A stretch of DNA of 64,000 nt from a virus: positions 1 to 64,000 of the IMG/VR virus record IMGVR_UViG_3300044910_000908; one strand, given 5' to 3'. Within the stretch, counting starts at the first letter, position 1, and each line of letters starts with the position of its first letter. The translations under genes were made by a program, and so were the position numbers. Positions 1-64,000 of the stretch are shown here, piece by piece. Under the pieces are notes generated by a model, which saw nothing but the letters and a program-made list of their open reading frames with translations, made no database searches and was not told the DNA's origin.

Positions 1-163
1 AAAAATCATTCATCCCTACTATATTAACAATCCATCTATCATGTTGTTTATCATAAATTGGATGACTAACAATTATATATTTTTTTCTATGATTTCTTTC
101 AAACTGTTGTAATTTATATTCGCAATCTGGTTCTGTTAACCCAACAATACTCTGAAAGTTCAT
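1..163 (-). CDS. Hypothetical protein, 5' part (runs off window edge)
   Basis: ATG at 163 preceded by AGGAG Shine-Dalgarno; frame MNFQSIVGLTEPDCEY... stays open to the edge; not in ORF track. Confidence 0.55.
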   Translation of the reverse strand, partial: MNFQSIVGLTEPDCEYKLQQFERNHRKKYIIVSHPIYDKQHDRWIVNIVGMNDF

Positions 164-185
164 AAAATCTCCTTATGAAAATTGT

Positions 186-209
186 AAAGGGAGATATTAC
201 TCTCCCTTT
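186..209. terminator. Intrinsic terminator-like hairpin
   Basis: aaagggaga-N6-tctcccttt inverted repeat just downstream of 225..488. Confidence 0.6.
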
Positions 210-224
210 ATATTCAAACTTAAA

Positions 225-488
225 TTATTTTTTAATTGGACGGCGTCTTGGTCTAAATGGTTCTGATAGTGTTGCATTATCAGAAGATATACTAACAAAT
301 ACCTCAACAATTTGTTCATTAGGTCTTAATTTAATTTCAGGTTTACCCATAAACATTTTTGCAGCAAATGGATTTACAACAAAATCTGCTTTATTTTGTT
401 CAACATTGAATCCAGCAAAATATAAACCTTCATCATTTACTACAATATAAAATGAATGTTCAACAGCATCTTTATTTTCTTGTGTCAT
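225..488 (-). CDS. Hypothetical protein
   Basis: ORF with AGGAG SD, followed by a hairpin. Confidence 0.6.
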   Translation of the reverse strand: MTQENKDAVEHSFYIVVNDEGLYFAGFNVEQNKADFVVNPFAAKMFMGKPEIKLRPNEQIVEVFVSISSDNATLSEPFRPRRRPIKK

Positions 489-722
489 TTTTTTCTCCTT
501 CGTGGTTATATAATAATCAGCTTCTTATCATCATCTTATTTTTAGACAGACAATCAACTGGTTTCTTGTTCTGACGAATAATATAATTCATCATATGTTT
601 TATTTATTCCATATTTTTTGTAATTTCTTCAAAAACTCTAACTTCCCCTCCTTCATAAGAACCATCGGTTGATAACATTTTTAGAATATCTAAAAGTATA
701 GTTTGTTCATTTTCTGTTAAAT

Positions 723-1487
723 TCATAATTCTATTACTAATTCTTCATCAAACATATTATTTTCCATTTCTCCAAAATGCAATGGATATCCTCTAGGATT
801 TGCAATAATCTTTGTTTCACCTAATTTAAAATTAACTGAATTGTGTCCATGACCATGAATCCAATATTTTGGGTTTTTTCGAACAATTAAATAATCTAAA
901 TTAGACCTAAATCCACCATTATCATGAAATCTATGTTTATACGCAGGAGCAACACACCATTCAGATGGCATATGATGAGTTACAACAATTGTATTTTCAT
1001 CAATTTCTTTTTCAAAATATTCTAGTGTTTTAACAAATATATCATATGCATTATAAGTTGTAAATCTAAAATCACCATTTTGAATATATCTAAAATCATT
1101 TAAAAATGTTCCAACATTATCATGAGTTTGTTTATCGTTCTTATTAAAATCTGTCCATAATGTTCCAGCAACAATTTTTAAATTCTCACTAAATACAATT
1201 GTTTCAGGTTCATCAATAACAAATACATTATCTCCAATAATATTAGATTTAATATTATTTTTTACGTATTTTAAATTTTTACCATAGTATTCATGATTAC
1301 CTAATACATATACAACATAAGGAAATCTTTTAGAAACACTATTAATAAATTCAACTGCAGTTGTTTCACTTCCAATATCACCTGCTAGAATTAAAATGCT
1401 TTCAACATCAGTTTCTAATTCTGGTAATTTAAATGGTTTAAACTCTGTATGTAAATCTGAACAAGGTCTAATATATTTTATACTCAT
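723..1487 (-). CDS. Calcineurin-like metallophosphoesterase
   Basis: Motifs SDLH, LAGD, LGNHE, THH, HGHGH, NPRGY. Confidence 0.92.
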   Translation of the reverse strand: MSIKYIRPCSDLHTEFKPFKLPELETDVESILILAGDIGSETTAVEFINSVSKRFPYVVYVLGNHEYYGKNLKYVKNNIKSNIIGDNVFVIDEPETIVFSENLKIVAGTLWTDFNKNDKQTHDNVGTFLNDFRYIQNGDFRFTTYNAYDIFVKTLEYFEKEIDENTIVVTHHMPSEWCVAPAYKHRFHDNGGFRSNLDYLIVRKNPKYWIHGHGHNSVNFKLGETKIIANPRGYPLHFGEMENNMFDEELVIEL

Positions 1488-1643
1488 ACTTTCTCCAAAG
1501 TTGGCGCATCATCATGAATTGCTTTTGCTTTACCCATCAACTCATTAATAAAAGGTTCCAAAATTTGCACTTGTTGCTCTTTTGGTAATTTCCAAATAGG
1601 TTTCAATGCAAAAACTAAATCTGCTTTAATTTTTTCAATATCC

Positions 1644-3527
1644 TCAAACATACAATAATTCCTCTAATTGTTGAATAGAAATAATTTTAATACCTTGTTC
1701 TAAAGCTGCTTTTGTTTTGTTAGATGATTTACTAGGGTCTTTCATTACTAAAACTGTAGTATCTTTCTTAATACCAGATTGAACTTCACCACCTAATTCA
1801 ATAATTCTAGTTTCAAATTCAGCATTTCTAAAACCAGTAAAAACAAACTTATCTGCTGATAAAATCCCATCAACAATTTTCATTTGTTTTTCTTGTTTCA
1901 ATTGTATCATACTTTCATCTTTTAGTATATTAAAAAAAGATAAGAAATTAGATAATCCATTAATATAAACATTAGCTGTTTTTTCTTGAAAACCTTCAAT
2001 TTTAATAATATCTTGTAAAGTTGCAGATAAACAATCTTCACCCAATGCATCTACAATAGCTTTAGCTCTTCGTTTTCCAAATCCTCTACCAAAATAAGGC
2101 CATGCTCCCAATAGTTCCCATAAATAAATATCATTTAATTTATTATGCAAGCTATTAAAAGCTTTAATACCATTTTTGCCAATTAAAAATTCCCACTCTT
2201 CTTCAGACATTGAAATAATATGAATAATCTCTGAAAATCCATTAGACATTAAAGTTGTTAAAGTTGCTTCCTGAACATTGTCAATATCTAACTGGTTGAA
2301 AAAATGTTTTAATTGTAATAATTTGACATCATCATTATCAAATTTAGATACAGCATCAACTCCAGTTTCGTTCCATTCCCATTCGAAATCATCAGGAGCA
2401 TCCCAAGTATCAGCAGGTTGGATAACCTCTAATATATCAGGAATAACATCACCAGCACGAGTAATTGAAAGAATTGCTCCAGGACCAATATTATTATCTC
2501 TAATAAATTTAGCATTAAATCCTGAACATCTAGAAATTGTAATACCACATAAATCAACTGGTTCAATAACAACAGTAGGTTTTAAATATTTATGTTTACT
2601 AATATTCCACTCTACATATAATGCTTTAACTTGTGCAATATTATCTTCAGCTCTAGTTTTCCATTTAAATGCATATTTAGGATTACATGATGTTGAATGA
2701 ATTCCTAATTCTTGTCTTTTAATTGTATCAGAATATTCACCAACAATACCATCAATTTCATATTCTGAGTCCATTCTCATCAATTTCAGAATTTCATTTA
2801 ATGCTTGTTCATTACAACTAACGTGAGATAACCAAACATAATGTGGAATTTTGAAATTATTTTCTTTCAAAAAATTAAAATTGTCAACCTGATTATCTGA
2901 AGTATTAACGCCATACGCCACAAAATCTAAATAAGGAAATACTGATAAAGGAATTTCTTTAGAATTTATTAAACCATTTGCTATGCCACGTAAATTTTTG
3001 TATTCTTTACCAGAAGCTTCTTTTAGTTTTTCTTTAACAATTCCAAAATTACTTTTCTTAATAATGAATTCGCCACGAATTTCTAAATTATCTCCTGTAG
3101 TATTTTTTATAACCATAGGAACTGACATTAATCTAACATGTCTTGAAACATCAGCTCCAGAAACACCATCACCTCGAGTATATCCTGAAACAAAAACACC
3201 ATCTGAATTATATTTGATGGTTAATGAAGAACCATCTAATTTTTCAGAAAACAATAACTCTTCTTTATTATAATTAGTACGTGTTTTCCATTTTTCAAAT
3301 TCACCCTCATGAACTTGTTCTAAACCACCAATTTGATTAGTATGTTTAATTTCAGAACCTCTAACAGTTGCTCCTATTTGCTGAAAAAATGGATTATTAG
3401 GCCATGTTAATTGAGCTTCTCTATATAACAAATCATATTCATTATCAGGAATTAAAACATCTCCAGTATTATAATAAACATTCGCACATTCAATTAGGAA
3501 GTCAATTGTTTGTTTTTCAGTTTTCAT
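1644..3527 (-). CDS. ligA: NAD+-dependent DNA ligase
   Basis: N-terminal YY...D.EYD (domain Ia), EKLDG adenylation motif, TRGDG, EIRGE, DGIV, RAGDVIP, C-terminal BRCT (FVFTG...GG). Confidence 0.95.
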   Translation of the reverse strand: MKTEKQTIDFLIECANVYYNTGDVLIPDNEYDLLYREAQLTWPNNPFFQQIGATVRGSEIKHTNQIGGLEQVHEGEFEKWKTRTNYNKEELLFSEKLDGSSLTIKYNSDGVFVSGYTRGDGVSGADVSRHVRLMSVPMVIKNTTGDNLEIRGEFIIKKSNFGIVKEKLKEASGKEYKNLRGIANGLINSKEIPLSVFPYLDFVAYGVNTSDNQVDNFNFLKENNFKIPHYVWLSHVSCNEQALNEILKLMRMDSEYEIDGIVGEYSDTIKRQELGIHSTSCNPKYAFKWKTRAEDNIAQVKALYVEWNISKHKYLKPTVVIEPVDLCGITISRCSGFNAKFIRDNNIGPGAILSITRAGDVIPDILEVIQPADTWDAPDDFEWEWNETGVDAVSKFDNDDVKLLQLKHFFNQLDIDNVQEATLTTLMSNGFSEIIHIISMSEEEWEFLIGKNGIKAFNSLHNKLNDIYLWELLGAWPYFGRGFGKRRAKAIVDALGEDCLSATLQDIIKIEGFQEKTANVYINGLSNFLSFFNILKDESMIQLKQEKQMKIVDGILSADKFVFTGFRNAEFETRIIELGGEVQSGIKKDTTVLVMKDPSKSSNKTKAALEQGIKIISIQQLEELLYV

Positions 3528-3539
3528 CGTAGTAAAATC

Positions 3540-3860
3540 CTATTTTTTATAAATTGTAAATTTTGGAATAAATGTAGAATAATCTATTGAATAATCATCA
3601 GTATATGTTCTACCTCCAAATGTTATTTTATCATAAACAAATGAAAAATTAAACAACAATCTAAAAAATAATTTCAATTTCCATAATTTTTGTCTACGCC
3701 ATCTATCTTTAACTCCTGCTTCTTTTATCACATGAACATAAATTAATGTATATAAAACAACAAAATATTTAATTATTGCATATAATAAAATACAAAATAA
3801 AATATATAATATTGTCCATATTACAATTTTTCCAGTCCATAAATAAATTAAATCTATCAT
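3540..3860 (-). CDS. Membrane protein, hypothetical
   Basis: Hydrophobic N-terminal helix; in operon. Confidence 0.55.
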   Translation of the reverse strand: MIDLIYLWTGKIVIWTILYILFCILLYAIIKYFVVLYTLIYVHVIKEAGVKDRWRRQKLWKLKLFFRLLFNFSFVYDKITFGGRTYTDDYSIDYSTFIPKFTIYKK

Positions 3861-3862
3861 AA

Positions 3863-4639
3863 TTATTTCCTCTTTTTAGTAGGTTCTTTTTTAAAGGCAT
3901 ATTTATGATCAAAGCCATGAGCTGCAATTCTATATTTGTCTTCGATATTAATCATAATATTCCCCGGATATTCTAATTTAGCATCCACAAACATGGCAAG
4001 TTCTTGATAAGCAGTATATGCATCTAAACATTTATAAAATTGAATGTTTTTTAATTCAATATTAATTTCAATTTCATAACTTGATGGAGAATAATATCGG
4101 AAAATTTTAGGTAATCCAATTACAATTTTATATTCAGATAATAATGCAGAATAATCTCTAATATTAGAAAATAATTTTTGTAAATATTCTTTATTCCAAT
4201 ATTGACTATCATCTGAAGAATACCAATAACTTTTTTTCTTATCAGCTTTTTCTGGCATAATTAATTTTAATTCTTTTTCATAGAATTCTAATAAATTTTC
4301 ATATGAATAAAAATAATTATCGAAATTTTTTCCATATGCGCCAGGTTCTGAATAAAGCCTAACAAAGGGATACGTTTTTCCTGCAAAAATTACAAAATTA
4401 ATTACAATATTAATCTTTTCATTATCAATATTTTTTACATAATGATATGTCCTTAAATTATCATTAAATAAACATGTTAATAGATGAACATTTTCAATTT
4501 TTGTTTTATCATATTTAGATTTAAATGGAATTTGTAATGTAGATGGTTCCCTCAAAAAAATATTTCCTGATTTATCTAAACCAAATTGGGAAATACAACA
4601 ATCATAATAATCATTAACTTTTTCGCCAAGAATACGCAT
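3863..4639 (-). CDS. Hypothetical phage protein
   Basis: 258-aa ORF downstream of sigma70-like promoter; DYYD near N-terminus, HGFD near C-terminus. Confidence 0.7.
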   Translation of the reverse strand: MRILGEKVNDYYDCCISQFGLDKSGNIFLREPSTLQIPFKSKYDKTKIENVHLLTCLFNDNLRTYHYVKNIDNEKINIVINFVIFAGKTYPFVRLYSEPGAYGKNFDNYFYSYENLLEFYEKELKLIMPEKADKKKSYWYSSDDSQYWNKEYLQKLFSNIRDYSALLSEYKIVIGLPKIFRYYSPSSYEIEINIELKNIQFYKCLDAYTAYQELAMFVDAKLEYPGNIMINIEDKYRIAAHGFDHKYAFKKEPTKKRK

Positions 4640-4679
4640 ATTTTAAATCCTAATATCTTTTATTATTATTAATAATTAT

Positions 4680-4708
4680 ATTATAATCCAATTTATAAAA
4701 AAAGTAAA
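4680..4708 (-). promoter_or_regulatory. Sigma70-like (early) promoter TTTACT-N17-TATAAT, representative of about 18 copies
   Basis: TTTAC(T/A/G)-N16/17-TATAAT (or 1 mismatch) also at 7198-7225, 11625-11653, 14170-14197, 19446-19474, 33119-33147, 34371-34398, 35322-35349, 37678-37706, 39693-39721, 42198-42226, 52176-52203, 53045-53073, 53287-53315, 56218-56246, 58205-58232, 59513-59541, 60539-60566, 62196-62224; nearly all intergenic, all oriented with the genes. Confidence 0.8.
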
Positions 4709-4718
4709 TATTTTTTAT

Positions 4719-4726
4719 TATAAATA
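4719..4726 (+). promoter_or_regulatory. T4-like late promoter TATAAATA
   Basis: Exact T4 late -10 consensus 35 bp upstream of plus-strand gene 4761; NATAAATA also precedes 44408(+), 12647, 15069, 17375, 37112, 42043, 48443, 48795, 50162. Confidence 0.55.
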
Positions 4727-4760
4727 TTTAAAATTATAATTACACGGAGTTGTATGCATC

Positions 4761-5192
4761 ATGAAAATAAAAGCACCACCATTAATTTTAGAAAAAATAT
4801 CAGATGAAACAAATTTACATTTTTTATCTTTTATAGAATATAAACGAAGAGAATATGTTGGTATTATAGATAATATAACACAACATCATGTTAAAGCTTA
4901 TATATTTGAAAATATAAGACCTAATTCTATAAAATTAAATGATTTTATGTCAACAGCAATAAAGTGGTATTATAGTGAATCTTATAAAAAACCATTAAGC
5001 ATTTCAATATCACAGCAAGGATTATCGAATTTAACTTCTCCTTTATATAAACAATTTGATATTAATGGTATTTCTAGAATAGTTGGGCAACCATTTATTT
5101 TTGACCATTTTACAACTCAATCTGTTAAAAAGAAAAAGGTATTACAAATTCCTGAAGGTATTGAAATTCGTCTTAAGAAAGTGGCATTTTAA
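4761..5192 (+). CDS. Hypothetical protein (probable late gene)
   Basis: One of only two credible plus-strand genes; GGAG SD and late-promoter motif. Confidence 0.75.
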   Translation: MKIKAPPLILEKISDETNLHFLSFIEYKRREYVGIIDNITQHHVKAYIFENIRPNSIKLNDFMSTAIKWYYSESYKKPLSISISQQGLSNLTSPLYKQFDINGISRIVGQPFIFDHFTTQSVKKKKVLQIPEGIEIRLKKVAF

Positions 5193-5342
5193 TTTCAAAT
5201 TTACCATGATAAAAATTCTGGGGTATAATAATTAAATTTCCAGAATTTTTATCTAGTGTAATTTTATTTACATTACTATTATTGTGTTGTAAATTAGTAT
5301 TAACCAATTTAAGATATTCTATAAATTCTGACAAATCCATTA

Positions 5343-5528
5343 TTATTTCCCTTTATATCCACTTTCTCTAAACCAACCATCCCCTTTTAATTTAAAACCT
5401 GCAGAACCTATTTGTTTATCCATTACTGTTCCACAATTATTACAATTAATTTCAGGTTTTTCGTTCCATTTATGATTAGCTTCTTGAATATTTTGGCAAT
5501 TTGAACATTTATAATCATGCAACATCAT
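5343..5528 (-). CDS. FmdB-family zinc-ribbon protein
   Basis: YKCSNC...CNNCG...GFKLKGDGW. Confidence 0.85.
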   Translation of the reverse strand: MMLHDYKCSNCQNIQEANHKWNEKPEINCNNCGTVMDKQIGSAGFKLKGDGWFRESGYKGK

Positions 5529-6537
5529 AAGTTATATATACTCCTTTCATTTGTAATTTTAACCAATTAAAAAAATATTCTTCTAATTTTGGAGACATTT
5601 CTTGCAAAGAGGTTAGTTGTTGTTGATATTGTAATTGAGAAAATAATTCTCTAATAAACTCAGCAACAAACTCTTCAGATAATTCTCCATTTTTAATTTG
5701 TAGTAAAAACTGAGTATTATTTCTTGGAAAAGTAATTTTCTTTGTCATTAAATATTCAATACCTTGTTGAATAATTCTAACACTATGCATCATTGCTTTC
5801 CAATCAGTTCCAGATAAACTTTGTTCAGTTCTATCTCCATATTTATTTTCAAGAATTTTCAATGATTTCGAGAAATGTTTTAATGTAGTATTAAAAGCAA
5901 ATGTTTTATTTCCAATAGCTAATGCATCTTGTTCATCATTTGCTCGAGTTGCTGGAATAGTTGTAATGAAAATTGGTTCATTATTATTCCTTGAATACTT
6001 GGTGATATTTGCTAATACAAAATCTTGTATAGTTAATTTATTTAAATTCTGAGTTGATGCTAATTCTGAAATGTCATTATACAATTTTCTAATAGCATCA
6101 AGACGTTCTCCTTTCAAAGAATATTTTAATGCTTGAGAATAAGCATAACCAATAATACATTCAATGTTTTTATTAGCAAATTCAGAAACTAAGCCATTAA
6201 AAAAATGTTTCAATTTCATTTCATATTCTTGATTAATATATTCTACATTAGTATTAGATATATAAGCAAATACAACTTCTAATGCATAAGTTTGATTTTG
6301 TAAAAAATGTTTTGCAAATACTTGAATTGGAATAAATTCTTCTTCTATTTCTCCAGCTTTAGTGCTTTCATTTGGTTTTGCATCTCGTTCTTTATAAATT
6401 TCTGCTTTTTTACCAATCAGCATATCACCATAATCTGGCAAATAAATTGTTTTTAAATCAATATCAGAAGTTGGAGTATTGGTTCCGTATAACATAGAAC
6501 CATGTTTAATTGTTAATAATTTAATTGGTTTTTTCAT
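5515..6537 (-). CDS. Pol-beta superfamily nucleotidyltransferase (RlaP/NrdC.11-like)
   Basis: HGSMLYGTNTPTSDIDLK (GS...DxD) and DWKAMMHSVR. Confidence 0.85.
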   Translation of the reverse strand: MKKPIKLLTIKHGSMLYGTNTPTSDIDLKTIYLPDYGDMLIGKKAEIYKERDAKPNESTKAGEIEEEFIPIQVFAKHFLQNQTYALEVVFAYISNTNVEYINQEYEMKLKHFFNGLVSEFANKNIECIIGYAYSQALKYSLKGERLDAIRKLYNDISELASTQNLNKLTIQDFVLANITKYSRNNNEPIFITTIPATRANDEQDALAIGNKTFAFNTTLKHFSKSLKILENKYGDRTEQSLSGTDWKAMMHSVRIIQQGIEYLMTKKITFPRNNTQFLLQIKNGELSEEFVAEFIRELFSQLQYQQQLTSLQEMSPKLEEYFFNWLKLQMKGVYITYDVA

Positions 6538-6889
6538 ATTTTAATTTTCTTATTCCATTCAAAATATTTACAAGATCAGAAATTTTGAGTTTTTTATGTT
6601 TTATAATATTTTTTTCAGGAACATTATATATTTTATCTAAAGTTCCATCTGTAATATATTCATCTTTAGGATACATCATTCTGCATTTAATTAGATTATT
6701 AATATTATGATCATAACAACATTCAGATAACATTAACAATCTATGACCACTAATTGGTTTTTTATCTTCATAATATTGAAATATCATATCAAAAACATCT
6801 TGTATAATAAAATCAGAATAATAATAAGTTAATTCTTCAGTTATTAACTTATAATATTTTGTGGTAGCCGATAAATTCTCACTTATCAT
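6521..6889 (-). CDS. Hypothetical protein
   Basis: Overlaps neighbours in operon. Confidence 0.55.
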   Translation of the reverse strand: MISENLSATTKYYKLITEELTYYYSDFIIQDVFDMIFQYYEDKKPISGHRLLMLSECCYDHNINNLIKCRMMYPKDEYITDGTLDKIYNVPEKNIIKHKKLKISDLVNILNGIRKLKYEKTN

Positions 6890-7158
6890 TGATTAATTAA
6901 TCCATAAAAAACTAAAGAATAGTCATCTTTTTCAGATTGGAAAATTTCATCAAAAACATACAATTTAGCAAATTGGATAATAGCTTCCTGTTCTTCTTCA
7001 GAAAATTTTTCAACATTATATTCAGATTTATCTGCAAATACTGTATATAAAACAATATTTTGATTAACTTGTCCATTTTCTGAATATACATCAAATATAG
7101 CATTTTCAAATTCTGCAGCAAAAACATTTTTAATTTTGTCATCAGTATTAGTCATCAT
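6886..7158 (-). CDS. Hypothetical protein
   Basis: GGAG SD; downstream of promoter 7198-7225. Confidence 0.6.
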   Translation of the reverse strand: MMTNTDDKIKNVFAAEFENAIFDVYSENGQVNQNIVLYTVFADKSEYNVEKFSEEEQEAIIQFAKLYVFDEIFQSEKDDYSLVFYGLINQ

Positions 7159-7226
7159 TGTCTTATCTCCAAAAAATTAAATTTTTAATACAGGATAATT
7201 ATAACATAATTTAACAAAAAGTAAAA

Positions 7227-7607
7227 CTATTTTCCATCAACTATATTTAAAACCTTAGGCAACATAGCTCTAAGGTGACCAGCAAATTTAAATTTTAAAA
7301 TATCACCAGTTTGTTTATCTATTACAATATCACTAAATCTAACAACATTAGAAAAATTTTTCTCTAACTCATTATCTTGCAAAATTCCATATCTTGATTT
7401 TGTAATATAACAATCATAACCATTAATTTCAATGTGCAAATAATCCTTTCCAGAAAATTTTTCAATAATAGGTGCATCAGCTTTAAACGAACCATTTAAA
7501 ATCTCATTTTGATAATCAACAGAAACCCAAGGTTCCATATCATAAAATTCTTGATTCCTCATTCTTTTAATATAACCTGGAAATGTAACTAGTTTATCTG
7601 GTTCCAT
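7227..7607 (-). CDS. Hypothetical protein
   Basis: GAGG SD. Confidence 0.6.
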   Translation of the reverse strand: MEPDKLVTFPGYIKRMRNQEFYDMEPWVSVDYQNEILNGSFKADAPIIEKFSGKDYLHIEINGYDCYITKSRYGILQDNELEKNFSNVVRFSDIVIDKQTGDILKFKFAGHLRAMLPKVLNIVDGK

Positions 7608-7624
7608 AATAATATCCTCTCTCT

Positions 7625-8197
7625 TTATAATATACCTAATTCTATTAAATGCAATTGCAATACTATAACATGCGCATAAGCAATAGCATGACTTCTTTTA
7701 AAACTAAATTCATCTGTTTGTTGATAAAGTATTGATTTTATTACTTCTTTTTGCTTTAAATATAATGGAACTAAATTATATTTTCCAGGTCTGATTAATG
7801 CAATAGCATCTGCGATATCTTCAATGGAATTAGGTTTAATTTTTAATAATAAATCATAATGTTTAGATAATTGAAATAATTTTGAAACATGATTTTTATC
7901 AAGTAATAAATTCCAATTAGGTTCTAATTTCAAAAGTTCAGTTATTTCTTCACGAGATTGGAAGTAATCATAAATTGAAAGATGTAAAAAATCTACTTTA
8001 AAATAACCTAATTCTTCAGCTTGTTCATAAGGAATTGCTGATAATTTTGTTAAGGGGTCTATAGGTATATTTTGAGGATAATGCCCACATGGGTGAGGAG
8101 ATAACTTTTCATCTTTTAAAAGACATGCTCGCGTCCAAGGAAATATATCTTGAGGATTAAATTTAGTTGGAGTATCGATATCAACATCAAAATTCAT
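7625..8197 (-). CDS. Miniature DNA polymerase III alpha (DnaE)-like protein, catalytic part
   Basis: FDVDID (catalytic DxD), PHPCG (cf. HAAG), GYFKVDFL (third Asp), ALIRPG, FKRSHAIAYA (cf. FNKSHSAAY). Confidence 0.88.
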   Translation of the reverse strand: MNFDVDIDTPTKFNPQDIFPWTRACLLKDEKLSPHPCGHYPQNIPIDPLTKLSAIPYEQAEELGYFKVDFLHLSIYDYFQSREEITELLKLEPNWNLLLDKNHVSKLFQLSKHYDLLLKIKPNSIEDIADAIALIRPGKYNLVPLYLKQKEVIKSILYQQTDEFSFKRSHAIAYAHVIVLQLHLIELGIL

Positions 8198-8772
8198 AAT
8201 TTAGCAAAGTGTCTATAACCATTAGTAATTAATTCTTCTTGAAATTCTAACACATCTTTTTCACCTTGTAAATGTTTATTTACTAAACTATGTAATGTAA
8301 AATCTTTATTAGAGGCATAAGTTAAAACATCTTTTAATTTTGGTAATAATACTAATCCTAATATATTAGATACGAATTCATCAACATATATCTTTTCAAG
8401 ATTATTTAATGAACAATTATGAATATTAGTAAAACATAATTTATCGCATCTTACAATATACATAGTCTTTAATACATTATTAGAATAACCGTAAAAACTT
8501 TCTAAAAAATAATTATTAGTTAATCGTAATTCTAAACTATTATAAACTATTCCATTAAAATTTAAAAATTCAGTATCAAAAATATCCAATTCATACAATT
8601 TATTTTCACAGTAAAGAACTTCAATATTAGATAATAAACCTGTGAATTTTTGTTCTTCAACTTGTTCTCTAATTGGCAAATAATCAAGTGAATGTCCACC
8701 TGATAATTCAGCAATAAATTTACCATTAATTCTTCTTAAATTGAGTCTAGGTAAAATATCTTTCTTAGTCAT
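8194..8772 (-). CDS. Paralog-family protein (LRR-like, C-terminal DVLEFQEELI motif)
   Basis: Shares SNILGL..L..KL and D[VI]LE[FC]QEELI..[GK]Y[RK]H with 42227 and 42667. Confidence 0.7.
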   Translation of the reverse strand: MTKKDILPRLNLRRINGKFIAELSGGHSLDYLPIREQVEEQKFTGLLSNIEVLYCENKLYELDIFDTEFLNFNGIVYNSLELRLTNNYFLESFYGYSNNVLKTMYIVRCDKLCFTNIHNCSLNNLEKIYVDEFVSNILGLVLLPKLKDVLTYASNKDFTLHSLVNKHLQGEKDVLEFQEELITNGYRHFAKL

Positions 8773-9014
8773 GTTGATAATTTTTCTAATATTTTATTTG
8801 CAATTAATTCTGCTAATTTTTCTAAATCTTTTTCTCGTTGTTCAGCATTTAATTGATTACGTTTAATAGCTACACAAATTGGACAACTTGTATTTTGAGA
8901 TGCCCAATATTCATGTTCTTCATTATCGTTACATAATTGTTTTTTCATAATATTAATGGAAAAATTCTGTATAAGGAATATTAAATTTAATACAATCAAT
9001 ATTATGAATACCAA
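8769..9014 (-). CDS. Hypothetical protein (true start probably MKKQLC)
   Basis: CPIC motif; overlaps neighbours. Confidence 0.5.
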   Translation of the reverse strand: MVFIILIVLNLIFLIQNFSINIMKKQLCNDNEEHEYWASQNTSCPICVAIKRNQLNAEQREKDLEKLAELIANKILEKLST

Positions 9015-9453
9015 TCAAATATAACAAATAACAAGCAACAGAAGAACCTCTTCCAATTCCCCATATTTGTTTTTTTGATTTAAACATATCAACAATATAA
9101 ATCATACATTTAAAATGATTTTGTAAATTATTATCTATGACTATTTGTAATTCTTCTGATATTCTATTACTATTATCTTTAGTAATATATTCACTAAAAT
9201 AATCAATTAAATCAATATCTAAATATTTCTTTGGTATATTCCAATTAAAATCAAAATGAATATCTTCTTCTTTATATTGTTTTATTATATCATCAGATAA
9301 CATATTAAATAATTCAATATCTTCAGTTAATTCTGAAGTTAAAATATTATTAGGATGAATACCAGATAATAATAAAGAATTAATTATTTCAGGTTCTACT
9401 AATGATTGACCATTATAAAGTAATATTCTATCTTCTAATACTGAATACTTCAT
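8953..9453 (-). CDS. Miniature DnaE-like protein, N-terminal part
   Basis: RISEEL...GIGRGSSVACYLLYLIGIHNIDCIKFNIPYTEFF matches DnaE R..E...GPGRGS.AGSLVAY.L.IT..DP....L.FERFL. Confidence 0.88.
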   Translation of the reverse strand: MKYSVLEDRILLYNGQSLVEPEIINSLLLSGIHPNNILTSELTEDIELFNMLSDDIIKQYKEEDIHFDFNWNIPKKYLDIDLIDYFSEYITKDNSNRISEELQIVIDNNLQNHFKCMIYIVDMFKSKKQIWGIGRGSSVACYLLYLIGIHNIDCIKFNIPYTEFFH

Positions 9454-10187
9454 AAACCTAATTCTTTTATAATTGGAATTAATTCATGACGTATCTTATT
9501 ATGTTTTTCTAAATGTCCGACCCAAAAATTAATATTGATAACTCCCATTAATAAACTCATATCATTGTTATCAACAGTTGTTAGAAAAGATTTAAATTTA
9601 TCTGAATGTAATAATAACCACGGTGATAAAATACGTAATCTAATTAATTCAAATACTCGTTTAAATCCTAAATGAATGAAAATATCATTAAACGCAATAT
9701 TTTCATCTTCACAAATTTTTTCTAATTTATCAATACTTTTCATTACAAGTTCATATGGGTCAGCATCTTTATCACAAAATTCTAAATAGATACTATAACA
9801 CTGATCTCTATGCCACATTGTTGGAGAAATATCTCTTAATGTCATTAAATCAATAAACAATTTGGGTTTATCTATATTCAATCTTACTAAATTATTTGCC
9901 AATTTAATAAATGAAAGATAAAATTTAGAGCCAGTAAATGTATCAATTGTTGGTGCTTTTAATTTCTTGCTTTTCATCCATAAACAATATAATGAATAAG
10001 CAGATTGACCAATAGGAGTTTTGATTTCTTCAAATCTAAGCTTTTCTCTACAAGTATGTTTAAGAAAAGCTTTTTCAAGAACAAATTGTTTTTTACAATA
10101 ATTACAATGCCAACCATGTTTTTGAACAGAAGACGTTTTTCTTCGGTGTTGGGCATTTTGTTTCATTGCATTTGCATCAATTACCAT
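9450..10187 (-). CDS. Zinc-finger protein in replication operon
   Basis: CNYCKKQF...FLKHTC C2HC finger; between clamp loader and DnaE fragment. Confidence 0.65.
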   Translation of the reverse strand: MVIDANAMKQNAQHRRKTSSVQKHGWHCNYCKKQFVLEKAFLKHTCREKLRFEEIKTPIGQSAYSLYCLWMKSKKLKAPTIDTFTGSKFYLSFIKLANNLVRLNIDKPKLFIDLMTLRDISPTMWHRDQCYSIYLEFCDKDADPYELVMKSIDKLEKICEDENIAFNDIFIHLGFKRVFELIRLRILSPWLLLHSDKFKSFLTTVDNNDMSLLMGVININFWVGHLEKHNKIRHELIPIIKELGL

Positions 10188-10188
10188 A

Positions 10189-10665
10189 TCACTTTATCTC
10201 TTTTTTGAGTTTAGTTAATTCTTCTTTAGTCCATCCAAGTTCTTCAGCATATTGTAATATAATTTCATTTGAAAGTAAATGATTATTTGATATTGCTTCT
10301 CGTTCAGAATAATCATAATATTCCATAATTACTTGTATTCTTAATCGATTATCTTTTTTTGCTTTTGGCATTGGTATCCATTTAAATCGACTTCGACTAC
10401 CATCTCCAACACAAGCTAATAATTTAACTAAAATTTCAGGATGTCTTTTACTAAATGACCATATAAAAGGATTAACCAATTCATTATTTAAAATGATTTG
10501 CATATCATTATTAGTGCCATACATCCATTGTGAAACAACATAAGCAGATACACTATTTCTCTGTTCTTCGTTTAATGTTTCCCATATATGCAAATCTCCT
10601 GAATTCAATTGAGTTAGAAATTTAAAAATATCTAATTTAAATTCTTTTGATTTAGTTGTTGCCAT
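10189..10665 (-). CDS. Probable clamp-loader small subunit (gp62-like)
   Basis: Directly follows gp44-like gene; size and RFKW...IMEYYDYSEREA pattern fit gp62. Confidence 0.65.
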   Translation of the reverse strand: MATTKSKEFKLDIFKFLTQLNSGDLHIWETLNEEQRNSVSAYVVSQWMYGTNNDMQIILNNELVNPFIWSFSKRHPEILVKLLACVGDGSRSRFKWIPMPKAKKDNRLRIQVIMEYYDYSEREAISNNHLLSNEIILQYAEELGWTKEELTKLKKEIK

Positions 10666-11595
10666 TTATATTCTCTCAAGATTAATAAATAACGCAGCTA
10701 AATTTATGTGGGGATGGGCAACTAATGAATGCTTATATAAGTGGTCCGCAATAACAACAATTGCTGATTGTTCTTTAGATAAATCTTTTTTGAATTGTGG
10801 AACTTTATTAATATTAGAATAAAGGAAATTAAAAACTTCATCATATTCATCTGGAGCAATTTGTTCGCAAACAATTTTACGAGCAGATGAGAAATCACCA
10901 GCTTCCAAATAATCTAATAATTTAAGTTTATAATCATCAGTTGAAACAGTTTCCCCATCTGGCCTAATCAATTTACCATTTTGAGAGTATTGCTGTAATA
11001 ATTGAACAACTTTACGAATATCAGGATATGCAGATTTAACAATTTTTTCAAATAAATCAACATCATCAATTTCTACATTCTCTTTTTCTAATATTTCAGC
11101 AGCATAAATTAGAACTTGGTCAAAATTTGGTGCTAAAAATTGATATTCCTGAAATCTTGATTTTAATGATGGGATAATTTTATTAAGATAATTAGTAGTT
11201 GTAATAAAACGGCATGTATCAGAATTATCCTCAATTGTCATTCTTAAACTTTCTTGAGCAGCAGGAGATAATCGATTGAACTCTTCTAATTGAACTATTT
11301 TAAAATTACCCAATGGCATTGTACTTGCAAATCGTTCAATACGTTCTCGCATTGCATCAATACCATTTTCAGAAGATGCATTTATCCGAATAACATCAGC
11401 ATCATGAACACCTAATTCAAAAACTAATGCTTTACTTAAAGTAGTTTTTCCTGTTCCTTGTAATCCTGCAAAAATTAAATTTGGAGGATTACCTTCTTTT
11501 ACAATTTTCTTAAAAAGTTTTTTTACATCATCTGATTTAAAAATAATGTCATCTATTTTTTTTGGCCGATATTTTTCTACCCATAATTGAGTCAT
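10666..11595 (-). CDS. Clamp-loader ATPase subunit (gp44/RFC-small)
   Basis: LWVEKYRPK, GLQGTGKTT, INAS, LEE (Walker B), LKSRF. Confidence 0.95.
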   Translation of the reverse strand: MTQLWVEKYRPKKIDDIIFKSDDVKKLFKKIVKEGNPPNLIFAGLQGTGKTTLSKALVFELGVHDADVIRINASSENGIDAMRERIERFASTMPLGNFKIVQLEEFNRLSPAAQESLRMTIEDNSDTCRFITTTNYLNKIIPSLKSRFQEYQFLAPNFDQVLIYAAEILEKENVEIDDVDLFEKIVKSAYPDIRKVVQLLQQYSQNGKLIRPDGETVSTDDYKLKLLDYLEAGDFSSARKIVCEQIAPDEYDEVFNFLYSNINKVPQFKKDLSKEQSAIVVIADHLYKHSLVAHPHINLAALFINLERI

Positions 11596-11657
11596 CTCTT
11601 AAGTTCTCCAATTTATAAAATTTAATTATAATACATTTCAACAAAATTGTAAATATT

Positions 11658-12647
11658 TTATCTGTAAAATTTATTCATACCACCAACTGTTTGTAATCCA
11701 ATATGCTCAACATCAGCTCTAGTTGAATTAACTTTAGATAATTCAGCTTCGTATATAGGTTCTTCTTGTTTAGGTTCTTCTACAACAATTTCTTCTTCTG
11801 ATTTAACAACAATTTCTTCTTTTGGTTCTTCTTCAATGTCATCAATATTATTATCTTCAATATCTTGTTCAAGTCTAGAAAAATAATGATTTGCTATAGT
11901 TTCTTCTTTAGTATCTTCTTCTTGTATTTGTAATACATTTTTATCCATTTCAATTTCCTGTTTTTTAGGTTTATTTCTAATTGATATCAGATAATTGCCT
12001 GCTAATATTAGTGCTATAGCTAATGGGTCAAATACGAATATTATTAAACCAACAATATATCCCATTGCTTTTTCTGATGATATAGATAATGCTTCTGCTA
12101 AATATGTTATAGGTCCTGCATGAGAATTCTTGTCAATTAAATCAGATTGAATTTTCGGCAATTCTTTATCTAATTCAATTAATCGATTATTAATATGATC
12201 TGTTTCTGTTTTAAAATTATTAATTAATTTTGTTCTACCTTTTACCATATCTGCTGGTAAATTCGCAATTTGATTATCAATTTCTTTCTTTCTTAATTCT
12301 AATTTTTGCTTTTCTTCACCAATAGCTTTTACTGAAATCTCAGCCTGTTTTGTTGGTAATATAGCCTTTTGAAATGATGATGATAAATATCCAGCAGCTC
12401 CAGCTGAAGTAATTATCATCAATACTCCAGCTGCAATTGTCATATATCCTTTTAATAATTTAGGCATCCTATTCCATTCTCTATATAAAAAAGAAACAGT
12501 TGCTATTTTAGCTAAATCAAAAGTTGTTGCTAAACTAATGATAATCCAATCAAAACTAAATAATTGAGTTAAACCAATTACTGATACTAAAGTTCCAATG
12601 CCCTCTAACAAGAAGGCAATGGTAAATATTATTATTATGAAAATCAT
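11658..12647 (-). CDS. Multi-pass membrane protein with coiled coil and acidic tail
   Basis: Three N-terminal TM helices, coiled coil, IIFVFDPLAIAL TM. Confidence 0.7.
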   Translation of the reverse strand: MIFIIIIFTIAFLLEGIGTLVSVIGLTQLFSFDWIIISLATTFDLAKIATVSFLYREWNRMPKLLKGYMTIAAGVLMIITSAGAAGYLSSSFQKAILPTKQAEISVKAIGEEKQKLELRKKEIDNQIANLPADMVKGRTKLINNFKTETDHINNRLIELDKELPKIQSDLIDKNSHAGPITYLAEALSISSEKAMGYIVGLIIFVFDPLAIALILAGNYLISIRNKPKKQEIEMDKNVLQIQEEDTKEETIANHYFSRLEQDIEDNNIDDIEEEPKEEIVVKSEEEIVVEEPKQEEPIYEAELSKVNSTRADVEHIGLQTVGGMNKFYR

Positions 12648-12694
12648 GTCTAAATATCCTATTCATTTGCAAATAAGATATTTATGGTAAGCTA

Positions 12695-13354
12695 TTAATA
12701 CGGATTATAATATTCGTCAGATACAAAAATAATTTTGCTTTCGTCTGTTTTCCACAAATATTCGCCATAAGGTCCATTACATCGAATTTTGTGAGTCCAT
12801 TGCTGATTTTCTACTAATGCATATTTTGCATTACGAATCTCATCGCAAACTTCAGGACCTACTGCTAATATCTCAACCCATTGATCTTTTACATTTTCAT
12901 CATAATCATCTTTGTCAGAAATAATAATGCCACCTTTTGAAATTGGTTGGAATGTGCTTTTTGTTAAATTTGCACAAAATTTAAAAATAACAGCATCAAG
13001 AATTGGATATAATTTTTCACCGTCATCTGTTACAATGAATTGTCGATTAGGAATACTATCTTCAGAAAAAATTCCAAGAATATCTTCTTCTTTCATTAAC
13101 AGAACTTTTCCTTTATTCTCTAATTCAACTTCTTGTCCTGCATATCTACCAAATAATACTTTTTCACCAACATTAATGGAAATTGGTTTTAAACTATTAT
13201 TCTTATCATTAGCTTTACCCTTTCCTATTGCTAATATAACACCAATAGAAGGAGCTTCTTTTGTAATATCTGATGGGATAAAAATACCACCTTCAGATAC
13301 AACTTCTTTTTCATTTCGTTTAACAACAACTTTATCATATAAAGGCTTAATCAT
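12695..13354 (-). CDS. groES: GroES co-chaperonin with a second degenerate GroES domain
   Basis: Start reassigned to ATG 13354 (GGAG SD): MIKPLYDKVVVKR..SEGGIFIP..GVILAIGKG..VGEKVLFGRYAG..EEDILG; second unit LYPILDAVIF..SKGGIII..VEILAVGP. Confidence 0.85.
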   Translation of the reverse strand: MIKPLYDKVVVKRNEKEVVSEGGIFIPSDITKEAPSIGVILAIGKGKANDKNNSLKPISINVGEKVLFGRYAGQEVELENKGKVLLMKEEDILGIFSEDSIPNRQFIVTDDGEKLYPILDAVIFKFCANLTKSTFQPISKGGIIISDKDDYDENVKDQWVEILAVGPEVCDEIRNAKYALVENQQWTHKIRCNGPYGEYLWKTDESKIIFVSDEYYNPY

Positions 13355-14138
13355 TTTCTTCTTCTCCAACAATATTAAAATAAACAGGAACATTATTATA
13401 AAACAAAACATCAACTTTATTAACAATTTTTGTTAATTGATCTATATCTTTTCTGACAATTATTCTGCGACTAATAGGACCTTTAGGATGATGTTCTTCA
13501 GGAATATTTTTTAATTCTTCTTCAGTTAAATATTTTATAACATCTTGTTTAACAAAAATAGAACCTCTTTTTAAATAGTCAGGTAATTTATTCCAATAAT
13601 ATCCAATCGTTTCTAACTTTGCAATTCTTTGTTTAGTATTTAATCCATCTAATTCTGATTGCTTAAAATGAGCATGAGCAACCATATTTACGCTATTTTT
13701 TGCAGCATCCATTTCTCTCCACATTATATTTTCAGTAATAATTTCTAAATTGGGAACTTGCCAAATTCTACAATCAAAAGTTCCCAATTTATCATAATTA
13801 GAACTAAAATAAGCTGAAGCATATCCCGCTAATGAAGAACACAATTTTTGTACTCTTCCATCAAACATATCTAAACTTTCCCAAGCTAAAGTAATTTCAT
13901 CAGATTGAACATAAACAATATCAGCATTAAATTCGTGCAATAAAGATTTTGCAGTATCTTCCATCAATTTAATAAATTCAATATCAAATGGCTTTTCTAA
14001 ATCTCTTGTTAATGTATGAAATGCTCTACCATCTAATCTTGCAATAACAGGTATCCAAGGAATTAAATTACTTTCTGATAAACCTTCAAATTTTTTATGT
14101 TTATCACCCAAATCTTTAAAATCTAAACTATTTTTCAT
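13347..14138 (-). CDS. tRNA(His) guanylyltransferase / Thg1-like 3'-5' polymerase
   Basis: RLDGRAFH, YVQSDEI, FDGRVQK, FDCR, WRE.DA.KNS. Confidence 0.92.
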   Translation of the reverse strand: MKNSLDFKDLGDKHKKFEGLSESNLIPWIPVIARLDGRAFHTLTRDLEKPFDIEFIKLMEDTAKSLLHEFNADIVYVQSDEITLAWESLDMFDGRVQKLCSSLAGYASAYFSSNYDKLGTFDCRIWQVPNLEIITENIMWREMDAAKNSVNMVAHAHFKQSELDGLNTKQRIAKLETIGYYWNKLPDYLKRGSIFVKQDVIKYLTEEELKNIPEEHHPKGPISRRIIVRKDIDQLTKIVNKVDVLFYNNVPVYFNIVGEEEND

Positions 14139-14200
14139 AATAAATTATCCAATACTGAAACATATGATTATTATATCATAAATTCCAGTATTGTAAATAA

Positions 14201-14533
14201 CTATTTTTTAATTGTTTGTTTAGCAACACTCTTAGCAAATGATAACAAATCATCACCTGATGGAGCAGACTCAACAGCACTTTTAGTAATAACAGCACCA
14301 TCATCATCAGTAAATACATCAGCTTTCACTGGAGCAACAGCAGTATTAATAACCTTTAAAGCATTTTGAATAGGCTGCTTAACCTCTTTAGGTTTTAAAC
14401 CTTCTTTTGTATCAATAAACTTTCTACGACTATCAACTCCAATTGCAACTGGTTTAGAAGCTAATTGCTGCTTAATAGCCAATATATCAAAATCAACTCG
14501 CTCTCCACGAGCACTAGTTCCCATTTTCCCCAT
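14201..14533 (-). CDS. Hypothetical protein
   Basis: GGGAG SD; SARGERVDFD N-terminus. Confidence 0.65.
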   Translation of the reverse strand: MGKMGTSARGERVDFDILAIKQQLASKPVAIGVDSRRKFIDTKEGLKPKEVKQPIQNALKVINTAVAPVKADVFTDDDGAVITKSAVESAPSGDDLLSFAKSVAKQTIKK

Positions 14534-14582
14534 TAAATTTCTCCCTTATTCAAATAATTTATGGCTTTTTGATATTATATAA

Positions 14583-14609
14583 AAGGACCTATTTAAATAA
14601 TAGGTCCTT
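14583..14609. terminator. Intrinsic terminator-like hairpin
   Basis: aaggacctatt/aataggtcctt inverted repeat. Confidence 0.65.
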
Positions 14610-14619
14610 CTTCTAATAA

Positions 14620-15069
14620 TTAAATAAATTGCTTAGTAGCCATATCTAAAGAAGCTTCAGCTGGATTTGTAAATTCAGAACCAATAATTCTATCAGAAAT
14701 ATTTACATTCAAATTAGCCAAACTATCTTGAGACATTTTAGCACCTTTAGGTCTTTTTTGTTTAACAAAATTACTGTGGAAATATTCCAAAGCATTCAAA
14801 CCATTTGATAATCTATTTTGGGACATTAATTCCCATAAATCATACTTAGTTGCATGAGGAGATGTTAAGATTTTTTTCAATCTTGCTTTGTCAATCTGAT
14901 GAAGCGTATCAACAAGCACATAATTGATAGTGCCATCAGGAAATTGTGCAATAACAGCGCATTCACGTAAGATACCAGTATCATCAATATCAATTAAAAA
15001 GATATGTGGTAATGAAGTTGGTTTCATTTGAATTTTGTTATTTTTTTCTGTTCTTGGTGTTTCTGCCAT
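14620..15069 (-). CDS. Hypothetical protein
   Basis: GGAG SD; late-promoter-like GATAAATA at 15159-15166. Confidence 0.7.
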   Translation of the reverse strand: MAETPRTEKNNKIQMKPTSLPHIFLIDIDDTGILRECAVIAQFPDGTINYVLVDTLHQIDKARLKKILTSPHATKYDLWELMSQNRLSNGLNALEYFHSNFVKQKRPKGAKMSQDSLANLNVNISDRIIGSEFTNPAEASLDMATKQFI

Positions 15070-15191
15070 GTTATATCTCCATTAATTTGGGCGAACCAAT
15101 TGTGGTTTTATTTTAACCCATTGATAAAAGTAGTTGAATTTTCATTTAAATTCAATTATATTTATCATAAGAAAAATCACACTTTTTCTCT

Positions 15192-16136
15192 TCAAAATTG
15201 AATAATGGATTTTTTATCTGGTTTATATAATTGAGTGCAAGAAAACATATCAATAAATGAATTAGGACTTTTAGCAATTGAATTGAGTTGATGTAGTCCT
15301 AAAAATCTATTGAATTGAAATAAATTAAATTTTCCGTGATTTTCAATACCATTAACAATAGTATCTTTAATTGCTTGTTTAATATCTTCTGGCTGACAAT
15401 CAAGGTCCATTAATAATTTATTTTCTTCAAATAATTCTTTAACTTTAAATGTTTCTTGAATATCTAATGTAGGATTATATTTAGTCCATTCTTCGTTCAT
15501 AAGTAATGTCATTTCATATGGATCAGAAAAAGCTTTTTCTAAACGTTTAGAACGAACATTTGGATATGCAGAGTTTACATTATCTCCCTTATCACCTCTA
15601 ATACATTTTTCAAAAATAAAGTATTCAGGATTTTCATGTGTTCTAGGAATACCTTTATCTGGATTAAGAAGAGTTACATTTTCATGTCTTAATAATTGAA
15701 TAAAATCTTTATCTCCTGATAAAACAGTAATATTATCGCCAGAAAAATGTTGAACATAACCTGCTATTAAATCATCACCTTCTACTAAATCATTTTGTAA
15801 ACAAATAATTGATGTATGTTCTCTTACTAATTGTTCAAATTGTTGCAAAACTTCAAATAAATGGTCCATTGAAGGATCCTTAATGCGATTTCCTTTATAT
15901 GGAATTTTAGAAACACATTTATTTGATTGCGTATAAGATTTTCGCCAGTTTCTTCCACCTTCAAATACAACAGCAATACTATCAGGTTTCAATTGTTTGT
16001 AGTATTTGTTTAAAGTTATTAGACATGAATGGAGTGCTAAACCAGCTTTTTCTTCAGTTGACCCAGTATAGGCACCTGAATGAGCTGAAGCTACTCGCCA
16101 GAATAAGTTTGGTACATCAACAATTAATTTATGCAT
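15192..16136 (-). CDS. rnh: RNase H / 5'-3' flap exonuclease (T4 rnh-like)
   Basis: LIVD, NWRK..Y, YKGNR, EGDDLIA, LSGDKDFIQL, GDKGDNV. Confidence 0.92.
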   Translation of the reverse strand: MHKLIVDVPNLFWRVASAHSGAYTGSTEEKAGLALHSCLITLNKYYKQLKPDSIAVVFEGGRNWRKSYTQSNKCVSKIPYKGNRIKDPSMDHLFEVLQQFEQLVREHTSIICLQNDLVEGDDLIAGYVQHFSGDNITVLSGDKDFIQLLRHENVTLLNPDKGIPRTHENPEYFIFEKCIRGDKGDNVNSAYPNVRSKRLEKAFSDPYEMTLLMNEEWTKYNPTLDIQETFKVKELFEENKLLMDLDCQPEDIKQAIKDTIVNGIENHGKFNLFQFNRFLGLHQLNSIAKSPNSFIDMFSCTQLYKPDKKSIIQF

Positions 16137-16377
16137 TCTTTTTTATTAATCCTGTTTCGTAAATAGTTTTAATTTCCCAAGCATAACCATACATAGAAGA
16201 CCAATGTTTTATTTGGCACTTCATGTATTTGGTTTTTGTCCTAAATTCTAAATCATGAAATCCTGGTGGTAAATCAAGAAATGGAATACTTTCTCTTCCT
16301 TTTCTCGTTTTAATTGTAGGAAAATAAGGATCTAGAATTTTCTTTTTGGGAAGTGATTTTACTTCAATAATCATCAT
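16129..16377 (-). CDS. Hypothetical protein
   Basis: Overlapping operon ORF. Confidence 0.5.
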   Translation of the reverse strand: MMIIEVKSLPKKKILDPYFPTIKTRKGRESIPFLDLPPGFHDLEFRTKTKYMKCQIKHWSSMYGYAWEIKTIYETGLIKKNA

Positions 16378-16726
16378 CGTCTATAATCTCAATTTTAACA
16401 TCATGTAAAGTTTCAAAATAACCAATCCAAAAAGGAGATAATAATTCGTGTTCTTTACCAGTATCATCAATTAGTAATTTAATACCATCTATATCTGATT
16501 TAAAGTTTCCAAAATCATAAAAATGAATATAAAAATCTGGAAATTGTAAATCTTTCAATTTACAATAAGAATGTCTTTCCTGATAAATTTTATAATGTTC
16601 TTTAATTCTTCGTTTATTTTCTTTAGCTATTTCATATGAAGACATTGGTATATCTAATAAATCATTAGCATCATGAGAACCAAAAGAATTGCCAGTTTTA
16701 TAATAAATTCTTATATCAAAATACAT
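16364..16726 (-). CDS. Hypothetical protein
   Basis: YKTGNSFG...FWIGYFETL. Confidence 0.6.
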   Translation of the reverse strand: MYFDIRIYYKTGNSFGSHDANDLLDIPMSSYEIAKENKRRIKEHYKIYQERHSYCKLKDLQFPDFYIHFYDFGNFKSDIDGIKLLIDDTGKEHELLSPFWIGYFETLHDVKIEIIDDDDY

Positions 16727-16729
16727 AGT

Positions 16730-17041
16730 TTATTTTCTTAATTGATTTAAATCGCTTTGTAAATTTGGGTGATAATCAGAAACAACTTCATCTTCTTCTA
16801 TTAATCCTTTTGGCATCATTAAAGTTCCAAAAAGAAATAATTCTACAGCTTCTTCAGGACTATCAGCGTCAAACCCTGCAGCTTTTATATTTTTTAAGAA
16901 AGCTTTATTCCAAGCCATTTTAAATTCAACTTGACCATCTTTATCAATACCTTTAGAAATAAATCTTACCCAAGGTTTTTTAGATCGACGCATTGATAAT
17001 TCTGACAAATATTCAAATAATTTTCCCATTTTACATATCAC
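16730..17041 (-). CDS. Hypothetical protein
   Basis: KPWV...WNKAF; in operon. Confidence 0.6.
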   Translation of the reverse strand: MICKMGKLFEYLSELSMRRSKKPWVRFISKGIDKDGQVEFKMAWNKAFLKNIKAAGFDADSPEEAVELFLFGTLMMPKGLIEEDEVVSDYHPNLQSDLNQLRK

Positions 17042-17375
17042 CCAATGTTTTTAAATTTTGAACATACATTTTTGCAAATGGTTGTAAATGTTCTTTAATC
17101 ATTGCTGCAAAAGGAAAAATCAATTCATCTGATAATTCACTACATAATGCTTCAATATTATTCATTCCATTTGCTAAATAATAACGAGCCATATCTTTAT
17201 CTATTATAGTTGTTCTAACTTTTCCAGCATATTTCATGTGTATAGATAAAATACGATCCTGTTCATTAAATTCTGTTTCAAATTCAGGTTTATATTTTTG
17301 CAAATCTGATTTTAATTGTTCATTAATTTCAAGTAAATTTTGAATATTAATATTAGCTCTTAAATCTTGTTCCAT
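17031..17375 (-). CDS. Hypothetical protein
   Basis: AGGAG SD; CATAAATA at 17431-17438. Confidence 0.6.
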   Translation of the reverse strand: MEQDLRANINIQNLLEINEQLKSDLQKYKPEFETEFNEQDRILSIHMKYAGKVRTTIIDKDMARYYLANGMNNIEALCSELSDELIFPFAAMIKEHLQPFAKMYVQNLKTLGDM

Positions 17376-17401
17376 TTGGTAATCTCCTAATTAGTATAAA
17401 A

Positions 17402-17429
17402 GTTCAGGGATAGTTTATTATCCCTGAAC
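17402..17429. terminator. Intrinsic terminator-like hairpin
   Basis: gttcagggata/tatccctgaac inverted repeat downstream of clamp gene. Confidence 0.65.
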
Positions 17430-17447
17430 ATATTTATGTTTGTAAAA

Positions 17448-18164
17448 TTAGGCTGAAGTTTGAGAGAACATTCTGACTTCATGGCCTGATACAGAGATTA
17501 AAGCAGATGCATCACAGAATGTAATAATGACTTCTGAACCTGCTTCATTTAAAGCTGTTTTTAGCAATGGAGCAAATGTATCTAATGGAAGATAAGATGA
17601 AGATGAAGATGCATCTGAACTTAATTCTTCATAAGGAGTTGTTAATGAAGTGCTGAATACATCTTGATTGTTATCAGTAAATTCAACTACAACTTCATTC
17701 TTTTTCTTAAATAGGAAAGCAACATTTTCAGCACCCATTGCTTTACCACCATTTAATAACATTAAAGCTTGTTCTTTACCAATAGTTACAGAACGAACTG
17801 GAGCATCATCAACATTTTTAGGATATTTAATTCGAGTTGGTGAAGTAGCTCTATATTGAACTGATGCATTAGAACCTTTGATATTTAGCATTGTAGCTTC
17901 ATTTTTAGCATTAACATCAATATCAATAGATACATCAGAACCAAATAGTGCTAATCTAGATTTTAGCATTTTCAATCTTGTTAAACCTAATTTAGCATCT
18001 GTATCTAATTCTGGTAAATTTTTATCACTTAAAATTAGACAAGTATTATTTGTATTAATACCACTGACTTTACCATCAGCAATAACAATAGCATCAATAC
18101 CCACTAATTCGCAAACATCTAAAATAGTTTTCAACGCAGTAATATCAGTTGCACTTAATTTCAT
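17448..18164 (-). CDS. Probable sliding clamp (gp45-like)
   Basis: 238 aa, begins MKLS..DI..LK like gp45, two beta-rich halves, directly downstream of DNA polymerase. Confidence 0.7.
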   Translation of the reverse strand: MKLSATDITALKTILDVCELVGIDAIVIADGKVSGINTNNTCLILSDKNLPELDTDAKLGLTRLKMLKSRLALFGSDVSIDIDVNAKNEATMLNIKGSNASVQYRATSPTRIKYPKNVDDAPVRSVTIGKEQALMLLNGGKAMGAENVAFLFKKKNEVVVEFTDNNQDVFSTSLTTPYEELSSDASSSSSYLPLDTFAPLLKTALNEAGSEVIITFCDASALISVSGHEVRMFSQTSA

Positions 18165-18212
18165 AATTTATATCTCCTTCGACTATTAAAAATAATATTA
18201 TATCACACTTTT

Positions 18213-19418
18213 TTAAAATTGAACAATAGAATTTACTCTAACTGTTTGAGGTGTAGGAACCTCTAATCCCATTGCTTCAAATACACCTAATAATTTTGCA
18301 TTAATCAATTTCTCCTCAGATACTTTCATATCTATTTCAAAATTCTCTAAAAACCATTGAGGAAATTTTGTTAAATCCGCAGGAAATGCAAGTGTTCTAA
18401 AACCAAATTCATTTTCCTTTAATTCAAATACTTTAACTTTATCACCATTCATTATTTTTGGATGAATACTATCTTTATATTCATCAATTAAAACATTATA
18501 ATTTACTGATGCTCTAATATGTCCAGGAACTGTCATCTTTCCTTTTCCATTCTTAGATTTCATTGGTTTACCATCTAATTCTGCAAAATAAGCTGAAGTA
18601 TATAATTCCAAATTATTAGCTGATTTAGATATTCCTAACAAAATTACTTCTGATGGTGAAATTTCTCCACTTGTAAATAATTCTTTTCGTTGTTCATTAA
18701 TATAAGTAGATACGTCAGGATAAGACATACCATCTAATATCCTATCAACAACATTCTTTAAAAACTTCTGAATGACTTTAGGTGTATCAGACTTCTTAAT
18801 TTCAGAACCCATAGCTTTCATTTTATTAGTTCTAAAACCTTCTAAATCTACAACTTTTGCCATATATTTTTTACGAGCTTGAAATAATGCTCGTTCAGCA
18901 ACAATCTCTCTTCCACAAACAATTAATTTATCATATCCTGGTTGACAACAAAATGCATCAATCATGAATTGAGGAAAACTTTCATTTATACCATCAGCAA
19001 CAGCATCAGCAATTAATACAGCTTCTTCAATATCATTTGCACCAGTAGCAAAATAGGCCGAATCGGTGTCAGAATAGATAATTGTATGATTGTTAGCATT
19101 GTAAATATTTTGTACAACTTTTTTATCTAAATTAAAACTCTTAACTAAATTGGCTTCTTCTCCTGATATTAAATATGCAGCAGTATTTGCCATATGAGAA
19201 GTAATAGCTCTACCTGTAAAAGTAACAGAAGCCCCAATCATCTCATCAACGCCCCATCGAAAACCTTTTGCTAGTAAAGCTCCATAAGCTGAATTTAAAG
19301 AAATCTTTTTTGTAAGTTGTAATAAATCATAATGTTCTACTTGATGTTTAGCTTCTTTAATTTGTTCAGCAATTTCAGGTGTATAAAATTTTCCATCTAT
19401 TTCAATTAATTTTGACAT
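18213..19418 (-). CDS. Family B DNA polymerase, C-terminal half (fingers/palm/thumb)
   Basis: Motif B KKISLNSAYG, SVTFTGR, motif C YSDTDS, RKKY, MGSEIKKSDTP; no exonuclease domain or motif A. Confidence 0.93.
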   Translation of the reverse strand: MSKLIEIDGKFYTPEIAEQIKEAKHQVEHYDLLQLTKKISLNSAYGALLAKGFRWGVDEMIGASVTFTGRAITSHMANTAAYLISGEEANLVKSFNLDKKVVQNIYNANNHTIIYSDTDSAYFATGANDIEEAVLIADAVADGINESFPQFMIDAFCCQPGYDKLIVCGREIVAERALFQARKKYMAKVVDLEGFRTNKMKAMGSEIKKSDTPKVIQKFLKNVVDRILDGMSYPDVSTYINEQRKELFTSGEISPSEVILLGISKSANNLELYTSAYFAELDGKPMKSKNGKGKMTVPGHIRASVNYNVLIDEYKDSIHPKIMNGDKVKVFELKENEFGFRTLAFPADLTKFPQWFLENFEIDMKVSEEKLINAKLLGVFEAMGLEVPTPQTVRVNSIVQF

Positions 19419-19563
19419 AATTCTCCCATATTTTAATATTATTCTATTATATCATAATTTATTTGATTTGTAAATAATTACATGTCACAGAATTACTTCA
19501 TACAGTTCTAAACATATTCTCATCAATAATCTGGAATATGCATTTAAGTTCAAAGCGATTTTA

Positions 19564-20097
19564 TTAATCTCTAACAACAATAACGTCTGGAATAGTGTGA
19601 ACTAAATGATTAACAGCAACAAAATCAGTATCAACACCTGTTAAGTCATGGAGATATTTTAATGCTTTTAATAATTGTTCTTTACCATGTTCAGAGTTTA
19701 CAACAATTTCATAAATTTCTAATGGTTCAGCAACTTGATAATTATATTTTTTTGAATATCGTTTTAATCCACTAGGATATTTAATTCCTTCAAACAGTAA
19801 TGTTTCAGCCCAACGAGGATACTGTTCTTCATCTAAAATAACCTGCAAAACTTGAGAAATAACATTACTATGTGTAATTTCTTTATCAAAAAAAGTATAA
19901 TTACTTTTTGATATTTGTATTGCTAAATCATGCAAAGCAAGATTATTGCCTAATTGTTTATCATATGTTTTTTCTTTTGGAGAACAGTATGAAACGCCAA
20001 AAAATAAATTACCATTTATGATTTGAGAAGCAATAGTTATTACACCATTTTTTTCAGCTTGCCGATGTCCCAATCTTGAAATTTTTACGTTACCCAT
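19564..20097 (-). CDS. Hypothetical protein
   Basis: GAGG SD; CSPKEKTYDKQLG pattern. Confidence 0.6.
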   Translation of the reverse strand: MGNVKISRLGHRQAEKNGVITIASQIINGNLFFGVSYCSPKEKTYDKQLGNNLALHDLAIQISKSNYTFFDKEITHSNVISQVLQVILDEEQYPRWAETLLFEGIKYPSGLKRYSKKYNYQVAEPLEIYEIVVNSEHGKEQLLKALKYLHDLTGVDTDFVAVNHLVHTIPDVIVVRD

Positions 20098-20116
20098 TTT
20101 ATATTTCCTCTGTTTA

Positions 20117-20620
20117 TTAATTATCTAATATTGTATCACTGCTATGTTTACAACCTTCATAATAACCATTGCAATAATTTTCTCGTTGTATATCTTTTAT
20201 TAATTGTTTTAATTCTTTTACACAATCAGTTGAATTACTAATTTTAACATTATTATCATATAAAAATTGAATAATTTCTGCATGTGTAACAACTTTATAT
20301 TCTGGTTGCGTCAATATTAAAGAAAAATCACATCCTTGCCCACCCAATCCAGCGTATTCAATCGTTACTTCATTATCAAATATATTAAGAATATCACTGA
20401 AGAATTGATTTGCATTTTGTTCATCTAAACAACATTTTTGAACAGCAATTTCAAATGAAAATCCACTTTCCATTAAATGTAAAGTATGATAAATGCAACA
20501 AAATTTTAAAAATACTGTAGCATCATCCCAAAATTCTTTCCAAGCATCCCAATCTTCTTCTGTAATATTAGGGTCAAATGTTAATGAATATTTTAAAGGA
20601 GTATTAATTAATAATTTCAT
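20117..20620 (-). CDS. Hypothetical protein
   Basis: 167-aa ORF. Confidence 0.55.
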   Translation of the reverse strand: MKLLINTPLKYSLTFDPNITEEDWDAWKEFWDDATVFLKFCCIYHTLHLMESGFSFEIAVQKCCLDEQNANQFFSDILNIFDNEVTIEYAGLGGQGCDFSLILTQPEYKVVTHAEIIQFLYDNNVKISNSTDCVKELKQLIKDIQRENYCNGYYEGCKHSSDTILDN

Positions 20621-20819
20621 CTATTTTTTAATCTTGTTAATACATCAACATTATTATTCATAATTATAGTTAACAAATCAATACACAATTCTTCATATTC
20701 TTCTTTTTCAGAAGAAGAAATAATTTTATTATCAATTTTTTGACGAAGTTCAATATACCTGTCGACTTGTTCTTTTTGAATATTATTAATCATGTTATTG
20801 GGTTCCTTTATAAGAAAGA

Positions 20820-20848
20820 TTAGGACTATTATAACATAATAGTCCTAA
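20820..20848. terminator. Intrinsic terminator-like hairpin
   Basis: ttaggactatta/taatagtcctaa inverted repeat downstream of vWA gene. Confidence 0.55.
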
Positions 20849-20866
20849 AATTGAAACAATTATTTT

Positions 20867-21952
20867 TTAGAAATTTTCCCAATAGATAACATCTGTTCCT
20901 ACTGGTAGAATTCTATTAACACTGGTAGATTGAACAAAAACTTTGAAATTAGAATGGTCACCAGGTCTAACTCGAACATCAGAATATTTAGGTAATCCAA
21001 TCATATCTCTAGCAACATCACCAGAATAAACATGTTTAGATGTTTTATCTTGAATAAGAATTAATTTATTTGCTTGGATTTTATTTTCTTTTTTAACTAA
21101 TTCATAAAATGAAGCTCCACGTTTCATAGAACGGCCCAATTTATGTTCTACAAAGTCTTTAATTGCGTGACCTTCTGCAGCAGTTTGAACTGTCCATTGT
21201 AGAATTTCTGAAGAAATATCAGTTAATACAGATTTAACTTCTGTAAGTGATACTTTATCAAGTGAAGTATAAAATGAAGAAGTTGAAGTTGCACCAGTTG
21301 CACGACTTCTGAAATAACCACCAATTGCTTGAGTTGTTACTTGAGAAGCTTGGTCAAGACCTTTAGTTGTTTGTTCCCATTCCTGAATATTGCCTTCAAA
21401 AATATCTAATGTTTTAGCTAATTTTTTACCATATCCTTTAGGAACTCGAAATACAAATGACCATCGATCTGTTGCGTGTAATTGTTTGATTTTACTAGCT
21501 AAAGTTATTGCATTCCATTTAATTGAAGCATTTTCTTCACCATCTGTAATAATCATCAGAAGAAATGATGTATTGATATCAGATGCTTCAGGTAATGCTT
21601 CAAACATTTCAATCAATTCACCAACGCTATCATAAAGTGGTGTTCCTCTACCATTAGCTTCATAGTTGCTTTCTGGAATTGGTTTTAAAACAGTGACAGA
21701 TGAATTAATGATTTCTCGTTTAACAGTAGCTGACGCACCAGCACCACAATTAACAACTGATACAATAACATCTTGGTTATGTTCTATTGCATTTTGTTTA
21801 ATACTTGCTATATTGGTATTGTAATCTCTAGCTGCTGCTTTAGTGATACCTCTCATTGAGGCGCTATGGTCCAATGAAAAGCCGATGAAAGTTTTGATAT
21901 TAGGTTGATTTTCCATAAAATTCTCCAAAAAGTATAAAGTTATTTTTCTCAT
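20867..21952 (-). CDS. von Willebrand A domain protein (start probably MENQP)
   Basis: MIDAS DHSASM, GTPLYD, ITDGEENAS. Confidence 0.85.
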   Translation of the reverse strand: MRKITLYFLENFMENQPNIKTFIGFSLDHSASMRGITKAAARDYNTNIASIKQNAIEHNQDVIVSVVNCGAGASATVKREIINSSVTVLKPIPESNYEANGRGTPLYDSVGELIEMFEALPEASDINTSFLLMIITDGEENASIKWNAITLASKIKQLHATDRWSFVFRVPKGYGKKLAKTLDIFEGNIQEWEQTTKGLDQASQVTTQAIGGYFRSRATGATSTSSFYTSLDKVSLTEVKSVLTDISSEILQWTVQTAAEGHAIKDFVEHKLGRSMKRGASFYELVKKENKIQANKLILIQDKTSKHVYSGDVARDMIGLPKYSDVRVRPGDHSNFKVFVQSTSVNRILPVGTDVIYWENF

Positions 21953-22002
21953 AAAATTAGAAGGTTTTTAATCCTTCTAATTTATTTATAAAAAATATTA
22001 TA

Positions 22003-22503
22003 TCACATTTTTGAAGAATGTAAATAATTTAAAATATCAAATTTAATTTTTGTCATTTCCCAATCACCTGTATGTAAAATACCATTTCCACCCGCTTTAT
22101 CCCATTCTTTAATATTCGTTTCTGCATCATCAATTAAAATATCACCTTTTGTATTAATCCAATGCTTTTTATTTCTTCCGCCTAATACAGTATGAACTTG
22201 AATATCAAAAGATAAATTTAATTTAACCCATTCTTTTTTATCATCTACTGCAGATAATAATTGTTGAGTTGGCAATGGAATAGCTGTTAAAACAAAAATA
22301 TCATATTCATTTTTAAAAGACCAAATATAATCAAAGAATTCTTTAGCTCCAGGTAATACATCTAAATGCAAAAATAAATTAGGAACTAATTCTAAACTAC
22401 TCCAAGAAGTATGCGGAGAATAAGGTTGTCCAGTATGTTCTTTTACAAATTTATGGAAATCAGCAAAACATCCATCAAGATCTAATGCAATTCTTCGTTT
22501 CAT
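22003..22503 (-). CDS. HAD 5'(3')-deoxyribonucleotidase
   Basis: LDLDGCFADF, VLTA, K..W, ILIDD..NI.EW..AGG.GILH. Confidence 0.9.
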   Translation of the reverse strand: MKRRIALDLDGCFADFHKFVKEHTGQPYSPHTSWSSLELVPNLFLHLDVLPGAKEFFDYIWSFKNEYDIFVLTAIPLPTQQLLSAVDDKKEWVKLNLSFDIQVHTVLGGRNKKHWINTKGDILIDDAETNIKEWDKAGGNGILHTGDWEMTKIKFDILNYLHSSKM

Positions 22504-22703
22504 TTCATTTGTTCCTCTAATTTTTTATTAATTTCAGCAGCATATTCATGATAATCTGAGTATGGCAAATAATATTCTATTACTTTTAAAAATGCAGGAA
22601 TATATTCTAAATCTTTATCAGCATCTCCTTTATATAAAGACAATTGTGTTTTAATATCTTTTTTTAAATTTTCAACTATAACACCATCAATATAATTCAT
22701 CAT
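22500..22703 (-). CDS. Hypothetical protein
   Basis: AGGAG SD. Confidence 0.55.
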   Translation of the reverse strand: MMNYIDGVIVENLKKDIKTQLSLYKGDADKDLEYIPAFLKVIEYYLPYSDYHEYAAEINKKLEEQMK

Positions 22704-22717
22704 AAATTCTCCTATTA

Positions 22718-23257
22718 TTAAGATAATAATCCATTAAGAGAAACACAACCATTTGGCAATACATAAGTATTTGATTGTGTTACTATTTCCCATGTTTGGT
22801 GCAAAGGTTTTATTACTTCTATTTTATCAACTTTTAAATAACTTTGTATAGTTTGAATAATTTCTTCTTGATTATTTCTGATATGAGTTAAATGAACTAT
22901 TTCATCACCTTCAGAAAGATTTCTAATTTTAATGAAATCATCTTCTCTTGAGGGATAATGTGCAAGTAGTTTATGGTCTCCAGTGAAACCATATTCGGAA
23001 TCGTCTTCAAATACAACTTTATAGATAGTAGTTAAACCATTATAAAAAACATGTTCAACTAATTCATCACCATCTTCTCCAATTACATAAATTGGTTGAG
23101 GTAATTCATAAATGCGTTTAGATAATTCTGAAAATTGACAATTTTGAAATTCAAAATTTAATTCTCTAAATAATTGAACAATACTAATAGCTCTACTATC
23201 AGCCAAATTTAATTTATTACAACAATCATATAAAGCACTTGTTCCACTAGCTTGCAT
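22718..23257 (-). CDS. Free-standing HINT (intein-like) domain protein
   Basis: Block A-like ALYD...LADSRAISIVQL, block B FTGDHKLL, IRNLSEGDEI, blocks F/G TWEIVT..NTYVLPNGCVSLN. Confidence 0.75.
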   Translation of the reverse strand: MQASGTSALYDCCNKLNLADSRAISIVQLFRELNFEFQNCQFSELSKRIYELPQPIYVIGEDGDELVEHVFYNGLTTIYKVVFEDDSEYGFTGDHKLLAHYPSREDDFIKIRNLSEGDEIVHLTHIRNNQEEIIQTIQSYLKVDKIEVIKPLHQTWEIVTQSNTYVLPNGCVSLNGLLS

Positions 23258-23273
23258 AAGTATCCTCTAGTTA

Positions 23274-24323
23274 TTAAAGAAATTTGGAAAAATCAATATC
23301 AGAAATGTCATTTACAATTGAATTAGATAGATAACTACTAATTTCAGTTTCTTGAGGAGCAACTTGAACATTACTAGAATTAAAATGTTTTTCAATCCAT
23401 GGTAATGGATGACTAATTTTTGCATTTTCAGAAGATAAACCGAGAGTTTTTAATTGTTTTGGTAATAGATAACCATCAATATAAGAAGTCAAAATTTCCT
23501 CATTTAAACCAATAATAGAACCATCTTTAAATAAATGTTGTGCCCAAATAATTTCTTGTTCAGCAGCGGATTTGAAAATATTTTTAGCTTTTTCTCTATT
23601 ATCTCCTATAATTTGAATAAATTCTGGGTCATCTTTAGGAAGTAATTTCAATGTATGCTGAACAAATGCTAAATGTTGAATTTCATCTCTAGCGATTAAT
23701 TTTACAATTTTTCCAGAACCTTCTACTTTAGCTCTTTCAACGAATGAAAATGTTGATGCAAATGACACATAAAAACGAATTGCTTCTAATGCATTAGCCG
23801 CTATTAATGCTAGATATAAATTTTCCTTATTAGGATTATTCACCATTTGATCATAGACTTTCGTGACATCATTTGCACAATCAGCTATTTCTTTTATATT
23901 AGGCATGTCATCTATAACAACTTTAGGGTCATTATAAATTGCTCTCAAAATATAAGTATAAGACATTGAATGAATACTTTCCATGAAAGACCACGTTAAT
24001 AAACAATTTTCCATGGATGGATCTGTACAATGTGGCAAAAATACTAACGCTGGAGCTCTTCCTTGAATGCTATCTAACAAAATCTGTCTTTTTAGATTTT
24101 CAGTAAAAACAAATTGTTCAACATCAGTTAATGAATTAAATGATCTTTTTTCTTGGCTCATATCTATTTCATTTGGGCGCCAGAAAAAACTTTGCATTTT
24201 TTCATTTAATTTATCTAAAATTTCATATCTTGTAATCTCATATCGAGAAATACCATGACCACATTCTCCAAAAAATAATTTATCTGGATGAACTGACATT
24301 GTAAAAACTGAATTATTTGGCAT
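23274..24323 (-). CDS. nrdB: Ribonucleotide reductase class Ia beta subunit
   Basis: FFWRPNEI, LLDSIQGR, ESIHSMSY, EAIRFYVSF, RDEIQH, VAPQETEISSY. Confidence 0.97.
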   Translation of the reverse strand: MPNNSVFTMSVHPDKLFFGECGHGISRYEITRYEILDKLNEKMQSFFWRPNEIDMSQEKRSFNSLTDVEQFVFTENLKRQILLDSIQGRAPALVFLPHCTDPSMENCLLTWSFMESIHSMSYTYILRAIYNDPKVVIDDMPNIKEIADCANDVTKVYDQMVNNPNKENLYLALIAANALEAIRFYVSFASTFSFVERAKVEGSGKIVKLIARDEIQHLAFVQHTLKLLPKDDPEFIQIIGDNREKAKNIFKSAAEQEIIWAQHLFKDGSIIGLNEEILTSYIDGYLLPKQLKTLGLSSENAKISHPLPWIEKHFNSSNVQVAPQETEISSYLSNSIVNDISDIDFSKFL

Positions 24324-24341
24324 ATTATTTTCTCCTTATTA

Positions 24342-26600
24342 TTAAACTACACAAGCACCTGATTTACAACCACCTTCTTCAATATTATCAGAAGAACCAT
24401 CATTAACTTGATTGTAATACATAGTACACATTCCCATTTTATATGCAAATAATAAATCCTCAATCAATCTTGACATTTTAATTTCACCTTTAGAAGGGTC
24501 ATACGAAGTGTTGCATGAAATAAATTGATCATTATATTTCTGAAATACTGCAGTAGTTTTCAAGTAATCTTTACTATCAACATTCCACAATGTTTCATAT
24601 AAATGATTTAATTTGTTATATTCAGGAACAACTTGTGGTAATACTCCATCTTTAGAACCTTTAATACTAATTAAATCTCTAGGAGGTTCAATACCATTTG
24701 TCTCATTAGAAATTTGAGATGATGTTTCACTTGGAAAAATTGTTGATAATGTTGCATTTCTAATACCATATTTTTTCAAATCTTCTTTTAATTCATCCCA
24801 TGGCATTAATGGAGCATTAACTGGAATTTTATTTAAATCTCTCGGAACAATACCATCATGATATTTTGTTCTTAATTCAATAGAACCAAATTCTTTTGCT
24901 AATTGATTAGATGCTTGAATTAAATAAAAATTCTGTTTCTCAATCATTGTTTCAGTCGCAAGTAATGCTTCATCTGTACCCCATTGTAATCTTCCTTTTG
25001 CTAACCAATGAGCATAACCAATTAAACCAATGCCTAATGGACGACATAATTTAGTAGCTCTTTCAGCAGCATCAATTGGATATTCTTGATAATCTAATAA
25101 AGCATCTAAAGCTCTAACACCCATTTCACAACAATCTTTTAAAATTCTTTCTTCTTTTTCAGATAAATTCTTACTAAATTTACCCCAATTAGTAGCTAAT
25201 AATGTACATAAATTTAATAATGAATTACCATCTCCAAGCGGAGTTGTTCGCTGTCCAATTTCCGTACATAAATTAGTCATATAAACTGGTTCATAATAAG
25301 GTGTTTGATAATTGACATTATCAGCATTAAAAATATAAATACGTCCAGTTTCATATCTTTCATTCATTAATTTTGTAAAGTATTCAAATGCAGGAATAGT
25401 TTTCTTTACAACTTTATTTGAGTTTTCATATTTTTCATATAATTCTTCAAATTTTTCTAAATCTGGAGAATAAAAAGCTTCATATAAATCTGGAACTTCT
25501 TCAGGGCTAAATAATGTAATATTTCCACCTGTGATTAATCTTTTATACATTGTTCCATTAAGAGCAACAACATAATCTAAAGTTCTAATACGAGTTTCTT
25601 CAGTTCCTTTATTGTTTTTTAATTCAATTAATTTTTCAAATTCTAAATGCCATCCAGGATAATTAATAGAAGCTGAAGCCGACCTAATTCCACCTTGCGA
25701 TACTGCTCTTAAAGAAGAATTCATTAATTTTAAATAAGGAATAACACCAGTTGTAATAGCATCTCCTTGTCTAACTTGTTGTCCTTCAGCACGTAATCTT
25801 CCAATATTTAAACCAATACCAGCTTTTCTTGAAGCATAATCAATAATAGCTGCTGATGTAGCTTTAATAGAATTTAAGCTATCACCACAATCCATTAATG
25901 TGCAAGAAGAAAATTGTTTTACATTAGTTCTTAATCCAGCCATAATAGGTGTAGGAAGAGAAATATAATGTTGGCTAACCAAATCATAAAATTTCTTGAT
26001 GTATCCCATACGAGTAGCAATTGGGTACGCGCCAAATAATAATGCTGGAACTAAAATATAAGGGAATTGAAATGTTTCATATACATGTTTAGTTTTTCTA
26101 TTTTGAACTAAATATTTTTTACGCATTTGTTCTGAACCTGCATAACGAAATAAATCATCTCTATTATGGTCAATCATATCATTTAAAATATTAAATTCTT
26201 CTTCATTATAAAATTCTAATAATTCTTTAGTATAAACACCTAATGCCACATTTTTCTTAACAACATCATATAAATGAGGTGGTGTATTAGAACCAAATGC
26301 TTCTTTACGAATAGATAACCAATTTAATCTAGCAGCAACATGATCATAATTTGGAGTATCTTCATTAATTAAATCTGCAGATGCTTTAATTAAAGTTTGG
26401 TGAATTGAAGAAGTTTTAATATTTGGAACGAAATGTGGATTAGCTGTCATTTCAATTTGAGAAACAGATACGCCTTTAATTGGTGGAAAAATATCATCTC
26501 CATTACATGCCCAATTAATCACTTGATGAATTTTAGAAAGATCTAATAGTTCTTTTGTTCCATTTCGTTTAGTAACAAATATATTACTGGTTTGAGTCAT
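24342..26600 (-). CDS. nrdA: Ribonucleotide reductase class Ia alpha subunit
   Basis: ATP-cone VTKRNG, QFSSC, TNLCTEI, PSETSS, MYY, C-terminal CKSGAC. Confidence 0.97.
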   Translation of the reverse strand: MTQTSNIFVTKRNGTKELLDLSKIHQVINWACNGDDIFPPIKGVSVSQIEMTANPHFVPNIKTSSIHQTLIKASADLINEDTPNYDHVAARLNWLSIRKEAFGSNTPPHLYDVVKKNVALGVYTKELLEFYNEEEFNILNDMIDHNRDDLFRYAGSEQMRKKYLVQNRKTKHVYETFQFPYILVPALLFGAYPIATRMGYIKKFYDLVSQHYISLPTPIMAGLRTNVKQFSSCTLMDCGDSLNSIKATSAAIIDYASRKAGIGLNIGRLRAEGQQVRQGDAITTGVIPYLKLMNSSLRAVSQGGIRSASASINYPGWHLEFEKLIELKNNKGTEETRIRTLDYVVALNGTMYKRLITGGNITLFSPEEVPDLYEAFYSPDLEKFEELYEKYENSNKVVKKTIPAFEYFTKLMNERYETGRIYIFNADNVNYQTPYYEPVYMTNLCTEIGQRTTPLGDGNSLLNLCTLLATNWGKFSKNLSEKEERILKDCCEMGVRALDALLDYQEYPIDAAERATKLCRPLGIGLIGYAHWLAKGRLQWGTDEALLATETMIEKQNFYLIQASNQLAKEFGSIELRTKYHDGIVPRDLNKIPVNAPLMPWDELKEDLKKYGIRNATLSTIFPSETSSQISNETNGIEPPRDLISIKGSKDGVLPQVVPEYNKLNHLYETLWNVDSKDYLKTTAVFQKYNDQFISCNTSYDPSKGEIKMSRLIEDLLFAYKMGMCTMYYNQVNDGSSDNIEEGGCKSGACVV

Positions 26601-26626
26601 ATAAATTCCTTATAATTAAATAATTT

Positions 26627-27931
26627 TTAAAATTGAATAATTTGCTTTTGTTTGTTAATATTACAAAATTCAGCATCGTTTGTGATTTGCGAAATAGGAG
26701 CCATGGCTCTTTTTAAAGCGGTTGTTTTATTTGTTTTATTTCTTTCAAAAACATTAAATTGGCAACAACTTATTTCTATACCAAAGGTAGTAAAACGACC
26801 TAATTCTGAAGCTTCTTTTAAATGGATTTCAGCTTGAGTATTTCCAGCTATTTCAAAAAAATCTTCTTGATGATTTCTAATAGCTATAATATATTTCATC
26901 ATTGCTTCAGTATTAATTGGCATATCAGGAAATAGTTTTTTTAATGTTGCAGTAGCACCAGGACCAGCAACAACATAATCAGCATTTTCATCTAAATTTC
27001 CATGTGTTAAACTTTTGTCTTTATTTTGTAATTTTTTAAAATCATCATAATATTCAGCATCTATTAATTCAGAACTACCAATTCCTGGCATCCTAGCTAA
27101 GTTTGAAGAAAAATGATATCCATAATAATTTCCAATTCCTCTTTCAAGAGTTAAAAAATTAAAAGATTGTTCCATTGTTGGTTTATTCTTAAAAAATGGC
27201 ACCCATTTTTTAGATAAATATTTGACCCAATGAATCATATCAGATGGACGCATTTTTCTTTCTTGGTGTTCTTTTAATAAATTTAATTCAGTGATTAATT
27301 TATTACTGTTATTAATATTTAGTATGTCAATAGATGATGGATTTTCTCTACAATAATTTCTAGCAGCTATTTGCAAACTTGTTCTTAATTCTGTTGTTCC
27401 CCATATTTTTTCTTTATTAGCAAAAGCTTTTTCTACATTAGACATTAATGTAAATTCATAATCCATATCTTTTTCTAATAAATCAAAATTGATATATTTT
27501 GAATTAGTTGGAATTAAATAATTTAAATCTTCAGCAGTTCCTGTAATAATATCTAAAGTTCTTGCTGGTCCATAAAATTTTACAATTGCAGAATTTATTA
27601 GTTTATCCTCAAAACTAACATTATCTTCATAATATAAATGGGAATTTAACCAAATAATTTCATCATGAAATGATCTATTTGGATGGAAGTATGGAACAGG
27701 TTTATTATCAACAACAAAACCATATCCAAATCCTTTTTGATGTTTATATAATTTTGAAATATAATCTTCAAAAGTTTTAGCTTGCTGTTTATTTATCCTT
27801 ACTTCCCATTCCCGCTTATTGAATTCTTTTATAAAATTTGCTAATTGTTTTTTTACTGTTTTATCTGCAAATGACAATATTTTTTCATCAGACATATTTT
27901 TAATATCGTTGTTAGAAAGTAATGATGCCAT
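26627..27931 (-). CDS. aGPT-Pplase1 / amino-acid:DNA-transferase-like DNA base-hypermodification enzyme
   Basis: YFHPNRSFHDEIIWL, HhH-like RGIGNYYGYHFSSNL, DENADYVVAGPGA, IEISCCQF match the family pattern F.N..R..D / G.G.F....Dl / GPGA / lCEf; C-terminal IIQF. Confidence 0.75.
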   Translation of the reverse strand: MASLLSNNDIKNMSDEKILSFADKTVKKQLANFIKEFNKREWEVRINKQQAKTFEDYISKLYKHQKGFGYGFVVDNKPVPYFHPNRSFHDEIIWLNSHLYYEDNVSFEDKLINSAIVKFYGPARTLDIITGTAEDLNYLIPTNSKYINFDLLEKDMDYEFTLMSNVEKAFANKEKIWGTTELRTSLQIAARNYCRENPSSIDILNINNSNKLITELNLLKEHQERKMRPSDMIHWVKYLSKKWVPFFKNKPTMEQSFNFLTLERGIGNYYGYHFSSNLARMPGIGSSELIDAEYYDDFKKLQNKDKSLTHGNLDENADYVVAGPGATATLKKLFPDMPINTEAMMKYIIAIRNHQEDFFEIAGNTQAEIHLKEASELGRFTTFGIEISCCQFNVFERNKTNKTTALKRAMAPISQITNDAEFCNINKQKQIIQF

Positions 27932-28685
27932 TTATTTTTTTTCTCCGTTTCCAAATTCTAGGTAAACTATTAAAACCTTTATGAACGAGTTCAAATTCTT
28001 CGTTTATTATTTGTTTTGCTAATCGTTGGGTTTGTCTACCAGTTAAAATAGTAGTATCATATTTATATTTTTCAAAATGGCCATAACACGAAGGTGAACT
28101 AAAGCTTGCAGTTTCTATTAAATAGTTAGTTGACAAATCCATACAACTTTTTATAAAATCAAATGGGTCCTCAAAATGTTCAAAGGTTTCTAAACACAAT
28201 ACAACATCAAACTTTTCATCTTTTGGAAATTCATAAAAATTAATATTTTTATTATCAGAATGTAAAGAACACCATTTTTCACAACAAGAAATCTGATGGT
28301 CTACATTATTGAATGTATAAACTTGTTTAAAATTTGATTGCAATAATTTTTCAGTTGTAAATCCTAAACCATTAAAAATATCAATAATAGAATATTCAGA
28401 TAAATCAATATTATTTTTCTTAAAATAATTATTGAGTGCCCAAATACTATTATTTGAAGATACAAAAAAGCACCAAATACATTCTAATAAGTAATCTGTG
28501 GTAGAATAGATAGAAAAATCTGTTCTTTTAGAATTTACCCATAATTCACCTAATTTATCTGAATTTATTTTTAATGCATTATAAAGTTCTTTTTTTGAAT
28601 TAGAATTTAATAAAATTTCATTATCTTTTAATTCCGGAACACAAGCAATAATATTATCTATAAAATTTTTATGACTAAGCTTCAT
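27912..28685 (-). CDS. Class I SAM-dependent methyltransferase
   Basis: IIDIFNGLGF (motif I variant), FDVVLCLETFEHFEDP; C-terminal IITF. Confidence 0.8.
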   Translation of the reverse strand: MKLSHKNFIDNIIACVPELKDNEILLNSNSKKELYNALKINSDKLGELWVNSKRTDFSIYSTTDYLLECIWCFFVSSNNSIWALNNYFKKNNIDLSEYSIIDIFNGLGFTTEKLLQSNFKQVYTFNNVDHQISCCEKWCSLHSDNKNINFYEFPKDEKFDVVLCLETFEHFEDPFDFIKSCMDLSTNYLIETASFSSPSCYGHFEKYKYDTTILTGRQTQRLAKQIINEEFELVHKGFNSLPRIWKRRKKINGIITF

Positions 28686-29073
28686 GTCTTACATTTTCCT
28701 TCTCAGTTAAATTATGATCTAAATGTATTACATTAAGCCAAGAACCACAATTTTGCTCAATTATATTTTTTTGAATAGGGTCATCTTCAAAATGACAATT
28801 AATTTTAATTCCAATATTTTTCAATTTATTCAAAACTTGAGCTTTATGCATTCCAGAACTTTCTCTAGTTTTTTCATGAAATTGCAAATTGTTAAAAAAT
28901 ACTTTATTAAAAATATTTCTTTTTTCTAGCATTGAAATTGTTTCAACGTATTCTTCAAAAGACCTACCAGTAATAATAATATCATTAGGACCTGGATAAA
29001 CTCCTTCGATAGAGTTATTAATAAAAATAACTCCATCGATATCGTAACTATTAATAGGGGAATGATTAAACAT
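28675..29073 (-). CDS. Small capless HAD phosphatase (candidate inositol-phosphate phosphatase)
   Basis: YDIDGV, ITGRS, HKA, HFEDD. Confidence 0.8.
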   Translation of the reverse strand: MFNHSPINSYDIDGVIFINNSIEGVYPGPNDIIITGRSFEEYVETISMLEKRNIFNKVFFNNLQFHEKTRESSGMHKAQVLNKLKNIGIKINCHFEDDPIQKNIIEQNCGSWLNVIHLDHNLTEKENVRHEA

Positions 29074-30285
29074 TTATTCTCCTATCAATCTCAAATAATC
29101 CATTCCACCGCTATTATATTCATCCCATGCAAATTTAATTGCATCTTCAGGAGTTGTTTGTTTACTAGTAATATCTGTTAATTGACGATTAGCTAATGCT
29201 TCGCATTCTTTATAAGATAAATCATAAGTTAATTGTTTAGGCGGAGATTTTTGAGTAAACGCAGAAGGTCCTCTTAAACAACCAATAATTCCCATTTCTT
29301 TTGCAACTTTAATATATCTTAAAGCATCAATTACAACACCACTAGAATTTTCTGAATCTTGAACAGATAATTTAACATCTACAGTAATTGGAGCATCTCC
29401 AAAACCTCTAAGATGTAAATTAAAGTAAGCAATTTTATTATCTTTTAAATAAGGAATAAAAGTTGAAGGACCAGCAAATAAAGCATCGTCATCAACAGGA
29501 ATTCCTCTTAAATCATTTTGTGCTCTAATAACATTTTCTTTTGATACTTTTTTATGTTTTAATCTTGTTTGAACCATCATATTATTAAAATCGGTATTAC
29601 CTCCAACGTTTAATTGTTGATGATAATCAACTATCATACCTCGACTAAATGCTAGTTCTTGTAACATTTGAGATAAAATAGAAGCTCCAAATTGAGATTT
29701 CATATCAGAACCAATATAAGGAATGCCAGCACTAATAAATTTTTCTTCCCATTTAGGATGATTTAATGTTAATACAGGAATACAATTCAAAAATGAAATT
29801 TTATGTTCAATACATTTTTCAGCCCACCATTCAGTTGCATTTTGAGAACCTACTGGCAAGTAATTGATAATAATTTCAACGCCTGTTTCTTTTAGAATTT
29901 TATCAATATCACAAACATCTTCATTAGAAATTCTGAAACCCATTCTTTCTGGTTGAGTTTGCATATAATCAGAAACACCGTCTAATACTGGACCCATATT
30001 AACAATTGGGCCATCAGGAACATCTTTACAAAATACTCTAGCGCAATTAGGTTGAGCAAAAATAGCTTCGCCTACTGGACGACCAACTTTTCTTCTATCA
30101 ACATCAAAAGCTGCTACTACTTGAATATCAGCAGGATGATAACCTCCAATTCTGTCAAACATAACACCGGGAATAGAATTTCCTTCAGCATCTTCATCAT
30201 GATCTTTATAATATTCAAGGCCTTGATAAAGAGAAGAAAAACAATTACCAACACCAACTACACAAACTTTAATTTTTTTTGACAT
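29074..30285 (-). CDS. ino1: myo-inositol-1-phosphate synthase
   Basis: VGVGNCFSSLYQG, AAFDVD..KVG, NYLPVGS, GSDMKSQFGA, QLNVGGNTDF.NM, KKVSK, DSENSSGVVID, FTQKSPP. Confidence 0.95.
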   Translation of the reverse strand: MSKKIKVCVVGVGNCFSSLYQGLEYYKDHDEDAEGNSIPGVMFDRIGGYHPADIQVVAAFDVDRRKVGRPVGEAIFAQPNCARVFCKDVPDGPIVNMGPVLDGVSDYMQTQPERMGFRISNEDVCDIDKILKETGVEIIINYLPVGSQNATEWWAEKCIEHKISFLNCIPVLTLNHPKWEEKFISAGIPYIGSDMKSQFGASILSQMLQELAFSRGMIVDYHQQLNVGGNTDFNNMMVQTRLKHKKVSKENVIRAQNDLRGIPVDDDALFAGPSTFIPYLKDNKIAYFNLHLRGFGDAPITVDVKLSVQDSENSSGVVIDALRYIKVAKEMGIIGCLRGPSAFTQKSPPKQLTYDLSYKECEALANRQLTDITSKQTTPEDAIKFAWDEYNSGGMDYLRLIGE

Positions 30286-30323
30286 ATATAATCCTCTTTT
30301 TGTTTAAAACATTATTTACTTTT

Positions 30324-31361
30324 TTAAAATGTTACAATTTTATTAAATTGCTTAATTTCTGGTATATTAGGTTTATTATTCCAATAATCCCATCTATGAT
30401 ATAGAGGTGCTAAATGAACATTTTTTGGACGTTCCATATAAGTGTTCATATAATCTATAGGTGATATTATAAACATTTCTTGTGTTCTTGTAAACAGTTT
30501 CCAATTATTTTTTTCACATAATTGTTTTAATTTATTGTTAAAATATTCCATGATAATAGTTCTTTCTTTTTGAGAACCATAAAAAGGAGTATTTTCAAAA
30601 AATCCAGTTTTTGGAATTCTTCTAGATTCATCTTCAATAGGTAATAATTCAACTAATTCAATATTTTGAATATTTAAATCTAATAATTGGCGTTCATATT
30701 CTAATAATATTTCATCTATTTCTTTTTTTGGATCAGAATTTCTAAGTATATGATGTCTTATATCTATATTACCCCAATAACAAGTAATATAATTTAATTG
30801 AGTAATATCTATATTATTATCTTCTATTTCTTTTTTAATTGTTTTTCTTAAAACACCTTTTAAAGTTCTTCCATCTTTTCTCACAACCATTGCATTTGAA
30901 TAAAATGTTGAAAAACTATGTGAATCACCAATTATCAATTTATCAGTATTAGGATTTAAATAATATTCTTTAACTTCTAAACATTTTTTTGAAATTGCTT
31001 CCCAATCTATAGCTTTCCAATAATCATCTGCTGTTTTTCTACTTGAACATAGAAATCCATAATCAGGCATTGGCATATCTAATGATATTAATTTTGCTGA
31101 AGTTGTTCCAATTCTTTCATAAAATTTAGCGTTTTCTATTGTAGCACCACCAAATAAATTTAAAGAACCTTTAAATTCCATTCCATGATATAAATAAATT
31201 TCGTCATAATTATTCCAATCTTCATTATTATGTAAGACTTCAACTTGTTTATTCAATTCTTTAGATAATTGACAAGCTCTTAAATGAGCCCATGCATTTT
31301 TATGAGAATATTTTGAATTAGTTAATTTTCCACTTACTAAATCTATAGCAATTTTAGTCAT
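30324..31361 (-). CDS. SGNH/GDSL-like protein with an extra N-terminal domain
   Basis: LIIGDSHS (block I), WGNIDIR (block III-like), MERPKNVHL (block V His); N-terminal SH..W and YHG..F.GSLNLFGG; C-terminal IVTF. Confidence 0.65.
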   Translation of the reverse strand: MTKIAIDLVSGKLTNSKYSHKNAWAHLRACQLSKELNKQVEVLHNNEDWNNYDEIYLYHGMEFKGSLNLFGGATIENAKFYERIGTTSAKLISLDMPMPDYGFLCSSRKTADDYWKAIDWEAISKKCLEVKEYYLNPNTDKLIIGDSHSFSTFYSNAMVVRKDGRTLKGVLRKTIKKEIEDNNIDITQLNYITCYWGNIDIRHHILRNSDPKKEIDEILLEYERQLLDLNIQNIELVELLPIEDESRRIPKTGFFENTPFYGSQKERTIIMEYFNNKLKQLCEKNNWKLFTRTQEMFIISPIDYMNTYMERPKNVHLAPLYHRWDYWNNKPNIPEIKQFNKIVTF

Positions 31362-31728
31362 TTAATTATATCCAATTTTCATGATCATTGAATTGATCTA
31401 TAAACAATTTTCCAATTTCAGAATAAAAACCTTCTGGGTCTTCCTTTCGTTTATCATCCAATAAAGTTTTATTATCAATAAATCCAGTAAATCGAATAAT
31501 ACTATCTCCTGTTGATGCATTTGCTGCATCATAAATTCCTGTTAATTCAATCATTTGGTTTAATCTCCAATTTCTCGTGCTTCTCTAATTGCTTTAAGCA
31601 AATCTTTAGCAAATTTTATATATTGTTCGCCAGAAATTGTTGTTTCATTAATAATTGAAGGTCCATAAATTTTACATAAAAATTGAGTAATATCAATATT
31701 ATCAACATCTACACCTTCTTCATAATTC

Positions 31729-32493
31729 TTAATCACTGCTATCATAATTATCTCCTGTATATAATCTAACCATTGACATATTTTGTTCTTTTGAGTATTT
31801 TAAAAAAGCACTTAATATACTTTCATTAGGAGCTATTTTACAAGAAGTTCCCACAATCCCACCTTTCCATGAATTCTTTTTTGGTCCAACTTCTTTGGTA
31901 TAAGTAATATCTACTTCTCGTTTAACAAAATCTTTTTTGAAATATTGTAACCAACACATTATACCAGAACCATGAGTCCAAACTCTTTCTTCCAAATAAC
32001 ATGTCACTATATTATCTTCACCATCATAATCTTTAAATTCTATTTTTACAGGTTTAATAGATTGTTTGATAATTTCTTTAGCACCAAAATCCCATTTTGC
32101 TCTTTTTTTAAAACAACTAAAGTCATTATAAATAATTCCTGCTAAAGAACCATCACCATGATATAATGACCATTTTGCAAAATGCATTCGTTTCCATGGA
32201 ATATCAAAAACTTTGCATTGACTTTGACCAAAGCCTTTTTCATCTTGAATTCCATAATAAATTAAAAAACTATCATCACATGTTGTAATATAATAACTAC
32301 GAGGACATATTCTACCATAATACTTATTTGAATAACTATTCAATTCTTTTTCAATATGAGCTGGAATTATCCAATTTGGAATTTTTAAAAAGTATTCTTT
32401 ATTATGCCCATATTGAAAGAATATTTTTGCATATTCTCGTTCTTCAGTTCGAGATTTAATACCTATTCTAAATTCTTTCATTGAAATGACCAA
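31729..32493 (-). CDS. Hypothetical protein
   Basis: FKDYDGE...EVGPKKNSWKGG; long ORF. Confidence 0.65.
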   Translation of the reverse strand: MVISMKEFRIGIKSRTEEREYAKIFFQYGHNKEYFLKIPNWIIPAHIEKELNSYSNKYYGRICPRSYYITTCDDSFLIYYGIQDEKGFGQSQCKVFDIPWKRMHFAKWSLYHGDGSLAGIIYNDFSCFKKRAKWDFGAKEIIKQSIKPVKIEFKDYDGEDNIVTCYLEERVWTHGSGIMCWLQYFKKDFVKREVDITYTKEVGPKKNSWKGGIVGTSCKIAPNESILSAFLKYSKEQNMSMVRLYTGDNYDSSD

Positions 32494-32804
32494 GAAATAT
32501 TTAATTCAGCATCTTGGTCATTTTCATAATTAACATCTGGAATTGAAAATGAACGTGCAGCTGTGTGTTCAGCTTTATAACCATTCTCTTTTAAAGTATT
32601 AATAATGCTAATTAAAGCTGAAGATGTCATTTCCCCAGTTATAACGTGTATATATGAATATTTTCCTTCTGTAGCATATTCCTGAATTTTATCTTCAATA
32701 ACAGATAAATGTCTTTGAATGATTTGTTGTTCTTTATTTTGAATATGTTTATCGGCCAAATCCCTAGCAACAGTAGCTTTTAGCTCAAAAGGTTTAGTTA
32801 TCAT
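32478..32804 (-). CDS. Hypothetical protein
   Basis: Overlapping operon ORF. Confidence 0.55.
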   Translation of the reverse strand: MITKPFELKATVARDLADKHIQNKEQQIIQRHLSVIEDKIQEYATEGKYSYIHVITGEMTSSALISIINTLKENGYKAEHTAARSFSIPDVNYENDQDAELNISWSFQ

Positions 32805-33130
32805 ATTTCAACATTCTCAACATTAATAGAACTCCATTTTTTTAATTTCTGGAATTTTGCATATTTAGCTTCATGTAAATCTTTATTAGATAATTCGTAT
32901 TCTTGTTGAAGAAGAGAAATCATTGCTAAAGCGTCACCTAATTCTTCAACCAAATGTTGTTTATTTGTTTTACTAGGTTGATTAAAAGGATGATAAGAAT
33001 CAATGCCAAATCGCTTGATTTTAGAAATCACCATAATACATTCAGCAAATTCTTCTTGAGCAATATTTAAGATTTCATTATCCATATAGTATATCCTCTT
33101 TAAATTATTTAAAAATAAATTATATACCAA
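32801..33130 (-). CDS. MazG-like NTP pyrophosphohydrolase (start probably MDNEIL)
   Basis: QEEFAECI...LVEELGDAL. Confidence 0.75.
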   Translation of the reverse strand: MVYNLFLNNLKRIYYMDNEILNIAQEEFAECIMVISKIKRFGIDSYHPFNQPSKTNKQHLVEELGDALAMISLLQQEYELSNKDLHEAKYAKFQKLKKWSSINVENVEI

Positions 33131-33155
33131 TAAATGAATTTTGTAAATATTTTTA

Positions 33156-33551
33156 TTATAATAATTTTAAATGGCCTGTAATTTGATCAATTATCTCAGA
33201 TGGTGCTGGACCTATAGCAAAACAAGTATATGTAGGTTCATTAAATTCAGTTAATCCTAAATCTTGAATTAATGATTTGGGAACTAATGGATAATTATCT
33301 TCAGTAAATTTATACAATTCTAATAGTTCTTCTAATGAATCTACACCAACACATATCTTTTTATAATTTGTTTCCATCCAAATTCTAACTTCGTTTGGGC
33401 ATAATATTGTATAAACATTACTTTCAGAATTATCAAATTTTCCACAATTTAAAATTGCTTTTAAAGAAGCATGAGCTCCTTGAGCAATCATTTTACCTTT
33501 GCGCATATTTAAATCTTTACGCATTACAATCACTTGCTTAATAGAACTCAT
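33156..33551 (-). CDS. pth2: Peptidyl-tRNA hydrolase type 2
   Basis: KQVIVMRKDLNMRKGKMIAQGAHA, KKIC, IQDLGLTE, TCFAIGP, ITGHLKLL. Confidence 0.95.
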   Translation of the reverse strand: MSSIKQVIVMRKDLNMRKGKMIAQGAHASLKAILNCGKFDNSESNVYTILCPNEVRIWMETNYKKICVGVDSLEELLELYKFTEDNYPLVPKSLIQDLGLTEFNEPTYTCFAIGPAPSEIIDQITGHLKLL

Positions 33552-33572
33552 TAATCATATCTCCAAAAATTA

Positions 33573-33791
33573 TTATTTTTTATATTTATTTTTGAAAATA
33601 TCATTAAAAATAGAAGTAAAATCAGATTTGTTTGGAGATGCTGAGTGGTAAAAATCATCTTTTATTTGAACATCTTCATTATCACAAGAAGAACAAATAT
33701 ATTTTAATCCTTTAATTAAGGTGGCATCCCTAATTTCACCTACATACTTATCGCATACAGAACAATAAATTTTTCGTGGGGTTGCAGACAT
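33573..33791 (-). CDS. Small zinc-ribbon protein
   Basis: CSVC...CSSC. Confidence 0.55.
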   Translation of the reverse strand: MSATPRKIYCSVCDKYVGEIRDATLIKGLKYICSSCDNEDVQIKDDFYHSASPNKSDFTSIFNDIFKNKYKK

Positions 33792-34138
33792 TATCTATAT
33801 CCTCTTGTTGTATAATGTTCACCATATTGAACTCTTGATGCTGCACCTTCAACAACAAAATGTCCATAACTTCCCATACATTGTTCATACAAATCTCTAA
33901 ACACATATTCAGAAGCATAACCTTGATAATTAGTTTTTACTTCAGATTGAATAAAAGCTTGTTTATAACATGATTCATAAGCTTTTCTCCAAGCTTGATA
34001 ATTTACTCCAGAAGAGGAATTATGAGGATTAGGATACCAACCTGTATTATTTCCATATCTCCATTCAGGACCATACATATTTTCAGCAAAAACATTATTA
34101 ACTGAAAATAATAAAATTGCTATTATTAGAGTTTTCAT
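33791..34138 (-). CDS. Secreted protein with one disulfide pair
   Basis: Signal peptide (VFA-E); ESCY...EQCM..YG. Confidence 0.65.
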   Translation of the reverse strand: MKTLIIAILLFSVNNVFAENMYGPEWRYGNNTGWYPNPHNSSSGVNYQAWRKAYESCYKQAFIQSEVKTNYQGYASEYVFRDLYEQCMGSYGHFVVEGAASRVQYGEHYTTRGYR

Positions 34139-34425
34139 CTTCTTAATATCCTCAAATTATTGAATTACTACTTGATTATCATGAACAAGAATTTGTGTTG
34201 GAAAACTTTCTACTAATTCGTATTGACCTAAATGATCATAACTAGAACAAATAGTAACCAATTCTAATTTATTTAAATCAACACCAGCCATTTGTAATTG
34301 TAGCAAAGTGTTTAACATATCTTGAGCGTTCATCTGATATTCCTTTTTATCTTTTTCTGAATATGATATTATTATATTCCAATTTTTAAAAAAGTAAATA
34401 AGAAAATTAGAACTAGTTATCCTTT

Positions 34426-34935
34426 TTATCTAATAACATTAAATCCACGATTACGCATACAACTATCATATGAACGTTTATAAGCTTCGTCAGATTTATA
34501 CATTCCATATCCAGCGCCAGCAATACCTGCAGTACTTCCATACATTGCACCAGTTCCAGCATTGCCATTAATAGCACCTATTGCTGCACCTGCTGCAGCT
34601 CCCAAAGCACCACCAACAAGAGTATCCTGAATAATTTCACCTGTTTGATTTGCAGATTGCGACGCTAATTGCTCACATTCTGCATAAGCTCGTTGCATTT
34701 CATATGCACTATTTTGTTGTGGCTGAGGATAACCACCATATTGTTGTTGAGGATAACCTTGATTTTGATATCCATATTGCTGCTGAGGATATCCTTGTTG
34801 TGGGTATCTATATTGTTGAGTTGGATAACCTTGAGAATAAGAATCTACAGTGGGACGATAGCCTCGTTGTTGGGCACATCCAACTAAAGAAAGTGAAATA
34901 ATTGCAGTATTGATAATTAATTTTTTAGTGTTCAT
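34426..34935 (-). CDS. Glycine-zipper lipoprotein with Q/G/Y/P repeats
   Basis: Lipobox LVGC; GYPQQQY repeats; GGALGAAAGAAIG; CMRNRGF. Confidence 0.85.
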   Translation of the reverse strand: MNTKKLIINTAIISLSLVGCAQQRGYRPTVDSYSQGYPTQQYRYPQQGYPQQQYGYQNQGYPQQQYGGYPQPQQNSAYEMQRAYAECEQLASQSANQTGEIIQDTLVGGALGAAAGAAIGAINGNAGTGAMYGSTAGIAGAGYGMYKSDEAYKRSYDSCMRNRGFNVIR

Positions 34936-34977
34936 TTGAGCATTCCTCTAATATAACATGTCATCTATTATTTATTT

Positions 34978-35316
34978 TTAAATATCTAAAACATCGCTAA
35001 TATACATATCTTCGTAATTAGTAGTATTAACCATGTCAGATCCTAATTCTTTTATGAAGTTTAATCCAAATTCATAAAAATCTTCATCAAAATCTTGTGT
35101 TTTATAAAAGAATTCAATACATCTTTCAATTCTAGCTGTTTCAGCTTCAAATGATAATTTAGTTCTTTTATGTAATAATCTAAGACCAGCAATAACTTCT
35201 ACAGCTTTTTCTAATTGAACCATTGCTTTCTTAGTTTCAAACATCGGTTTTTCAACAAATTTTTTAGTCATTGTTTTAATCTCATCAGTTATTAAAAAAT
35301 ATATTTCATCGAACAA
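34978..35316 (-). CDS. Hypothetical protein
   Basis: Downstream of promoter 35322-35349. Confidence 0.55.
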   Translation of the reverse strand: MFDEIYFLITDEIKTMTKKFVEKPMFETKKAMVQLEKAVEVIAGLRLLHKRTKLSFEAETARIERCIEFFYKTQDFDEDFYEFGLNFIKELGSDMVNTTNYEDMYISDVLDI

Positions 35317-35357
35317 GGTATACTATAAACCTTTTTCCAGAAAAGTAAATCTATTTT

Positions 35358-35666
35358 TTAAACCGAGTTATCATTTTCTTCAGGAACAACAACAAATTTA
35401 ATTCTATTAGGAGCAATTGTTTCAAGAAATGTCATTGTTGGTGTATTACACAAATAAGATGATGAACATAAAATTTGAGGGTCACCACCTACTTCCAATA
35501 AACACTCACCTAAATTTATTAATAATTCATCAAAAGGTGATTGTTTTAATACACGTTTAGTATATTTCTCAATCTCAGTTCTAAAAACACTTTTATCAAT
35601 AAAACCAGTACTACTCAATACAGAATATAATTCTTCTTGCTCCTGTTGTAATATATCATCATTCAT
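35358..35666 (-). CDS. Hypothetical protein
   Basis: GAGG SD. Confidence 0.55.
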   Translation of the reverse strand: MNDDILQQEQEELYSVLSSTGFIDKSVFRTEIEKYTKRVLKQSPFDELLINLGECLLEVGGDPQILCSSSYLCNTPTMTFLETIAPNRIKFVVVPEENDNSV

Positions 35667-35793
35667 GCGATTCCTCTTCTTTTAAATAAATTCTGACAAC
35701 TTTGCTTTACGAAGTTCTTGTTTAAGGTTTTTAATTTTATTATAATTAAAAAACCAACGTTTTAATTTTTTATATAGATTTAATAACATGACT

Positions 35794-36258
35794 TTATCTC
35801 CTATAAAATTCAACAACTGTAACATCTTCATTATTAAAAATCTTTTCAATCATTGGTTTAACAGTTCCATCCCAATCACCACCAGCTAATCCACATCCAA
35901 TTTGAGGAAATCCAAATCTTAATCCAGAAAATTCCCTTCTAACATTTGATAATGCTTTATGCATTGCATCATAATTAACAACAACTTCATTATATCTTAA
36001 AGCTGTTCTTTCTTGAATATAAGCATTAACAATAATCAATTTAGCATCAATAACAACATAAGTAAATTGGCCATTTAATTTTTCTTCAACTGACAATTTA
36101 GAATTCAAATCCATTAAATGGGCTTTTGGCCATTTAGTTTTGATTTGTTTTGCAATACCAGCACCCATTATTTTATTAGTATTGCAACCATGAACTAAAA
36201 CATCAATTTCTTCGTTTTCAGCTAAGGTAATTAAATTACCTGTTATATACTTAATCAT
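35794..36258 (-). CDS. Macro domain (ADP-ribose-processing) protein
   Basis: GNL, VHGCN...MGAGIAKQIK, FPQIGCGLAGGDW. Confidence 0.92.
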   Translation of the reverse strand: MIKYITGNLITLAENEEIDVLVHGCNTNKIMGAGIAKQIKTKWPKAHLMDLNSKLSVEEKLNGQFTYVVIDAKLIIVNAYIQERTALRYNEVVVNYDAMHKALSNVRREFSGLRFGFPQIGCGLAGGDWDGTVKPMIEKIFNNEDVTVVEFYRR

Positions 36259-36500
36259 GTCGGCTTATACCATCCAGTTTGTTGTTCAATTTCAGTAAAT
36301 TCATAATTTTCATTCTTATCATATCTTCCTATTTCAAAAGCTCCACAATTAGTACATCTATATGGAGCTACTTGAATACAACAAGAACCATAACTTTCCC
36401 ATTCTGCAAAAGAACTTGCTTTACAGTATGGACAACTCTCAGAAGGGAGAGAATTCGTTTCATGTATTACTCTAAAGCCTTTCATAATAAATTCCCCCAC
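36255..36500 (-). CDS. Small zinc-ribbon protein
   Basis: CPYC...PYRCTNCGA. Confidence 0.6.
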   Translation of the reverse strand: MGEFIMKGFRVIHETNSLPSESCPYCKASSFAEWESYGSCCIQVAPYRCTNCGAFEIGRYDKNENYEFTEIEQQTGWYKPT

Positions 36501-36554
36501 TTCTGTTTTTACCTTGACTAAACTATATCACATTTTTAATTTAATTTAATTGAA

Positions 36555-37112
36555 CTACTTATCAAATTTGAAATCAATAAATCCTATTAAATGCATACCA
36601 CTACTAGAAGTGAAATCTAATTTACGGGTTTTAGAAGTAATACAATCACCATTTCTGTCTTGTTCTGCAGTTGTTGGAGCAGGAGAAGTGTTGCCTTCAA
36701 TAGTTAAAAATCCGGTTTTTTTAATTTCCTTAACGATACCACAATGTCCTGTTCCACCAGTTCCTTTTTGATATAGGAAAATTGAACCAACTGTTGGTTC
36801 TTTACTAACATATTTTCTGCAATTTTTATAACTAACCATAACAGAAGGTGTTAATAATTTTTTAATAATTGTATATGCTTCTTTATTTTCTTTATATGCT
36901 TCCATATAAACAGCTTTAGTAAAAGCTGCACAATAAGGCCATCCAGGAATCCAGCCTGTATTACCCATAATGTCTAATAATTCATCAGATAATTCATTAG
37001 GATTTTTTAATGATTTTGATGACCATTTAGCATTAGGAATTGTTTCATATAATCCAACATATTTAGAACCAATATTTAAAACATTTTTAATTGACATATA
37101 TAATATCTCCAA
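36555..37112 (-). CDS. CHAP-family peptidoglycan hydrolase (candidate endolysin)
   Basis: WPYCAAF (catalytic Cys), GHCGIV (His), TIEGNT; late-promoter motif upstream. Confidence 0.82.
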   Translation of the reverse strand: MEILYMSIKNVLNIGSKYVGLYETIPNAKWSSKSLKNPNELSDELLDIMGNTGWIPGWPYCAAFTKAVYMEAYKENKEAYTIIKKLLTPSVMVSYKNCRKYVSKEPTVGSIFLYQKGTGGTGHCGIVKEIKKTGFLTIEGNTSPAPTTAEQDRNGDCITSKTRKLDFTSSSGMHLIGFIDFKFDK

Positions 37113-37139
37113 TAATAACAGAAATATATATTTATGATG

Positions 37140-37649
37140 TTAAAAAAAATCACCTATAAATTTACCTGAGATATGTTTAAATAAATCATTAGGACCAATA
37201 ACACAACATAATGGAATTTCTAATCCTGATTGAGTAAAATCTTTAGAAACTGGATGGCATAATGCATTTGTTTTCTGTAGAATTGGATAATAAGAATAAT
37301 AATCTTCTACAACATCTAGAACTTTTATTGTTGCTAATCTTGTTGTATTATCAACTGGATTCATTAAAAAAGCTGAATTTTCTACAATAGCACATTCATG
37401 AATTGGCAACCAATCTAATTGACTAGTATCATAGTCACTTACCATAATATGCCAAGTATATGGAATAAAAAATTCTAATCCATTAATTTCAATTTTAATT
37501 GCTGTTCCGTGATTTTCCTCTATAAATGTGATAGGAGATAAAGTAAAATCAAACATTGCAGCAGAAAATGTCCAAAACCATTTTGGTAAGATTGGGGAAT
37601 TATAACCATCAATAATATATGGTTTATGAAAATCTGGTAATATTAACAT
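37140..37649 (-). CDS. Hypothetical protein following UvsW
   Basis: GAGG SD, own promoter 37678-37706; beta-rich. Confidence 0.65.
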   Translation of the reverse strand: MLILPDFHKPYIIDGYNSPILPKWFWTFSAAMFDFTLSPITFIEENHGTAIKIEINGLEFFIPYTWHIMVSDYDTSQLDWLPIHECAIVENSAFLMNPVDNTTRLATIKVLDVVEDYYSYYPILQKTNALCHPVSKDFTQSGLEIPLCCVIGPNDLFKHISGKFIGDFF

Positions 37650-37706
37650 ATTTTTAACATCCTCTGAATAAAATTTTATTATAATATAGTATTGTTAAAA
37701 AGTAAA

Positions 37707-39101
37707 TTAAACTTTTAAACTATATTCACCAACAATTGGATATTCTGCTTCTTTATAATATTTCAATCTATCTTTAAAATGTTTTTTACTCCATTTTAAG
37801 GATGAATATACATCGGCAACATGAGCAATATCTTTATCATCAGATTGTCGTAAACTCCTACCTATTGATTGAATTGCGCGAACAAATGATTTTCCAGCAT
37901 CAATCATCATTAAGTTCATTACTCTGTCAATAGAAATACCAGTTGAAGCAATACCAAAGGTTGCAATAATAATTAATGAATGTTCTGTTTCAAACATATC
38001 ATAATGTTCTTTCCTATCATCAGTAGAAGTTCCTCCATGTAAAAATACAGCGCCTTCTATCATATTAGCTAATTTTTCTCCAAATTGAATAGAATTTACT
38101 AACACCAAAGTATTCCCATATTTTTCACATTGATTAATAATTAAATCAGCTAATACATCTAATCTATCATTATTTTTTGCAAGATATGATTTCTCTGCTG
38201 AATAATCAGGAAAATTTTCTTTGGCTTTTTCTTTTATTTCAAATGATTCTATTTCTACAGGAGTAAGATAACCATTATCCATAAGCCATCTTGCAGACAT
38301 TTGAGTAATAATATTTCCTATTGCTACCTTTAAAGATAAAACATCAGAGGGAGATTTAGGCATAGTTCCAGTAACACCATATTTAAATGGGATATTCTTT
38401 GCATGAGTTGTTAATAATTCTTTAGCCACATTAGCTTTTGCACCATGCGCCTCATCCCAAATGATTGCTTTAATATCTGTTATTTCTAAGACTTTCGGAT
38501 TGTTTTGTAAACTTTGCCATGTAGATACAATATTTGCATGGTAAATATCTTTTTCACTTCCACAATATTTCCCAACATCTAAACCACATTTTACATACCA
38601 TTCAAATGTTTGATTAACTAAATCATTTGAAGGAACTATAGTAATAACATTATGATTTAAATTATTAAATGCCTTAGATATTGCAGCAGTAACAAGCGTT
38701 TTTCCAAAACCGGTAGATAATATTGCAAATCCATTTTGCGCTTCTAATATTTGATTGGTAGCTAATACTTGATGTTCGCGTAATATAACACCATGTTCTG
38801 CAAATATATCTTTATTAATATTTTCAGGATATTCATAATATTTTCTTTTATCATCTAATTCAATAGTATATCCTTCTTTTTCTAATATAGGAATAATATC
38901 AAATAATAAGTTATAATAAGTTTTATTATTTAAATCATAAAATCTTATTTTGCCATCCCATCGACCTAACTTAAATTTGGGGTGAAATTTATAACCGTCA
39001 ACATAAGCCGAAAATTTGTTATTAAGTAATTGAGTAGTTTCTGTTGCTAAACCTTTTAAAGTACAGAATACCTCATCATGTATTGTTATTTTACATATCA
39101 T
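37707..39101 (-). CDS. uvsW: UvsW-like SF2 helicase
   Basis: WDGKIR, LREHQ, STGFGKT, STWQSL, DEAH, GVTGT, STGISI, QSIGR.LR. Confidence 0.93.
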   Translation of the reverse strand: MICKITIHDEVFCTLKGLATETTQLLNNKFSAYVDGYKFHPKFKLGRWDGKIRFYDLNNKTYYNLLFDIIPILEKEGYTIELDDKRKYYEYPENINKDIFAEHGVILREHQVLATNQILEAQNGFAILSTGFGKTLVTAAISKAFNNLNHNVITIVPSNDLVNQTFEWYVKCGLDVGKYCGSEKDIYHANIVSTWQSLQNNPKVLEITDIKAIIWDEAHGAKANVAKELLTTHAKNIPFKYGVTGTMPKSPSDVLSLKVAIGNIITQMSARWLMDNGYLTPVEIESFEIKEKAKENFPDYSAEKSYLAKNNDRLDVLADLIINQCEKYGNTLVLVNSIQFGEKLANMIEGAVFLHGGTSTDDRKEHYDMFETEHSLIIIATFGIASTGISIDRVMNLMMIDAGKSFVRAIQSIGRSLRQSDDKDIAHVADVYSSLKWSKKHFKDRLKYYKEAEYPIVGEYSLKV

Positions 39102-39556
39102 TATAGAACATCCTCTTCTAAAGAGGCAATTCTTATTTTAGTAATATTATTCATTTGCCAGTGAGCAACATCTAATGCATCTAAAATTGCTTGAATTTTA
39201 TATTTAATATGCTCAACTTCTAATAAACATTCACTAATTGTAATCCATTCTGGTTCTTGTTGAATATACATTTGCAAATCTTTTTTATCTAATTGTCGTT
39301 TAGAATTTTCTGTATATTTTTTCCAAAAAAAGCTTTCAGTATTTTCTTTAATTAACTTTAAACTATCGGTATAGGTTTTTAATTCATACGAAGCTTGTTT
39401 GAATTTACGAACTAATAATGGAAGTGTTTTACAAATATATTCAAGTTTTTTACCTTCCATATTAAAAAAATCTTGATGTTCTTCTATTAATAATTCATAT
39501 TTTTCAATATATTTTTCAATATTGTCTAAGTTTTTTGTAATAGCTATAAATGACAT
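39101..39556 (-). CDS. uvsY: UvsY-like recombination mediator
   Basis: Helical, between uvsX and uvsW; WQMNNITKIR C-terminus. Confidence 0.75.
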   Translation of the reverse strand: MSFIAITKNLDNIEKYIEKYELLIEEHQDFFNMEGKKLEYICKTLPLLVRKFKQASYELKTYTDSLKLIKENTESFFWKKYTENSKRQLDKKDLQMYIQQEPEWITISECLLEVEHIKYKIQAILDALDVAHWQMNNITKIRIASLEEDVL

Positions 39557-39718
39557 ATATCCTCGTTAAGAACCATAAAAACACTAATAAAATTCCAAAT
39601 AAAAATTCATCACCGGTACTTGATAACAATTTAGGTAATATAATTATTGTTAAATAAAACAATATTGAAATTTTGCACAATTTAATAATCATATTATATC
39701 ACATTATCTCTTAAAAGT

Positions 39719-39758
39719 AAATAGGCTAGAAAATTATTTATGATTCTCTAGCCTATTT
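39719..39758. terminator. Intrinsic terminator-like hairpin
   Basis: aaataggctaga/tctagcctattt. Confidence 0.6.
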
Positions 39759-39769
39759 CTTATTTCTGT

Positions 39770-39952
39770 TTACTCAACAACAACTTCATCAGAAGATGAT
39801 GAACTACCTTCTAAAGTTTCTAAAGTTTCTTTTACTAATCTAATTGCTTTAGATTTTGAAGTCACTACTTCTTCAACAATAGAACCAGTTTCATCAACAG
39901 CTGATACTACATAACCACCTTTTAATACATCAATACTAATTGAACCTTTCAT
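39770..39952 (-). CDS. Small hypothetical protein
   Basis: GAGG SD; followed by terminator. Confidence 0.6.
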   Translation of the reverse strand: MKGSISIDVLKGGYVVSAVDETGSIVEEVVTSKSKAIRLVKETLETLEGSSSSSDEVVVE

Positions 39953-39986
39953 TTGTTATTACCTCTCTTTTTATATTGTTAAAAAT

Positions 39987-41048
39987 TTATTCTTGTTCTT
40001 CATTTAATAATTCAGATAATTCTTCTTCTACTTGATTTACAACTTCTGTGTCCTGTTGTAATAACTTAGGATGACTGAATAATTTCTGAACCAATTCTTC
40101 ATTCAATTGCTTACGTTGGAATTTAATATCTCCAGTTGGCAATGAACATGAATACCATGCTCCGCCTTTAGTCACAATACCATCTACTTCTAATGACTCA
40201 AGTAATCCTGAATAAGGAGACATACCAGTGGAATAAGGAACTTCAATTTCAACTTTAGAACCTAATTTAGCAAAACGAGTTTTAAAAGCTTCTACTCGCA
40301 TACGAATACCAATAACTGCGCTATCTTCTCGTAATTTTAATCTTGTAATTAAACCAATAATTGAAGGGAAAAAACGTGTTGAATTAGTAATTGCCCATTC
40401 ACCATCCCCTTTTAACGGGTCAGCTGGATAAACATGGTCGGTTAAAATAAAAGTAATCGGTAATCTAGCTATTCGAGATAAAATCATACGTAACATTGCT
40501 TTAGATCTTTTTGCTCTCTGACCCATGTCGCCTTTTACAACGCCTTCTTTATCATAATTAGTTTCTTCTGTTTCAGTAGAAAGCATTGCTAAACTATCTA
40601 AAAGCATTACAATTTTTGGAGCATCATAATTAAATCTTCCATATTCTTTTTCATAAGTTGAAAAGAATTCAGAACATATAGAGTTGACATCTTCAATTGT
40701 TCCTACTTGTAAATATGTTAAATGTTCTTCATCTGTTTTTACTCCAAGTTTCCCAAGAAATTCCAAATCAATAGCATTTTCACTATCCATTACCACAATA
40801 TGTGCTCCAGCATCTTGAGCACTTTTAAGAATATTAGAAGAAAGAAATGATTTACCAGATCCACTTGGCCCAACAAAAGCAGTAATACGTCCTTCTGGAA
40901 TACCTCGGAAAAAAGAACCTGATAAATTACGATTCAAAGCATAGTTACCAGTAGAATACCAGAAATTAGGCGCGCTAATTCCAACATTTACACCTTCAAT
41001 TTTTTCTAAACCTTTTTTGAAATTTTTAAGAAATCCTAAACTTGCCAT
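39987..41048 (-). CDS. uvsX: UvsX/RecA-like recombinase
   Basis: STGNYALN, GPSGSGKS, DSENA, LLDSLAML, KGDMGQRAK, KTRF. Confidence 0.95.
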   Translation of the reverse strand: MASLGFLKNFKKGLEKIEGVNVGISAPNFWYSTGNYALNRNLSGSFFRGIPEGRITAFVGPSGSGKSFLSSNILKSAQDAGAHIVVMDSENAIDLEFLGKLGVKTDEEHLTYLQVGTIEDVNSICSEFFSTYEKEYGRFNYDAPKIVMLLDSLAMLSTETEETNYDKEGVVKGDMGQRAKRSKAMLRMILSRIARLPITFILTDHVYPADPLKGDGEWAITNSTRFFPSIIGLITRLKLREDSAVIGIRMRVEAFKTRFAKLGSKVEIEVPYSTGMSPYSGLLESLEVDGIVTKGGAWYSCSLPTGDIKFQRKQLNEELVQKLFSHPKLLQQDTEVVNQVEEELSELLNEEQE

Positions 41049-41077
41049 ATATAGCCTCCATTTTTTGAATAAAAGAT

Positions 41078-41105
41078 ATCAGGATAGAATTAATTCTATC
41101 CTGAT
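41078..41105. terminator. Intrinsic terminator-like hairpin
   Basis: atcaggatagaat/attctatcctgat downstream of SSB. Confidence 0.65.
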
Positions 41106-41116
41106 TTTGGGGAGAT

Positions 41117-42043
41117 TTATTCGTCTTCTGATTGAGAAGCTGTTTGAGCAGCTTTTTGTTTTGCTCTTTCTCGTAATTGTGCTAAGACGTTAGAGTTAGA
41201 AGCTGACGCTGCTGCAGGTTCTTCACTTTTTGAAGTTGTTTCTTCAGTAGTAGTTGTTGTTGAAGTAGCAGTTTTTTGCTGTTCTTGTTCAACTTGTTTA
41301 GGAGTCGCAGCTGCAACATTACCACCAGTTTTAGCAGCCAATAGAAGAGTTTCAACTTCTGACATTGACATAGGACGTTGTCTATGAGTTTTCAAATCTA
41401 GCAATTCAATACCAGCAATTACATCTTCAGATAGAGCTGATTGTTTAGGTGCAAAGCTTGATGTTGTATAGCTATTGTTTTCACCAGATTTTGTTTTCTT
41501 AAATCTGAAATGATAACCTTCGAAAAAGTCATAAGGTTCTTTTTCCAAATCACCAGATTGGAATGCTGCTTGAATGATTTTGTAAATTTGTGGACCAAAA
41601 TCTACTAATTTTACCAATTGTTCTTGGTCATGTTCTACAGGTGATTCGATTACAATACCTTGACCAATATATGATACTTTTTTGTAGAATTTTTTACCTT
41701 CTGCTTCCCATTTAGCTTTTCCTACTAAATCTCCAGCGGCTTCACATTCTTTTGCTTTAGCATAAAGTTCTGCAGAATGCGTACAACATGGGCAAGAGCT
41801 TTCGCCATACATTTTAAGACATGGAATACGTTTCTTTTCGCCATTAACCCATAGTTCATGGATAACGTTTTCAACTAAGAAACCCATTGGGTTGTTTTCA
41901 TCAGCGTCAGGAAGGAAACGGAAGATTGAGGTAGAGTCCTCAGGTGCAGACCAGAAACGAAAATAACGAGAAGATGAATTGTTTTCATTGCCAGTTGTTT
42001 TTTGAGCAAATGCTGCTTTTAATGCTTCTAATTTTGTTGTCAT
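41117..42043 (-). CDS. gp32-like single-stranded DNA-binding protein
   Basis: FRFLPD, H...PCLKMYG..CPCC zinc site, YTTSSF, acidic/low-complexity tail; adjacent to uvsX. Confidence 0.9.
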   Translation of the reverse strand: MTTKLEALKAAFAQKTTGNENNSSSRYFRFWSAPEDSTSIFRFLPDADENNPMGFLVENVIHELWVNGEKKRIPCLKMYGESSCPCCTHSAELYAKAKECEAAGDLVGKAKWEAEGKKFYKKVSYIGQGIVIESPVEHDQEQLVKLVDFGPQIYKIIQAAFQSGDLEKEPYDFFEGYHFRFKKTKSGENNSYTTSSFAPKQSALSEDVIAGIELLDLKTHRQRPMSMSEVETLLLAAKTGGNVAAATPKQVEQEQQKTATSTTTTTEETTSKSEEPAAASASNSNVLAQLRERAKQKAAQTASQSEDE

Positions 42044-42226
42044 AAATTTTATATCCTATAAAGTTGTTTAAAATCGTAAAGTTGTTTTCTTAAAATACAA
42101 GTTATTTATAAAAAACTTGTATATCTATTTATATGAAATTTACATGGCCGTCACTCGCCTCCATTAAAATTAAATTTATATCATCAATTGAATTTACATT
42201 ATATCACAAATTGATGTAAATGTAAA

Positions 42227-42667
42227 TTAAAATTTTGCAAAATGTCTATATTTTTTTGTGATGAGTTCTTCTTGACATTCTAGAACATCACGTTCTAATG
42301 ATAAATGATTATCAACAATTGTGAATGGCTCTACAATTCCGGTGCATCTAGAATATTTTATTTTTTCACTTACTATTATTTTATTTAATTTTTTAACTAA
42401 TAATAAACCTAATATATTACTTCTAATTGCAGTATTAATGGTAATACAATCATCAATAACTTTAAAGTATTCTTTTCCAATACCTTGTAATGTTGTAATA
42501 TTTGCATGTATAAAATTAACATATCCATGACTTTCTTGAATATTAGATAATTTGTTTATATGCCCAATATAAATGTCATCTAAAAAGGAAATACCCTCAA
42601 GTATTTCAGGTAAAGTTTTAAAATCAACTTTTCTACCATGAATAAAATGATGACGCGGACTTATCAT
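42227..42667 (-). CDS. Paralog-family protein (LRR-like)
   Basis: ITTLQGIG, SNILGLLLVKKL, DVLECQEELITKKYRHFAKF. Confidence 0.7.
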   Translation of the reverse strand: MISPRHHFIHGRKVDFKTLPEILEGISFLDDIYIGHINKLSNIQESHGYVNFIHANITTLQGIGKEYFKVIDDCITINTAIRSNILGLLLVKKLNKIIVSEKIKYSRCTGIVEPFTIVDNHLSLERDVLECQEELITKKYRHFAKF

Positions 42668-43095
42668 TATCTTGCTTGATGTTTATAACCATTAATAATT
42701 AATTCTTCCTGACATTCTAATATATCAAAAGTTGTTTGATATTTTTTAAGAATATTCATGGGTTTTTCATCAATAGGATTAGGTTTCCAAAATGAACGAG
42801 ATATAAAATAAAAGCCATGTAAATATCTAACTTTTAGAATACTTAACATATGAGATTTAATATTATATGGCAATTCTAAAGTTCCATGAATAGTTTTAAA
42901 ATATCTAGAACCCATACCTTCAAGTGTTTGTAAATTTTGCAATCTAGATAAATCAACATTACCACGAACTATTTTTGTTTTAAGACCTTTAAGATGAGTA
43001 ATGATTTGATTTCTTTCACCGAAATCAAATACTAATCCTTCATGAATTTCCTCAGGAAGATTTTTTAATTCAGATAATTTAGTTACGTAAATCAT
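42667..43095 (-). CDS. Paralog-family protein (LRR-like)
   Basis: ITHLKGL, LQTLEGMG, DILECQEELIINGYKH. Confidence 0.7.
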   Translation of the reverse strand: MIYVTKLSELKNLPEEIHEGLVFDFGERNQIITHLKGLKTKIVRGNVDLSRLQNLQTLEGMGSRYFKTIHGTLELPYNIKSHMLSILKVRYLHGFYFISRSFWKPNPIDEKPMNILKKYQTTFDILECQEELIINGYKHQAR

Positions 43096-43266
43096 ACTTT
43101 TATAATATAACCTAATTCAAATAATAAGAAAAATGCAGAAAGCAATGACATAACAATCATTAATATTTTTATACTGGTATCAAGACTACAATCACTTCTC
43201 CAAAATACAGCAAATACTACATAAATTATTAAGTTTAAAATTAAATATAAAAATAACATTTTTTAA

Positions 43267-44364
43267 TTAACCTCTTGTATTATTAATAATTCTAATACTA
43301 TCTACTTCTGAATATCTAATACTTTGGGTAGAATAGTATTGATTAGTTACTACTTCTAGAGACATAGTTTTATCTTCACGTTGATGGATACGTTGTTCAA
43401 GCAAATATAATGGAGACATAAATTCAAATCCAATAATGTAATAATTATGTTGTCTCAAAATAGTAACCCATTGTCTTCTAGATTTTGGGCTTAGATTTGT
43501 ATTGTCAATAATAATATTTTTATTTTGTTTAATAAATTCATTGAATTTTTTTCTAGTATATTCATTGAATTTTTCTGCATGTTCATTACAATAATTCCAA
43601 GCTTGTTTATATAGTTCTTTTATATTTGTTGTATGTTCTGGAAATATGTTAGAATAATATTCAATTCTATAATTATCAAAACTAAAGATAACAGTATTAG
43701 CATCTTGCATTAATTTTTCAGAAACTGTGCTTTTTCCAGAACCAGAAGGACCAACCAAAATATAAGCAGTTAGACCTGAATTATGTTTTTGATCTTGTTC
43801 TTGGAGATATAGAGTTTCATTAACCCAATTAGTAACAAATGGAATTTTACTATCTTCAGTAATTCTCCCACCAGCATCTGATAATAGAACATCAGCAAAC
43901 ATTTGAAGATTTCCAGTCAATGCTCTTGTACTATCAATTCTAAAATCATTATAACATTTTCTACCATAAGGCAAATGATTTTCAATCATCCATCTTACTT
44001 GACGAATTTGCAAATCAGTTAAACCAAAATTGTTATTAGATAATACATAATCTTCAAATATTCTAGCAGATACTAGTTCATGTCCAGCATATGATTTATG
44101 CTGACCACGTTTTTCTGTAAATTTTTCTACTTCACATTTTGGTTTACCAACATCATGAAATAGAAGAGCCAATTGAGAAAGTAGTCTTTCATTTTCACTT
44201 CTATTTAGAAAGAAGTGTTCTTTATAAAAACGAAGTGTCATTTGTGTATGGACGGCAGTATTTTCTTCTCTATGATAAGGAGAATTTTCCTGAGTCATGA
44301 GCATGTGATGCCAGTATGATGTTTTAGTAAAGTTATGATAGATGTCTTCAAATTGTGTAGTCAT
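43267..44364 (-). CDS. HD-domain phosphohydrolase fused to P-loop polynucleotide kinase
   Basis: YHREE..VHT, LFHDVGK, GHE..S; GPSGSGKST, IIDNTNL...R. Confidence 0.88.
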   Translation of the reverse strand: MTTQFEDIYHNFTKTSYWHHMLMTQENSPYHREENTAVHTQMTLRFYKEHFFLNRSENERLLSQLALLFHDVGKPKCEVEKFTEKRGQHKSYAGHELVSARIFEDYVLSNNNFGLTDLQIRQVRWMIENHLPYGRKCYNDFRIDSTRALTGNLQMFADVLLSDAGGRITEDSKIPFVTNWVNETLYLQEQDQKHNSGLTAYILVGPSGSGKSTVSEKLMQDANTVIFSFDNYRIEYYSNIFPEHTTNIKELYKQAWNYCNEHAEKFNEYTRKKFNEFIKQNKNIIIDNTNLSPKSRRQWVTILRQHNYYIIGFEFMSPLYLLEQRIHQREDKTMSLEVVTNQYYSTQSIRYSEVDSIRIINNTRG

Positions 44365-44407
44365 TTTATGTCCTCTGGTGAAATCATAAATACATCATAT
44401 CACAACT

Positions 44408-44866
44408 ATGGAGAAAAGTAAAATGAAAAATTATTCAATTGATGCATCAGTTCCTAATAGATTATGTCTTCCTATTCTTGAACAATTTCCTGATGTTCCT
44501 ATTATGGGTGAAATTGTTTTTTTTAATCAATACCCTAGAGAAGGCATTTATATTTTTGTTGGTGATGGTTGGAAGCCGTTATTTTCAACAGAAAATAACA
44601 TTTGGGCAGCTCCAATTGTTGCAGAACCTGAACAAGTCATTTTTGAATTGAATGTTGAGTATAATACTGATGGCAAATCGATTGTTGTATATAAGGATAG
44701 GGTAAGATTACTCCCTACAGAATTTGCTGAAGTTGCTAATAATCTCATTGCATGGAAAGGAGATGACCTTATTGGTGGAGAAGTTTTTGAATTCCAAATC
44801 TTTAATAAAAAAATACATTCGGTATTTGACATTAAAGCCTTTAATAGACGCAAGGGTATATGCTAG
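44408..44866 (+). CDS. Hypothetical protein, possibly virion structural (start may be 44423)
   Basis: Plus-strand gene with CATAAATA at 44385-44392; GEIVF...GIYIFVGDGW resembles tail-fibre-type modules. Confidence 0.6.
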   Translation: MEKSKMKNYSIDASVPNRLCLPILEQFPDVPIMGEIVFFNQYPREGIYIFVGDGWKPLFSTENNIWAAPIVAEPEQVIFELNVEYNTDGKSIVVYKDRVRLLPTEFAEVANNLIAWKGDDLIGGEVFEFQIFNKKIHSVFDIKAFNRRKGIC

Positions 44867-44957
44867 AGTCACTGGTTTTGTGTAACCTATTATAACATAT
44901 TGGTGACTTTTATAAAGGTCGCCATGATAATCTCTGTTCTTATTCATTCTTCTAATT

Positions 44958-44995
44958 AAAATGGCTTATTCTTTTATTTAAAGATAAGCCATTTT
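44958..44995. terminator. Intrinsic terminator-like hairpin
   Basis: aaaatggcttat/ataagccatttt followed by T-tract. Confidence 0.65.
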
Positions 44996-45020
44996 TGTTT
45001 TTAAAGTCTTCTCTTACGAA

Positions 45021-45201
45021 AAAGTACACAACTATATTACGGCCTTGTTTTTTGATAAAATTTTTCTGATTTGCCGGAGCTCATGTTATTGATTTAATTC
45101 CTGTTATCCAAGAAAGTACACAACTAATGCTATCCCCTGTATTTTTATTTAAAATGATATTTTTCGTAAAATTTTTTGGCGAGATTTTTTCGTAAAATTT
45201 T
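45021..45201. repeat. Two pairs of direct repeats in a long non-coding gap
   Basis: aaagtacacaacta at 45021 and 45113; tttttcgtaaaatttt at 45160 and 45186. Confidence 0.8.
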
Positions 45202-45449
45202 ATAAGCAGAGGAAAAATTCTTTTTTATAAATTACTTGAAAAAGACATGTTATGCGAAATTCGTTATCTTTATGTCATGTGATAAATTATATCAATTTTA
45301 AAAACCTGGTATTCATGGCGTTATTTCTAGAAGAATAGGTATAATAACTATAAGGTCGATTTCTGCATGTATAGCCATGATTATCTGACAGGAGTTTTTA
45401 TTTTTATGTATAGAATAGTGTCTTTTTTAATATTTTTTAGATAAAAATA

Positions 45450-45476
45450 AAGGAGAGATTTTTTAGGTCTCTCCTT
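45450..45476 (-). terminator. Intrinsic terminator
   Basis: aaggagaga/tctctcctt with T-rich tail on minus strand, downstream of 45503 gene. Confidence 0.65.
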
Positions 45477-45502
45477 ATTTACATGTTATAAAAGATTAAA
45501 TG

Positions 45503-48214
45503 TTATTTAAGTTCATCTTCTACTATTCCAACAATTACTTCAGCTATACCAGCAAATTTATTTGTGATTTCACCTAGTAATTCAGGATCCATTTTTTCTT
45601 TCATTTGTTGTCTAAAAGATTTCATACCTGCATTAATACTAATATAAACTGCATTAATTTTTTCATTACTAAATTGATTAATCCATAATGCAAATACAAT
45701 TTCTCTCATAAAGTTTTCTAATAAACTTACTTTAGAAGATGGGTCAGCTACAATTTTATCATCTTTTAAAATTTTAACATTATAATCATCTTTAAGAATA
45801 TATTTGTCAGCACTTTCTTGGTCAACAATTTTATGCATAATTAAATCAGTTAAATCTTCTCTAAATTTACTCAAATCTACATTGTTTATGAAATTAATGA
45901 AATCACTATTTTCAGCAGCTGAAGTTGTGGCAGCTGCATCAAAATGTTCTTCAACAATATCCATTAAACTTGAAGAGCGAGTATTAACTGCTTTTTTATA
46001 GAAAATATTTTCACCAATATCAATATCGGAACTATTCATAATCCAAGCTTTTAAATCATTCATAAATTCATCAGATTCTAAACCGCCATGTTTAACAAAA
46101 ATAAATGATAAATTACGTTTAAAATTTTTAAATATTTTATCTCTAACTCCATCTTCAACTTTTGCTAATTCTTTTGCTGATAAATTATCTAATTGTTTTC
46201 TTCTTATAGAATTTATTGCTCTTTGTAAAGATTTGCTAAGCCCATAATAGAACATTGTGTATTCACGTGGAGATATCCAGACATCAGTTCCTAAATCTAT
46301 ATGGAATGGACGTTCTTTTAATGGAATAGTATGTTGTTTAGATTGAAATTTATTAGCAAATTTCTTAATAATATCTAATGATATTTCTTGAGTAATATCT
46401 TCAGTTTTTGGAACTTTTTTATCTTTTAAATATTCCATTGTTGCATTCCAATCTGCACCTGCATCAACAATATCTAATACATCACGCATATGTTTAGTTA
46501 ATTCTTGAGCACCAACATCATGAGGATTAATCGCAGCTATCATCATTGCTTCTTCTGGCAATTTTAATAATTCACCATGTTCTGAACTAGGACCAAAATT
46601 CTTTTCTAATAATACTCTACGAATTGCATTAAAAACTTTTGGACTATTTCTATTTAATTCATCAAAGAAAATTAAGTATTTAACTTTACGTTTTTTATAT
46701 TCTTCAATTTTTTCCTGATAATCATCTGGATTATCTTGTTTTAATGTATAAAAATAAACTTTATCTTCTTCATGAATTTTTTCTAGTATTTGTTGATATA
46801 AACTAGGAATAGAAAAAGAAGTTTCAATTTTACCTGAACCATCTTTTTTTGGTATTGGCAAACCAACAACATCTTCTGCGTTAATAGTAGATACATCTAT
46901 ATCAATAAATCTTAAATTCATTTTTTTTGCTATTGAAGTAGCTTGAGCTGTTTTACCAATACCTGGAGGACCAGCTATAACTGGAACATAAGTTCGATAT
47001 TTAGAACCAAGTTTTTCGCGCATTTCAATTTGATGTTTTAAAGTATCTTTCCATTCAGTAATATCATTAACAGCACTATGACTAACTTCAATATTAGAAG
47101 TTTGTTTAATCAATTCAGCAGTTGCTTTTAATACTTTGTTAACAAGTTCAGAATGACTTCCAGATAAATAATTTCTAAAATTTAATTTCACATTTGATAA
47201 TAAATTTTTAGCATCTTTTTCATCCTTAACAGGTAATGCTTCATTAATATAAAGCAATAATTGTTCCCATCTACGAGGAGATGTTCTAACTTCACTTTCA
47301 ATATCTTCATGACTAATATCTTCATCTTCTAAAATATGATGAAATTTATTAATAATTTGAGGTTTTAATTTAATATGTTCATCCTTCTCAAATTTATATA
47401 CTAACCAAGAAAACCATTCACCTTTTTTAGGAGCTTCCATTTCAACATGTTCAAATTGTGTATTTGTAGGAATTTCATCAACACCTTGATCACCTAAATT
47501 AGTAGCATATACAATATATGTATTTTTTGGAATAGTATGAGCACCTATTTTACCATTTAATATTCCACGTAACATATTACGAATACGCATAGATGTTTGT
47601 CTAAAAAATTCATCTAAAAATAAAATAACATTGTAAGAATTTCTAACTTCTTTAAATTCATCAGGTATTGTTGTTTCATTACCACCAAAATATTCAAACA
47701 ATTCAATAATATCTTTACCAGATCTATAAATTGCTGATAAATATTCACTATCTGGAATTTTACGAGCATGCTTAATTAATGAATATAAATTACTATCAGC
47801 TAATTCAACTTTATATTCATCACCAGTTAATTGAGTATTTCCACCCTTCTTATTATCTGACAAACCATCAAAAACAATAAATGGGATATTAATAATATGT
47901 TCTTCAACAATATGTGGAGCTTCAATAACAATTAATTCAATACCTAATAATCTTGAAAATAAAGTGATACGCTGAGTTTTTCCAGTTCCAGGCTCCCCAC
48001 TTAAAAGAATTCCATGATATTGATCAAATGCTTGATTATTATCCATACTATCAAAAATATTTTCAAATAATTCTATAGTTTGTTCCATTCCAACAGTTGA
48101 TGGAACAAATTCTTGTATATCTTCTTGTTTACTCATATCATCATTTTCCTGTGTTTTTTTAGGACGGGCCATTTCGTTAAGCAATTGTTGTTTTAAATTT
48201 GATTTTTTTTCCAT
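45503..48214 (-). CDS. Tandem double AAA+ ATPase (MoxR-like)
   Basis: GEPGTGKT/LFLDEFFR/ATN/SPRRW and GPPGIGKT/IFFDELNR/AAINP/SPREY. Confidence 0.88.
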   Translation of the reverse strand: MEKKSNLKQQLLNEMARPKKTQENDDMSKQEDIQEFVPSTVGMEQTIELFENIFDSMDNNQAFDQYHGILLSGEPGTGKTQRITLFSRLLGIELIVIEAPHIVEEHIINIPFIVFDGLSDNKKGGNTQLTGDEYKVELADSNLYSLIKHARKIPDSEYLSAIYRSGKDIIELFEYFGGNETTIPDEFKEVRNSYNVILFLDEFFRQTSMRIRNMLRGILNGKIGAHTIPKNTYIVYATNLGDQGVDEIPTNTQFEHVEMEAPKKGEWFSWLVYKFEKDEHIKLKPQIINKFHHILEDEDISHEDIESEVRTSPRRWEQLLLYINEALPVKDEKDAKNLLSNVKLNFRNYLSGSHSELVNKVLKATAELIKQTSNIEVSHSAVNDITEWKDTLKHQIEMREKLGSKYRTYVPVIAGPPGIGKTAQATSIAKKMNLRFIDIDVSTINAEDVVGLPIPKKDGSGKIETSFSIPSLYQQILEKIHEEDKVYFYTLKQDNPDDYQEKIEEYKKRKVKYLIFFDELNRNSPKVFNAIRRVLLEKNFGPSSEHGELLKLPEEAMMIAAINPHDVGAQELTKHMRDVLDIVDAGADWNATMEYLKDKKVPKTEDITQEISLDIIKKFANKFQSKQHTIPLKERPFHIDLGTDVWISPREYTMFYYGLSKSLQRAINSIRRKQLDNLSAKELAKVEDGVRDKIFKNFKRNLSFIFVKHGGLESDEFMNDLKAWIMNSSDIDIGENIFYKKAVNTRSSSLMDIVEEHFDAAATTSAAENSDFINFINNVDLSKFREDLTDLIMHKIVDQESADKYILKDDYNVKILKDDKIVADPSSKVSLLENFMREIVFALWINQFSNEKINAVYISINAGMKSFRQQMKEKMDPELLGEITNKFAGIAEVIVGIVEDELK

Positions 48215-48245
48215 TATAACACCTAATAAGTCCTTTGTAAAATTT

Positions 48246-48443
48246 TTAATTACCTTTTTTAATTTTATGATATAGCTTAGGATTTCTAGAACGAATATCC
48301 TTTAAATGTTCTATAAACTCTGGCGTCCAGTCTTCTTTCGAAATGCCGATTGGTCTTTCAATATCATCAGAAGAACTATCTTCTTCAAATAATACACTCT
48401 CATTTGCTAATTTGTTTTGATTATGAAAAAAATTCAATTTCAT
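48246..48443 (-). CDS. Small hypothetical protein
   Basis: AGGA SD; late-promoter-like motif upstream. Confidence 0.55.
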   Translation of the reverse strand: MKLNFFHNQNKLANESVLFEEDSSSDDIERPIGISKEDWTPEFIEHLKDIRSRNPKLYHKIKKGN

Positions 48444-48506
48444 TGTCTACTTCCTTTAAAAATTATGTTTATTTTTTATTTATCTTATTCCAAACTTTAA
48501 ACAAAA

Positions 48507-48535
48507 AAATAGGGAATTAAATTAATTCCCTATTT
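48507..48535. terminator. Intrinsic terminator
   Basis: aaatagggaatta/taattccctattt with T-tract on minus strand. Confidence 0.65.
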
Positions 48536-48552
48536 CATTTAAAAAATTTTTA

Positions 48553-48795
48553 TTACTCTGTTTTTGCGATTTCTTCACCAACAACTTCTTCAACAGTTTT
48601 AACTTCAACAATTGGTTCCTCTACTTTAACTTCTTCTTTAACAATAACAACTTCTTCTTTTTTCTCAACTTTAGGTTGTTTTTCTTTCTTTTCAGATTTA
48701 ACTTCACCTAATTTTGCTTGTAATTGTTCAGCAACTCCAGCTAAAGTTTCATTATCTTTTACAACTTTTAATAATTTTTCATAATCTTGTGACAT
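48553..48795 (-). CDS. Small E/K/V-rich protein
   Basis: GGAG SD; TATAAATA at 48835-48842. Confidence 0.6.
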   Translation of the reverse strand: MSQDYEKLLKVVKDNETLAGVAEQLQAKLGEVKSEKKEKQPKVEKKEEVVIVKEEVKVEEPIVEVKTVEEVVGEEIAKTE

Positions 48796-48837
48796 TATAT
48801 AATCTCCATATTAAATTTTTATTAACCAAAAATATAT

Positions 48838-49563
48838 TTATAAAATTACTAAACTAGTTCCACAATTTGGACAGAATTTAGAGCTTTGTTTATTTTTTCT
48901 ACCACATGTTGAGCATATAGGATTATCTTTTACAGTGATAGGTTTTTCAATTTTTGTATTATGAATTGATTGACCTTTTAATTTTAGTATAATACTATCA
49001 GTATTTAATTCATATTGTTTAATATTTGTCACAACTGAAAACTCTTGATTAGAAATTCCACCTGGAACAGTTATACCATCATTAGAATTACTGGAATAAC
49101 TAACAGCACGCAAAATTGGATTGCTATGATAGTTGTTGCAAGTAATTGGCGGAATGTAATATGGTTGTGGTCCATATAATGGTGCTGGAACATGAAGAGG
49201 ATATGTTATTTTTTCAAATTGGTAATCAATTTTTATTAAACCATCTTCTAATTGATTACCTCTAAAATTTTCTATTTCAGAAGTTTTTTCAATAAATTTG
49301 AATTTATTTCCTTGATTTAAATTATTATTTTTTATAAATCTTTCTATTTCAATAGTTTCATTGGCATTAATTATTAATTCATGATTATCTAATACAGAAT
49401 TTCCATCAATAAATATTTTTACTTTACAAGAAACAGAATTCAGATTTTTTAATATGATTGAATAAGTAGAACCAAATGGTAAATAAACTTCTTCACCATT
49501 ATATTCTCTTAAAATATTTCCATTGCATTTTAAAGACACAACAAATTTTTTATGATATACCAT
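48838..49563 (-). CDS. Hypothetical protein with C-terminal zinc ribbon
   Basis: VYLPFGSTYSI...IDG...ERF; C-terminal CSTCG...FCPNCG; AAGGAG SD. Confidence 0.75.
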   Translation of the reverse strand: MVYHKKFVVSLKCNGNILREYNGEEVYLPFGSTYSIILKNLNSVSCKVKIFIDGNSVLDNHELIINANETIEIERFIKNNNLNQGNKFKFIEKTSEIENFRGNQLEDGLIKIDYQFEKITYPLHVPAPLYGPQPYYIPPITCNNYHSNPILRAVSYSSNSNDGITVPGGISNQEFSVVTNIKQYELNTDSIILKLKGQSIHNTKIEKPITVKDNPICSTCGRKNKQSSKFCPNCGTSLVIL

Positions 49564-49584
49564 GTTATTTCTCCTTTTTGAAAC

Positions 49585-49623
49585 GGCATACAGAGTAAAT
49601 GCCCAAAATGTTTAAAACTCTGT
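49585..49623 (-). promoter_or_regulatory. Candidate H-type RNA pseudoknot in 5' leader
   Basis: Minus-strand order ACAGAGU..GGCAU..ACUCUGU-AUGCC, about 10 nt before the SD. Confidence 0.55.
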
Positions 49624-49630
49624 TAAAAAA

Positions 49631-49660
49631 TTAAGACCTTCGATATAATGAAGGTCTTAA
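49631..49660 (-). terminator. Intrinsic terminator-like hairpin
   Basis: ttaagaccttc/gaaggtcttaa followed by T6 on minus strand. Confidence 0.65.
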
Positions 49661-49671
49661 TTAAAATATAT

Positions 49672-49863
49672 TTATAAAATTAATAATAAAACAATAATAG
49701 AAATTACAGCGCTTGTCAATAATGTTCCTACATCAAATGAAGCTGGAGCTTGTTGAATATTAACAATACTTGATTTAGTTTCAACAATTGGCAAATCTTG
49801 ATATTCTCTAGCAATTAACGCCTTCTTTTCTTTCTTTAATTTATCAAATTCCTTTTTCAACAT
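49672..49863 (-). CDS. Small protein with C-terminal TM
   Basis: Hydrophobic C-terminus; coupled to 49863 gene. Confidence 0.55.
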   Translation of the reverse strand: MLKKEFDKLKKEKKALIAREYQDLPIVETKSSIVNIQQAPASFDVGTLLTSAVISIIVLLLIL

Positions 49864-50162
49864 TATTTAATCTCCGTTGTTAATTGTTCTTGTTTCATTT
49901 TTGTTACTGCTAATTCCACAGCTAAAGCCACAACAGACATACCAACGCTCATTTGGGCTGCACCTAATTCTGCTAAAATTGTAGCAATAACAACTTCACG
50001 TTTAGCGGAACCAGTAATTAAATTTGGGTCTGCAGCTACTTGAGCAACTAATCTTTTAGCAATAGGAAGAACAACTTTTAATTCTTCATTTAAAGCTTTG
50101 TTAAATAGAACTGCTAAAAATTCACCCAAATCTCCAAAAAATTTTAATAACCATGCTTTCAT
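49863..50162 (-). CDS. Small hydrophobic protein (possible holin)
   Basis: Amphipathic/hydrophobic; GSAKR..V and AVELAV resemble LL-H-type holins; late-promoter-like motif. Confidence 0.4.
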   Translation of the reverse strand: MKAWLLKFFGDLGEFLAVLFNKALNEELKVVLPIAKRLVAQVAADPNLITGSAKREVVIATILAELGAAQMSVGMSVVALAVELAVTKMKQEQLTTEIK

Positions 50163-50204
50163 GAGTATTCTCCTAATGTATTATAAAATAGTATTTATTA
50201 AACA

Positions 50205-50238
50205 AAAAAGGACAATCTTTTTCAAGACTGTCCTTTTT
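50205..50238. terminator. Intrinsic terminator
   Basis: aaaaaggaca/tgtccttttt. Confidence 0.65.
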
Positions 50239-50256
50239 GAGGTTTATAAGGAGATT

Positions 50257-52116
50257 TTATTTTTTAAAACCTTTTAGAGAAGTTGCATTTTCAGCATTAT
50301 TGTGATTTGCTGATTTACCAGGTGCTGCTTGGTCGCCGTTACCATGGCCGTTATTATCATGTTTTGAGTCATGGTCATTATCATGATGATTTTTATATTC
50401 ATGATGATTTTCTTTATGACCACCAGTACTTACTGAAGGTTGATTAACATAAACTATTTTTTCGATTACTCTATCTACTGGAACTTCGATATATGTTTCA
50501 ACAATTCTATCTACTGGAACTTCAACCAAAACTTCTTTAATAACCACTTTCATTTGAGCTTCAATTAATGCTGCTTGTGTATCACTCAATGTTGTTTGAC
50601 TAGATACCAAATCAGTTGAACACATTTTCAAATTAGTTGAAAGATTGCCATTATTAAATTCACTATTTACCAAATCACTTGATACTTTAGCTAATGAAGT
50701 TTCTGTTGTTGTTAATTGATTTTGCAATGCAGCTAATTGTGCTTTCAATGCTGCATTTTCTGCATTCAAATCAGTTTCAACTTGTCTTAAACTTGCAAGT
50801 TGAGTATCTTCTGCACCAACTTCACAACTATAAGGATCAGCAGCTGTATCAATACATTGTTTGATTTTCAGAACTACTGGGTCTACCCAACTTAGCAAGC
50901 TAATATCATTAGAAAGTTGATATTCTACTGAAGCAATTGTTCCATTATTTACTAGTGAAGCATTAGGGAAAGCATGTTTTTCAACAAAGCTATCATCACC
51001 TAATTGACCAGAAGAAGCAGCTCCAATACTATGATAACCACGACTACTTACAACAGTGAATGTTTCATTACTAGCACCTACATATTGAACATTAGTTCCA
51101 GCTTCTTGGACTGGTGTAGCATAATCAGTTCTAAGATAACCACCTGAACCGATATAATTATGCCATCCCCAAGCACTTACAGAACCATTATTGTTGATTG
51201 CGAATGCTCCATTATTTGAACCAACTACAAAATCAACTCCAAATGCTCCTTGAACTTTAACTAATGAAGGATTACCAGCTTTACCAACATCAACATTAAT
51301 CCAACCTGATTGATAAACATCTCCATTAGTTGTAACAATGTAACCCATACTTGCACCAACTGCAACAGCTTTAGCAACAACATTTGGTACTTTTACTGGT
51401 GTAACAACATCATCAAAGTTTCCTAAACCTAATTGACCTTTATCATTATGACCCCAAACATAAACAGAACCATCTGAACTTAAAGCTCTGAAATGTTCAA
51501 GATTAACTAGTGGATTAGTTGTTTGACCTTTGCCTGCAAATCTATAACCAGCCGCGATTGATGTGATATTTTCTGGAAGATTTGCAACAACTGTTGGAGT
51601 ATGAGATGTGTTAAAATCCCATTCATAAACAACTCCTGAACCTTTAACATCACCTTCTTTCAGCATTAACATTTTAGTGCCACCAACTGCAACATCAATA
51701 ACACCAGAGATGTTAACAGCTTGTGGAACAGTTGAAACATAGCTATCAGTTGGAGTGCCTTGAACTAGATTAGATACTGCACCCCAGAAGTAGACTGAAC
51801 CATCTTCTTTTAATGCAACTGAGCGATTACCTGCAGCTGCAACATATTTTACACCAACCAGACCAGTATGAACTGGAACTTTATATTTCACGTCTCTGTT
51901 CATTAAGAATGAACCACCTGAGTAGATAGGTTCTCTTGAAGCCATCGCACCTACTTGATTTAGTCTATTATTACCTGCGGCATAGACATCGCCACTATCA
52001 TTTACAAATACGTTATGATTAAATCCACCTGCAACTTTTGTTTGAATTGCTTGTGCATTCATTGAGAAGGTAGCAACGATTGCAGCTACCAATACTTTAT
52101 TATATGTTGTTTTCAT
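50257..52116 (-). CDS. Secreted RCC1-repeat beta-propeller protein with coiled coil, VPV repeats and His-rich tail
   Basis: Signal peptide AQA; repeats such as VAGGFNH...GDVYAAGNN..NQVG and DGSVYVWGHNDKGQLG; EVPVDRIVE x2; HHEYKNHH. Confidence 0.85.
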   Translation of the reverse strand: MKTTYNKVLVAAIVATFSMNAQAIQTKVAGGFNHNVFVNDSGDVYAAGNNRLNQVGAMASREPIYSGGSFLMNRDVKYKVPVHTGLVGVKYVAAAGNRSVALKEDGSVYFWGAVSNLVQGTPTDSYVSTVPQAVNISGVIDVAVGGTKMLMLKEGDVKGSGVVYEWDFNTSHTPTVVANLPENITSIAAGYRFAGKGQTTNPLVNLEHFRALSSDGSVYVWGHNDKGQLGLGNFDDVVTPVKVPNVVAKAVAVGASMGYIVTTNGDVYQSGWINVDVGKAGNPSLVKVQGAFGVDFVVGSNNGAFAINNNGSVSAWGWHNYIGSGGYLRTDYATPVQEAGTNVQYVGASNETFTVVSSRGYHSIGAASSGQLGDDSFVEKHAFPNASLVNNGTIASVEYQLSNDISLLSWVDPVVLKIKQCIDTAADPYSCEVGAEDTQLASLRQVETDLNAENAALKAQLAALQNQLTTTETSLAKVSSDLVNSEFNNGNLSTNLKMCSTDLVSSQTTLSDTQAALIEAQMKVVIKEVLVEVPVDRIVETYIEVPVDRVIEKIVYVNQPSVSTGGHKENHHEYKNHHDNDHDSKHDNNGHGNGDQAAPGKSANHNNAENATSLKGFKK

Positions 52117-52224
52117 GGTATTTCTCCTCGGTTAATCTCATCGGATTTATATTCGTTCTTTCTGAATATGGTTATACTATATACCTTTTGGACAAAATGT
52201 AAACAGAAATTTATGTTAACTACA

Positions 52225-52401
52225 TTACACTTTAATACATTCAAAACTAGCTGAAATATCCGAATTACTTTTCTTAATTAATTCAACAATTTGAGTTCCA
52301 CCAACTTGACATAATTCATTTGAATGAAATTCTTGCTGCATTAAATCAACATTGGTATTAAATTTTCCAGCTAATACATAAAAGACAATTAATACATACA
52401 T
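52225..52401 (-). CDS. 58-aa exported two-Cys peptide
   Basis: Translated by hand: MYVLIVFYVLAG...QEFHSNELC...FECIKV; similar to 58624..58800. Confidence 0.55.
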   Translation of the reverse strand: MYVLIVFYVLAGKFNTNVDLMQQEFHSNELCQVGGTQIVELIKKSNSDISASFECIKV

Positions 52402-52407
52402 TTTTTA

Positions 52408-52644
52408 TTACTCCTCAGCATAACACTTATAACCAAACCATTTACATGTAAATGATATGGGATCTTTTTCTTGGATAACTGATTGATTATCAGATGATGG
52501 TTCTTTTTCTGATAATAAGAAATGACTAATTAATGGAGGACCTAACACAAATCCTAATAAAAAAATAATCATATATTTCATAAAACTATCCATATTTAAT
52601 TCTCCTTTATATGTTAGAGCATTTAACGCCAACTCCTTGGTCAC
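52408..52644 (-). CDS. Small membrane protein (start probably MDSFMK)
   Basis: Single TM; AAGGAG SD. Confidence 0.55.
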   Translation of the reverse strand: MTKELALNALTYKGELNMDSFMKYMIIFLLGFVLGPPLISHFLLSEKEPSSDNQSVIQEKDPISFTCKWFGYKCYAEE

Positions 52645-52819
52645 TAATAATTTGTTGATCTATTCCATTTGGTTCATAAGAAAATAAATAACCACCTTTG
52701 CAAACAGTATTATTTGCTTGACCAGGAACTGTTATTCCAAACATTGGTAATGCAATTGAAGTTAAAATTCCTACAATAGCAATAACAATCATCAATTCTA
52801 TTAATGTAAAACCTTTCAT
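52607..52819 (-). CDS. Miniature type IV pilin-like protein
   Basis: MKG|FTLIELMIVIAIVGILTSIALP prepilin cleavage/methylation motif with E5; C-terminal Cys pair. Confidence 0.88.
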   Translation of the reverse strand: MKGFTLIELMIVIAIVGILTSIALPMFGITVPGQANNTVCKGGYLFSYEPNGIDQQIISDQGVGVKCSNI

Positions 52820-53049
52820 TATTTAACTTCCTCTAATTGTAATCTATCAAAAAATAAAATCCATATTCTAATAAAACCTATTAGATAAGGAACAACAATA
52901 AAACATCCAACTGAAAATATACTGTTAACAAAAATTAAATATATCATCCATAAAACTGTTAACAAAAATGTCATTGTTAAACTATCATGTAATAAAGTTT
53001 TCATGACTATTCCCCAAATCTGTTTTTCTTCTGAATATGGTAATATCAT
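52819..53049 (-). CDS. Small two-TM membrane protein
   Basis: Two hydrophobic segments. Confidence 0.5.
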   Translation of the reverse strand: MILPYSEEKQIWGIVMKTLLHDSLTMTFLLTVLWMIYLIFVNSIFSVGCFIVVPYLIGFIRIWILFFDRLQLEEVK

Positions 53050-53315
53050 AATACTTTATTTCTGAAAAGTAAATAATTAAAAAAGTATCTACTTATCAGA
53101 TTTTTTATATTGTTTACACTCTTCTTTAGGTTTATCTTCAAACATATAACACCAATTACGTGTTGAATAATTTAATTTATAATATTCACAATTAGAACAT
53201 TGTTCTGGAACTTCTTCAAATAACGAAAAAGATAATTCTTCAAAAACTTTATTGCTCATATCATCATCTCCAAATACTATAAATTTATTATATCATAAAA
53301 AGATAAAAAAGTAAA

Positions 53316-54125
53316 TTAAATTTTTTCAATTTTTTCAATAGATTGTGGTCTTATATTGGTTAGTGTATATATTCCATTATCATAATTAGGGTCTCTAAAG
53401 AACCTCTGAACTTGTGGTAAATCTTTTACTGAAATTGTAATTAAGAACCACTCAACTTCTTTCCCTGTCCTAATGTCAATATCTTGTTTATTTTTATTTG
53501 CTGCATATTTTAATTGTTTAATTAAAATATTTCTAACAACTTCTTCTGAAATAGCTAAATATATACGTTCAGGATGATTTGCTAATTTAGAATGTGTTTT
53601 AGGAACTAATCCAATTGTTCTAATTTTTTCAATATATTTGGAATTAGTAATATGATATAAAAATTCAGGAGCAAATTTCATATCTAATTCTATATCATAT
53701 TTTGCTTCAAGATTGATCTCAATGTACTTAACTTTATCAAATTCTTTCAATGAATTCAATATTTTTTCAACAGAAATTGTTTTTCCTAATTGAAAAATTT
53801 CTCTTTTATTTTTATCATAAGCTTCATATAAAGAAATAAACCAACCATAATAGTTAGCTAATTTAAAAATTCCAGAAATTAAATCTTCATCTATCTTATT
53901 ACTTTCGCATATAATACAAATTGTATTAGCTTCTCCAAATTTAGAATATTGCTTTTTGAATTTAAGAAAATCCCATTTTCGTAATAATCCAGAAATTGTA
54001 GAACTAATTGGATATGTTCTTATTAAACTTTCATTTAATAAAAGCTCCTCCTTATAAAATTCTTTAAATTTTTTAAAGTGTTTAATACCTTCATCTTCAT
54101 TAATAGTTATAGTTGGCCATTCCAT
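53316..54125 (-). CDS. ADP-ribosyltransferase-fold protein (KptA/DarT-like C-terminal domain)
   Basis: LYHIT....I..I...GLVPK...RIYLA...DPN. Confidence 0.62.
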   Translation of the reverse strand: MEWPTITINEDEGIKHFKKFKEFYKEELLLNESLIRTYPISSTISGLLRKWDFLKFKKQYSKFGEANTICIICESNKIDEDLISGIFKLANYYGWFISLYEAYDKNKREIFQLGKTISVEKILNSLKEFDKVKYIEINLEAKYDIELDMKFAPEFLYHITNSKYIEKIRTIGLVPKTHSKLANHPERIYLAISEEVVRNILIKQLKYAANKNKQDIDIRTGKEVEWFLITISVKDLPQVQRFFRDPNYDNGIYTLTNIRPQSIEKIEKI

Positions 54126-54148
54126 AATATGTTTAATCTCTATTTGCG

Positions 54149-54652
54149 TTAAGTTAATATATGAGCTGATCCTGCGTTAAAATAAAGATATTCTATTTCA
54201 ATATTATTAAGATGTCTAGACATTTCTCCAGTAAATCTTTTAATTAATAATACATCATATGGACCAAAATCAGATAATTCCCAAGAACGAAAATTAGCAA
54301 TAGCATTCAATTTATTATTTCTAATTAAAAATTGTAATGATGATAAACATGAAGGAGAGTAAGCATTTCCTAAAAATTGAATAATCGCTCTTCTAGAAAA
54401 ATTATCTTTTAATAATTCTACTGTGCATTTTGGTAATCCTTTAGACCACCAAAAACTATAATTATTATATCTTTCAGTATCTTTGTATTCTAAAACTTGA
54501 TTTATTTCTTGATAATGTTTATCTTCCCAATCAAAATAATAATTAATACTTTCATATCTAAAAGCAATAGAAAAATTAATTATTTCTGAATAATTAGGAT
54601 TTAATATTGAAGGTTCTAATGAATTAAATTGCTCAATTAAAATATTTGTCAT
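54149..54652 (-). CDS. Short thymidylate-synthase-fold protein, dCMP-hydroxymethylase-like
   Basis: SRRAII, PSCLSSLQFLIRNNKLNAIANFRSWE...PYD, NAGSAHI; Asp at the dUMP/dCMP specificity position. Confidence 0.78.
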   Translation of the reverse strand: MTNILIEQFNSLEPSILNPNYSEIINFSIAFRYESINYYFDWEDKHYQEINQVLEYKDTERYNNYSFWWSKGLPKCTVELLKDNFSRRAIIQFLGNAYSPSCLSSLQFLIRNNKLNAIANFRSWELSDFGPYDVLLIKRFTGEMSRHLNNIEIEYLYFNAGSAHILT

Positions 54653-54678
54653 TATTATAAAATTTTATCAAAAAAATA

Positions 54679-54796
54679 TTTATTCTTCCCTTTATGTAAG
54701 TAGATGATTTCCTCAATCACTCTAATCTCAAGGCCTTGATAGCATGAGGTGTTTTTCCAAAACAGGTTTTTAGAACTTAAAAAAGAGAAGAATAAA
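54679..54796 (-). ncRNA. Candidate structured RNA upstream of the TS-fold gene
   Basis: 15-bp closing stem (one G-U) plus 5-bp extension, three inner helices, possible CCUCA/UGAGG pseudoknot; wobble pairs favour the minus strand. Confidence 0.55.
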
Positions 54797-54802
54797 TCAA
54801 AA

Positions 54803-55312
54803 CTAAAGTAAATTATAAGTCATATTAAATTCAGATCTTGCGATTCGATATACTTCATCATCAGTTACTATGAGAGCATCACCTTCTTTTACTGTCATCG
54901 GTTCATTCCATACCGCCATAAACATAATGCTAATAGGTTTATTATTTACTCCAACTTTAGTAAGTATAATTTCACCAACACTTGCAGCTTTTGCTAAAAC
55001 TGTTAAATGCTTTTGACACAAAACTGTTTGCTGATTTTTTGCAAATTCAAAAAATTCCTGCTGTGAATAAATTCCTCGTGGTTCCAATTGAGATTTAAGT
55101 TCTTCAGTCCAAAAGAAAACATTTCTAGCTTCAGGTTTAACTTTATAAACTGTCCATTCACCTAAATTTTCAACAGGAATTTCATCGTATAATTTAGGAA
55201 ATTTATTTGCTTTTACCAAATATTGTTCAGCTGGTGTATTATTATCATTACGAGCAACAACCATATCACCTTCTTCTGCAGGACTTGATTTTGTTTCAAT
55301 TTCTGTATTCAT
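54803..55312 (-). CDS. PGDYG-like protein with internally repeated motif
   Basis: AEEGDMVV..EQYLV....F..LY and VKEGDALI..EVYRI....F..TY. Confidence 0.55.
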   Translation of the reverse strand: MNTEIETKSSPAEEGDMVVARNDNNTPAEQYLVKANKFPKLYDEIPVENLGEWTVYKVKPEARNVFFWTEELKSQLEPRGIYSQQEFFEFAKNQQTVLCQKHLTVLAKAASVGEIILTKVGVNNKPISIMFMAVWNEPMTVKEGDALIVTDDEVYRIARSEFNMTYNLL

Positions 55313-55327
55313 GTTTTATCCTAAAAA

Positions 55328-55726
55328 TTATTTAGCTAGTGAAAATTGTTTCAATGCAATTAAAAATTGTTTTTCTTCATTTGACAATTCCGTATCTTCT
55401 ATAATTCCAATAATTTCATCATGTCCATATAACCTTTCAGGAACAATGACTCCAATACTTGTTAATGCATTACCAATTCCAGGTTCGTTAAATGTATCAA
55501 ATGGCAAACCTGATTTTTTCACAAGTTCGAGAAAACTTACTAAATGTTCTGTCATACCACCATTCAAAACAATCATAGTTTTGAAATTATCAGCCCAATC
55601 ATGTAATGCATATTGAAGTGCATCTTGTTTTTGATATTTTCTAAACAATTCATGAACAACATGAGCTGCTTGAATACCGTTTTGAATGCTTGATAGATAC
55701 ATGTTATTGATAAAATATGCTCTCAT
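55328..55726 (-). CDS. Second, divergent Pth2-like protein
   Basis: Start ATG 55726 (GGAG SD); YLSSIQNGIQAAH, W...KTMIVLNGG, FNEP..GNALTSI. Confidence 0.7.
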   Translation of the reverse strand: MRAYFINNMYLSSIQNGIQAAHVVHELFRKYQKQDALQYALHDWADNFKTMIVLNGGMTEHLVSFLELVKKSGLPFDTFNEPGIGNALTSIGVIVPERLYGHDEIIGIIEDTELSNEEKQFLIALKQFSLAK

Positions 55727-55731
55727 TGTTT

Positions 55732-56013
55732 TTATTCTCCAAAAATATTTAAATCGTTTGCTATTTCTAATAATATATCTCCATGACACCTTTGAGGTGC
55801 GCAAAAACATACTAAGTTCTTATTCTTTAATTCTTTCATTGCAAGCGTTATTAGTTCAGGATGTTCATTTAAATAATTTTCATATTTTTCTATCACTTCA
55901 TCTCGTGAACCATCTTTCCCAATAACAAAAGGATTTCCAAATTTACTTCCTCTCCCAATATAAACATCATCTTTAGAAATGACATCTTTATGTTTGTTTA
56001 AAACTCTACACAT
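55732..56013 (-). CDS. DUF4326-family protein
   Basis: VYIGRGSKFGNPF...LVCFCAPQRCHGDIL. Confidence 0.88.
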   Translation of the reverse strand: MCRVLNKHKDVISKDDVYIGRGSKFGNPFVIGKDGSRDEVIEKYENYLNEHPELITLAMKELKNKNLVCFCAPQRCHGDILLEIANDLNIFGE

Positions 56014-56353
56014 TTTCTATTAATTGTTTAATCTCTTTACGAGAAATTTCTTTTCCATTTAATCTGAATTCATCTGAGGCCATACCCCATTTTCCATGAG
56101 AAGTGTATAAAAACATACCAGTAAATTCGTCAATAAAAAGATTATGGGTTTCAAAATATTGTTTTAATTCAGTAAGTGAATGCATCGTAATATCTCCAAG
56201 TCATCAAATTTAGAATAATTATATATTAGTTTGTTAAAAAAGTAAAATTTATTTTCATCACTCCGCTATTCTTTTCAAAAATCGTAATGGGCTTGATGAA
56301 TGAAAGTGAATAGCGGTTTTTCTTCTTTATTTAAAATTCTTGCAGCTTCTTTT

Positions 56354-57088
56354 TTACTTAGAAAACTTAGCCATTATTTGAGCTACTGCAATAGGAACAG
56401 TTGCTGAACCTCTTCCTCTAAAACAAGTATAAAGTTCTTCAAATTTATATCTTAAATCAGTATATGCTGGAGTTGGATTACATTCATAAATTTTAGCCAT
56501 ATTTGAAGCAGCATTTCTAACTAAATTAGCGGCTGGCCATACTTGACCACTAGTCCCAACTACTAACATAACTAATGAATTATCAGCTGCAGTTTCTGCT
56601 AATTTAAAATCTTGCTCATTTAAATCTTCTCCAAACCAAACCACATTAACTCGCATATTAGCACCACAACAAGAACATATAGGAACTTCTGCTAATTCCC
56701 AATATTCTGCTTCATTAGTAGTATATTCGCAAGTTTGACATCTTAATGCTTTTAAATCTCCATGTAATTCAATTACATTTTTTGAACCTGCTTGTTGATG
56801 AAGTCCATCAATATTTTGGGTAATTAAAAGAAAATCATGTCCTTGTTTTTCTGCCCATTCTTCTAATTTTACTAATTCTTCATGGGCTCTATTAGGTTTA
56901 ATTGTTTTAAGATTATCATATCTTTGTTTATAAAAATCCCAAACTAATTGTGGATTTTTTTGAAATCCTCTTGGAGAAGCAACATCTTCCACTCTATGAT
57001 TTTCCCATAAACCATTATTATCCCTAAACGTTGGAACACCACTTTCTGCTGATACTCCTGCACCAGTAAATACTGTTATATATGACAT
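56354..57088 (-). CDS. cobB: Sir2/CobB NAD-dependent deacylase
   Basis: FTGAGVSAESGVPTFR, ITQNIDGLH, ELHG, Zn CxxC..CxxC, VVWFGE, VGTS. Confidence 0.95.
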   Translation of the reverse strand: MSYITVFTGAGVSAESGVPTFRDNNGLWENHRVEDVASPRGFQKNPQLVWDFYKQRYDNLKTIKPNRAHEELVKLEEWAEKQGHDFLLITQNIDGLHQQAGSKNVIELHGDLKALRCQTCEYTTNEAEYWELAEVPICSCCGANMRVNVVWFGEDLNEQDFKLAETAADNSLVMLVVGTSGQVWPAANLVRNAASNMAKIYECNPTPAYTDLRYKFEELYTCFRGRGSATVPIAVAQIMAKFSK

Positions 57089-57093
57089 TTTTC

Positions 57094-57345
57094 TTATAAC
57101 TCCTTATCTAATTCAAAACATTCATTTATTGCTTTACATATAATAGGGAAAGCTCGAGGAATATATTCTATTAAAAACATTATTGAAACAAAAACATTTA
57201 CTCCTGGAATGAGCGCCAAAAAAGCATTCCACATTAAATCTCTACGAGTTCTAATTGCTATACTAAGAGCAAATGCTTTATCTGTCAAAATCACCCAAAT
57301 TGCTATGATGTTAATCAAGTAAGATAATGCCATTATGAAATTCAT
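57094..57345 (-). CDS. Small membrane protein
   Basis: Two TM segments. Confidence 0.55.
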   Translation of the reverse strand: MNFIMALSYLINIIAIWVILTDKAFALSIAIRTRRDLMWNAFLALIPGVNVFVSIMFLIEYIPRAFPIICKAINECFELDKEL

Positions 57346-57572
57346 TTTACACCTTCAAAATTAATTGAGAATGGAGCATAATGGAACAATAGATACCAAC
57401 AATAAACAACAAATACGTAAAATATAAGTGTCCAAAACTTAGTAGCAAAAGTATTTGGAACTCCTCCAATATTATACTGCCCAAGATTATTGACAGCAGC
57501 CAAATATCCTGCAACTACCAAATAAAGACAAATTGCCAAACAAAACAACCAACCTAATATCTGGAAAAACAT
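57342..57572 (-). CDS. Small membrane protein
   Basis: Two TM segments. Confidence 0.55.
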   Translation of the reverse strand: MFFQILGWLFCLAICLYLVVAGYLAAVNNLGQYNIGGVPNTFATKFWTLIFYVFVVYCWYLLFHYAPFSINFEGVK

Positions 57573-57586
57573 TATTTATACTCCAA

Positions 57587-58168
57587 TTATTTTTTTCTAA
57601 AATCTAAAATTTGTATCTCTTTTTCTAACACTAAACAATTTTCCATTATTGGAGCATTGACAACTTTAAAGTTTTCCGAATTATCATCTTCCTGAATAAC
57701 TTGTCTAACAACCATATGTAAATGACCTAATGCATTAAACCCAACTAATTCACTCCCATCTTCATTTGGTTTGGCGCCCCAAAAATCATCCTTCTTTGAA
57801 ATCTCCACAATATCTCTTGTTCCAGTTTCAATTAATGCATCACGATATTTTTTATGCTGAGCAGCTTTGAGACGTAAACACCAATACATAATTTGAACTC
57901 TATCGTCATCAAAACCTCTATACGTATGCGTTTTCCGATACTTTTTGGATACCATCTTAGCACCCATACCACTTTTCTGTTCTAATATCTCTTGCTGAAT
58001 TTCAGGATGAAACACAAATCTCATCATTTGATAAAGATTTTCTGTTGATGGAACTAAAATGTCTTTAGACAATCTTATCGGAAATCCTCCAGTCATATTA
58101 CCGAATTCACCCCATTTATCTTTTGCTCTAGAAAAAGCACATACCTCTTCAACTTTATAAGTATTCAT
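57587..58168 (-). CDS. NADAR (YbiA-like) protein
   Basis: FGN, STENLYQ, M..CLRLK..QH, L..TG...IVE...DDFWG, G.NALG.L.M.VR. Confidence 0.9.
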   Translation of the reverse strand: MNTYKVEEVCAFSRAKDKWGEFGNMTGGFPIRLSKDILVPSTENLYQMMRFVFHPEIQQEILEQKSGMGAKMVSKKYRKTHTYRGFDDDRVQIMYWCLRLKAAQHKKYRDALIETGTRDIVEISKKDDFWGAKPNEDGSELVGFNALGHLHMVVRQVIQEDDNSENFKVVNAPIMENCLVLEKEIQILDFRKK

Positions 58169-58246
58169 CTTTTTATCTCCACTTTCAATTTTTTATAAAG
58201 TTTTATTATAACATATTTTTAGAAAAAGTAAATACTTCCACTTTAG

Positions 58247-58627
58247 TTATTGAATTCCCAATACTTTTTTATCTTCTGCTGATAGTTTTTCTAAAACTTT
58301 TTCTAATTTTTGTTTTTCTTCAGATACATTTTCAATGGTTTCATTTAATTGTTTAATTTTAACAATTGCATTTGCATAAGATGATTTTCCACTAGAATAC
58401 AAAGTATTTACTGTAGTAGCTCCTTTACAATCTACATATACAACTGGAACGTTTCTTGTCTTTATATCTAACTCTCCAGCATAGCCAAGATAACAGCCTT
58501 CTGGTAATTTTTGAGAAACAAAATCAGCAGAAGCTTTAATTTGCGCTTCTTTTTGTGCAACTTGTTCAGGAGTAAGGGGATCACAACCTATCAACAACAG
58601 TAATGATAAAAGTGTTAGTATTTTCAT
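58247..58627 (-). CDS. Lipoprotein
   Basis: Lipobox LIGC. Confidence 0.7.
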   Translation of the reverse strand: MKILTLLSLLLLIGCDPLTPEQVAQKEAQIKASADFVSQKLPEGCYLGYAGELDIKTRNVPVVYVDCKGATTVNTLYSSGKSSYANAIVKIKQLNETIENVSEEKQKLEKVLEKLSAEDKKVLGIQ

Positions 58628-58800
58628 TTTTTAACCTCCAAACATTGTCCCCAATCATATTTTTTTAATTCTTTGCTAAATTGTTCATTTGCACTTCTAC
58701 ATAATTCTGCAGATGAAAAACCATCAATAGTTAATGGCCCACCAGTTGCTGATTGAGCAAAACCAGTTGAAAGATACAGCACTAAAACCCAAGTAGTCAT
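58624..58800 (-). CDS. 58-aa exported two-Cys peptide
   Basis: Translated by hand: MTTWVLVLYL...DGFSSAELC...GQCLEVKK; GGAG SD. Confidence 0.55.
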   Translation of the reverse strand: MTTWVLVLYLSTGFAQSATGGPLTIDGFSSAELCRSANEQFSKELKKYDWGQCLEVKK

Positions 58801-58817
58801 TTTTTTCTCCGTATTGA

Positions 58818-59477
58818 TTATTCTTTAATTTCTTCAATTCTTATAAACTCATTTCTGGCTAAATTACTTTTAAATTTTTCAGCTTTCTCAAGTGTATCAA
58901 AATTTCTAATTTCAACCTGATCACGATTTTTAAATAAAACAATAAATGTAGATGCTGTATATTCACCAATAATATCATATTCTTTTACTTTATCATGTGA
59001 TAATACCCTACCAGTTACATCAAATCTGATAGTAGCAAGTTCATTTTTATTTTTTGGGCTTGAATAAACACCAATCCATTGAGCAGTAGTAGAAAATCTT
59101 GAGTCATTAACAAATTCAATAATTTTTACTTTAAAACCATTTCTCAATTTATACAATTTATTTCTTTCTATTTGTTCTAAATCATTAGGCCTTTGTTCAT
59201 CATCATCAATAATTTTCATTAATGAACCATAATCAAAATCAAGTCGATATTTTATAGTAGATCCAACTGATACTCCATAAACTTTGTTTTTTACAGGTGC
59301 ATATCTACCAACTGTAACACCATTAAGTGAATACCAAAGAGTTTGGGAATGTTTGTTATAAAAAATCTGTCTAGAACTTTCAATAGGAAGTCCATTGATT
59401 TTAATCACTTGATGAGTAACATAAGAATTGAAATCAGTTTTTTTAATTGTTATTGAATTTGCTGTTATCTTTTTCAT
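58818..59477 (-). CDS. Hypothetical protein
   Basis: GGAG SD; promoter 59513-59541. Confidence 0.65.
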   Translation of the reverse strand: MKKITANSITIKKTDFNSYVTHQVIKINGLPIESSRQIFYNKHSQTLWYSLNGVTVGRYAPVKNKVYGVSVGSTIKYRLDFDYGSLMKIIDDDEQRPNDLEQIERNKLYKLRNGFKVKIIEFVNDSRFSTTAQWIGVYSSPKNKNELATIRFDVTGRVLSHDKVKEYDIIGEYTASTFIVLFKNRDQVEIRNFDTLEKAEKFKSNLARNEFIRIEEIKE

Positions 59478-59546
59478 TTTACTATCTCCATCATCATTTT
59501 TAATATAGATAAATTATATAATATTTTTAATCAATCGTAAATAAAT

Positions 59547-60014
59547 TTAATTTCTATCTTCAAATTCAGCTTTAAGTTTTAAGTATTCTTGGTATTTTTT
59601 ATTGCGTCTGAGTTCTGCTGCTTTTTTTACTTTTTCCTGTTCAATTCTTTCTCGTTCTTCTTCTTGCTTTCTAAACTTTTCGGTATTTTGCAAGGCAAGA
59701 GTTACAATTGTTTTGCTGGAGTCAATCAGAAATTGTTCTAAAATTTCTAATGGAACCAAAACATATTCGTTATAGTCTTCATAACTTCCATAACTGCCAA
59801 TCTGATATGACCATTTTAATGAAACGTAATCACCTTCATCATCTAAATACTCTACCGAAACTTCATCTTCAAAATATGAATAGTGGGATACACTATCATA
59901 CCCTTTGATTTTTCGCAACTTAGCAAATTGGAAAAAATATTGTTGGCCAAATAACAATCCGAGGTCATTTACTTCACGAGCCGCTTTAATTTTTTCTTTT
60001 AATGTAATAGTCAT
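59547..60014 (-). CDS. Hypothetical protein
   Basis: C-terminal charged helix YLKLKAEF. Confidence 0.6.
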   Translation of the reverse strand: MTITLKEKIKAAREVNDLGLLFGQQYFFQFAKLRKIKGYDSVSHYSYFEDEVSVEYLDDEGDYVSLKWSYQIGSYGSYEDYNEYVLVPLEILEQFLIDSSKTIVTLALQNTEKFRKQEEERERIEQEKVKKAAELRRNKKYQEYLKLKAEFEDRN

Positions 60015-60035
60015 ATTATTTTCTCTTTATTTAAT

Positions 60036-60527
60036 TTATAATCCCACGAACCTCATATTACACACAGTAGAACAAAATGTATATCGACCTTCAATTCTCG
60101 CATCTTCTTCTTTTATTTTCGTACCACATTCGGCACACTCGCACATCCCATCAAACTCTTCATAAAATAATTCTGGACTAGTAGATGCCAGTTTCCAACT
60201 TGGAAACTGTTTAACAGTTGGGTCAACAACTCTACCATCAGGATATTCACACCACCAATGTTCCTGTTTTCCCCACATTGGACAATGATAATATCCTCTA
60301 ACCAATCTTAACTCGTCATCCTCTGTACATAACTGTTCGGAATACTCTCTACACTTCCCTCTATACATCAAATAATAATTTTCTGTAGTTGGGCCAATAT
60401 TTTTTTCCATAGAATTATGTAATTCTAAAAATTCTTCATTGGGCATATTGTTCAACAATTCTTTTATTATATCAAGATTATGTGTCATACATCTACTCCA
60501 AACTGGTATTTTTATCACTCTCGTCAA
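60036..60527 (-). CDS. Hypothetical protein with Cys/His-rich C-terminal part
   Basis: C...LVRG.Y...HWW....G.VVDPT..QF; CAECG...FCS. Confidence 0.6.
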   Translation of the reverse strand: MTRVIKIPVWSRCMTHNLDIIKELLNNMPNEEFLELHNSMEKNIGPTTENYYLMYRGKCREYSEQLCTEDDELRLVRGYYHCPMWGKQEHWWCEYPDGRVVDPTVKQFPSWKLASTSPELFYEEFDGMCECAECGTKIKEEDARIEGRYTFCSTVCNMRFVGL

Positions 60528-61020
60528 TTTTTGTAATAATTATATACTAATTCTAGCCAAAGTAAATATTAAAATTAGACATATTTAACATTTTTGCAAT
60601 GCTCATTTAATATTAAGTTCTTCCTCAATTTTGTGTAAGAATAAACATGCTGTAGCATGTAAATCACGTAGTTCTTTTTCTATTTCGCTTGCTTTTTTGA
60701 ATGTGTATTGGTATTCTTTATTATCCGTATCAGCGTACATATTAGCATAAGTACTTGCAATTTGCCGATGATAATTTGCTCGTTCAATGATATGATCAGC
60801 TAGTTTATTGCAGGTATCAAGTTTCATTTACCTACTCCAAAATGTTCTTGAATGTTGTTTTCATATGGTGTAGGAGCAAATGGATCACTATTCTGCGCAA
60901 TAACACTAATACATTCTTTTATTATTAAATCAGCAAATTCTTCAAGATTTTGCTTATCTTGCTCTGTTTGAGCGCACCATTCCAATCCTGCCTCTGCTAT
61001 TAAAGTAGTTACTATCTGGT

Positions 61021-61326
61021 TCATTCTAAATCCTCTATTAATTTAAGAGCAATATCATATCGATATTCATATTGTAAATTTCTCATCTCGCAACCGCAAA
61101 ATAAATCTCCATCTTGAGGACCCATACATCCACAAGCTCTAGAAAACGGTTTTTCAAATAGTTCATCAGGGTTATTAAAGAACTCTAATCCTCTAATAAA
61201 ATTATCGCATAAATTAACTAATAATTCTGGAGTCAGCTGTTTAACATTAGGCTTTTCAAGTTGTCTAAGTTTATCTGTGAGTTCTTTAGCTTGAAGTAAT
61301 TCAACATTTGTAAATTTTAAAAACAT
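61021..61326 (-). CDS. Hypothetical protein
   Basis: CGCMGP..GD.FCGCEM. Confidence 0.55.
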   Translation of the reverse strand: MFLKFTNVELLQAKELTDKLRQLEKPNVKQLTPELLVNLCDNFIRGLEFFNNPDELFEKPFSRACGCMGPQDGDLFCGCEMRNLQYEYRYDIALKLIEDLE

Positions 61327-61329
61327 TTT

Positions 61330-61635
61330 TTATTCCTCAACTTTTTTAAATAAATCAATATCCATAATTTTTACTAGTTTAAATTCTAGTAATTCACGTT
61401 TTAGATCTGGAATTGGAGTATAATAGCCATGATCATAATTTGGATTTCCATCGTATATTGTATATCTAGACAAAATTTTAGTTAAGAAAATAAGTTGATT
61501 TGTTTCATCAATATGAAATTCAGAAGCATCATAACTATTTCCATCTTCATAAAGAAAATAACCTTCATTTAAATATTTTTGAACATTTTTAGCCCAATTT
61601 AAAACAAAAGCCCAACGTTTATCATGCTTGTTCAT
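61330..61635 (-). CDS. Hypothetical protein
   Basis: Operon ORF. Confidence 0.5.
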   Translation of the reverse strand: MNKHDKRWAFVLNWAKNVQKYLNEGYFLYEDGNSYDASEFHIDETNQLIFLTKILSRYTIYDGNPNYDHGYYTPIPDLKRELLEFKLVKIMDIDLFKKVEE

Positions 61636-62171
61636 TTTGATCTCTTCTTATTAGTGATTAAAAATTGTTGTTTATTTTTTTCCCAGTGACTTGGCCAGAA
61701 GTAGTTACAGTGTGAACAACATCTCATATTCTCAGCAGGTTCCAAAAACCTTTCATACCTGGCATAATGAACTGGATTTTTGACATATAATCTGGCGCGA
61801 TGGGTAACAACAACTCGTTCCTTCAGAACCTCATCTTCCCACCATTCTGGCATACTTGAATTAGTGAGAGGATTATCAGACATAATCTGAAAATGTTTTT
61901 GAAGTTGCAGAGTATTTTTTTCTACATTAAATCCACGTTCAATACATTCTTCACGAATACGCTTTGTATATAACCATAAAGCATATTCATGACCTTTCCA
62001 CATTAGAACTGCGGGATGATTTCGCCAACGTGCATTAGGATTAATTAACAAAATGTCTAAAATTTGGCGACTTTCAGTCAACTGCTTATTAAGTCGTTTA
62101 TTATCCAAATACTCAGCGGTAGCAGAAAAACTATATTCGTTTAAAAACGTTTGCATCGTAAAAATCTCCAA
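61632..62171 (-). CDS. Pyrimidine-dimer DNA glycosylase-like protein (start probably MQTFL)
   Basis: MQTFL...LDNKRLNKQ..E..QIL...WRNHPAVLMWKG...HR..L..KNP.HY...YFWP. Confidence 0.82.
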   Translation of the reverse strand: MEIFTMQTFLNEYSFSATAEYLDNKRLNKQLTESRQILDILLINPNARWRNHPAVLMWKGHEYALWLYTKRIREECIERGFNVEKNTLQLQKHFQIMSDNPLTNSSMPEWWEDEVLKERVVVTHRARLYVKNPVHYARYERFLEPAENMRCCSHCNYFWPSHWEKNKQQFLITNKKRSK

Positions 62172-62225
62172 TTCATCTTTTTTAAATTATGAAATATTAT
62201 AATACAATTTACCGTAAATGTAAAA

Positions 62226-62945
62226 TTATTTTTCCAATTCTTCTTTTAGAATTCTATTGACTTCAGCAGGAATAAATTTACCTTGACCAGCTTTCATAAT
62301 TCTACCAACAAAAAATCCAATAACCTTTTGATTACCTTCTTTATATTGTTGAACTTCTTTTGGATTTTCAGACATTAATTGATTTACTACACTAACAATA
62401 ACAGAACTATTATCCTGTTGTTCTAATCCTAATTTTTCTAAAATTAAATAAACATATTCATCATTTATTTTCATTTCATCTAGCATTGGCCTAATGTCTT
62501 TTACAACTAATAGTTTATTAGAAATTAATGATAATAATTCAAACAATTTATGTGGTTCAAATTGATATTGGCTAATAACTAATTCTACAAATAATGAAGC
62601 TAATATTTTTCTTTCAACTTGTATCCATTTATCTAATACAATAAACAAGTTAAGATAATAAGCATAAAGTTCAAATAGCGTATTTTTCTTATCTAATGGA
62701 GTCAATTCAGAATAATCTGGAAGATAATCAACAATTAATCCACCAATTCTAATAAGTTCATCTTTAGAAGCTTCTGGCAATAATTCAGCATACACTTGTA
62801 ATAAAGTGCTCATTGTTTGTAATTGCTTGTAATTATCAACAACATTAAATGCTGCTGAACAACTATTAACAGAAGTCAATTGCTGAGAAAAAGATAATTG
62901 AGTATCTGATTTGTTAGATAAAATTTCTTGTTTTAAACTAGTCAT
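62226..62945 (-). CDS. Protein with C-terminal GatB/YqeY tRNA-binding domain
   Basis: ENPKEVQQYKEG..KVIGFFVGRIMK...GK..PAEVN.ILKEEL. Confidence 0.82.
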   Translation of the reverse strand: MTSLKQEILSNKSDTQLSFSQQLTSVNSCSAAFNVVDNYKQLQTMSTLLQVYAELLPEASKDELIRIGGLIVDYLPDYSELTPLDKKNTLFELYAYYLNLFIVLDKWIQVERKILASLFVELVISQYQFEPHKLFELLSLISNKLLVVKDIRPMLDEMKINDEYVYLILEKLGLEQQDNSSVIVSVVNQLMSENPKEVQQYKEGNQKVIGFFVGRIMKAGQGKFIPAEVNRILKEELEK

Positions 62946-63201
62946 CTTCAGGTATATAATCTAAATTGTTTGAAATTTCAGTTCCAATAACTTCCTGAAT
63001 GTTAATTTCAGCAATTTGTTTGAAACATTTTTGTGCATCTTTTCTCGACGTAAAAGAACTAACAACTAATCTTGAAGTATTTTCATCAATTTCACTCCAA
63101 ATTACTTTATCATTGTTCTCAATATCAGCAAGAACTTTATTACCATATCTAATGTAGTAAGGCATTTTATTTTCCTTATATTTTAATTTTGTTGTCTTCA
63201 A
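62938..63201 (-). CDS. Hypothetical protein
   Basis: Operon ORF. Confidence 0.5.
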   Translation of the reverse strand: MKTTKLKYKENKMPYYIRYGNKVLADIENNDKVIWSEIDENTSRLVVSSFTSRKDAQKCFKQIAEINIQEVIGTEISNNLDYIPEDD

Positions 63202-63511
63202 ATTTTAATAAAATTGGAGAATGTCGTACAGGAGTAGAACTATAACTTGTTGAAATAATGTCAATATAATCAACATTTGATCCGTATATTGCAGGATGAG
63301 AACAGAAATTATTAACAGGTCCATATTTTTGTACAAACAAAAATACAGGTTCATGGTAATTAGAATGAAATTTACATTCTACCTGTTCGCCTTCCTCAAG
63401 GTTTCCAGCTAAGAAAAAATCTTCTCCTAAATACAGGATACTTTCATCTTGTTCAAAAGCCGGCTGTGATCTAACCTTTGATAATTTTGAATTCAACACT
63501 TTCACTAGCAT
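63176..63511 (-). CDS. Hypothetical protein
   Basis: Operon ORF. Confidence 0.5.
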   Translation of the reverse strand: MLVKVLNSKLSKVRSQPAFEQDESILYLGEDFFLAGNLEEGEQVECKFHSNYHEPVFLFVQKYGPVNNFCSHPAIYGSNVDYIDIISTSYSSTPVRHSPILLKFEDNKIKI

Positions 63512-63513
63512 CT

Positions 63514-63717
63514 TTATTCTCCAACTTTTTTAATTTCCATTAATTCTTGTTGAACTTGAGGTTTTTCTATTTCTCCAGGAATTTCAATAATATTATGATT
63601 TTTAATATTATATTCTGAAAATATAAAAGCTGCGAGTAACATAAACACTGTAGCAATTACCATAATAATACTTGTGATGAAAACTTCTTTTAAACTATTT
63701 TTATTTTGCTGTTGCAT
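63514..63717 (-). CDS. Small single-TM protein
   Basis: AAGGAG SD; TM helix. Confidence 0.55.
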   Translation of the reverse strand: MQQQNKNSLKEVFITSIIMVIATVFMLLAAFIFSEYNIKNHNIIEIPGEIEKPQVQQELMEIKKVGE

Positions 63718-63720
63718 ATC

Positions 63721-64000
63721 TTAAACTCCTTCAAAAATTTGACCTTCATTATTTAAAAAATAAGTAACACCTGTTTTATGATTAATGATTGACAATAGAG
63801 CATCATCTTTATATCTATTATGTTTCATAAAACATGCTCCTGTATCCATATAAACATGTTTTTCCAATCGTAATACTTTCATATCTTCTTTATCTAAGAA
63901 ATGAGGAGTATGTCCTACATAAGTAGTGGATAATTCAGAAGAATGATATCTAAAAGGATTATCATTAATGAAATAATCACTTTCATAATCTTTGTAAATA
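63721..64000 (-). CDS. Ser/Thr protein phosphatase-like metallophosphoesterase, 3' end
   Basis: Translated by hand: ...TTYVGHTP...VYMDTGAC...; stop at 63721; not in ORF track. Confidence 0.7.
   Translation of the reverse strand, partial: IYKDYESDYFINDNPFRYHSSELSTTYVGHTPHFLDKEDMKVLRLEKHVYMDTGACFMKHNRYKDDALLSIINHKTGVTYFLNNEGQIFEGV

Follow-up and report, generated by a model that had tools for sequence, protein, structure and literature searches.

A C-terminal peptide common to the DNA polymerase, flap nuclease and candidate DNA-modification enzymes of an uncultured phage as a probable clamp-binding tail

The stretch of DNA analysed here, which we call the window, comprises positions 1 to 64,000 of the IMG/VR virus record IMGVR_UViG_3300044910_000908; the contig as a whole measures 81,067 bp. 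A megablast search of the region against isolated phages returned only a 40-nt match to nrdB. The minus strand encodes a FEN-family 5′-3′ exonuclease resembling T4 RNase H (15192..16136, 314 aa; Pfam 5_3_exonuc_N, E = 7e-16; phrog_107, E = 1e-43), a sliding clamp of the two-domain PCNA/gp45 type (17448..18164, 238 aa, recognized by its fold and by phrog_223) and the C-terminal half of a split family-B DNA polymerase (18213..19418, 401 aa; Pfam DNA_pol_B, E = 3e-16, and a match to phrog_262), which aligns with residues ~524-913 of the polymerases of relatives. A gp44-like clamp-loader subunit is found at 10666..11595 on the same strand (309 aa; phrog_168, E = 4e-77), and the genome also encodes a gp32-like single-stranded DNA-binding protein (SSB; 41117-42043) as well as UvsX and a helicase. 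Farther along the minus strand lies a cluster of genes for an HMUDK-helical/aGPT-Pplase-like protein (26627..27931, 434 aa; hereafter Pplase-like), a class-I SAM methyltransferase (27912..28685, 257 aa; Pfam Methyltransf_11, E = 8e-6), a HAD-like phosphatase (28675..29073, 132 aa; phrog_415, E = 2e-8), a myo-inositol-1-phosphate synthase (MIPS; 29074..30285, 403 aa; Pfam Inos-1-P_synth, E = 3e-21) and an SGNH/GDSL-like protein (30324..31361, 345 aa; phrog_13881, E = 2e-70). By Pfam, neither a thymidylate-synthase-like hydroxymethylase nor a 5-hmdU kinase domain was identified on the contig.

An earlier note on this DNA had put forward the product of 17448..18164 as a putative clamp, and structure prediction bears this out. 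The AF2 model is of high confidence (pLDDT 92.7, pTM 0.88), and in the PDB Foldseek finds at least 500 matches to it at E <= 0.001, those listed being PCNA or beta clamps; the best listed match is 1rxm, PCNA in complex with a FEN-1 C-terminal peptide. Pfam gives no match for this protein, and its similarity to the phrog_223 processivity factors has an E value of 8e-5. On the strength of the model, the protein is a PCNA-fold sliding clamp. With a gp44-like loader also encoded, the phage is equipped to load its own clamp.

Five proteins of this genome end in nearly the same peptide, exactly as the earlier note had read them (KSIIQF, NSIVQF, KQIIQF, NGIITF and NKIVTF). The FEN-family exonuclease terminates in DKKSIIQF (tail codons 15195-15206), the polymerase in RVNSIVQF (18216-18227), the Pplase-like protein in KQKQIIQF (26630-26641), the methyltransferase in KINGIITF (27915-27926) and the SGNH-like protein in FNKIVTF (30327-30338), so that the IIQF, IITF and IVTF tails of the three enzymes are the same peptide as that of the phage's own replicative polymerase, NSIVQF. 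The methyltransferase bears its tail within a 20-nt overlap with the start of the Pplase-like gene, which is read in another frame, as had also been remarked. The pattern I[IV][QT]F thus closes five of the ~151 credible proteins of the contig, against 0.008 expected for 151 minus-strand ORFs from the amino-acid frequencies of the contig; the Poisson probability of at least five such ends is ~2.5e-13, a figure for a motif chosen post hoc, although the margin over expectation is very large. Anywhere in the proteome the motif occurs only nine times, and in five of the nine it is C-terminal. The claim that no other credible gene ends this way holds for ORFs of at least 40 aa and could be extended from the window to the whole contig, where no sixth case was found even when all 310 mechanical ORFs were included. 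Since CheckV places the completeness of the contig at 23%, the list of candidate clamp clients is a partial one. Two trivial origins of the tail were considered and ruled out: chance or composition, by the excess of five over 0.008 expected, and a repeated or regulatory element common to the genes at the DNA level, by the codons and flanks, since synonymous codons differ among the tails (ATC/ATT, TTC/TTT, ACT/ACA, GTT/GTA) and the DNA flanking the five of them is unrelated.

The Pplase-like protein matches a single Pfam family at E <= 0.01, HMUDK_hel, which represents the helical DNA-binding domain of 5-hmdU DNA kinase, over residues 312-402 only (28.9 bits; cut-off 25), and no kinase domain was found in it. 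Foldseek returned nothing significant from the PDB for its model, nor did the profile of its family match any PDB sequence; fold matches came only from exhaustive VIA-align comparison, which gave DUF2419 (Z 9.0) and 8z2m, the PaMx11 gp46 5-PmdU glycinyltransferase (Z 8.9, 227 residues aligned, rmsd 4.1), both scores being middling for a helical protein, followed by ~18 DNA glycosylases of the HhH-GPD type at Z 5-7.5. As modelled, the protein resembles the base-flipping fold of HhH-GPD and aGPT-Pplase enzymes. Its conserved domain stops at APIS (residues 411-414) and is followed by a variable, unconserved stretch and then by the tail; pLDDT falls below 50 over residues 414-434, as would be expected of a disordered linker. 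For the SGNH-like protein, which has no match in Pfam, the likeness to SGNH hydrolases is a lead only. It matches the N-terminal half of phrog_17781, the C-terminal half of which corresponds to the Pplase-like protein, and the two are fused into one protein in Aeromonas phage 44RR2.8t.

MIPS and the HAD phosphatase end otherwise, as had been pointed out from the window; this is true of the contig and of orthologues, none of the MIPS orthologues bearing a tail and the HAD orthologues of all lineages having a conserved SKLVQK-like end, never a polymerase-like one. NrdA and NT5C likewise lack it, as does NrdB of this genome. This distribution bears on the possibility that the tail binds the clamp, yet one or more of the tailed enzymes, the methyltransferase or the SGNH-like protein in particular, have as their substrate a small-molecule donor or another protein and not DNA, in a form of substrate channelling comparable to the idea of a T4 dNTP-synthetase complex. 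Such channelling would sit well with the methyltransferase matching only generic small-molecule-type SAM methyltransferase models, and with the SGNH-like protein having no homology to DNA enzymes. It would not account for the absence of tails from the metabolite enzymes, and it is at odds with the fusion of the SGNH-like and Pplase-like proteins in Aeromonas phages and with the tails that both bear when separate; we consider it quite unlikely.

If the tail marks proteins that bind a common partner, it should follow the polymerase from one lineage to another, and to a large extent it does. The nearest relative (L088) has a polymerase of 90% identity with an identical C-terminal end, and within the RsoM2USA-like clade, on over 20 contigs, the polymerase and FEN orthologues end in [ILM][ILVM]xF, the FEN ends being LLEF, LIEF, LLDF, LISF and similar. 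Within genomes the polymerase and FEN tails shift together, LMSF-ED occurring with LMEL-SND and LLDWG with LLDF. In four other lineages that have the MIPS-HAD-Pplase-SGNH cluster, the Pplase-like and SGNH-like enzymes bear the tail of the local polymerase. A T4-like lineage (lineage A) uses the type (S/T)L(E/D)xFF, with polymerases ending in TLDDWF or TLEGFFS and enzymes in SLESFF(G), SLENFLA or SLDSFF; in Aeromonas phage 44RR2.8t the polymerase ends in NLFDMFDI and the fused enzyme in SLDGLFAI; a second T4-like lineage (lineage C) uses x(S/T)xLF, with STSLF on the polymerase and SSCLF and INTLF on the enzymes; and in a related giant phage the polymerase and the two enzymes have tails of the type ΦIxF. 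When genome labels were permuted, the observed score was reached in 8 of 5040 permutations. The association extends to absence: giant phages that have DnaE and PolA in place of PolB (lineage D) encode modification enzymes without a tail, and in another genome (G007) PolB has no hydrophobic tail and the modification enzymes likewise have none. Because the same cluster runs tail-less in several lineages, tethering would not be essential for catalysis. The expectation that the tail is conserved in orthologues was borne out for PolB, FEN, the Pplase-like and the SGNH-like proteins, in lineage-specific form, but not for the methyltransferase, whose sole detectable homologue (P0017, 46% identity) ends in IWKRKE without a tail. 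Hydrophobic C-termini can serve as degrons in bacteria, and a signal for degradation, stability or timing read by a protease, or some other signal foreign to the replisome, might also be envisaged. We regard this as very improbable, since the motif goes with the polymerase tail of the phage irrespective of the host, in lineages whose hosts and GC content are very different, and is retained on the replicative polymerase throughout the clade.

It had been suggested that the motif could be used to find further replisome clients, and blind scans of two other genomes show that this works, having recovered in each the polymerase, FEN and the same two enzyme types. Searching G010 for [ILVM][ILVM]xF at the C-terminus gave seven matches against 1.65 expected, among them the polymerase, FEN, an SGNH-like protein and an HMUDK_hel protein; seven proteins of G012 ended in LF, with 1.2 expected, including the polymerase, FEN, RNase HII and the Pplase-like and SGNH-like proteins. 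These scans also help to weigh the idea that the tail docks not on the clamp but at a different hub of the replisome (on the gp32-like SSB, for instance, or on the helicase or the polymerase itself), or acts as a general replication-factory signal. Genes for such hubs exist, those for the SSB, UvsX and a helicase being present, and T4 RNase H leans more on gp32 than on gp45 for its function. The trio of polymerase, FEN and RNase HII recovered from G012 is, on the other hand, the one whose hydrophobic or aromatic C-terminal peptides bind the clamp in every solved PCNA-type system (PDB entry titles; PMC2988020), and tails are missing where the replisome is of the DnaE type. Another hub is, in our estimation, unlikely.

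We propose that I-[IV]-[QT]-F-COOH serves this lineage as its own clamp-binding peptide and couples DNA modification to replication through a tether, a reading to which we assign a probability of about 75%. The earlier note had taken the tail for the clamp-binding motif of the phage, placing three enzymes beside the replisome, and the predicted clamp fold, the loader, the orthologue tails and their covariation all argue for this. Since the enzyme tails match that of the polymerase and covary with it, the enzymes most likely ride the sliding clamp on new DNA. In the mechanism we envisage, the tail, which in the polymerase and the flap nuclease would follow a short disordered linker and which is also appended to the three modification enzymes, would insert into a hydrophobic pocket of the PCNA-like clamp encoded at 17448-18164, which is the presumed receptor. 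Clamps that stay behind after the fork has passed would gather the modifying enzymes on newly made phage DNA, and the outcome would be a rapid, phage-specific modification of bases. MIPS and the HAD phosphatase would supply the donor moiety, and because they act on soluble metabolites they would need no tether. The modification made by the cluster is possibly inositol-derived; in open-access papers and preprints we found nothing relevant on inositol-type phage DNA modification and no description of clamp-binding tails on phage modification enzymes.

With somewhat less assurance, we think it probable that each lineage having PolB and a clamp of the PCNA/gp45 type marks its clamp clients by a tail of its own, and that hypermodification enzymes are regular clients. 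If so, base hypermodification in many phages would be the work of clamp-tethered enzymes on nascent DNA. The hypermodification pathways described so far leave unexplained how the modification of nearly every target base can be rapid enough to evade host nucleases while sparing host DNA, and a clamp tether would account for both the speed and the specificity. The tail also provides evidence for action on DNA that does not depend on homology, and does so here for both the SGNH-like protein and the methyltransferase; the tail of the polymerase, used as a genome-wide probe, could reveal DNA-acting enzymes of unknown function. For uncultured phages the rule would be to take the polymerase tail, scan C-termini and list the replisome clients. 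The fused enzyme, with a tail of the T4 type, is encoded by Aeromonas phages that are in culture, which makes the idea directly testable.

Replication-coupled DNA modification has a precedent in DNMT1, which binds PCNA. T4 offers the same idea of a modifying enzyme on the clamp: the single published claim of this kind for a phage concerns an interaction of its alpha-glucosyltransferase with gp45 (cited as ref. 20 in bioRxiv 10.64898/2025.12.06.692756), and the citing preprint of 2025, which worked with C-terminally His-tagged enzymes, could not reproduce it in vitro or in vivo. No shared tail motif figures in that system; the evidence here is a covarying sequence motif and not a pull-down. The aGPT-Pplase and 5-hmdU DNA kinase enzymes act on DNA post-replicatively, and the paper describing these hypermodification pathways does not mention the clamp or the replisome (PMC8989533). 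The 434-aa protein appears to share with them a helical fold (8z2m, as above) and the HMUDK_hel domain; it differs in having no match to the sequences of solved structures and no detected kinase domain, and the partners encoded beside it, MIPS, HAD and the SGNH-like protein, are absent from the described pathways.

The earlier note had also invoked RNase H as a clamp partner; that T4 RNase H should be one by means of a tail of this kind disagrees with T4 biology as generally understood, and the better precedent lies in FEN1 and RNase HII of archaea and eukaryotes, polymerase, FEN and RNase HII being the classic C-terminal-peptide clients of PCNA (titles of PDB entries 1rxm and 3p83). As in the PIP box, Q-x-x-[ILM]-x-x-[FY]-[FY], the tails have a hydrophobic residue at -3 and a terminal aromatic at the extreme C-terminus, and the clients coincide in the polymerase and flap nuclease here and RNase HII in lineage C. 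In contrast to the PIP box, a glutamine at -6 is present only in the Pplase-like tail, all five end in a single phenylalanine, and the proteins are those of phages, with a different set of enzymes. The bacterial clamp motif QL(S/D)LF differs in register from I[IV][QT]F.

The closest parallel is with T4 and RB69, in which gp43, gp55 and gp33 carry similar, interchangeable, linker-borne C-terminal epitopes for the clamp (PMC2988020). There, as here, a short hydrophobic C-terminal peptide on a variable linker is common to the polymerase and unrelated proteins and appears modular, and T4-like lineages that have the gene cluster place the T4-type (S/T)L(D/E)xFF on the same enzymes. The five tails described here are neutral to basic, with a hydrophobic core, K/N/Q flanks and no acidic residues, whereas T4 tails are acidic, and the clamp, PCNA-like but distant, is that of an RsoM2USA-like giant phage. 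In T4 the additional clients are transcription factors; here they would be DNA-modification enzymes.

Five proteins encoded on the minus strand of the window end in the tetrapeptide I[IV][QT]F, in full agreement with the earlier note: the FEN-family RNase H (15192-16136; ..KSIIQF), the C-terminal half of a split family-B polymerase (18213-19418; ..NSIVQF), a 434-residue protein resembling the aGPT-Pplase/HMUDK-helical group (Pplase-like; 26627-27931; ..KQIIQF), a SAM methyltransferase (27912-28685; ..NGIITF) and a 345-residue SGNH-like protein (30324-31361; ..NKIVTF). No further ORF among all those of the contig has such a C-terminus, and the five compare with 0.008 expected from composition (Poisson P = 2.5e-13). 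Anywhere in the proteome the motif occurs nine times, and 5/9 occurrences are C-terminal. The tail is absent from the NAD-dependent DNA ligase (1644-3527), a Thg1-like tRNA-His guanylyltransferase (13347-14138), a Pnk-like protein combining HD and P-loop kinase domains (43267-44364) and a Sir2-like protein (56354-57088). It was also correctly noted that the methyltransferase tail codons span the start of the next gene; that gene lies in another frame. That the tails are copies of a repeated piece of DNA is ruled out, since both their synonymous codons and their flanks differ.

The presumed receptor is encoded beside the polymerase gene (17448-18164, minus strand). This 238-residue protein yields a confident model (pLDDT 92.7) for which the structural matches listed are PCNA or beta clamps, the best being Archaeoglobus fulgidus PCNA with a bound FEN-1 C-terminal peptide (1rxm), and a gp44-like clamp loader is found at 10666-11595. 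An internal IITF in the clamp itself (residues 213-216) lies inside a predicted beta strand and is probably a coincidence. The polymerase ORF aligns solely to residues ~524-913 of the 900-residue polymerases of relatives, and the exonuclease or N-terminal half was not found anywhere on the 81-kb contig; split polymerases also occur in two related contigs (L069 and L075) and in Aeromonas phage 44RR2.8t. The RNase H gene and the polymerase gene each have AAAAGTGTGAT behind the stop codon (15165-15191 and 18190-18212), and the polymerase copy runs on into TATAAT; this could be a promoter or another regulatory element common to both.

The window makes up the first 64,000 nucleotides of a viral contig of 81,067 bp with a GC content of 27%, about 151/159 of its ORFs on the minus strand and a CheckV completeness of 23%. 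Because its replication genes are closest to those of the 344-kb Ralstonia phage RsoM2USA (polymerase 43%, clamp 27% identity) and also resemble those of uncultured 350-370-kb phages, it is most likely a piece of a giant phage. Within this replisome clade the tail persists. The polymerase of the nearest relative, 90% identical, has an identical C-terminal end, and in >20 contigs both polymerase (for example SILEF, SLLEF, TIIEF, SIVQF, KLLSF) and FEN (SLLEF, SLIEF, LLDF, GLISF, KIIF) end in [ILM][ILVM]x[F]. Even odd tails are common to one genome, LMSF-ED occurring with LMEL-SND and LLDWG with LLDF. On two contigs (L076:4441-4857 and L077:9536-9952) a 138-residue DUF488 protein of the N3a subclade is encoded between polymerase and clamp; it ends in ..DSIIEF, as is typical of polymerases in its lineage, and is for this reason a candidate further clamp client.

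Blind scans of C-termini recovered replication and modification proteins together. In a complete phage of the same clade (359,550 bp), seven ORFs end in [ILVM][ILVM]xF where 1.65 would be expected; among them are the polymerase (TIIEF), FEN (GLISF) and two neighbours, one SGNH-like (phrog_13881; PLIEF) and one with an HMUDK_hel domain (QLIVF). In G012, a 234-kb genome of lineage C (one of the cluster-bearing phage groups), seven ORFs end in LF against 1.2 expected: polymerase, FEN, RNase HII (Pfam E 1e-35), the Pplase-like and SGNH-like proteins, NrdB and one protein annotated without a function. The NrdB (161175-162152; L129:9175-10152) ends in ..EDDLF, which we take to be the known R1-binding peptide of the small subunit, and is a predictable false positive of such scans. 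In the window, nrdB (23274-24323) is followed just downstream by a 179-residue ORF (22718-23257) that may be an intein or Hint remnant, its Intein_splicing match being weak and below cut-off (E 5e-4). To judge by the titles of structures 1rxm and 3p83, polymerase, FEN and RNase HII are classic holders of PCNA through a C-terminal peptide; since the G012 scan yields these same three proteins, analogy favours a clamp, rather than any other hub, as the receptor of the tail.

The main new evidence is the covariation of enzyme tails with the polymerase tail among lineages bearing the MIPS-HAD-Pplase-SGNH cluster, which is present on 59 viral contigs. In the T4-like lineage A, polymerases ending in TLDDWF or TLEGFFS accompany Pplase-like proteins ending in SLESFFG, SLENFFG or SLENFLA and SGNH-like proteins ending in SLESFF, SLDSFF or SLECFF; in 44RR2.8t, gp43B (NLFDMFDI) and gp55 (NLDNFYEDEPET) accompany a fused enzyme of 795 residues (SLDGLFAI); and in lineage C the polymerase, Pplase-like and SGNH-like proteins end in STSLF, SSCLF and INTLF, respectively. 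When polymerase labels were permuted among seven genomes, 8/5040 permutations reached the observed summed similarity. A polymerase-like tail was never seen on MIPS or HAD in any cluster lineage examined. Some lineages carry the cluster without tails. The lineage D genomes (184-293 kb, one complete) have a DnaE-type polymerase and PolA, and none has PolB; their SGNH-like protein is untailed, and their Pplase-like protein bears in place of the tail a C-terminal extension of ~100 residues (e.g. L022:10001-11446, L026:10001-11506), without a match in a Pfam search, that could be an alternative tether to DNA or beta clamp. In a further cluster-bearing genome, G007, PolB has no hydrophobic C-terminal tail, and neither enzyme is tailed. 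Lineage D and G007 serve as natural negative controls.

Among the tailed enzymes, the 434-residue Pplase-like protein scores slightly over the curated cut-off for Pfam HMUDK_hel, which models the helical domain of 5-hmdU DNA kinase. Exhaustive structural comparison ranked DUF2419 (Z 9.0) and the 5-phosphomethyl-dU glycinyltransferase gp46 of PaMx11 (Z 8.9) highest, followed by many HhH-GPD DNA glycosylases in succession; for a helical protein such Z values are only moderate, though the list is coherent, and the picture would suit an enzyme that works by DNA-base flipping. In an alignment of 17 such proteins the conserved domain closes with an invariant R-A-x-A-P-I-S (residues 408-414), followed by ~7-20 unconserved linker residues and then the tail; correspondingly, residues 1-413 of the AF2 model are mostly confident and 414-434 have pLDDT below 50. 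The SGNH assignment of the 345-residue protein is only a lead. It is tied to the Pplase-like protein because the two are fused as one 795-residue protein (phrog_17781) in 44RR2.8t (ORF233c; L001:4900-7287) and 18 other Aeromonas phages, which offer a tractable experimental system. In cultured T4-like Aeromonas phages the fused gene adjoins a sodium:solute symporter gene. The methyltransferase matches generic SAM-methyltransferase models only, and its tail looks like a recent add-on, since the sole homologue found stops eight residues earlier, without it. Just upstream of the modification cluster, with two small ORFs intervening, lies a homologue of the CBASS inhibitor Acb3 (31729-32493; Pfam PF25187, E 3e-34).

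From the observed, enriched motif, the fold of the clamp, the linker-borne position of the tail, and its conservation and covariation, we infer that the tail would dock into a hydrophobic pocket of the clamp, that clamps staying on newly replicated DNA could recruit the modifying enzymes to act on the nascent strands, and that MIPS (myo-inositol-1-phosphate synthase; 29074-30285) and HAD (28675-29073) may provide a soluble donor.

For T4 and for PCNA clients, clamp epitopes shared at C-termini are textbook knowledge. In the open-access papers and preprints searched, we found no account of phage DNA-hypermodification enzymes using them; as a phage precedent there is only a reported interaction of T4 alpha-glucosyltransferase with gp45, which a 2025 preprint using C-terminal His tags did not reproduce (bioRxiv 10.64898/2025.12.06.692756). 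To this the window adds a clade outside the T4 group whose motif differs, another set of enzymes in the MIPS cluster, and a cross-lineage covariation series within the same enzyme families, complete with natural negative controls. The tail-on-linker architecture of the Pplase-like protein resembles the clamp epitopes of T4 gp43, gp55 and gp33, C-terminal peptides that are alike, interchangeable and carried by linkers that vary (PMC2988020). The tail motif itself is unlike the consensus of T4, PIP-box and beta-clamp peptides.

Follow-up and report, generated by a model that had tools for sequence, protein, structure and literature searches.

Five closely packed genes of an uncultured T4-like phage probably encode a DNA-directed modification of 5-hydroxymethylcytosine (5-hmC) that uses the product of a myo-inositol-1-phosphate synthase (MIPS) and a HAD-type phosphatase; we put the probability of this reading at about 0.55. 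The window analysed, 64,000 nucleotides, comes from a contig that is 23% complete (IMG/VR record IMGVR_UViG_3300044910_000908). Coupled to the replisome, the system would decorate 5-hmC of newly replicated phage DNA with an inositol-type cyclitol, followed by methylation, and the modified DNA could be expected to be shielded against host nucleases. A literature search found no paper on this five-gene module.

The genes span 26627-31361 on the minus strand, where the first-pass annotation had placed them, with a gap of 26 nt to nrdA (24342-26600). From p434 to SGNH345, in coordinate order, they are spaced by -20, -11, 0 and +38 nt:

26627..27931, minus strand: p434, clade-1 aGPT-Pplase-like protein (PF18723 'HMUDK_hel') with a predicted HhH-GPD/AADT-like fold; tail ...QIIQF
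27912..28685, minus strand: MT257, class I SAM-dependent methyltransferase, UbiG-like O-methyltransferase type; tail ...GIITF
28675..29073, minus strand: HAD132, small capless HAD-type phosphatase, motif I YDIDGV; no clamp tail
29074..30285, minus strand: MIPS403, myo-inositol-1-phosphate (inositol-3-phosphate) synthase homolog; no clamp tail
30324..31361, minus strand: SGNH345, BGT-type N-domain (1-135) and SGNH C-domain (~136-333); tail ...KIVTF

Pfam, NCBIfam, PHROG, PDB and structure comparisons agree with the identities proposed in that annotation. MIPS403 matches PF01658 (Pfam, E 3e-21). Its best structure match by sequence is M. tuberculosis Ino1 (1gr0, E 5e-85), the second is 6k96, a five-membered-cyclitol-phosphate synthase, and its score against TIGR03450, 317 bits, lies under the NCBIfam equivalog cut-off. 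HAD132, with its DxD motif (YDIDGV), resembles the phosphatase part of the phage polynucleotide-kinase PHROG phrog_415 (E 1.6e-8), a match that does not tell a sugar-phosphate from a polynucleotide phosphatase; it has no match in Pfam and none in the PDB by sequence. MT257 matches Methyltransf_11 (PF08241, Pfam, E 8e-6) and, under the cut-off, UbiG (TIGR01983, E 6e-8).

The C-termini of three of these proteins point to the replisome. A tail of the form I[IV][QT]F ends exactly five of the 153 ORFs of the contig (0.008-0.055 expected; P~4e-9), namely those of p434, MT257, SGNH345, the DNA polymerase and RNase H, and the DNA polymerase tails of T4 and RB69 look similar. All these tails presumably dock on the sliding clamp:

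18213..19418, minus strand: family-B DNA polymerase, C-terminal fragment (PF00136 profile positions 138-376), the tail reference; ends ...NSIVQF
15192..16136, minus strand: 5'-3' exonuclease of T4 RNase H/FEN type (PF02739, E 7e-16); ends ...KSIIQF
17448..18164, minus strand: sliding clamp, gp45-type processivity factor (phrog_223, E 8e-5)

Across lineages, the tails of p434, MT257 and SGNH345 co-vary with that of the polymerase, and among the lineages compared MIPS and HAD never have one. Since MT257 carries the tail, it would act at DNA; the methylation proposed earlier thus keeps its SAM methyltransferase, with the site of action corrected to DNA. An FkbM-type methyltransferase lies within the set in place of MT257 in 45 related loci, and in one protein it is fused to p434; the FkbM enzyme of most relatives is without a clamp tail.

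Judged by sequence and by its AF2 model (pLDDT 87), p434 is a clade-1-like aGPT-Pplase with a DNA-glycosylase-type fold. It matches PF18723 above the family cut-off (Pfam, E 9.5e-7), the match being limited to the last 84 of the 281 profile positions. Because PF18723 is the current form of the family once named aGPT-Pplase1, the original family call holds under a new name. The motifs quoted for it, F.PNR..HD, GIGNYYGYHF, VAGPGA and SCCQF, are present and mostly invariant in 26 homologs; Glu386 and Cys390 (EISCCQF) are invariant, and hhalign aligns this Glu-x3-Cys pair with that of M6 gp55 (E 3e-4). The suspected HhH-like fold is seen in VIA, where the model matches DUF2419 (7ugk, Z 9.2), PUGT (8z2m, Z 9.0) and then about 20 HhH-GPD glycosylases, values that are modest for a helical protein; Foldseek gave no significant match. 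To our knowledge, transferase activity is established for clade 2 (AADT, PF18724) only, and none has been demonstrated for clade 1. p434 has no sequence match to PF18724, and M6 gp55, a clade-1 protein, is dispensable in vitro (PMC8989533), so that of the transferase proposed in the first-pass annotation the family stands and the activity is less certain. AADTs require Cys plus Glu, and the nucleophile of one of them, ViI gp247, is a hydroxyl (PMC8989533).

SGNH345 (AF2 model, pLDDT 88) seems to be a chimera. Residues ~136-333 form a confident SGNH fold (VIA Z 13.3; Foldseek probability 1.0) whose structural matches are SGNH esterases and acyltransferases, with GDSH (Ser147), GNID (Asn198) and His316 invariant. 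The N-domain (1-135) is, by profile comparison, homologous to that of T4 beta-glucosyltransferase (hhalign probability 84%, E 8e-6, negative controls clean; TM 0.64 to the PF09198 cluster, Atlas). A T4-type BGT was searched for in relatives and none was found. SGNH345 and p434 are one fused protein in Aeromonas phage 31, and the fusion occurs in 19 Aeromonas phage records, all of which also have gp42. With this fusion and this N-domain, SGNH345 looks like an obligate partner of p434, not the peripheral tailoring enzyme it was first taken for.

The pairing of MIPS with an aGPT-Pplase, suggested at the outset, recurs widely. SGNH, MIPS, HAD and p434 occur together in 62 of 63 p434-anchored IMG/VR viral loci, in varied gene order, and their clustering exceeds chance by far. 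In relatives the set adjoins a thymidylate synthase (TS) homolog, DUF6378, dUTPase, dCMP deaminase and a C5-cytosine methylase homolog. HAD adjoins MIPS in ~72 of 77 MIPS-anchored loci. In about 30 loci the two are flanked by a true ADDT (PF18724) on one side and by a P-loop kinase on the other, beside a Tet/JBP dioxygenase, as in the cultured Caulobacter phage Cr30 and Ralstonia phage RP13; our reading is that the MIPS/HAD cyclitol is destined for a DNA transferase. Synteny, clamp-type tails and the presence of the kit inside these AADT and kinase sets all favour the earlier idea that a MIPS/HAD product is placed on a hydroxymethyl-pyrimidine. The product itself is a prediction; the literature searched yielded no chemical evidence of an inositol-DNA adduct.

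That pyrimidine can probably be narrowed to 5-hmC, because the linked TS homologs of relatives carry the T4 gp42 signature. By the residue diagnostics of PMC13326640, all module-linked TS homologs have D143/C146/D169/D177, as in T4 gp42; the same four positions read E/C/N/D in RB69 gp48 (5-hydroxy-dCMP synthase), D/C/D/N in M6 gp58 (dUMP hydroxymethylase) and the Okubovirus homolog, and L/C/D/N in true thymidylate synthases. The hydroxymethyl-pyrimidine of the first-pass annotation is thereby refined. The 23%-complete contig has no clear gp42-type gene, only one short divergent TS-like ORF:

54149..54652, minus strand: candidate TS-family ORF, 167 aa, divergent; catalytic Cys and RS motif conserved, Asp where dCMP specificity is set

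It matches a custom hydroxymethylase HMM (E 1e-9) and phrog_160 'thymidylate synthase' (E 7e-10), has no Pfam match, and may be this phage's pyrimidine-modifying synthase. The known hm-base kinases, reported missing from the window, are also absent from two complete relatives (PF18748, PF18751; control search positive).

The pathway might run as follows. A gp42-type TS homolog would form 5-hm-dCMP, to be incorporated into DNA. Going by homology and constant gene pairing, MIPS403 would turn host glucose-6-phosphate into inositol-1-phosphate, and HAD132 would remove the phosphate, either before or after attachment. SGNH345 and p434, bound to the sliding clamp by their polymerase-like tails, would then target 5-hmC in DNA. 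In the version we prefer, SGNH345 would grip 5-hmC with its glucosyltransferase-type N-domain and form an ester on the 5-CH2OH at its Ser-His SGNH site, the counterpart of activation by the 5-hmdU DNA kinase in thymidine hypermodification. p434 would flip the base out, Cys390 attacking C6 with Glu386 as acid; once the leaving group is lost, the exocyclic methylene would take up a cyclitol hydroxyl to form 5-(inosityl-O-methyl)cytosine, whose nucleoside has a calculated mass of about 419.15 Da (about 433.17 Da with the methyl group). Finally, clamp-tethered MT257 would methylate the DNA-bound group. Activation by SGNH345 with attachment by p434 is the least certain step, and we offer it tentatively. 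SGNH enzymes are mostly esterases, and we identified no acyl donor for the activation.

The same product could be reached by another division of labour, which we consider unlikely. p434 alone, or a p434-SGNH345 complex, could put the cyclitol on unactivated 5-hmC, SGNH345 being an O-acyltransferase or esterase that tailors the DNA-bound sugar or cyclitol; or SGNH345 could be the transferase, with p434 flipping and presenting the base like the 'helical domain' for the 5-hmdU DNA kinase. Among the structural relatives of SGNH345 are indeed O-acetylesterases that act on carbohydrates, as well as PatB and OatA, which are O-acetyltransferases of peptidoglycan. In Aeromonas phage 25 a gene of its family adjoins UDP-galactopyranose mutase without p434, and the family is therefore not tied to p434 chemistry; this context fits a tailoring or general hmC-directed role equally with an activating one. 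The clade-1 family is now named in Pfam as a kinase-associated helical domain, and M6 gp55 is dispensable in vitro. However, the invariant Glu386 and Cys390 argue that p434 has its own catalysis, and an ether is beyond SGNH chemistry alone, which proceeds through an acyl-enzyme intermediate. That p434 and SGNH345 can be fused, and that they co-occur strictly, points to two successive steps on one base, and an N-domain of BGT type would be expected to touch 5-hmC itself, not a distal adduct.

It is quite improbable that SGNH345 and p434, with MT257, add a non-cyclitol group to 5-hmC while MIPS and HAD form an unrelated metabolic cassette (osmolyte, host-takeover or envelope-related, for example) co-travelling in the early-gene region. 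The Aeromonas phages with the fused pair have neither MIPS nor HAD, and p434 or SGNH is present in just ~24 of the 77 MIPS-anchored loci, which makes the kit a separable, mobile unit. Yet in 62 of the 63 loci MIPS and HAD are found either between p434 and SGNH or immediately next to them. Where p434 is lacking, the kit sits within other base-modification sets, either with ADDT and P-loop kinase or, in a deazaguanine-type set, between FolE and a QueC-like gene. The Aeromonas phages have a sodium:solute symporter gene beside the fusion, which could import the substrate.

That the system acts on free nucleotides before replication, on RNA or on another macromolecule is very improbable: the best structural match of p434 is DUF2419/QNG1, which we take to act on a free nucleoside or nucleotide, and HAD132 resembles sugar-phosphate and polynucleotide phosphatases alike, but three of the five proteins have polymerase-type clamp tails that vary with the polymerase, the p434 fold is common to PUGT and DNA glycosylases, and the N-domain of SGNH345 is akin to that of a DNA glucosyltransferase.

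The preferred pathway, cyclitol attachment to 5-hmC in DNA, has parallels in known systems. Thymidine hypermodification (phages M6, ViI, PaMx11 and PhiW-14) employs a dUMP hydroxymethylase, a 5-hmdU DNA kinase, an AADT/aGPT-Pplase of clade 2 and a clade-1 paralog. Both systems would target a C5-hydroxymethyl pyrimidine post-replication with a DNA-glycosylase-like helical enzyme bearing a conserved Glu/Cys pair (p434, of clade-1 family PF18723, folds like PaMx11 gp46, the PUGT), both cluster the supply genes for the small molecule, and a hydroxyl nucleophile has its precedent in the serine of ViI. Here, in contrast, the base is predicted to be cytosine-derived (gp42-type synthase) and not uracil-derived, and the donor a MIPS/HAD cyclitol where those phages use an amino acid or polyamine. 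Neither the 5-HMUDK nor the Ploopntkinase3 kinase was found, the kinase's place being taken by the SGNH/BGT-chimeric partner, and there is no clade-2 AADT, p434 being clade-1-like with a divergent N-half.

T4 glucosylation of 5-hmC (gp42 plus alpha- and beta-glucosyltransferases) likewise belongs to T4-like phages and shares a pre-replicative 5-hm-dCMP synthase with the same active-site signature, post-replicative decoration of the hydroxymethyl group and the homologous N-domain. Unlike T4 BGT, SGNH345 has an SGNH fold in place of the UDP-sugar-binding GT domain and carries a clamp-type tail, as do p434 and MT257; the donor would not be a nucleotide sugar. The arabinosyl-5-hydroxycytosine system of RB69 and DLP3 is also of Straboviridae type, with a modified cytosine derived from a TS homolog and a dedicated small-molecule supply operon that includes a capless HAD-type sugar phosphatase (PMC13326640). 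RB69-type synthases, though, make 5-hydroxy-dCMP through D169N, whereas the module-linked enzymes keep D169, and RB69 relies on GT-B arabinosyltransferases and an NDP-sugar. In the Tet/JBP sets for hypermodification of cytosine or thymine (Tet_JBP, ADDT, MIPS, HAD and P-loop kinase), a dioxygenase makes the hydroxymethyl base on DNA and a canonical kinase and AADT pair processes it, where our phage would use a nucleotide-level synthase (as in relatives) and the SGNH345 and p434 pair. The MIPS and HAD kit is the same in both, the cyclitol donor is presumably the same, and there too the DNA-acting enzymes carry clamp-type tails.

The operon may direct the synthesis of a novel DNA base, 5-(O-methyl-inosityl-oxymethyl)cytosine, made without a kinase at the replication fork. 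In this reading, to which we give a probability of about 0.35, SGNH345, a chimera of an SGNH domain with a domain of the beta-glucosyltransferase (BGT) type, would activate or otherwise handle 5-hydroxymethylcytosine (5-hmC), and p434, a homolog of clade 1 of the aGPT-Pplase family, would carry out a cysteine-dependent substitution. The five open reading frames are where the first-pass annotation had placed them, all on the minus strand and overlapping or nearly abutting (gaps of -20, -11, 0 and +38 nt), with nrdA 26 nt downstream. All genes of the window run in one direction, the G+C content is ~27% and the gene content is T4-like: nrdA/nrdB, gp32, UvsW, a RecA-like protein, clamp loader, a split family-B polymerase, RNase H and a sliding clamp, the last at 17448-18164. 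A scan for promoters and terminators was not informative (64 sites versus 71 expected). At 81 kb, the IMG/VR record is a fragment, 23% complete by CheckV, so that a gene missing from it means little.

That p434 belongs to the aGPT-Pplase1 family, as had been proposed, is correct. It exceeds the cut-off of PF18723 'HMUDK_hel' (28.9 bits, cut-off 25, E 9.5e-7; the same on the contig), and PF18723 is aGPT-Pplase1 renamed: M6 gp55 is a full-length match (E 8e-56), and the gene in the same position in the M6-like phage SN1 is named aGPT-Pplase1 (PMC9476957). Likeness to clade 1 over the full length was not found. The match is good only at profile positions 195-278 of 281, in the last third, and alignment of the p434 family with M6 gp55 by hhalign (E 3e-4) spans residues 241-402 of p434 only. 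The N-terminal ~240 residues, with an invariant PYFHPNRSFHDE motif, are peculiar to the p434 family. In the alignment GIGNYYGYH pairs with GWGPFMAYE, AGPGA with AGPGA, and E-I-S-C-C-Q-F with E-H-T-L-C-E-F. Glu386 and Cys390 of p434 are invariant among homologs and stand opposite the Glu and Cys of M6 gp55; judged from this pairing, they would be common to p434 and clade 1. The closest relatives of p434 have 63-67% identity.

By sequence p434 does not group with the amino-acid:DNA transferases (AADT, clade 2): a search of the contig with PF18724 came back empty at E<=10, and the p434 family aligned with M6 gp51 by hhalign gives E 0.36. Enzymes of clade 2 depend on a Cys with a Glu close by; the Cys attacks C6 to give an exocyclic methylene (PMC8989533, PMC11472151), and ViI gp247 of this clade adds the hydroxyl of serine (PMC8989533). 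Clade 1 is without demonstrated activity, and M6 gp55 is dispensable in vitro.

The AlphaFold model of p434 is confident (pLDDT 87), and its fold is visible only by the VIA search, which is independent of Foldseek. Ranks 1-23 are all HhH-GPD-type enzymes: the DUF2419 queuine-salvage glycosylase (Z 9.2), PaMx11 gp46/PUGT (Z 9.0, rmsd 4.3, 230/287 residues) and then about 20 HhH-GPD DNA glycosylases, with the reservation that Z values below ~13 can be generic for helical proteins. Foldseek of the model against the PDB returned nothing significant, and neither phmmer with p434 nor hmmsearch with its family matched any PDB sequence.

SGNH345 (model pLDDT 88) has an SGNH fold at residues ~136-333 (VIA Z 13.3; Foldseek probability 1.0), with sugar O-acetylesterases, the acyl-CoA thioesterase TesA and the O-acetyltransferases PatB and OatA as structural relatives. 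Among 25 homologs the Ser of block I (GDSH, S147) and the His of block V (H316) are invariant, and the Asn of block III (N198 of GNID) nearly so. The modelled fold and blocks I, III and V together place SGNH345 in the SGNH/GDSL superfamily. Its N-terminal 135 residues form a separate domain. In a structure atlas the nearest neighbor of this domain is its own family, followed by a cluster that is 100% PF09198, the family of T4 BGT (TM 0.64). Alignment of the SGNH345 family with T4 BGT by hhalign (probability 84%, E 8e-6) pairs residues 3-94 with 2-97 and sets SLNLFGG on SINFFGG, while three unrelated Rossmann/GT-B proteins, taken as controls, give E 0.28-0.77. Pfam PF09198 does not match the SGNH345 family at E<=1, and the UDP-glucose-binding C-domain of GT-B enzymes is not present, the C-domain being the SGNH fold. 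SGNH345 is therefore no member of the glucosyltransferase family, only a relative of it by the N-domain, and we read it as chimeric, with an N-domain of the BGT type joined to a catalytic domain of the SGNH type. PDB sequence searches were uninformative for SGNH345 as for p434.

The two proteins are also found joined. PHROG 17781, a profile of 795 positions, spans both, and their homologs form a single 795-aa ORF in 19 Aeromonas records, phage 31 included, which are Biquartavirus wherever taxonomy was given. The cultured phages 44RR2.8t and 31 are among the carriers of the fusion. A sodium:solute symporter (SSF, E 7e-53; YidK/SGLT-like), ORF234c, adjoins the fusion in Aeromonas phage 31 (locus L002, 8545-10068), and the phages with symporter and fusion are without MIPS and HAD genes. 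The symporter may import the substrate, the group that other phages make.

In the operon itself, MIPS403 was expected to be a myo-inositol-1-phosphate synthase, and the family is confirmed: it matches PF01658 (E 3e-21), and its closest relative is Ino1 of M. tuberculosis, the inositol-3-phosphate synthase 1gr0 (E 5e-85, residues 2-362). Next among PDB relatives comes a five-membered-cyclitol-phosphate synthase, and the score lies below the TIGR03450 equivalog cut-off (317 versus 638 bits). On sequence grounds inositol phosphate is a probable product rather than a certain one. HAD132 reads YDIDGV at motif I (DxD). It matches only the phosphatase part of the PHROG of phage polynucleotide kinases, phrog_415 (E 1.6e-8), and nothing in Pfam, NCBIfam or PDB sequences. 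The methyltransferase that had been noticed is there as well: MT257 is a class I SAM methyltransferase.

If a cyclitol is attached, to which base would it be attached? In the relatives of the module we read the four diagnostic positions of thymidylate synthase (TS) homologs, D143/C146/D169/D177, taken from PMC13326640. All module-linked TS homologs have D143, C146, D169 and D177, as T4-type gp42 does, and are closest to gp42 of Aeromonas and T-even phages; Aeromonas phage 31 has an annotated gp42. The comparators read E/C/N/D (RB69 gp48), D/C/D/N (M6 gp58, a dUMP hydroxymethylase, and Okubovirus Goe19) and L/C/D/N (true thymidylate synthases). The signature in relatives thus points to 5-hydroxymethyl-dCMP. 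Of the other bases, 5-hydroxycytosine of the RB69 type was rejected on the retained D169, RB69 gp48 with its N serving as positive control, and hmU on the Asp at the N177 position in all linked homologs. A 7-deazaguanine route in the window was rejected as well, there being no TGT/DpdA in the contig. BGT of the T4 type was not found in the relatives. In the contig, 23% complete, the Pfam TS family has no match, and for a gp42-type synthase there is just one candidate:

54149-54652, minus strand: divergent TS-family ORF of 167 aa, detected by a custom HMM and phrog_160 and unseen by Pfam.

It retains the catalytic Cys and the RS motif together with an Asp at the dCMP-specificity position, and the usual N-terminal ~80 residues are missing.

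The first reading of the window had seen no kinase for hmU or hmC in DNA, and for the known families this holds: tblastn of the contig with M6 gp54 and with the kinase of a second gene neighborhood (context B, below) found nothing significant. Both families of hm-base kinases, PF18748 and PF18751, are also missing from Aeromonas phage 31 and from four relatives with the p434/SGNH set (context A), of which two are complete and two partial, in a search in which the M6 control was positive. The canonical route, kinase and then AADT, cannot apply in genomes with neither family. A hidden hm-base kinase might be sought in an HD + AAA_33 protein (43267-44364, minus strand). This protein is of the polynucleotide-kinase type, lies 15 kb away and is tailless, and the same genome has a homolog of Thg1-like tRNA-His guanylyltransferase (13347-14138, minus strand; E 3e-27). 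RNA repair is likelier, and the two genes are possibly an RNA-repair pair.

We can speculate instead that SGNH345 replaces the kinase. It would esterify 5-hmC, and p434 would then substitute the ester with the cyclitol by means of its Cys. We suggest this because the SGNH-p434 fusion in Aeromonas phages parallels the known fusions of kinase and AADT (PMC8989533), because the N-domain of SGNH345 is of the BGT type, and because SGNH enzymes such as TesA accept thioesters. A tailoring role of the SGNH345 family, or a more general one directed at hmC, would also fit. In favor of it, Aeromonas phage 25 (locus L165, 2776-6047) has, in the position of symporter and fusion in 44RR/31, a UDP-galactopyranose mutase gene (E 5e-54) and a stand-alone SGNH345 homolog adjoining it, together with a 358-aa protein of no known function that has no detectable relation to p434 or BGT. 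This set suggests a decoration of DNA of the galactofuranose type.

The C-terminal tails speak for action on DNA, in the proposed case at the replication fork. Exactly five of the 153 ORFs of the contig share the ending I[IV][QT]F, and these are the C-terminal fragment of the polymerase, an RNase H-type exonuclease, p434, MT257 and SGNH345; 0.008-0.055 ORFs are expected by chance (P~4e-9). The last residues are ...QIIQF in p434, ...GIITF in MT257 and ...KIVTF in SGNH345. The tails co-vary over lineages. Where the polymerase ends in ...STSLF, SGNH ends in ...INTLF and p434 in ...SSCLF; in another lineage p434 has ...SLESFFG, SGNH ...NLESFF and a C5-methylase homolog ...TIVDFFA. The tails of relatives resemble those of the polymerases of T4 (...SLDFLFG) and RB69 (...SLFDMFDF), and we presume that such tails bind the gp45 clamp, as they do for these two polymerases. 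By their polymerase-like tails p434, MT257 and SGNH345 are predicted clients of the sliding clamp. MIPS and HAD have a clamp-type tail in no case. In a jumbo lineage with a Pol III-alpha-type polymerase beside the module (loci L024, L027, L028 and L042; 185-293 kb), p434 and SGNH are tailless, and p434 carries a ~60-aa C-terminal extension. The family-B polymerase of the window appears to be split, as are gp43 and gp43-B of Aeromonas phage 31: a C-terminal fragment is at 18213-19418 (minus strand), and an N-terminal one was not found among neighboring ORFs without a Pfam match.

The association of the genes is conserved. The survey of co-occurrence that had been called for shows SGNH, MIPS, HAD and p434 together in 62 of 63 p434-anchored IMG/VR loci, in at least three gene orders. 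Frequent neighbors of this set are an FkbM methyltransferase, which lies within it (45 loci), DUF6378 (38), a TS homolog (23), a C5-cytosine methylase homolog (18), dCMP deaminase (18), dUTPase and RNR. The genes of one complete relative (293 kb) run TS homolog, DUF6378, dUTPase, SGNH, MIPS, FkbM, HAD, p434, C5-methylase homolog, epimerase and thymidine kinase. A few loci (L090-L092, L117) have, within the set, a GT4/GT1 glycosyltransferase that follows MIPS and p434 and precedes HAD. MshA glycosylates inositol phosphate before it is dephosphorylated; by analogy, this arrangement hints at glycosyl-inositol variants.

MIPS and HAD also travel as a pair outside this set. A MIPS-anchored search gave 528 viral matches, and the following counts come from 77 loci, newly fetched from the best 80 of the 528. 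MIPS and HAD are adjacent in ~72 of the 77. Context A, with p434 and SGNH, accounts for ~24 loci. Context B (~30 loci) has a Tet/JBP dioxygenase with a clamp tail, ADDT (PF18724, E 2e-10; clade 2), MIPS, HAD and a P-loop kinase (PF18751). Context C, in the Stenotrophomonas Mendera group and ~8 contigs, has GTP cyclohydrolase I, MIPS, HAD, a QueC-like protein and a tailed protein of ~408 aa, which has no Pfam match and a clamp-type end, ...SLDDLFG; in Mendera a gene annotated as QueE-like follows. TGT/DpdA was not detected in Mendera, there being no match to PF01702. Among cultured phages, context B is found in Caulobacter phage Cr30 (ADDT E 1e-52), where a gene between ADDT and MIPS weakly matches a TET-associated glycosyltransferase. 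Ralstonia phage RP13 combines MIPS and HAD with an ADDT-like gene, a P-loop gene and one of clade 1 (E 3e-47). The product of the pair would be a nucleophile for DNA bases; the strongest indirect evidence for this is the place of the pair, directly between a DNA transferase of a proven type and its kinase.

What would follow if cyclitol decoration of 5-hmC is correct? The clade-1 aGPT-Pplase family, so far function-less, would gain a first activity, and a role would be found for two uncharacterized protein families, both widespread among T4-like phages of aquatic habitats. A single inositol kit, mobile and made up of two genes, would serve at least three chemistries of base modification, namely hmC with SGNH and p434, Tet with kinase and AADT, and a deazaguanine type. 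A cyclitol would join sugars, amino acids and polyamines, the few kinds of group with which viruses decorate DNA bases, and 5-hmC would have a kinase-independent route of substitution. Such bases matter for the resistance of phages to restriction and to CRISPR-type nucleases, as a cause of sequencing and basecalling errors in environmental viromes, and as a source of enzymes for 5-hmC labelling. Parts of the system are carried by the cultured phages Aeromonas 44RR2.8t and 31, Caulobacter Cr30, Ralstonia RP13 and the Stenotrophomonas Mendera group.

No paper that describes inositol or a cyclitol in phage DNA came up in a literature search; in PMC13326640 and bioRxiv 2023.12.21.572611 inositol occurs merely in names of structural matches. 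New here are the identity of PF18723 with aGPT-Pplase1, the discrimination of 5-hydroxymethyl from 5-hydroxy with its control, the statistics of the tails with controls, the kinship of the N-domain of SGNH345 with BGT, the negative search for both kinase families and the naming of cultured carriers of parts of the system.

A few other genes of the window may be mentioned. Just upstream of the modification operon lies a gene for an Acb3-like CBASS inhibitor (PF25187, E 3e-34; 31729-32493, minus strand). The phage also encodes a SIR2-family protein (E 9e-49; 56354-57088, minus strand) and an RCC1-repeat protein of 619 aa (50257-52116, minus strand).
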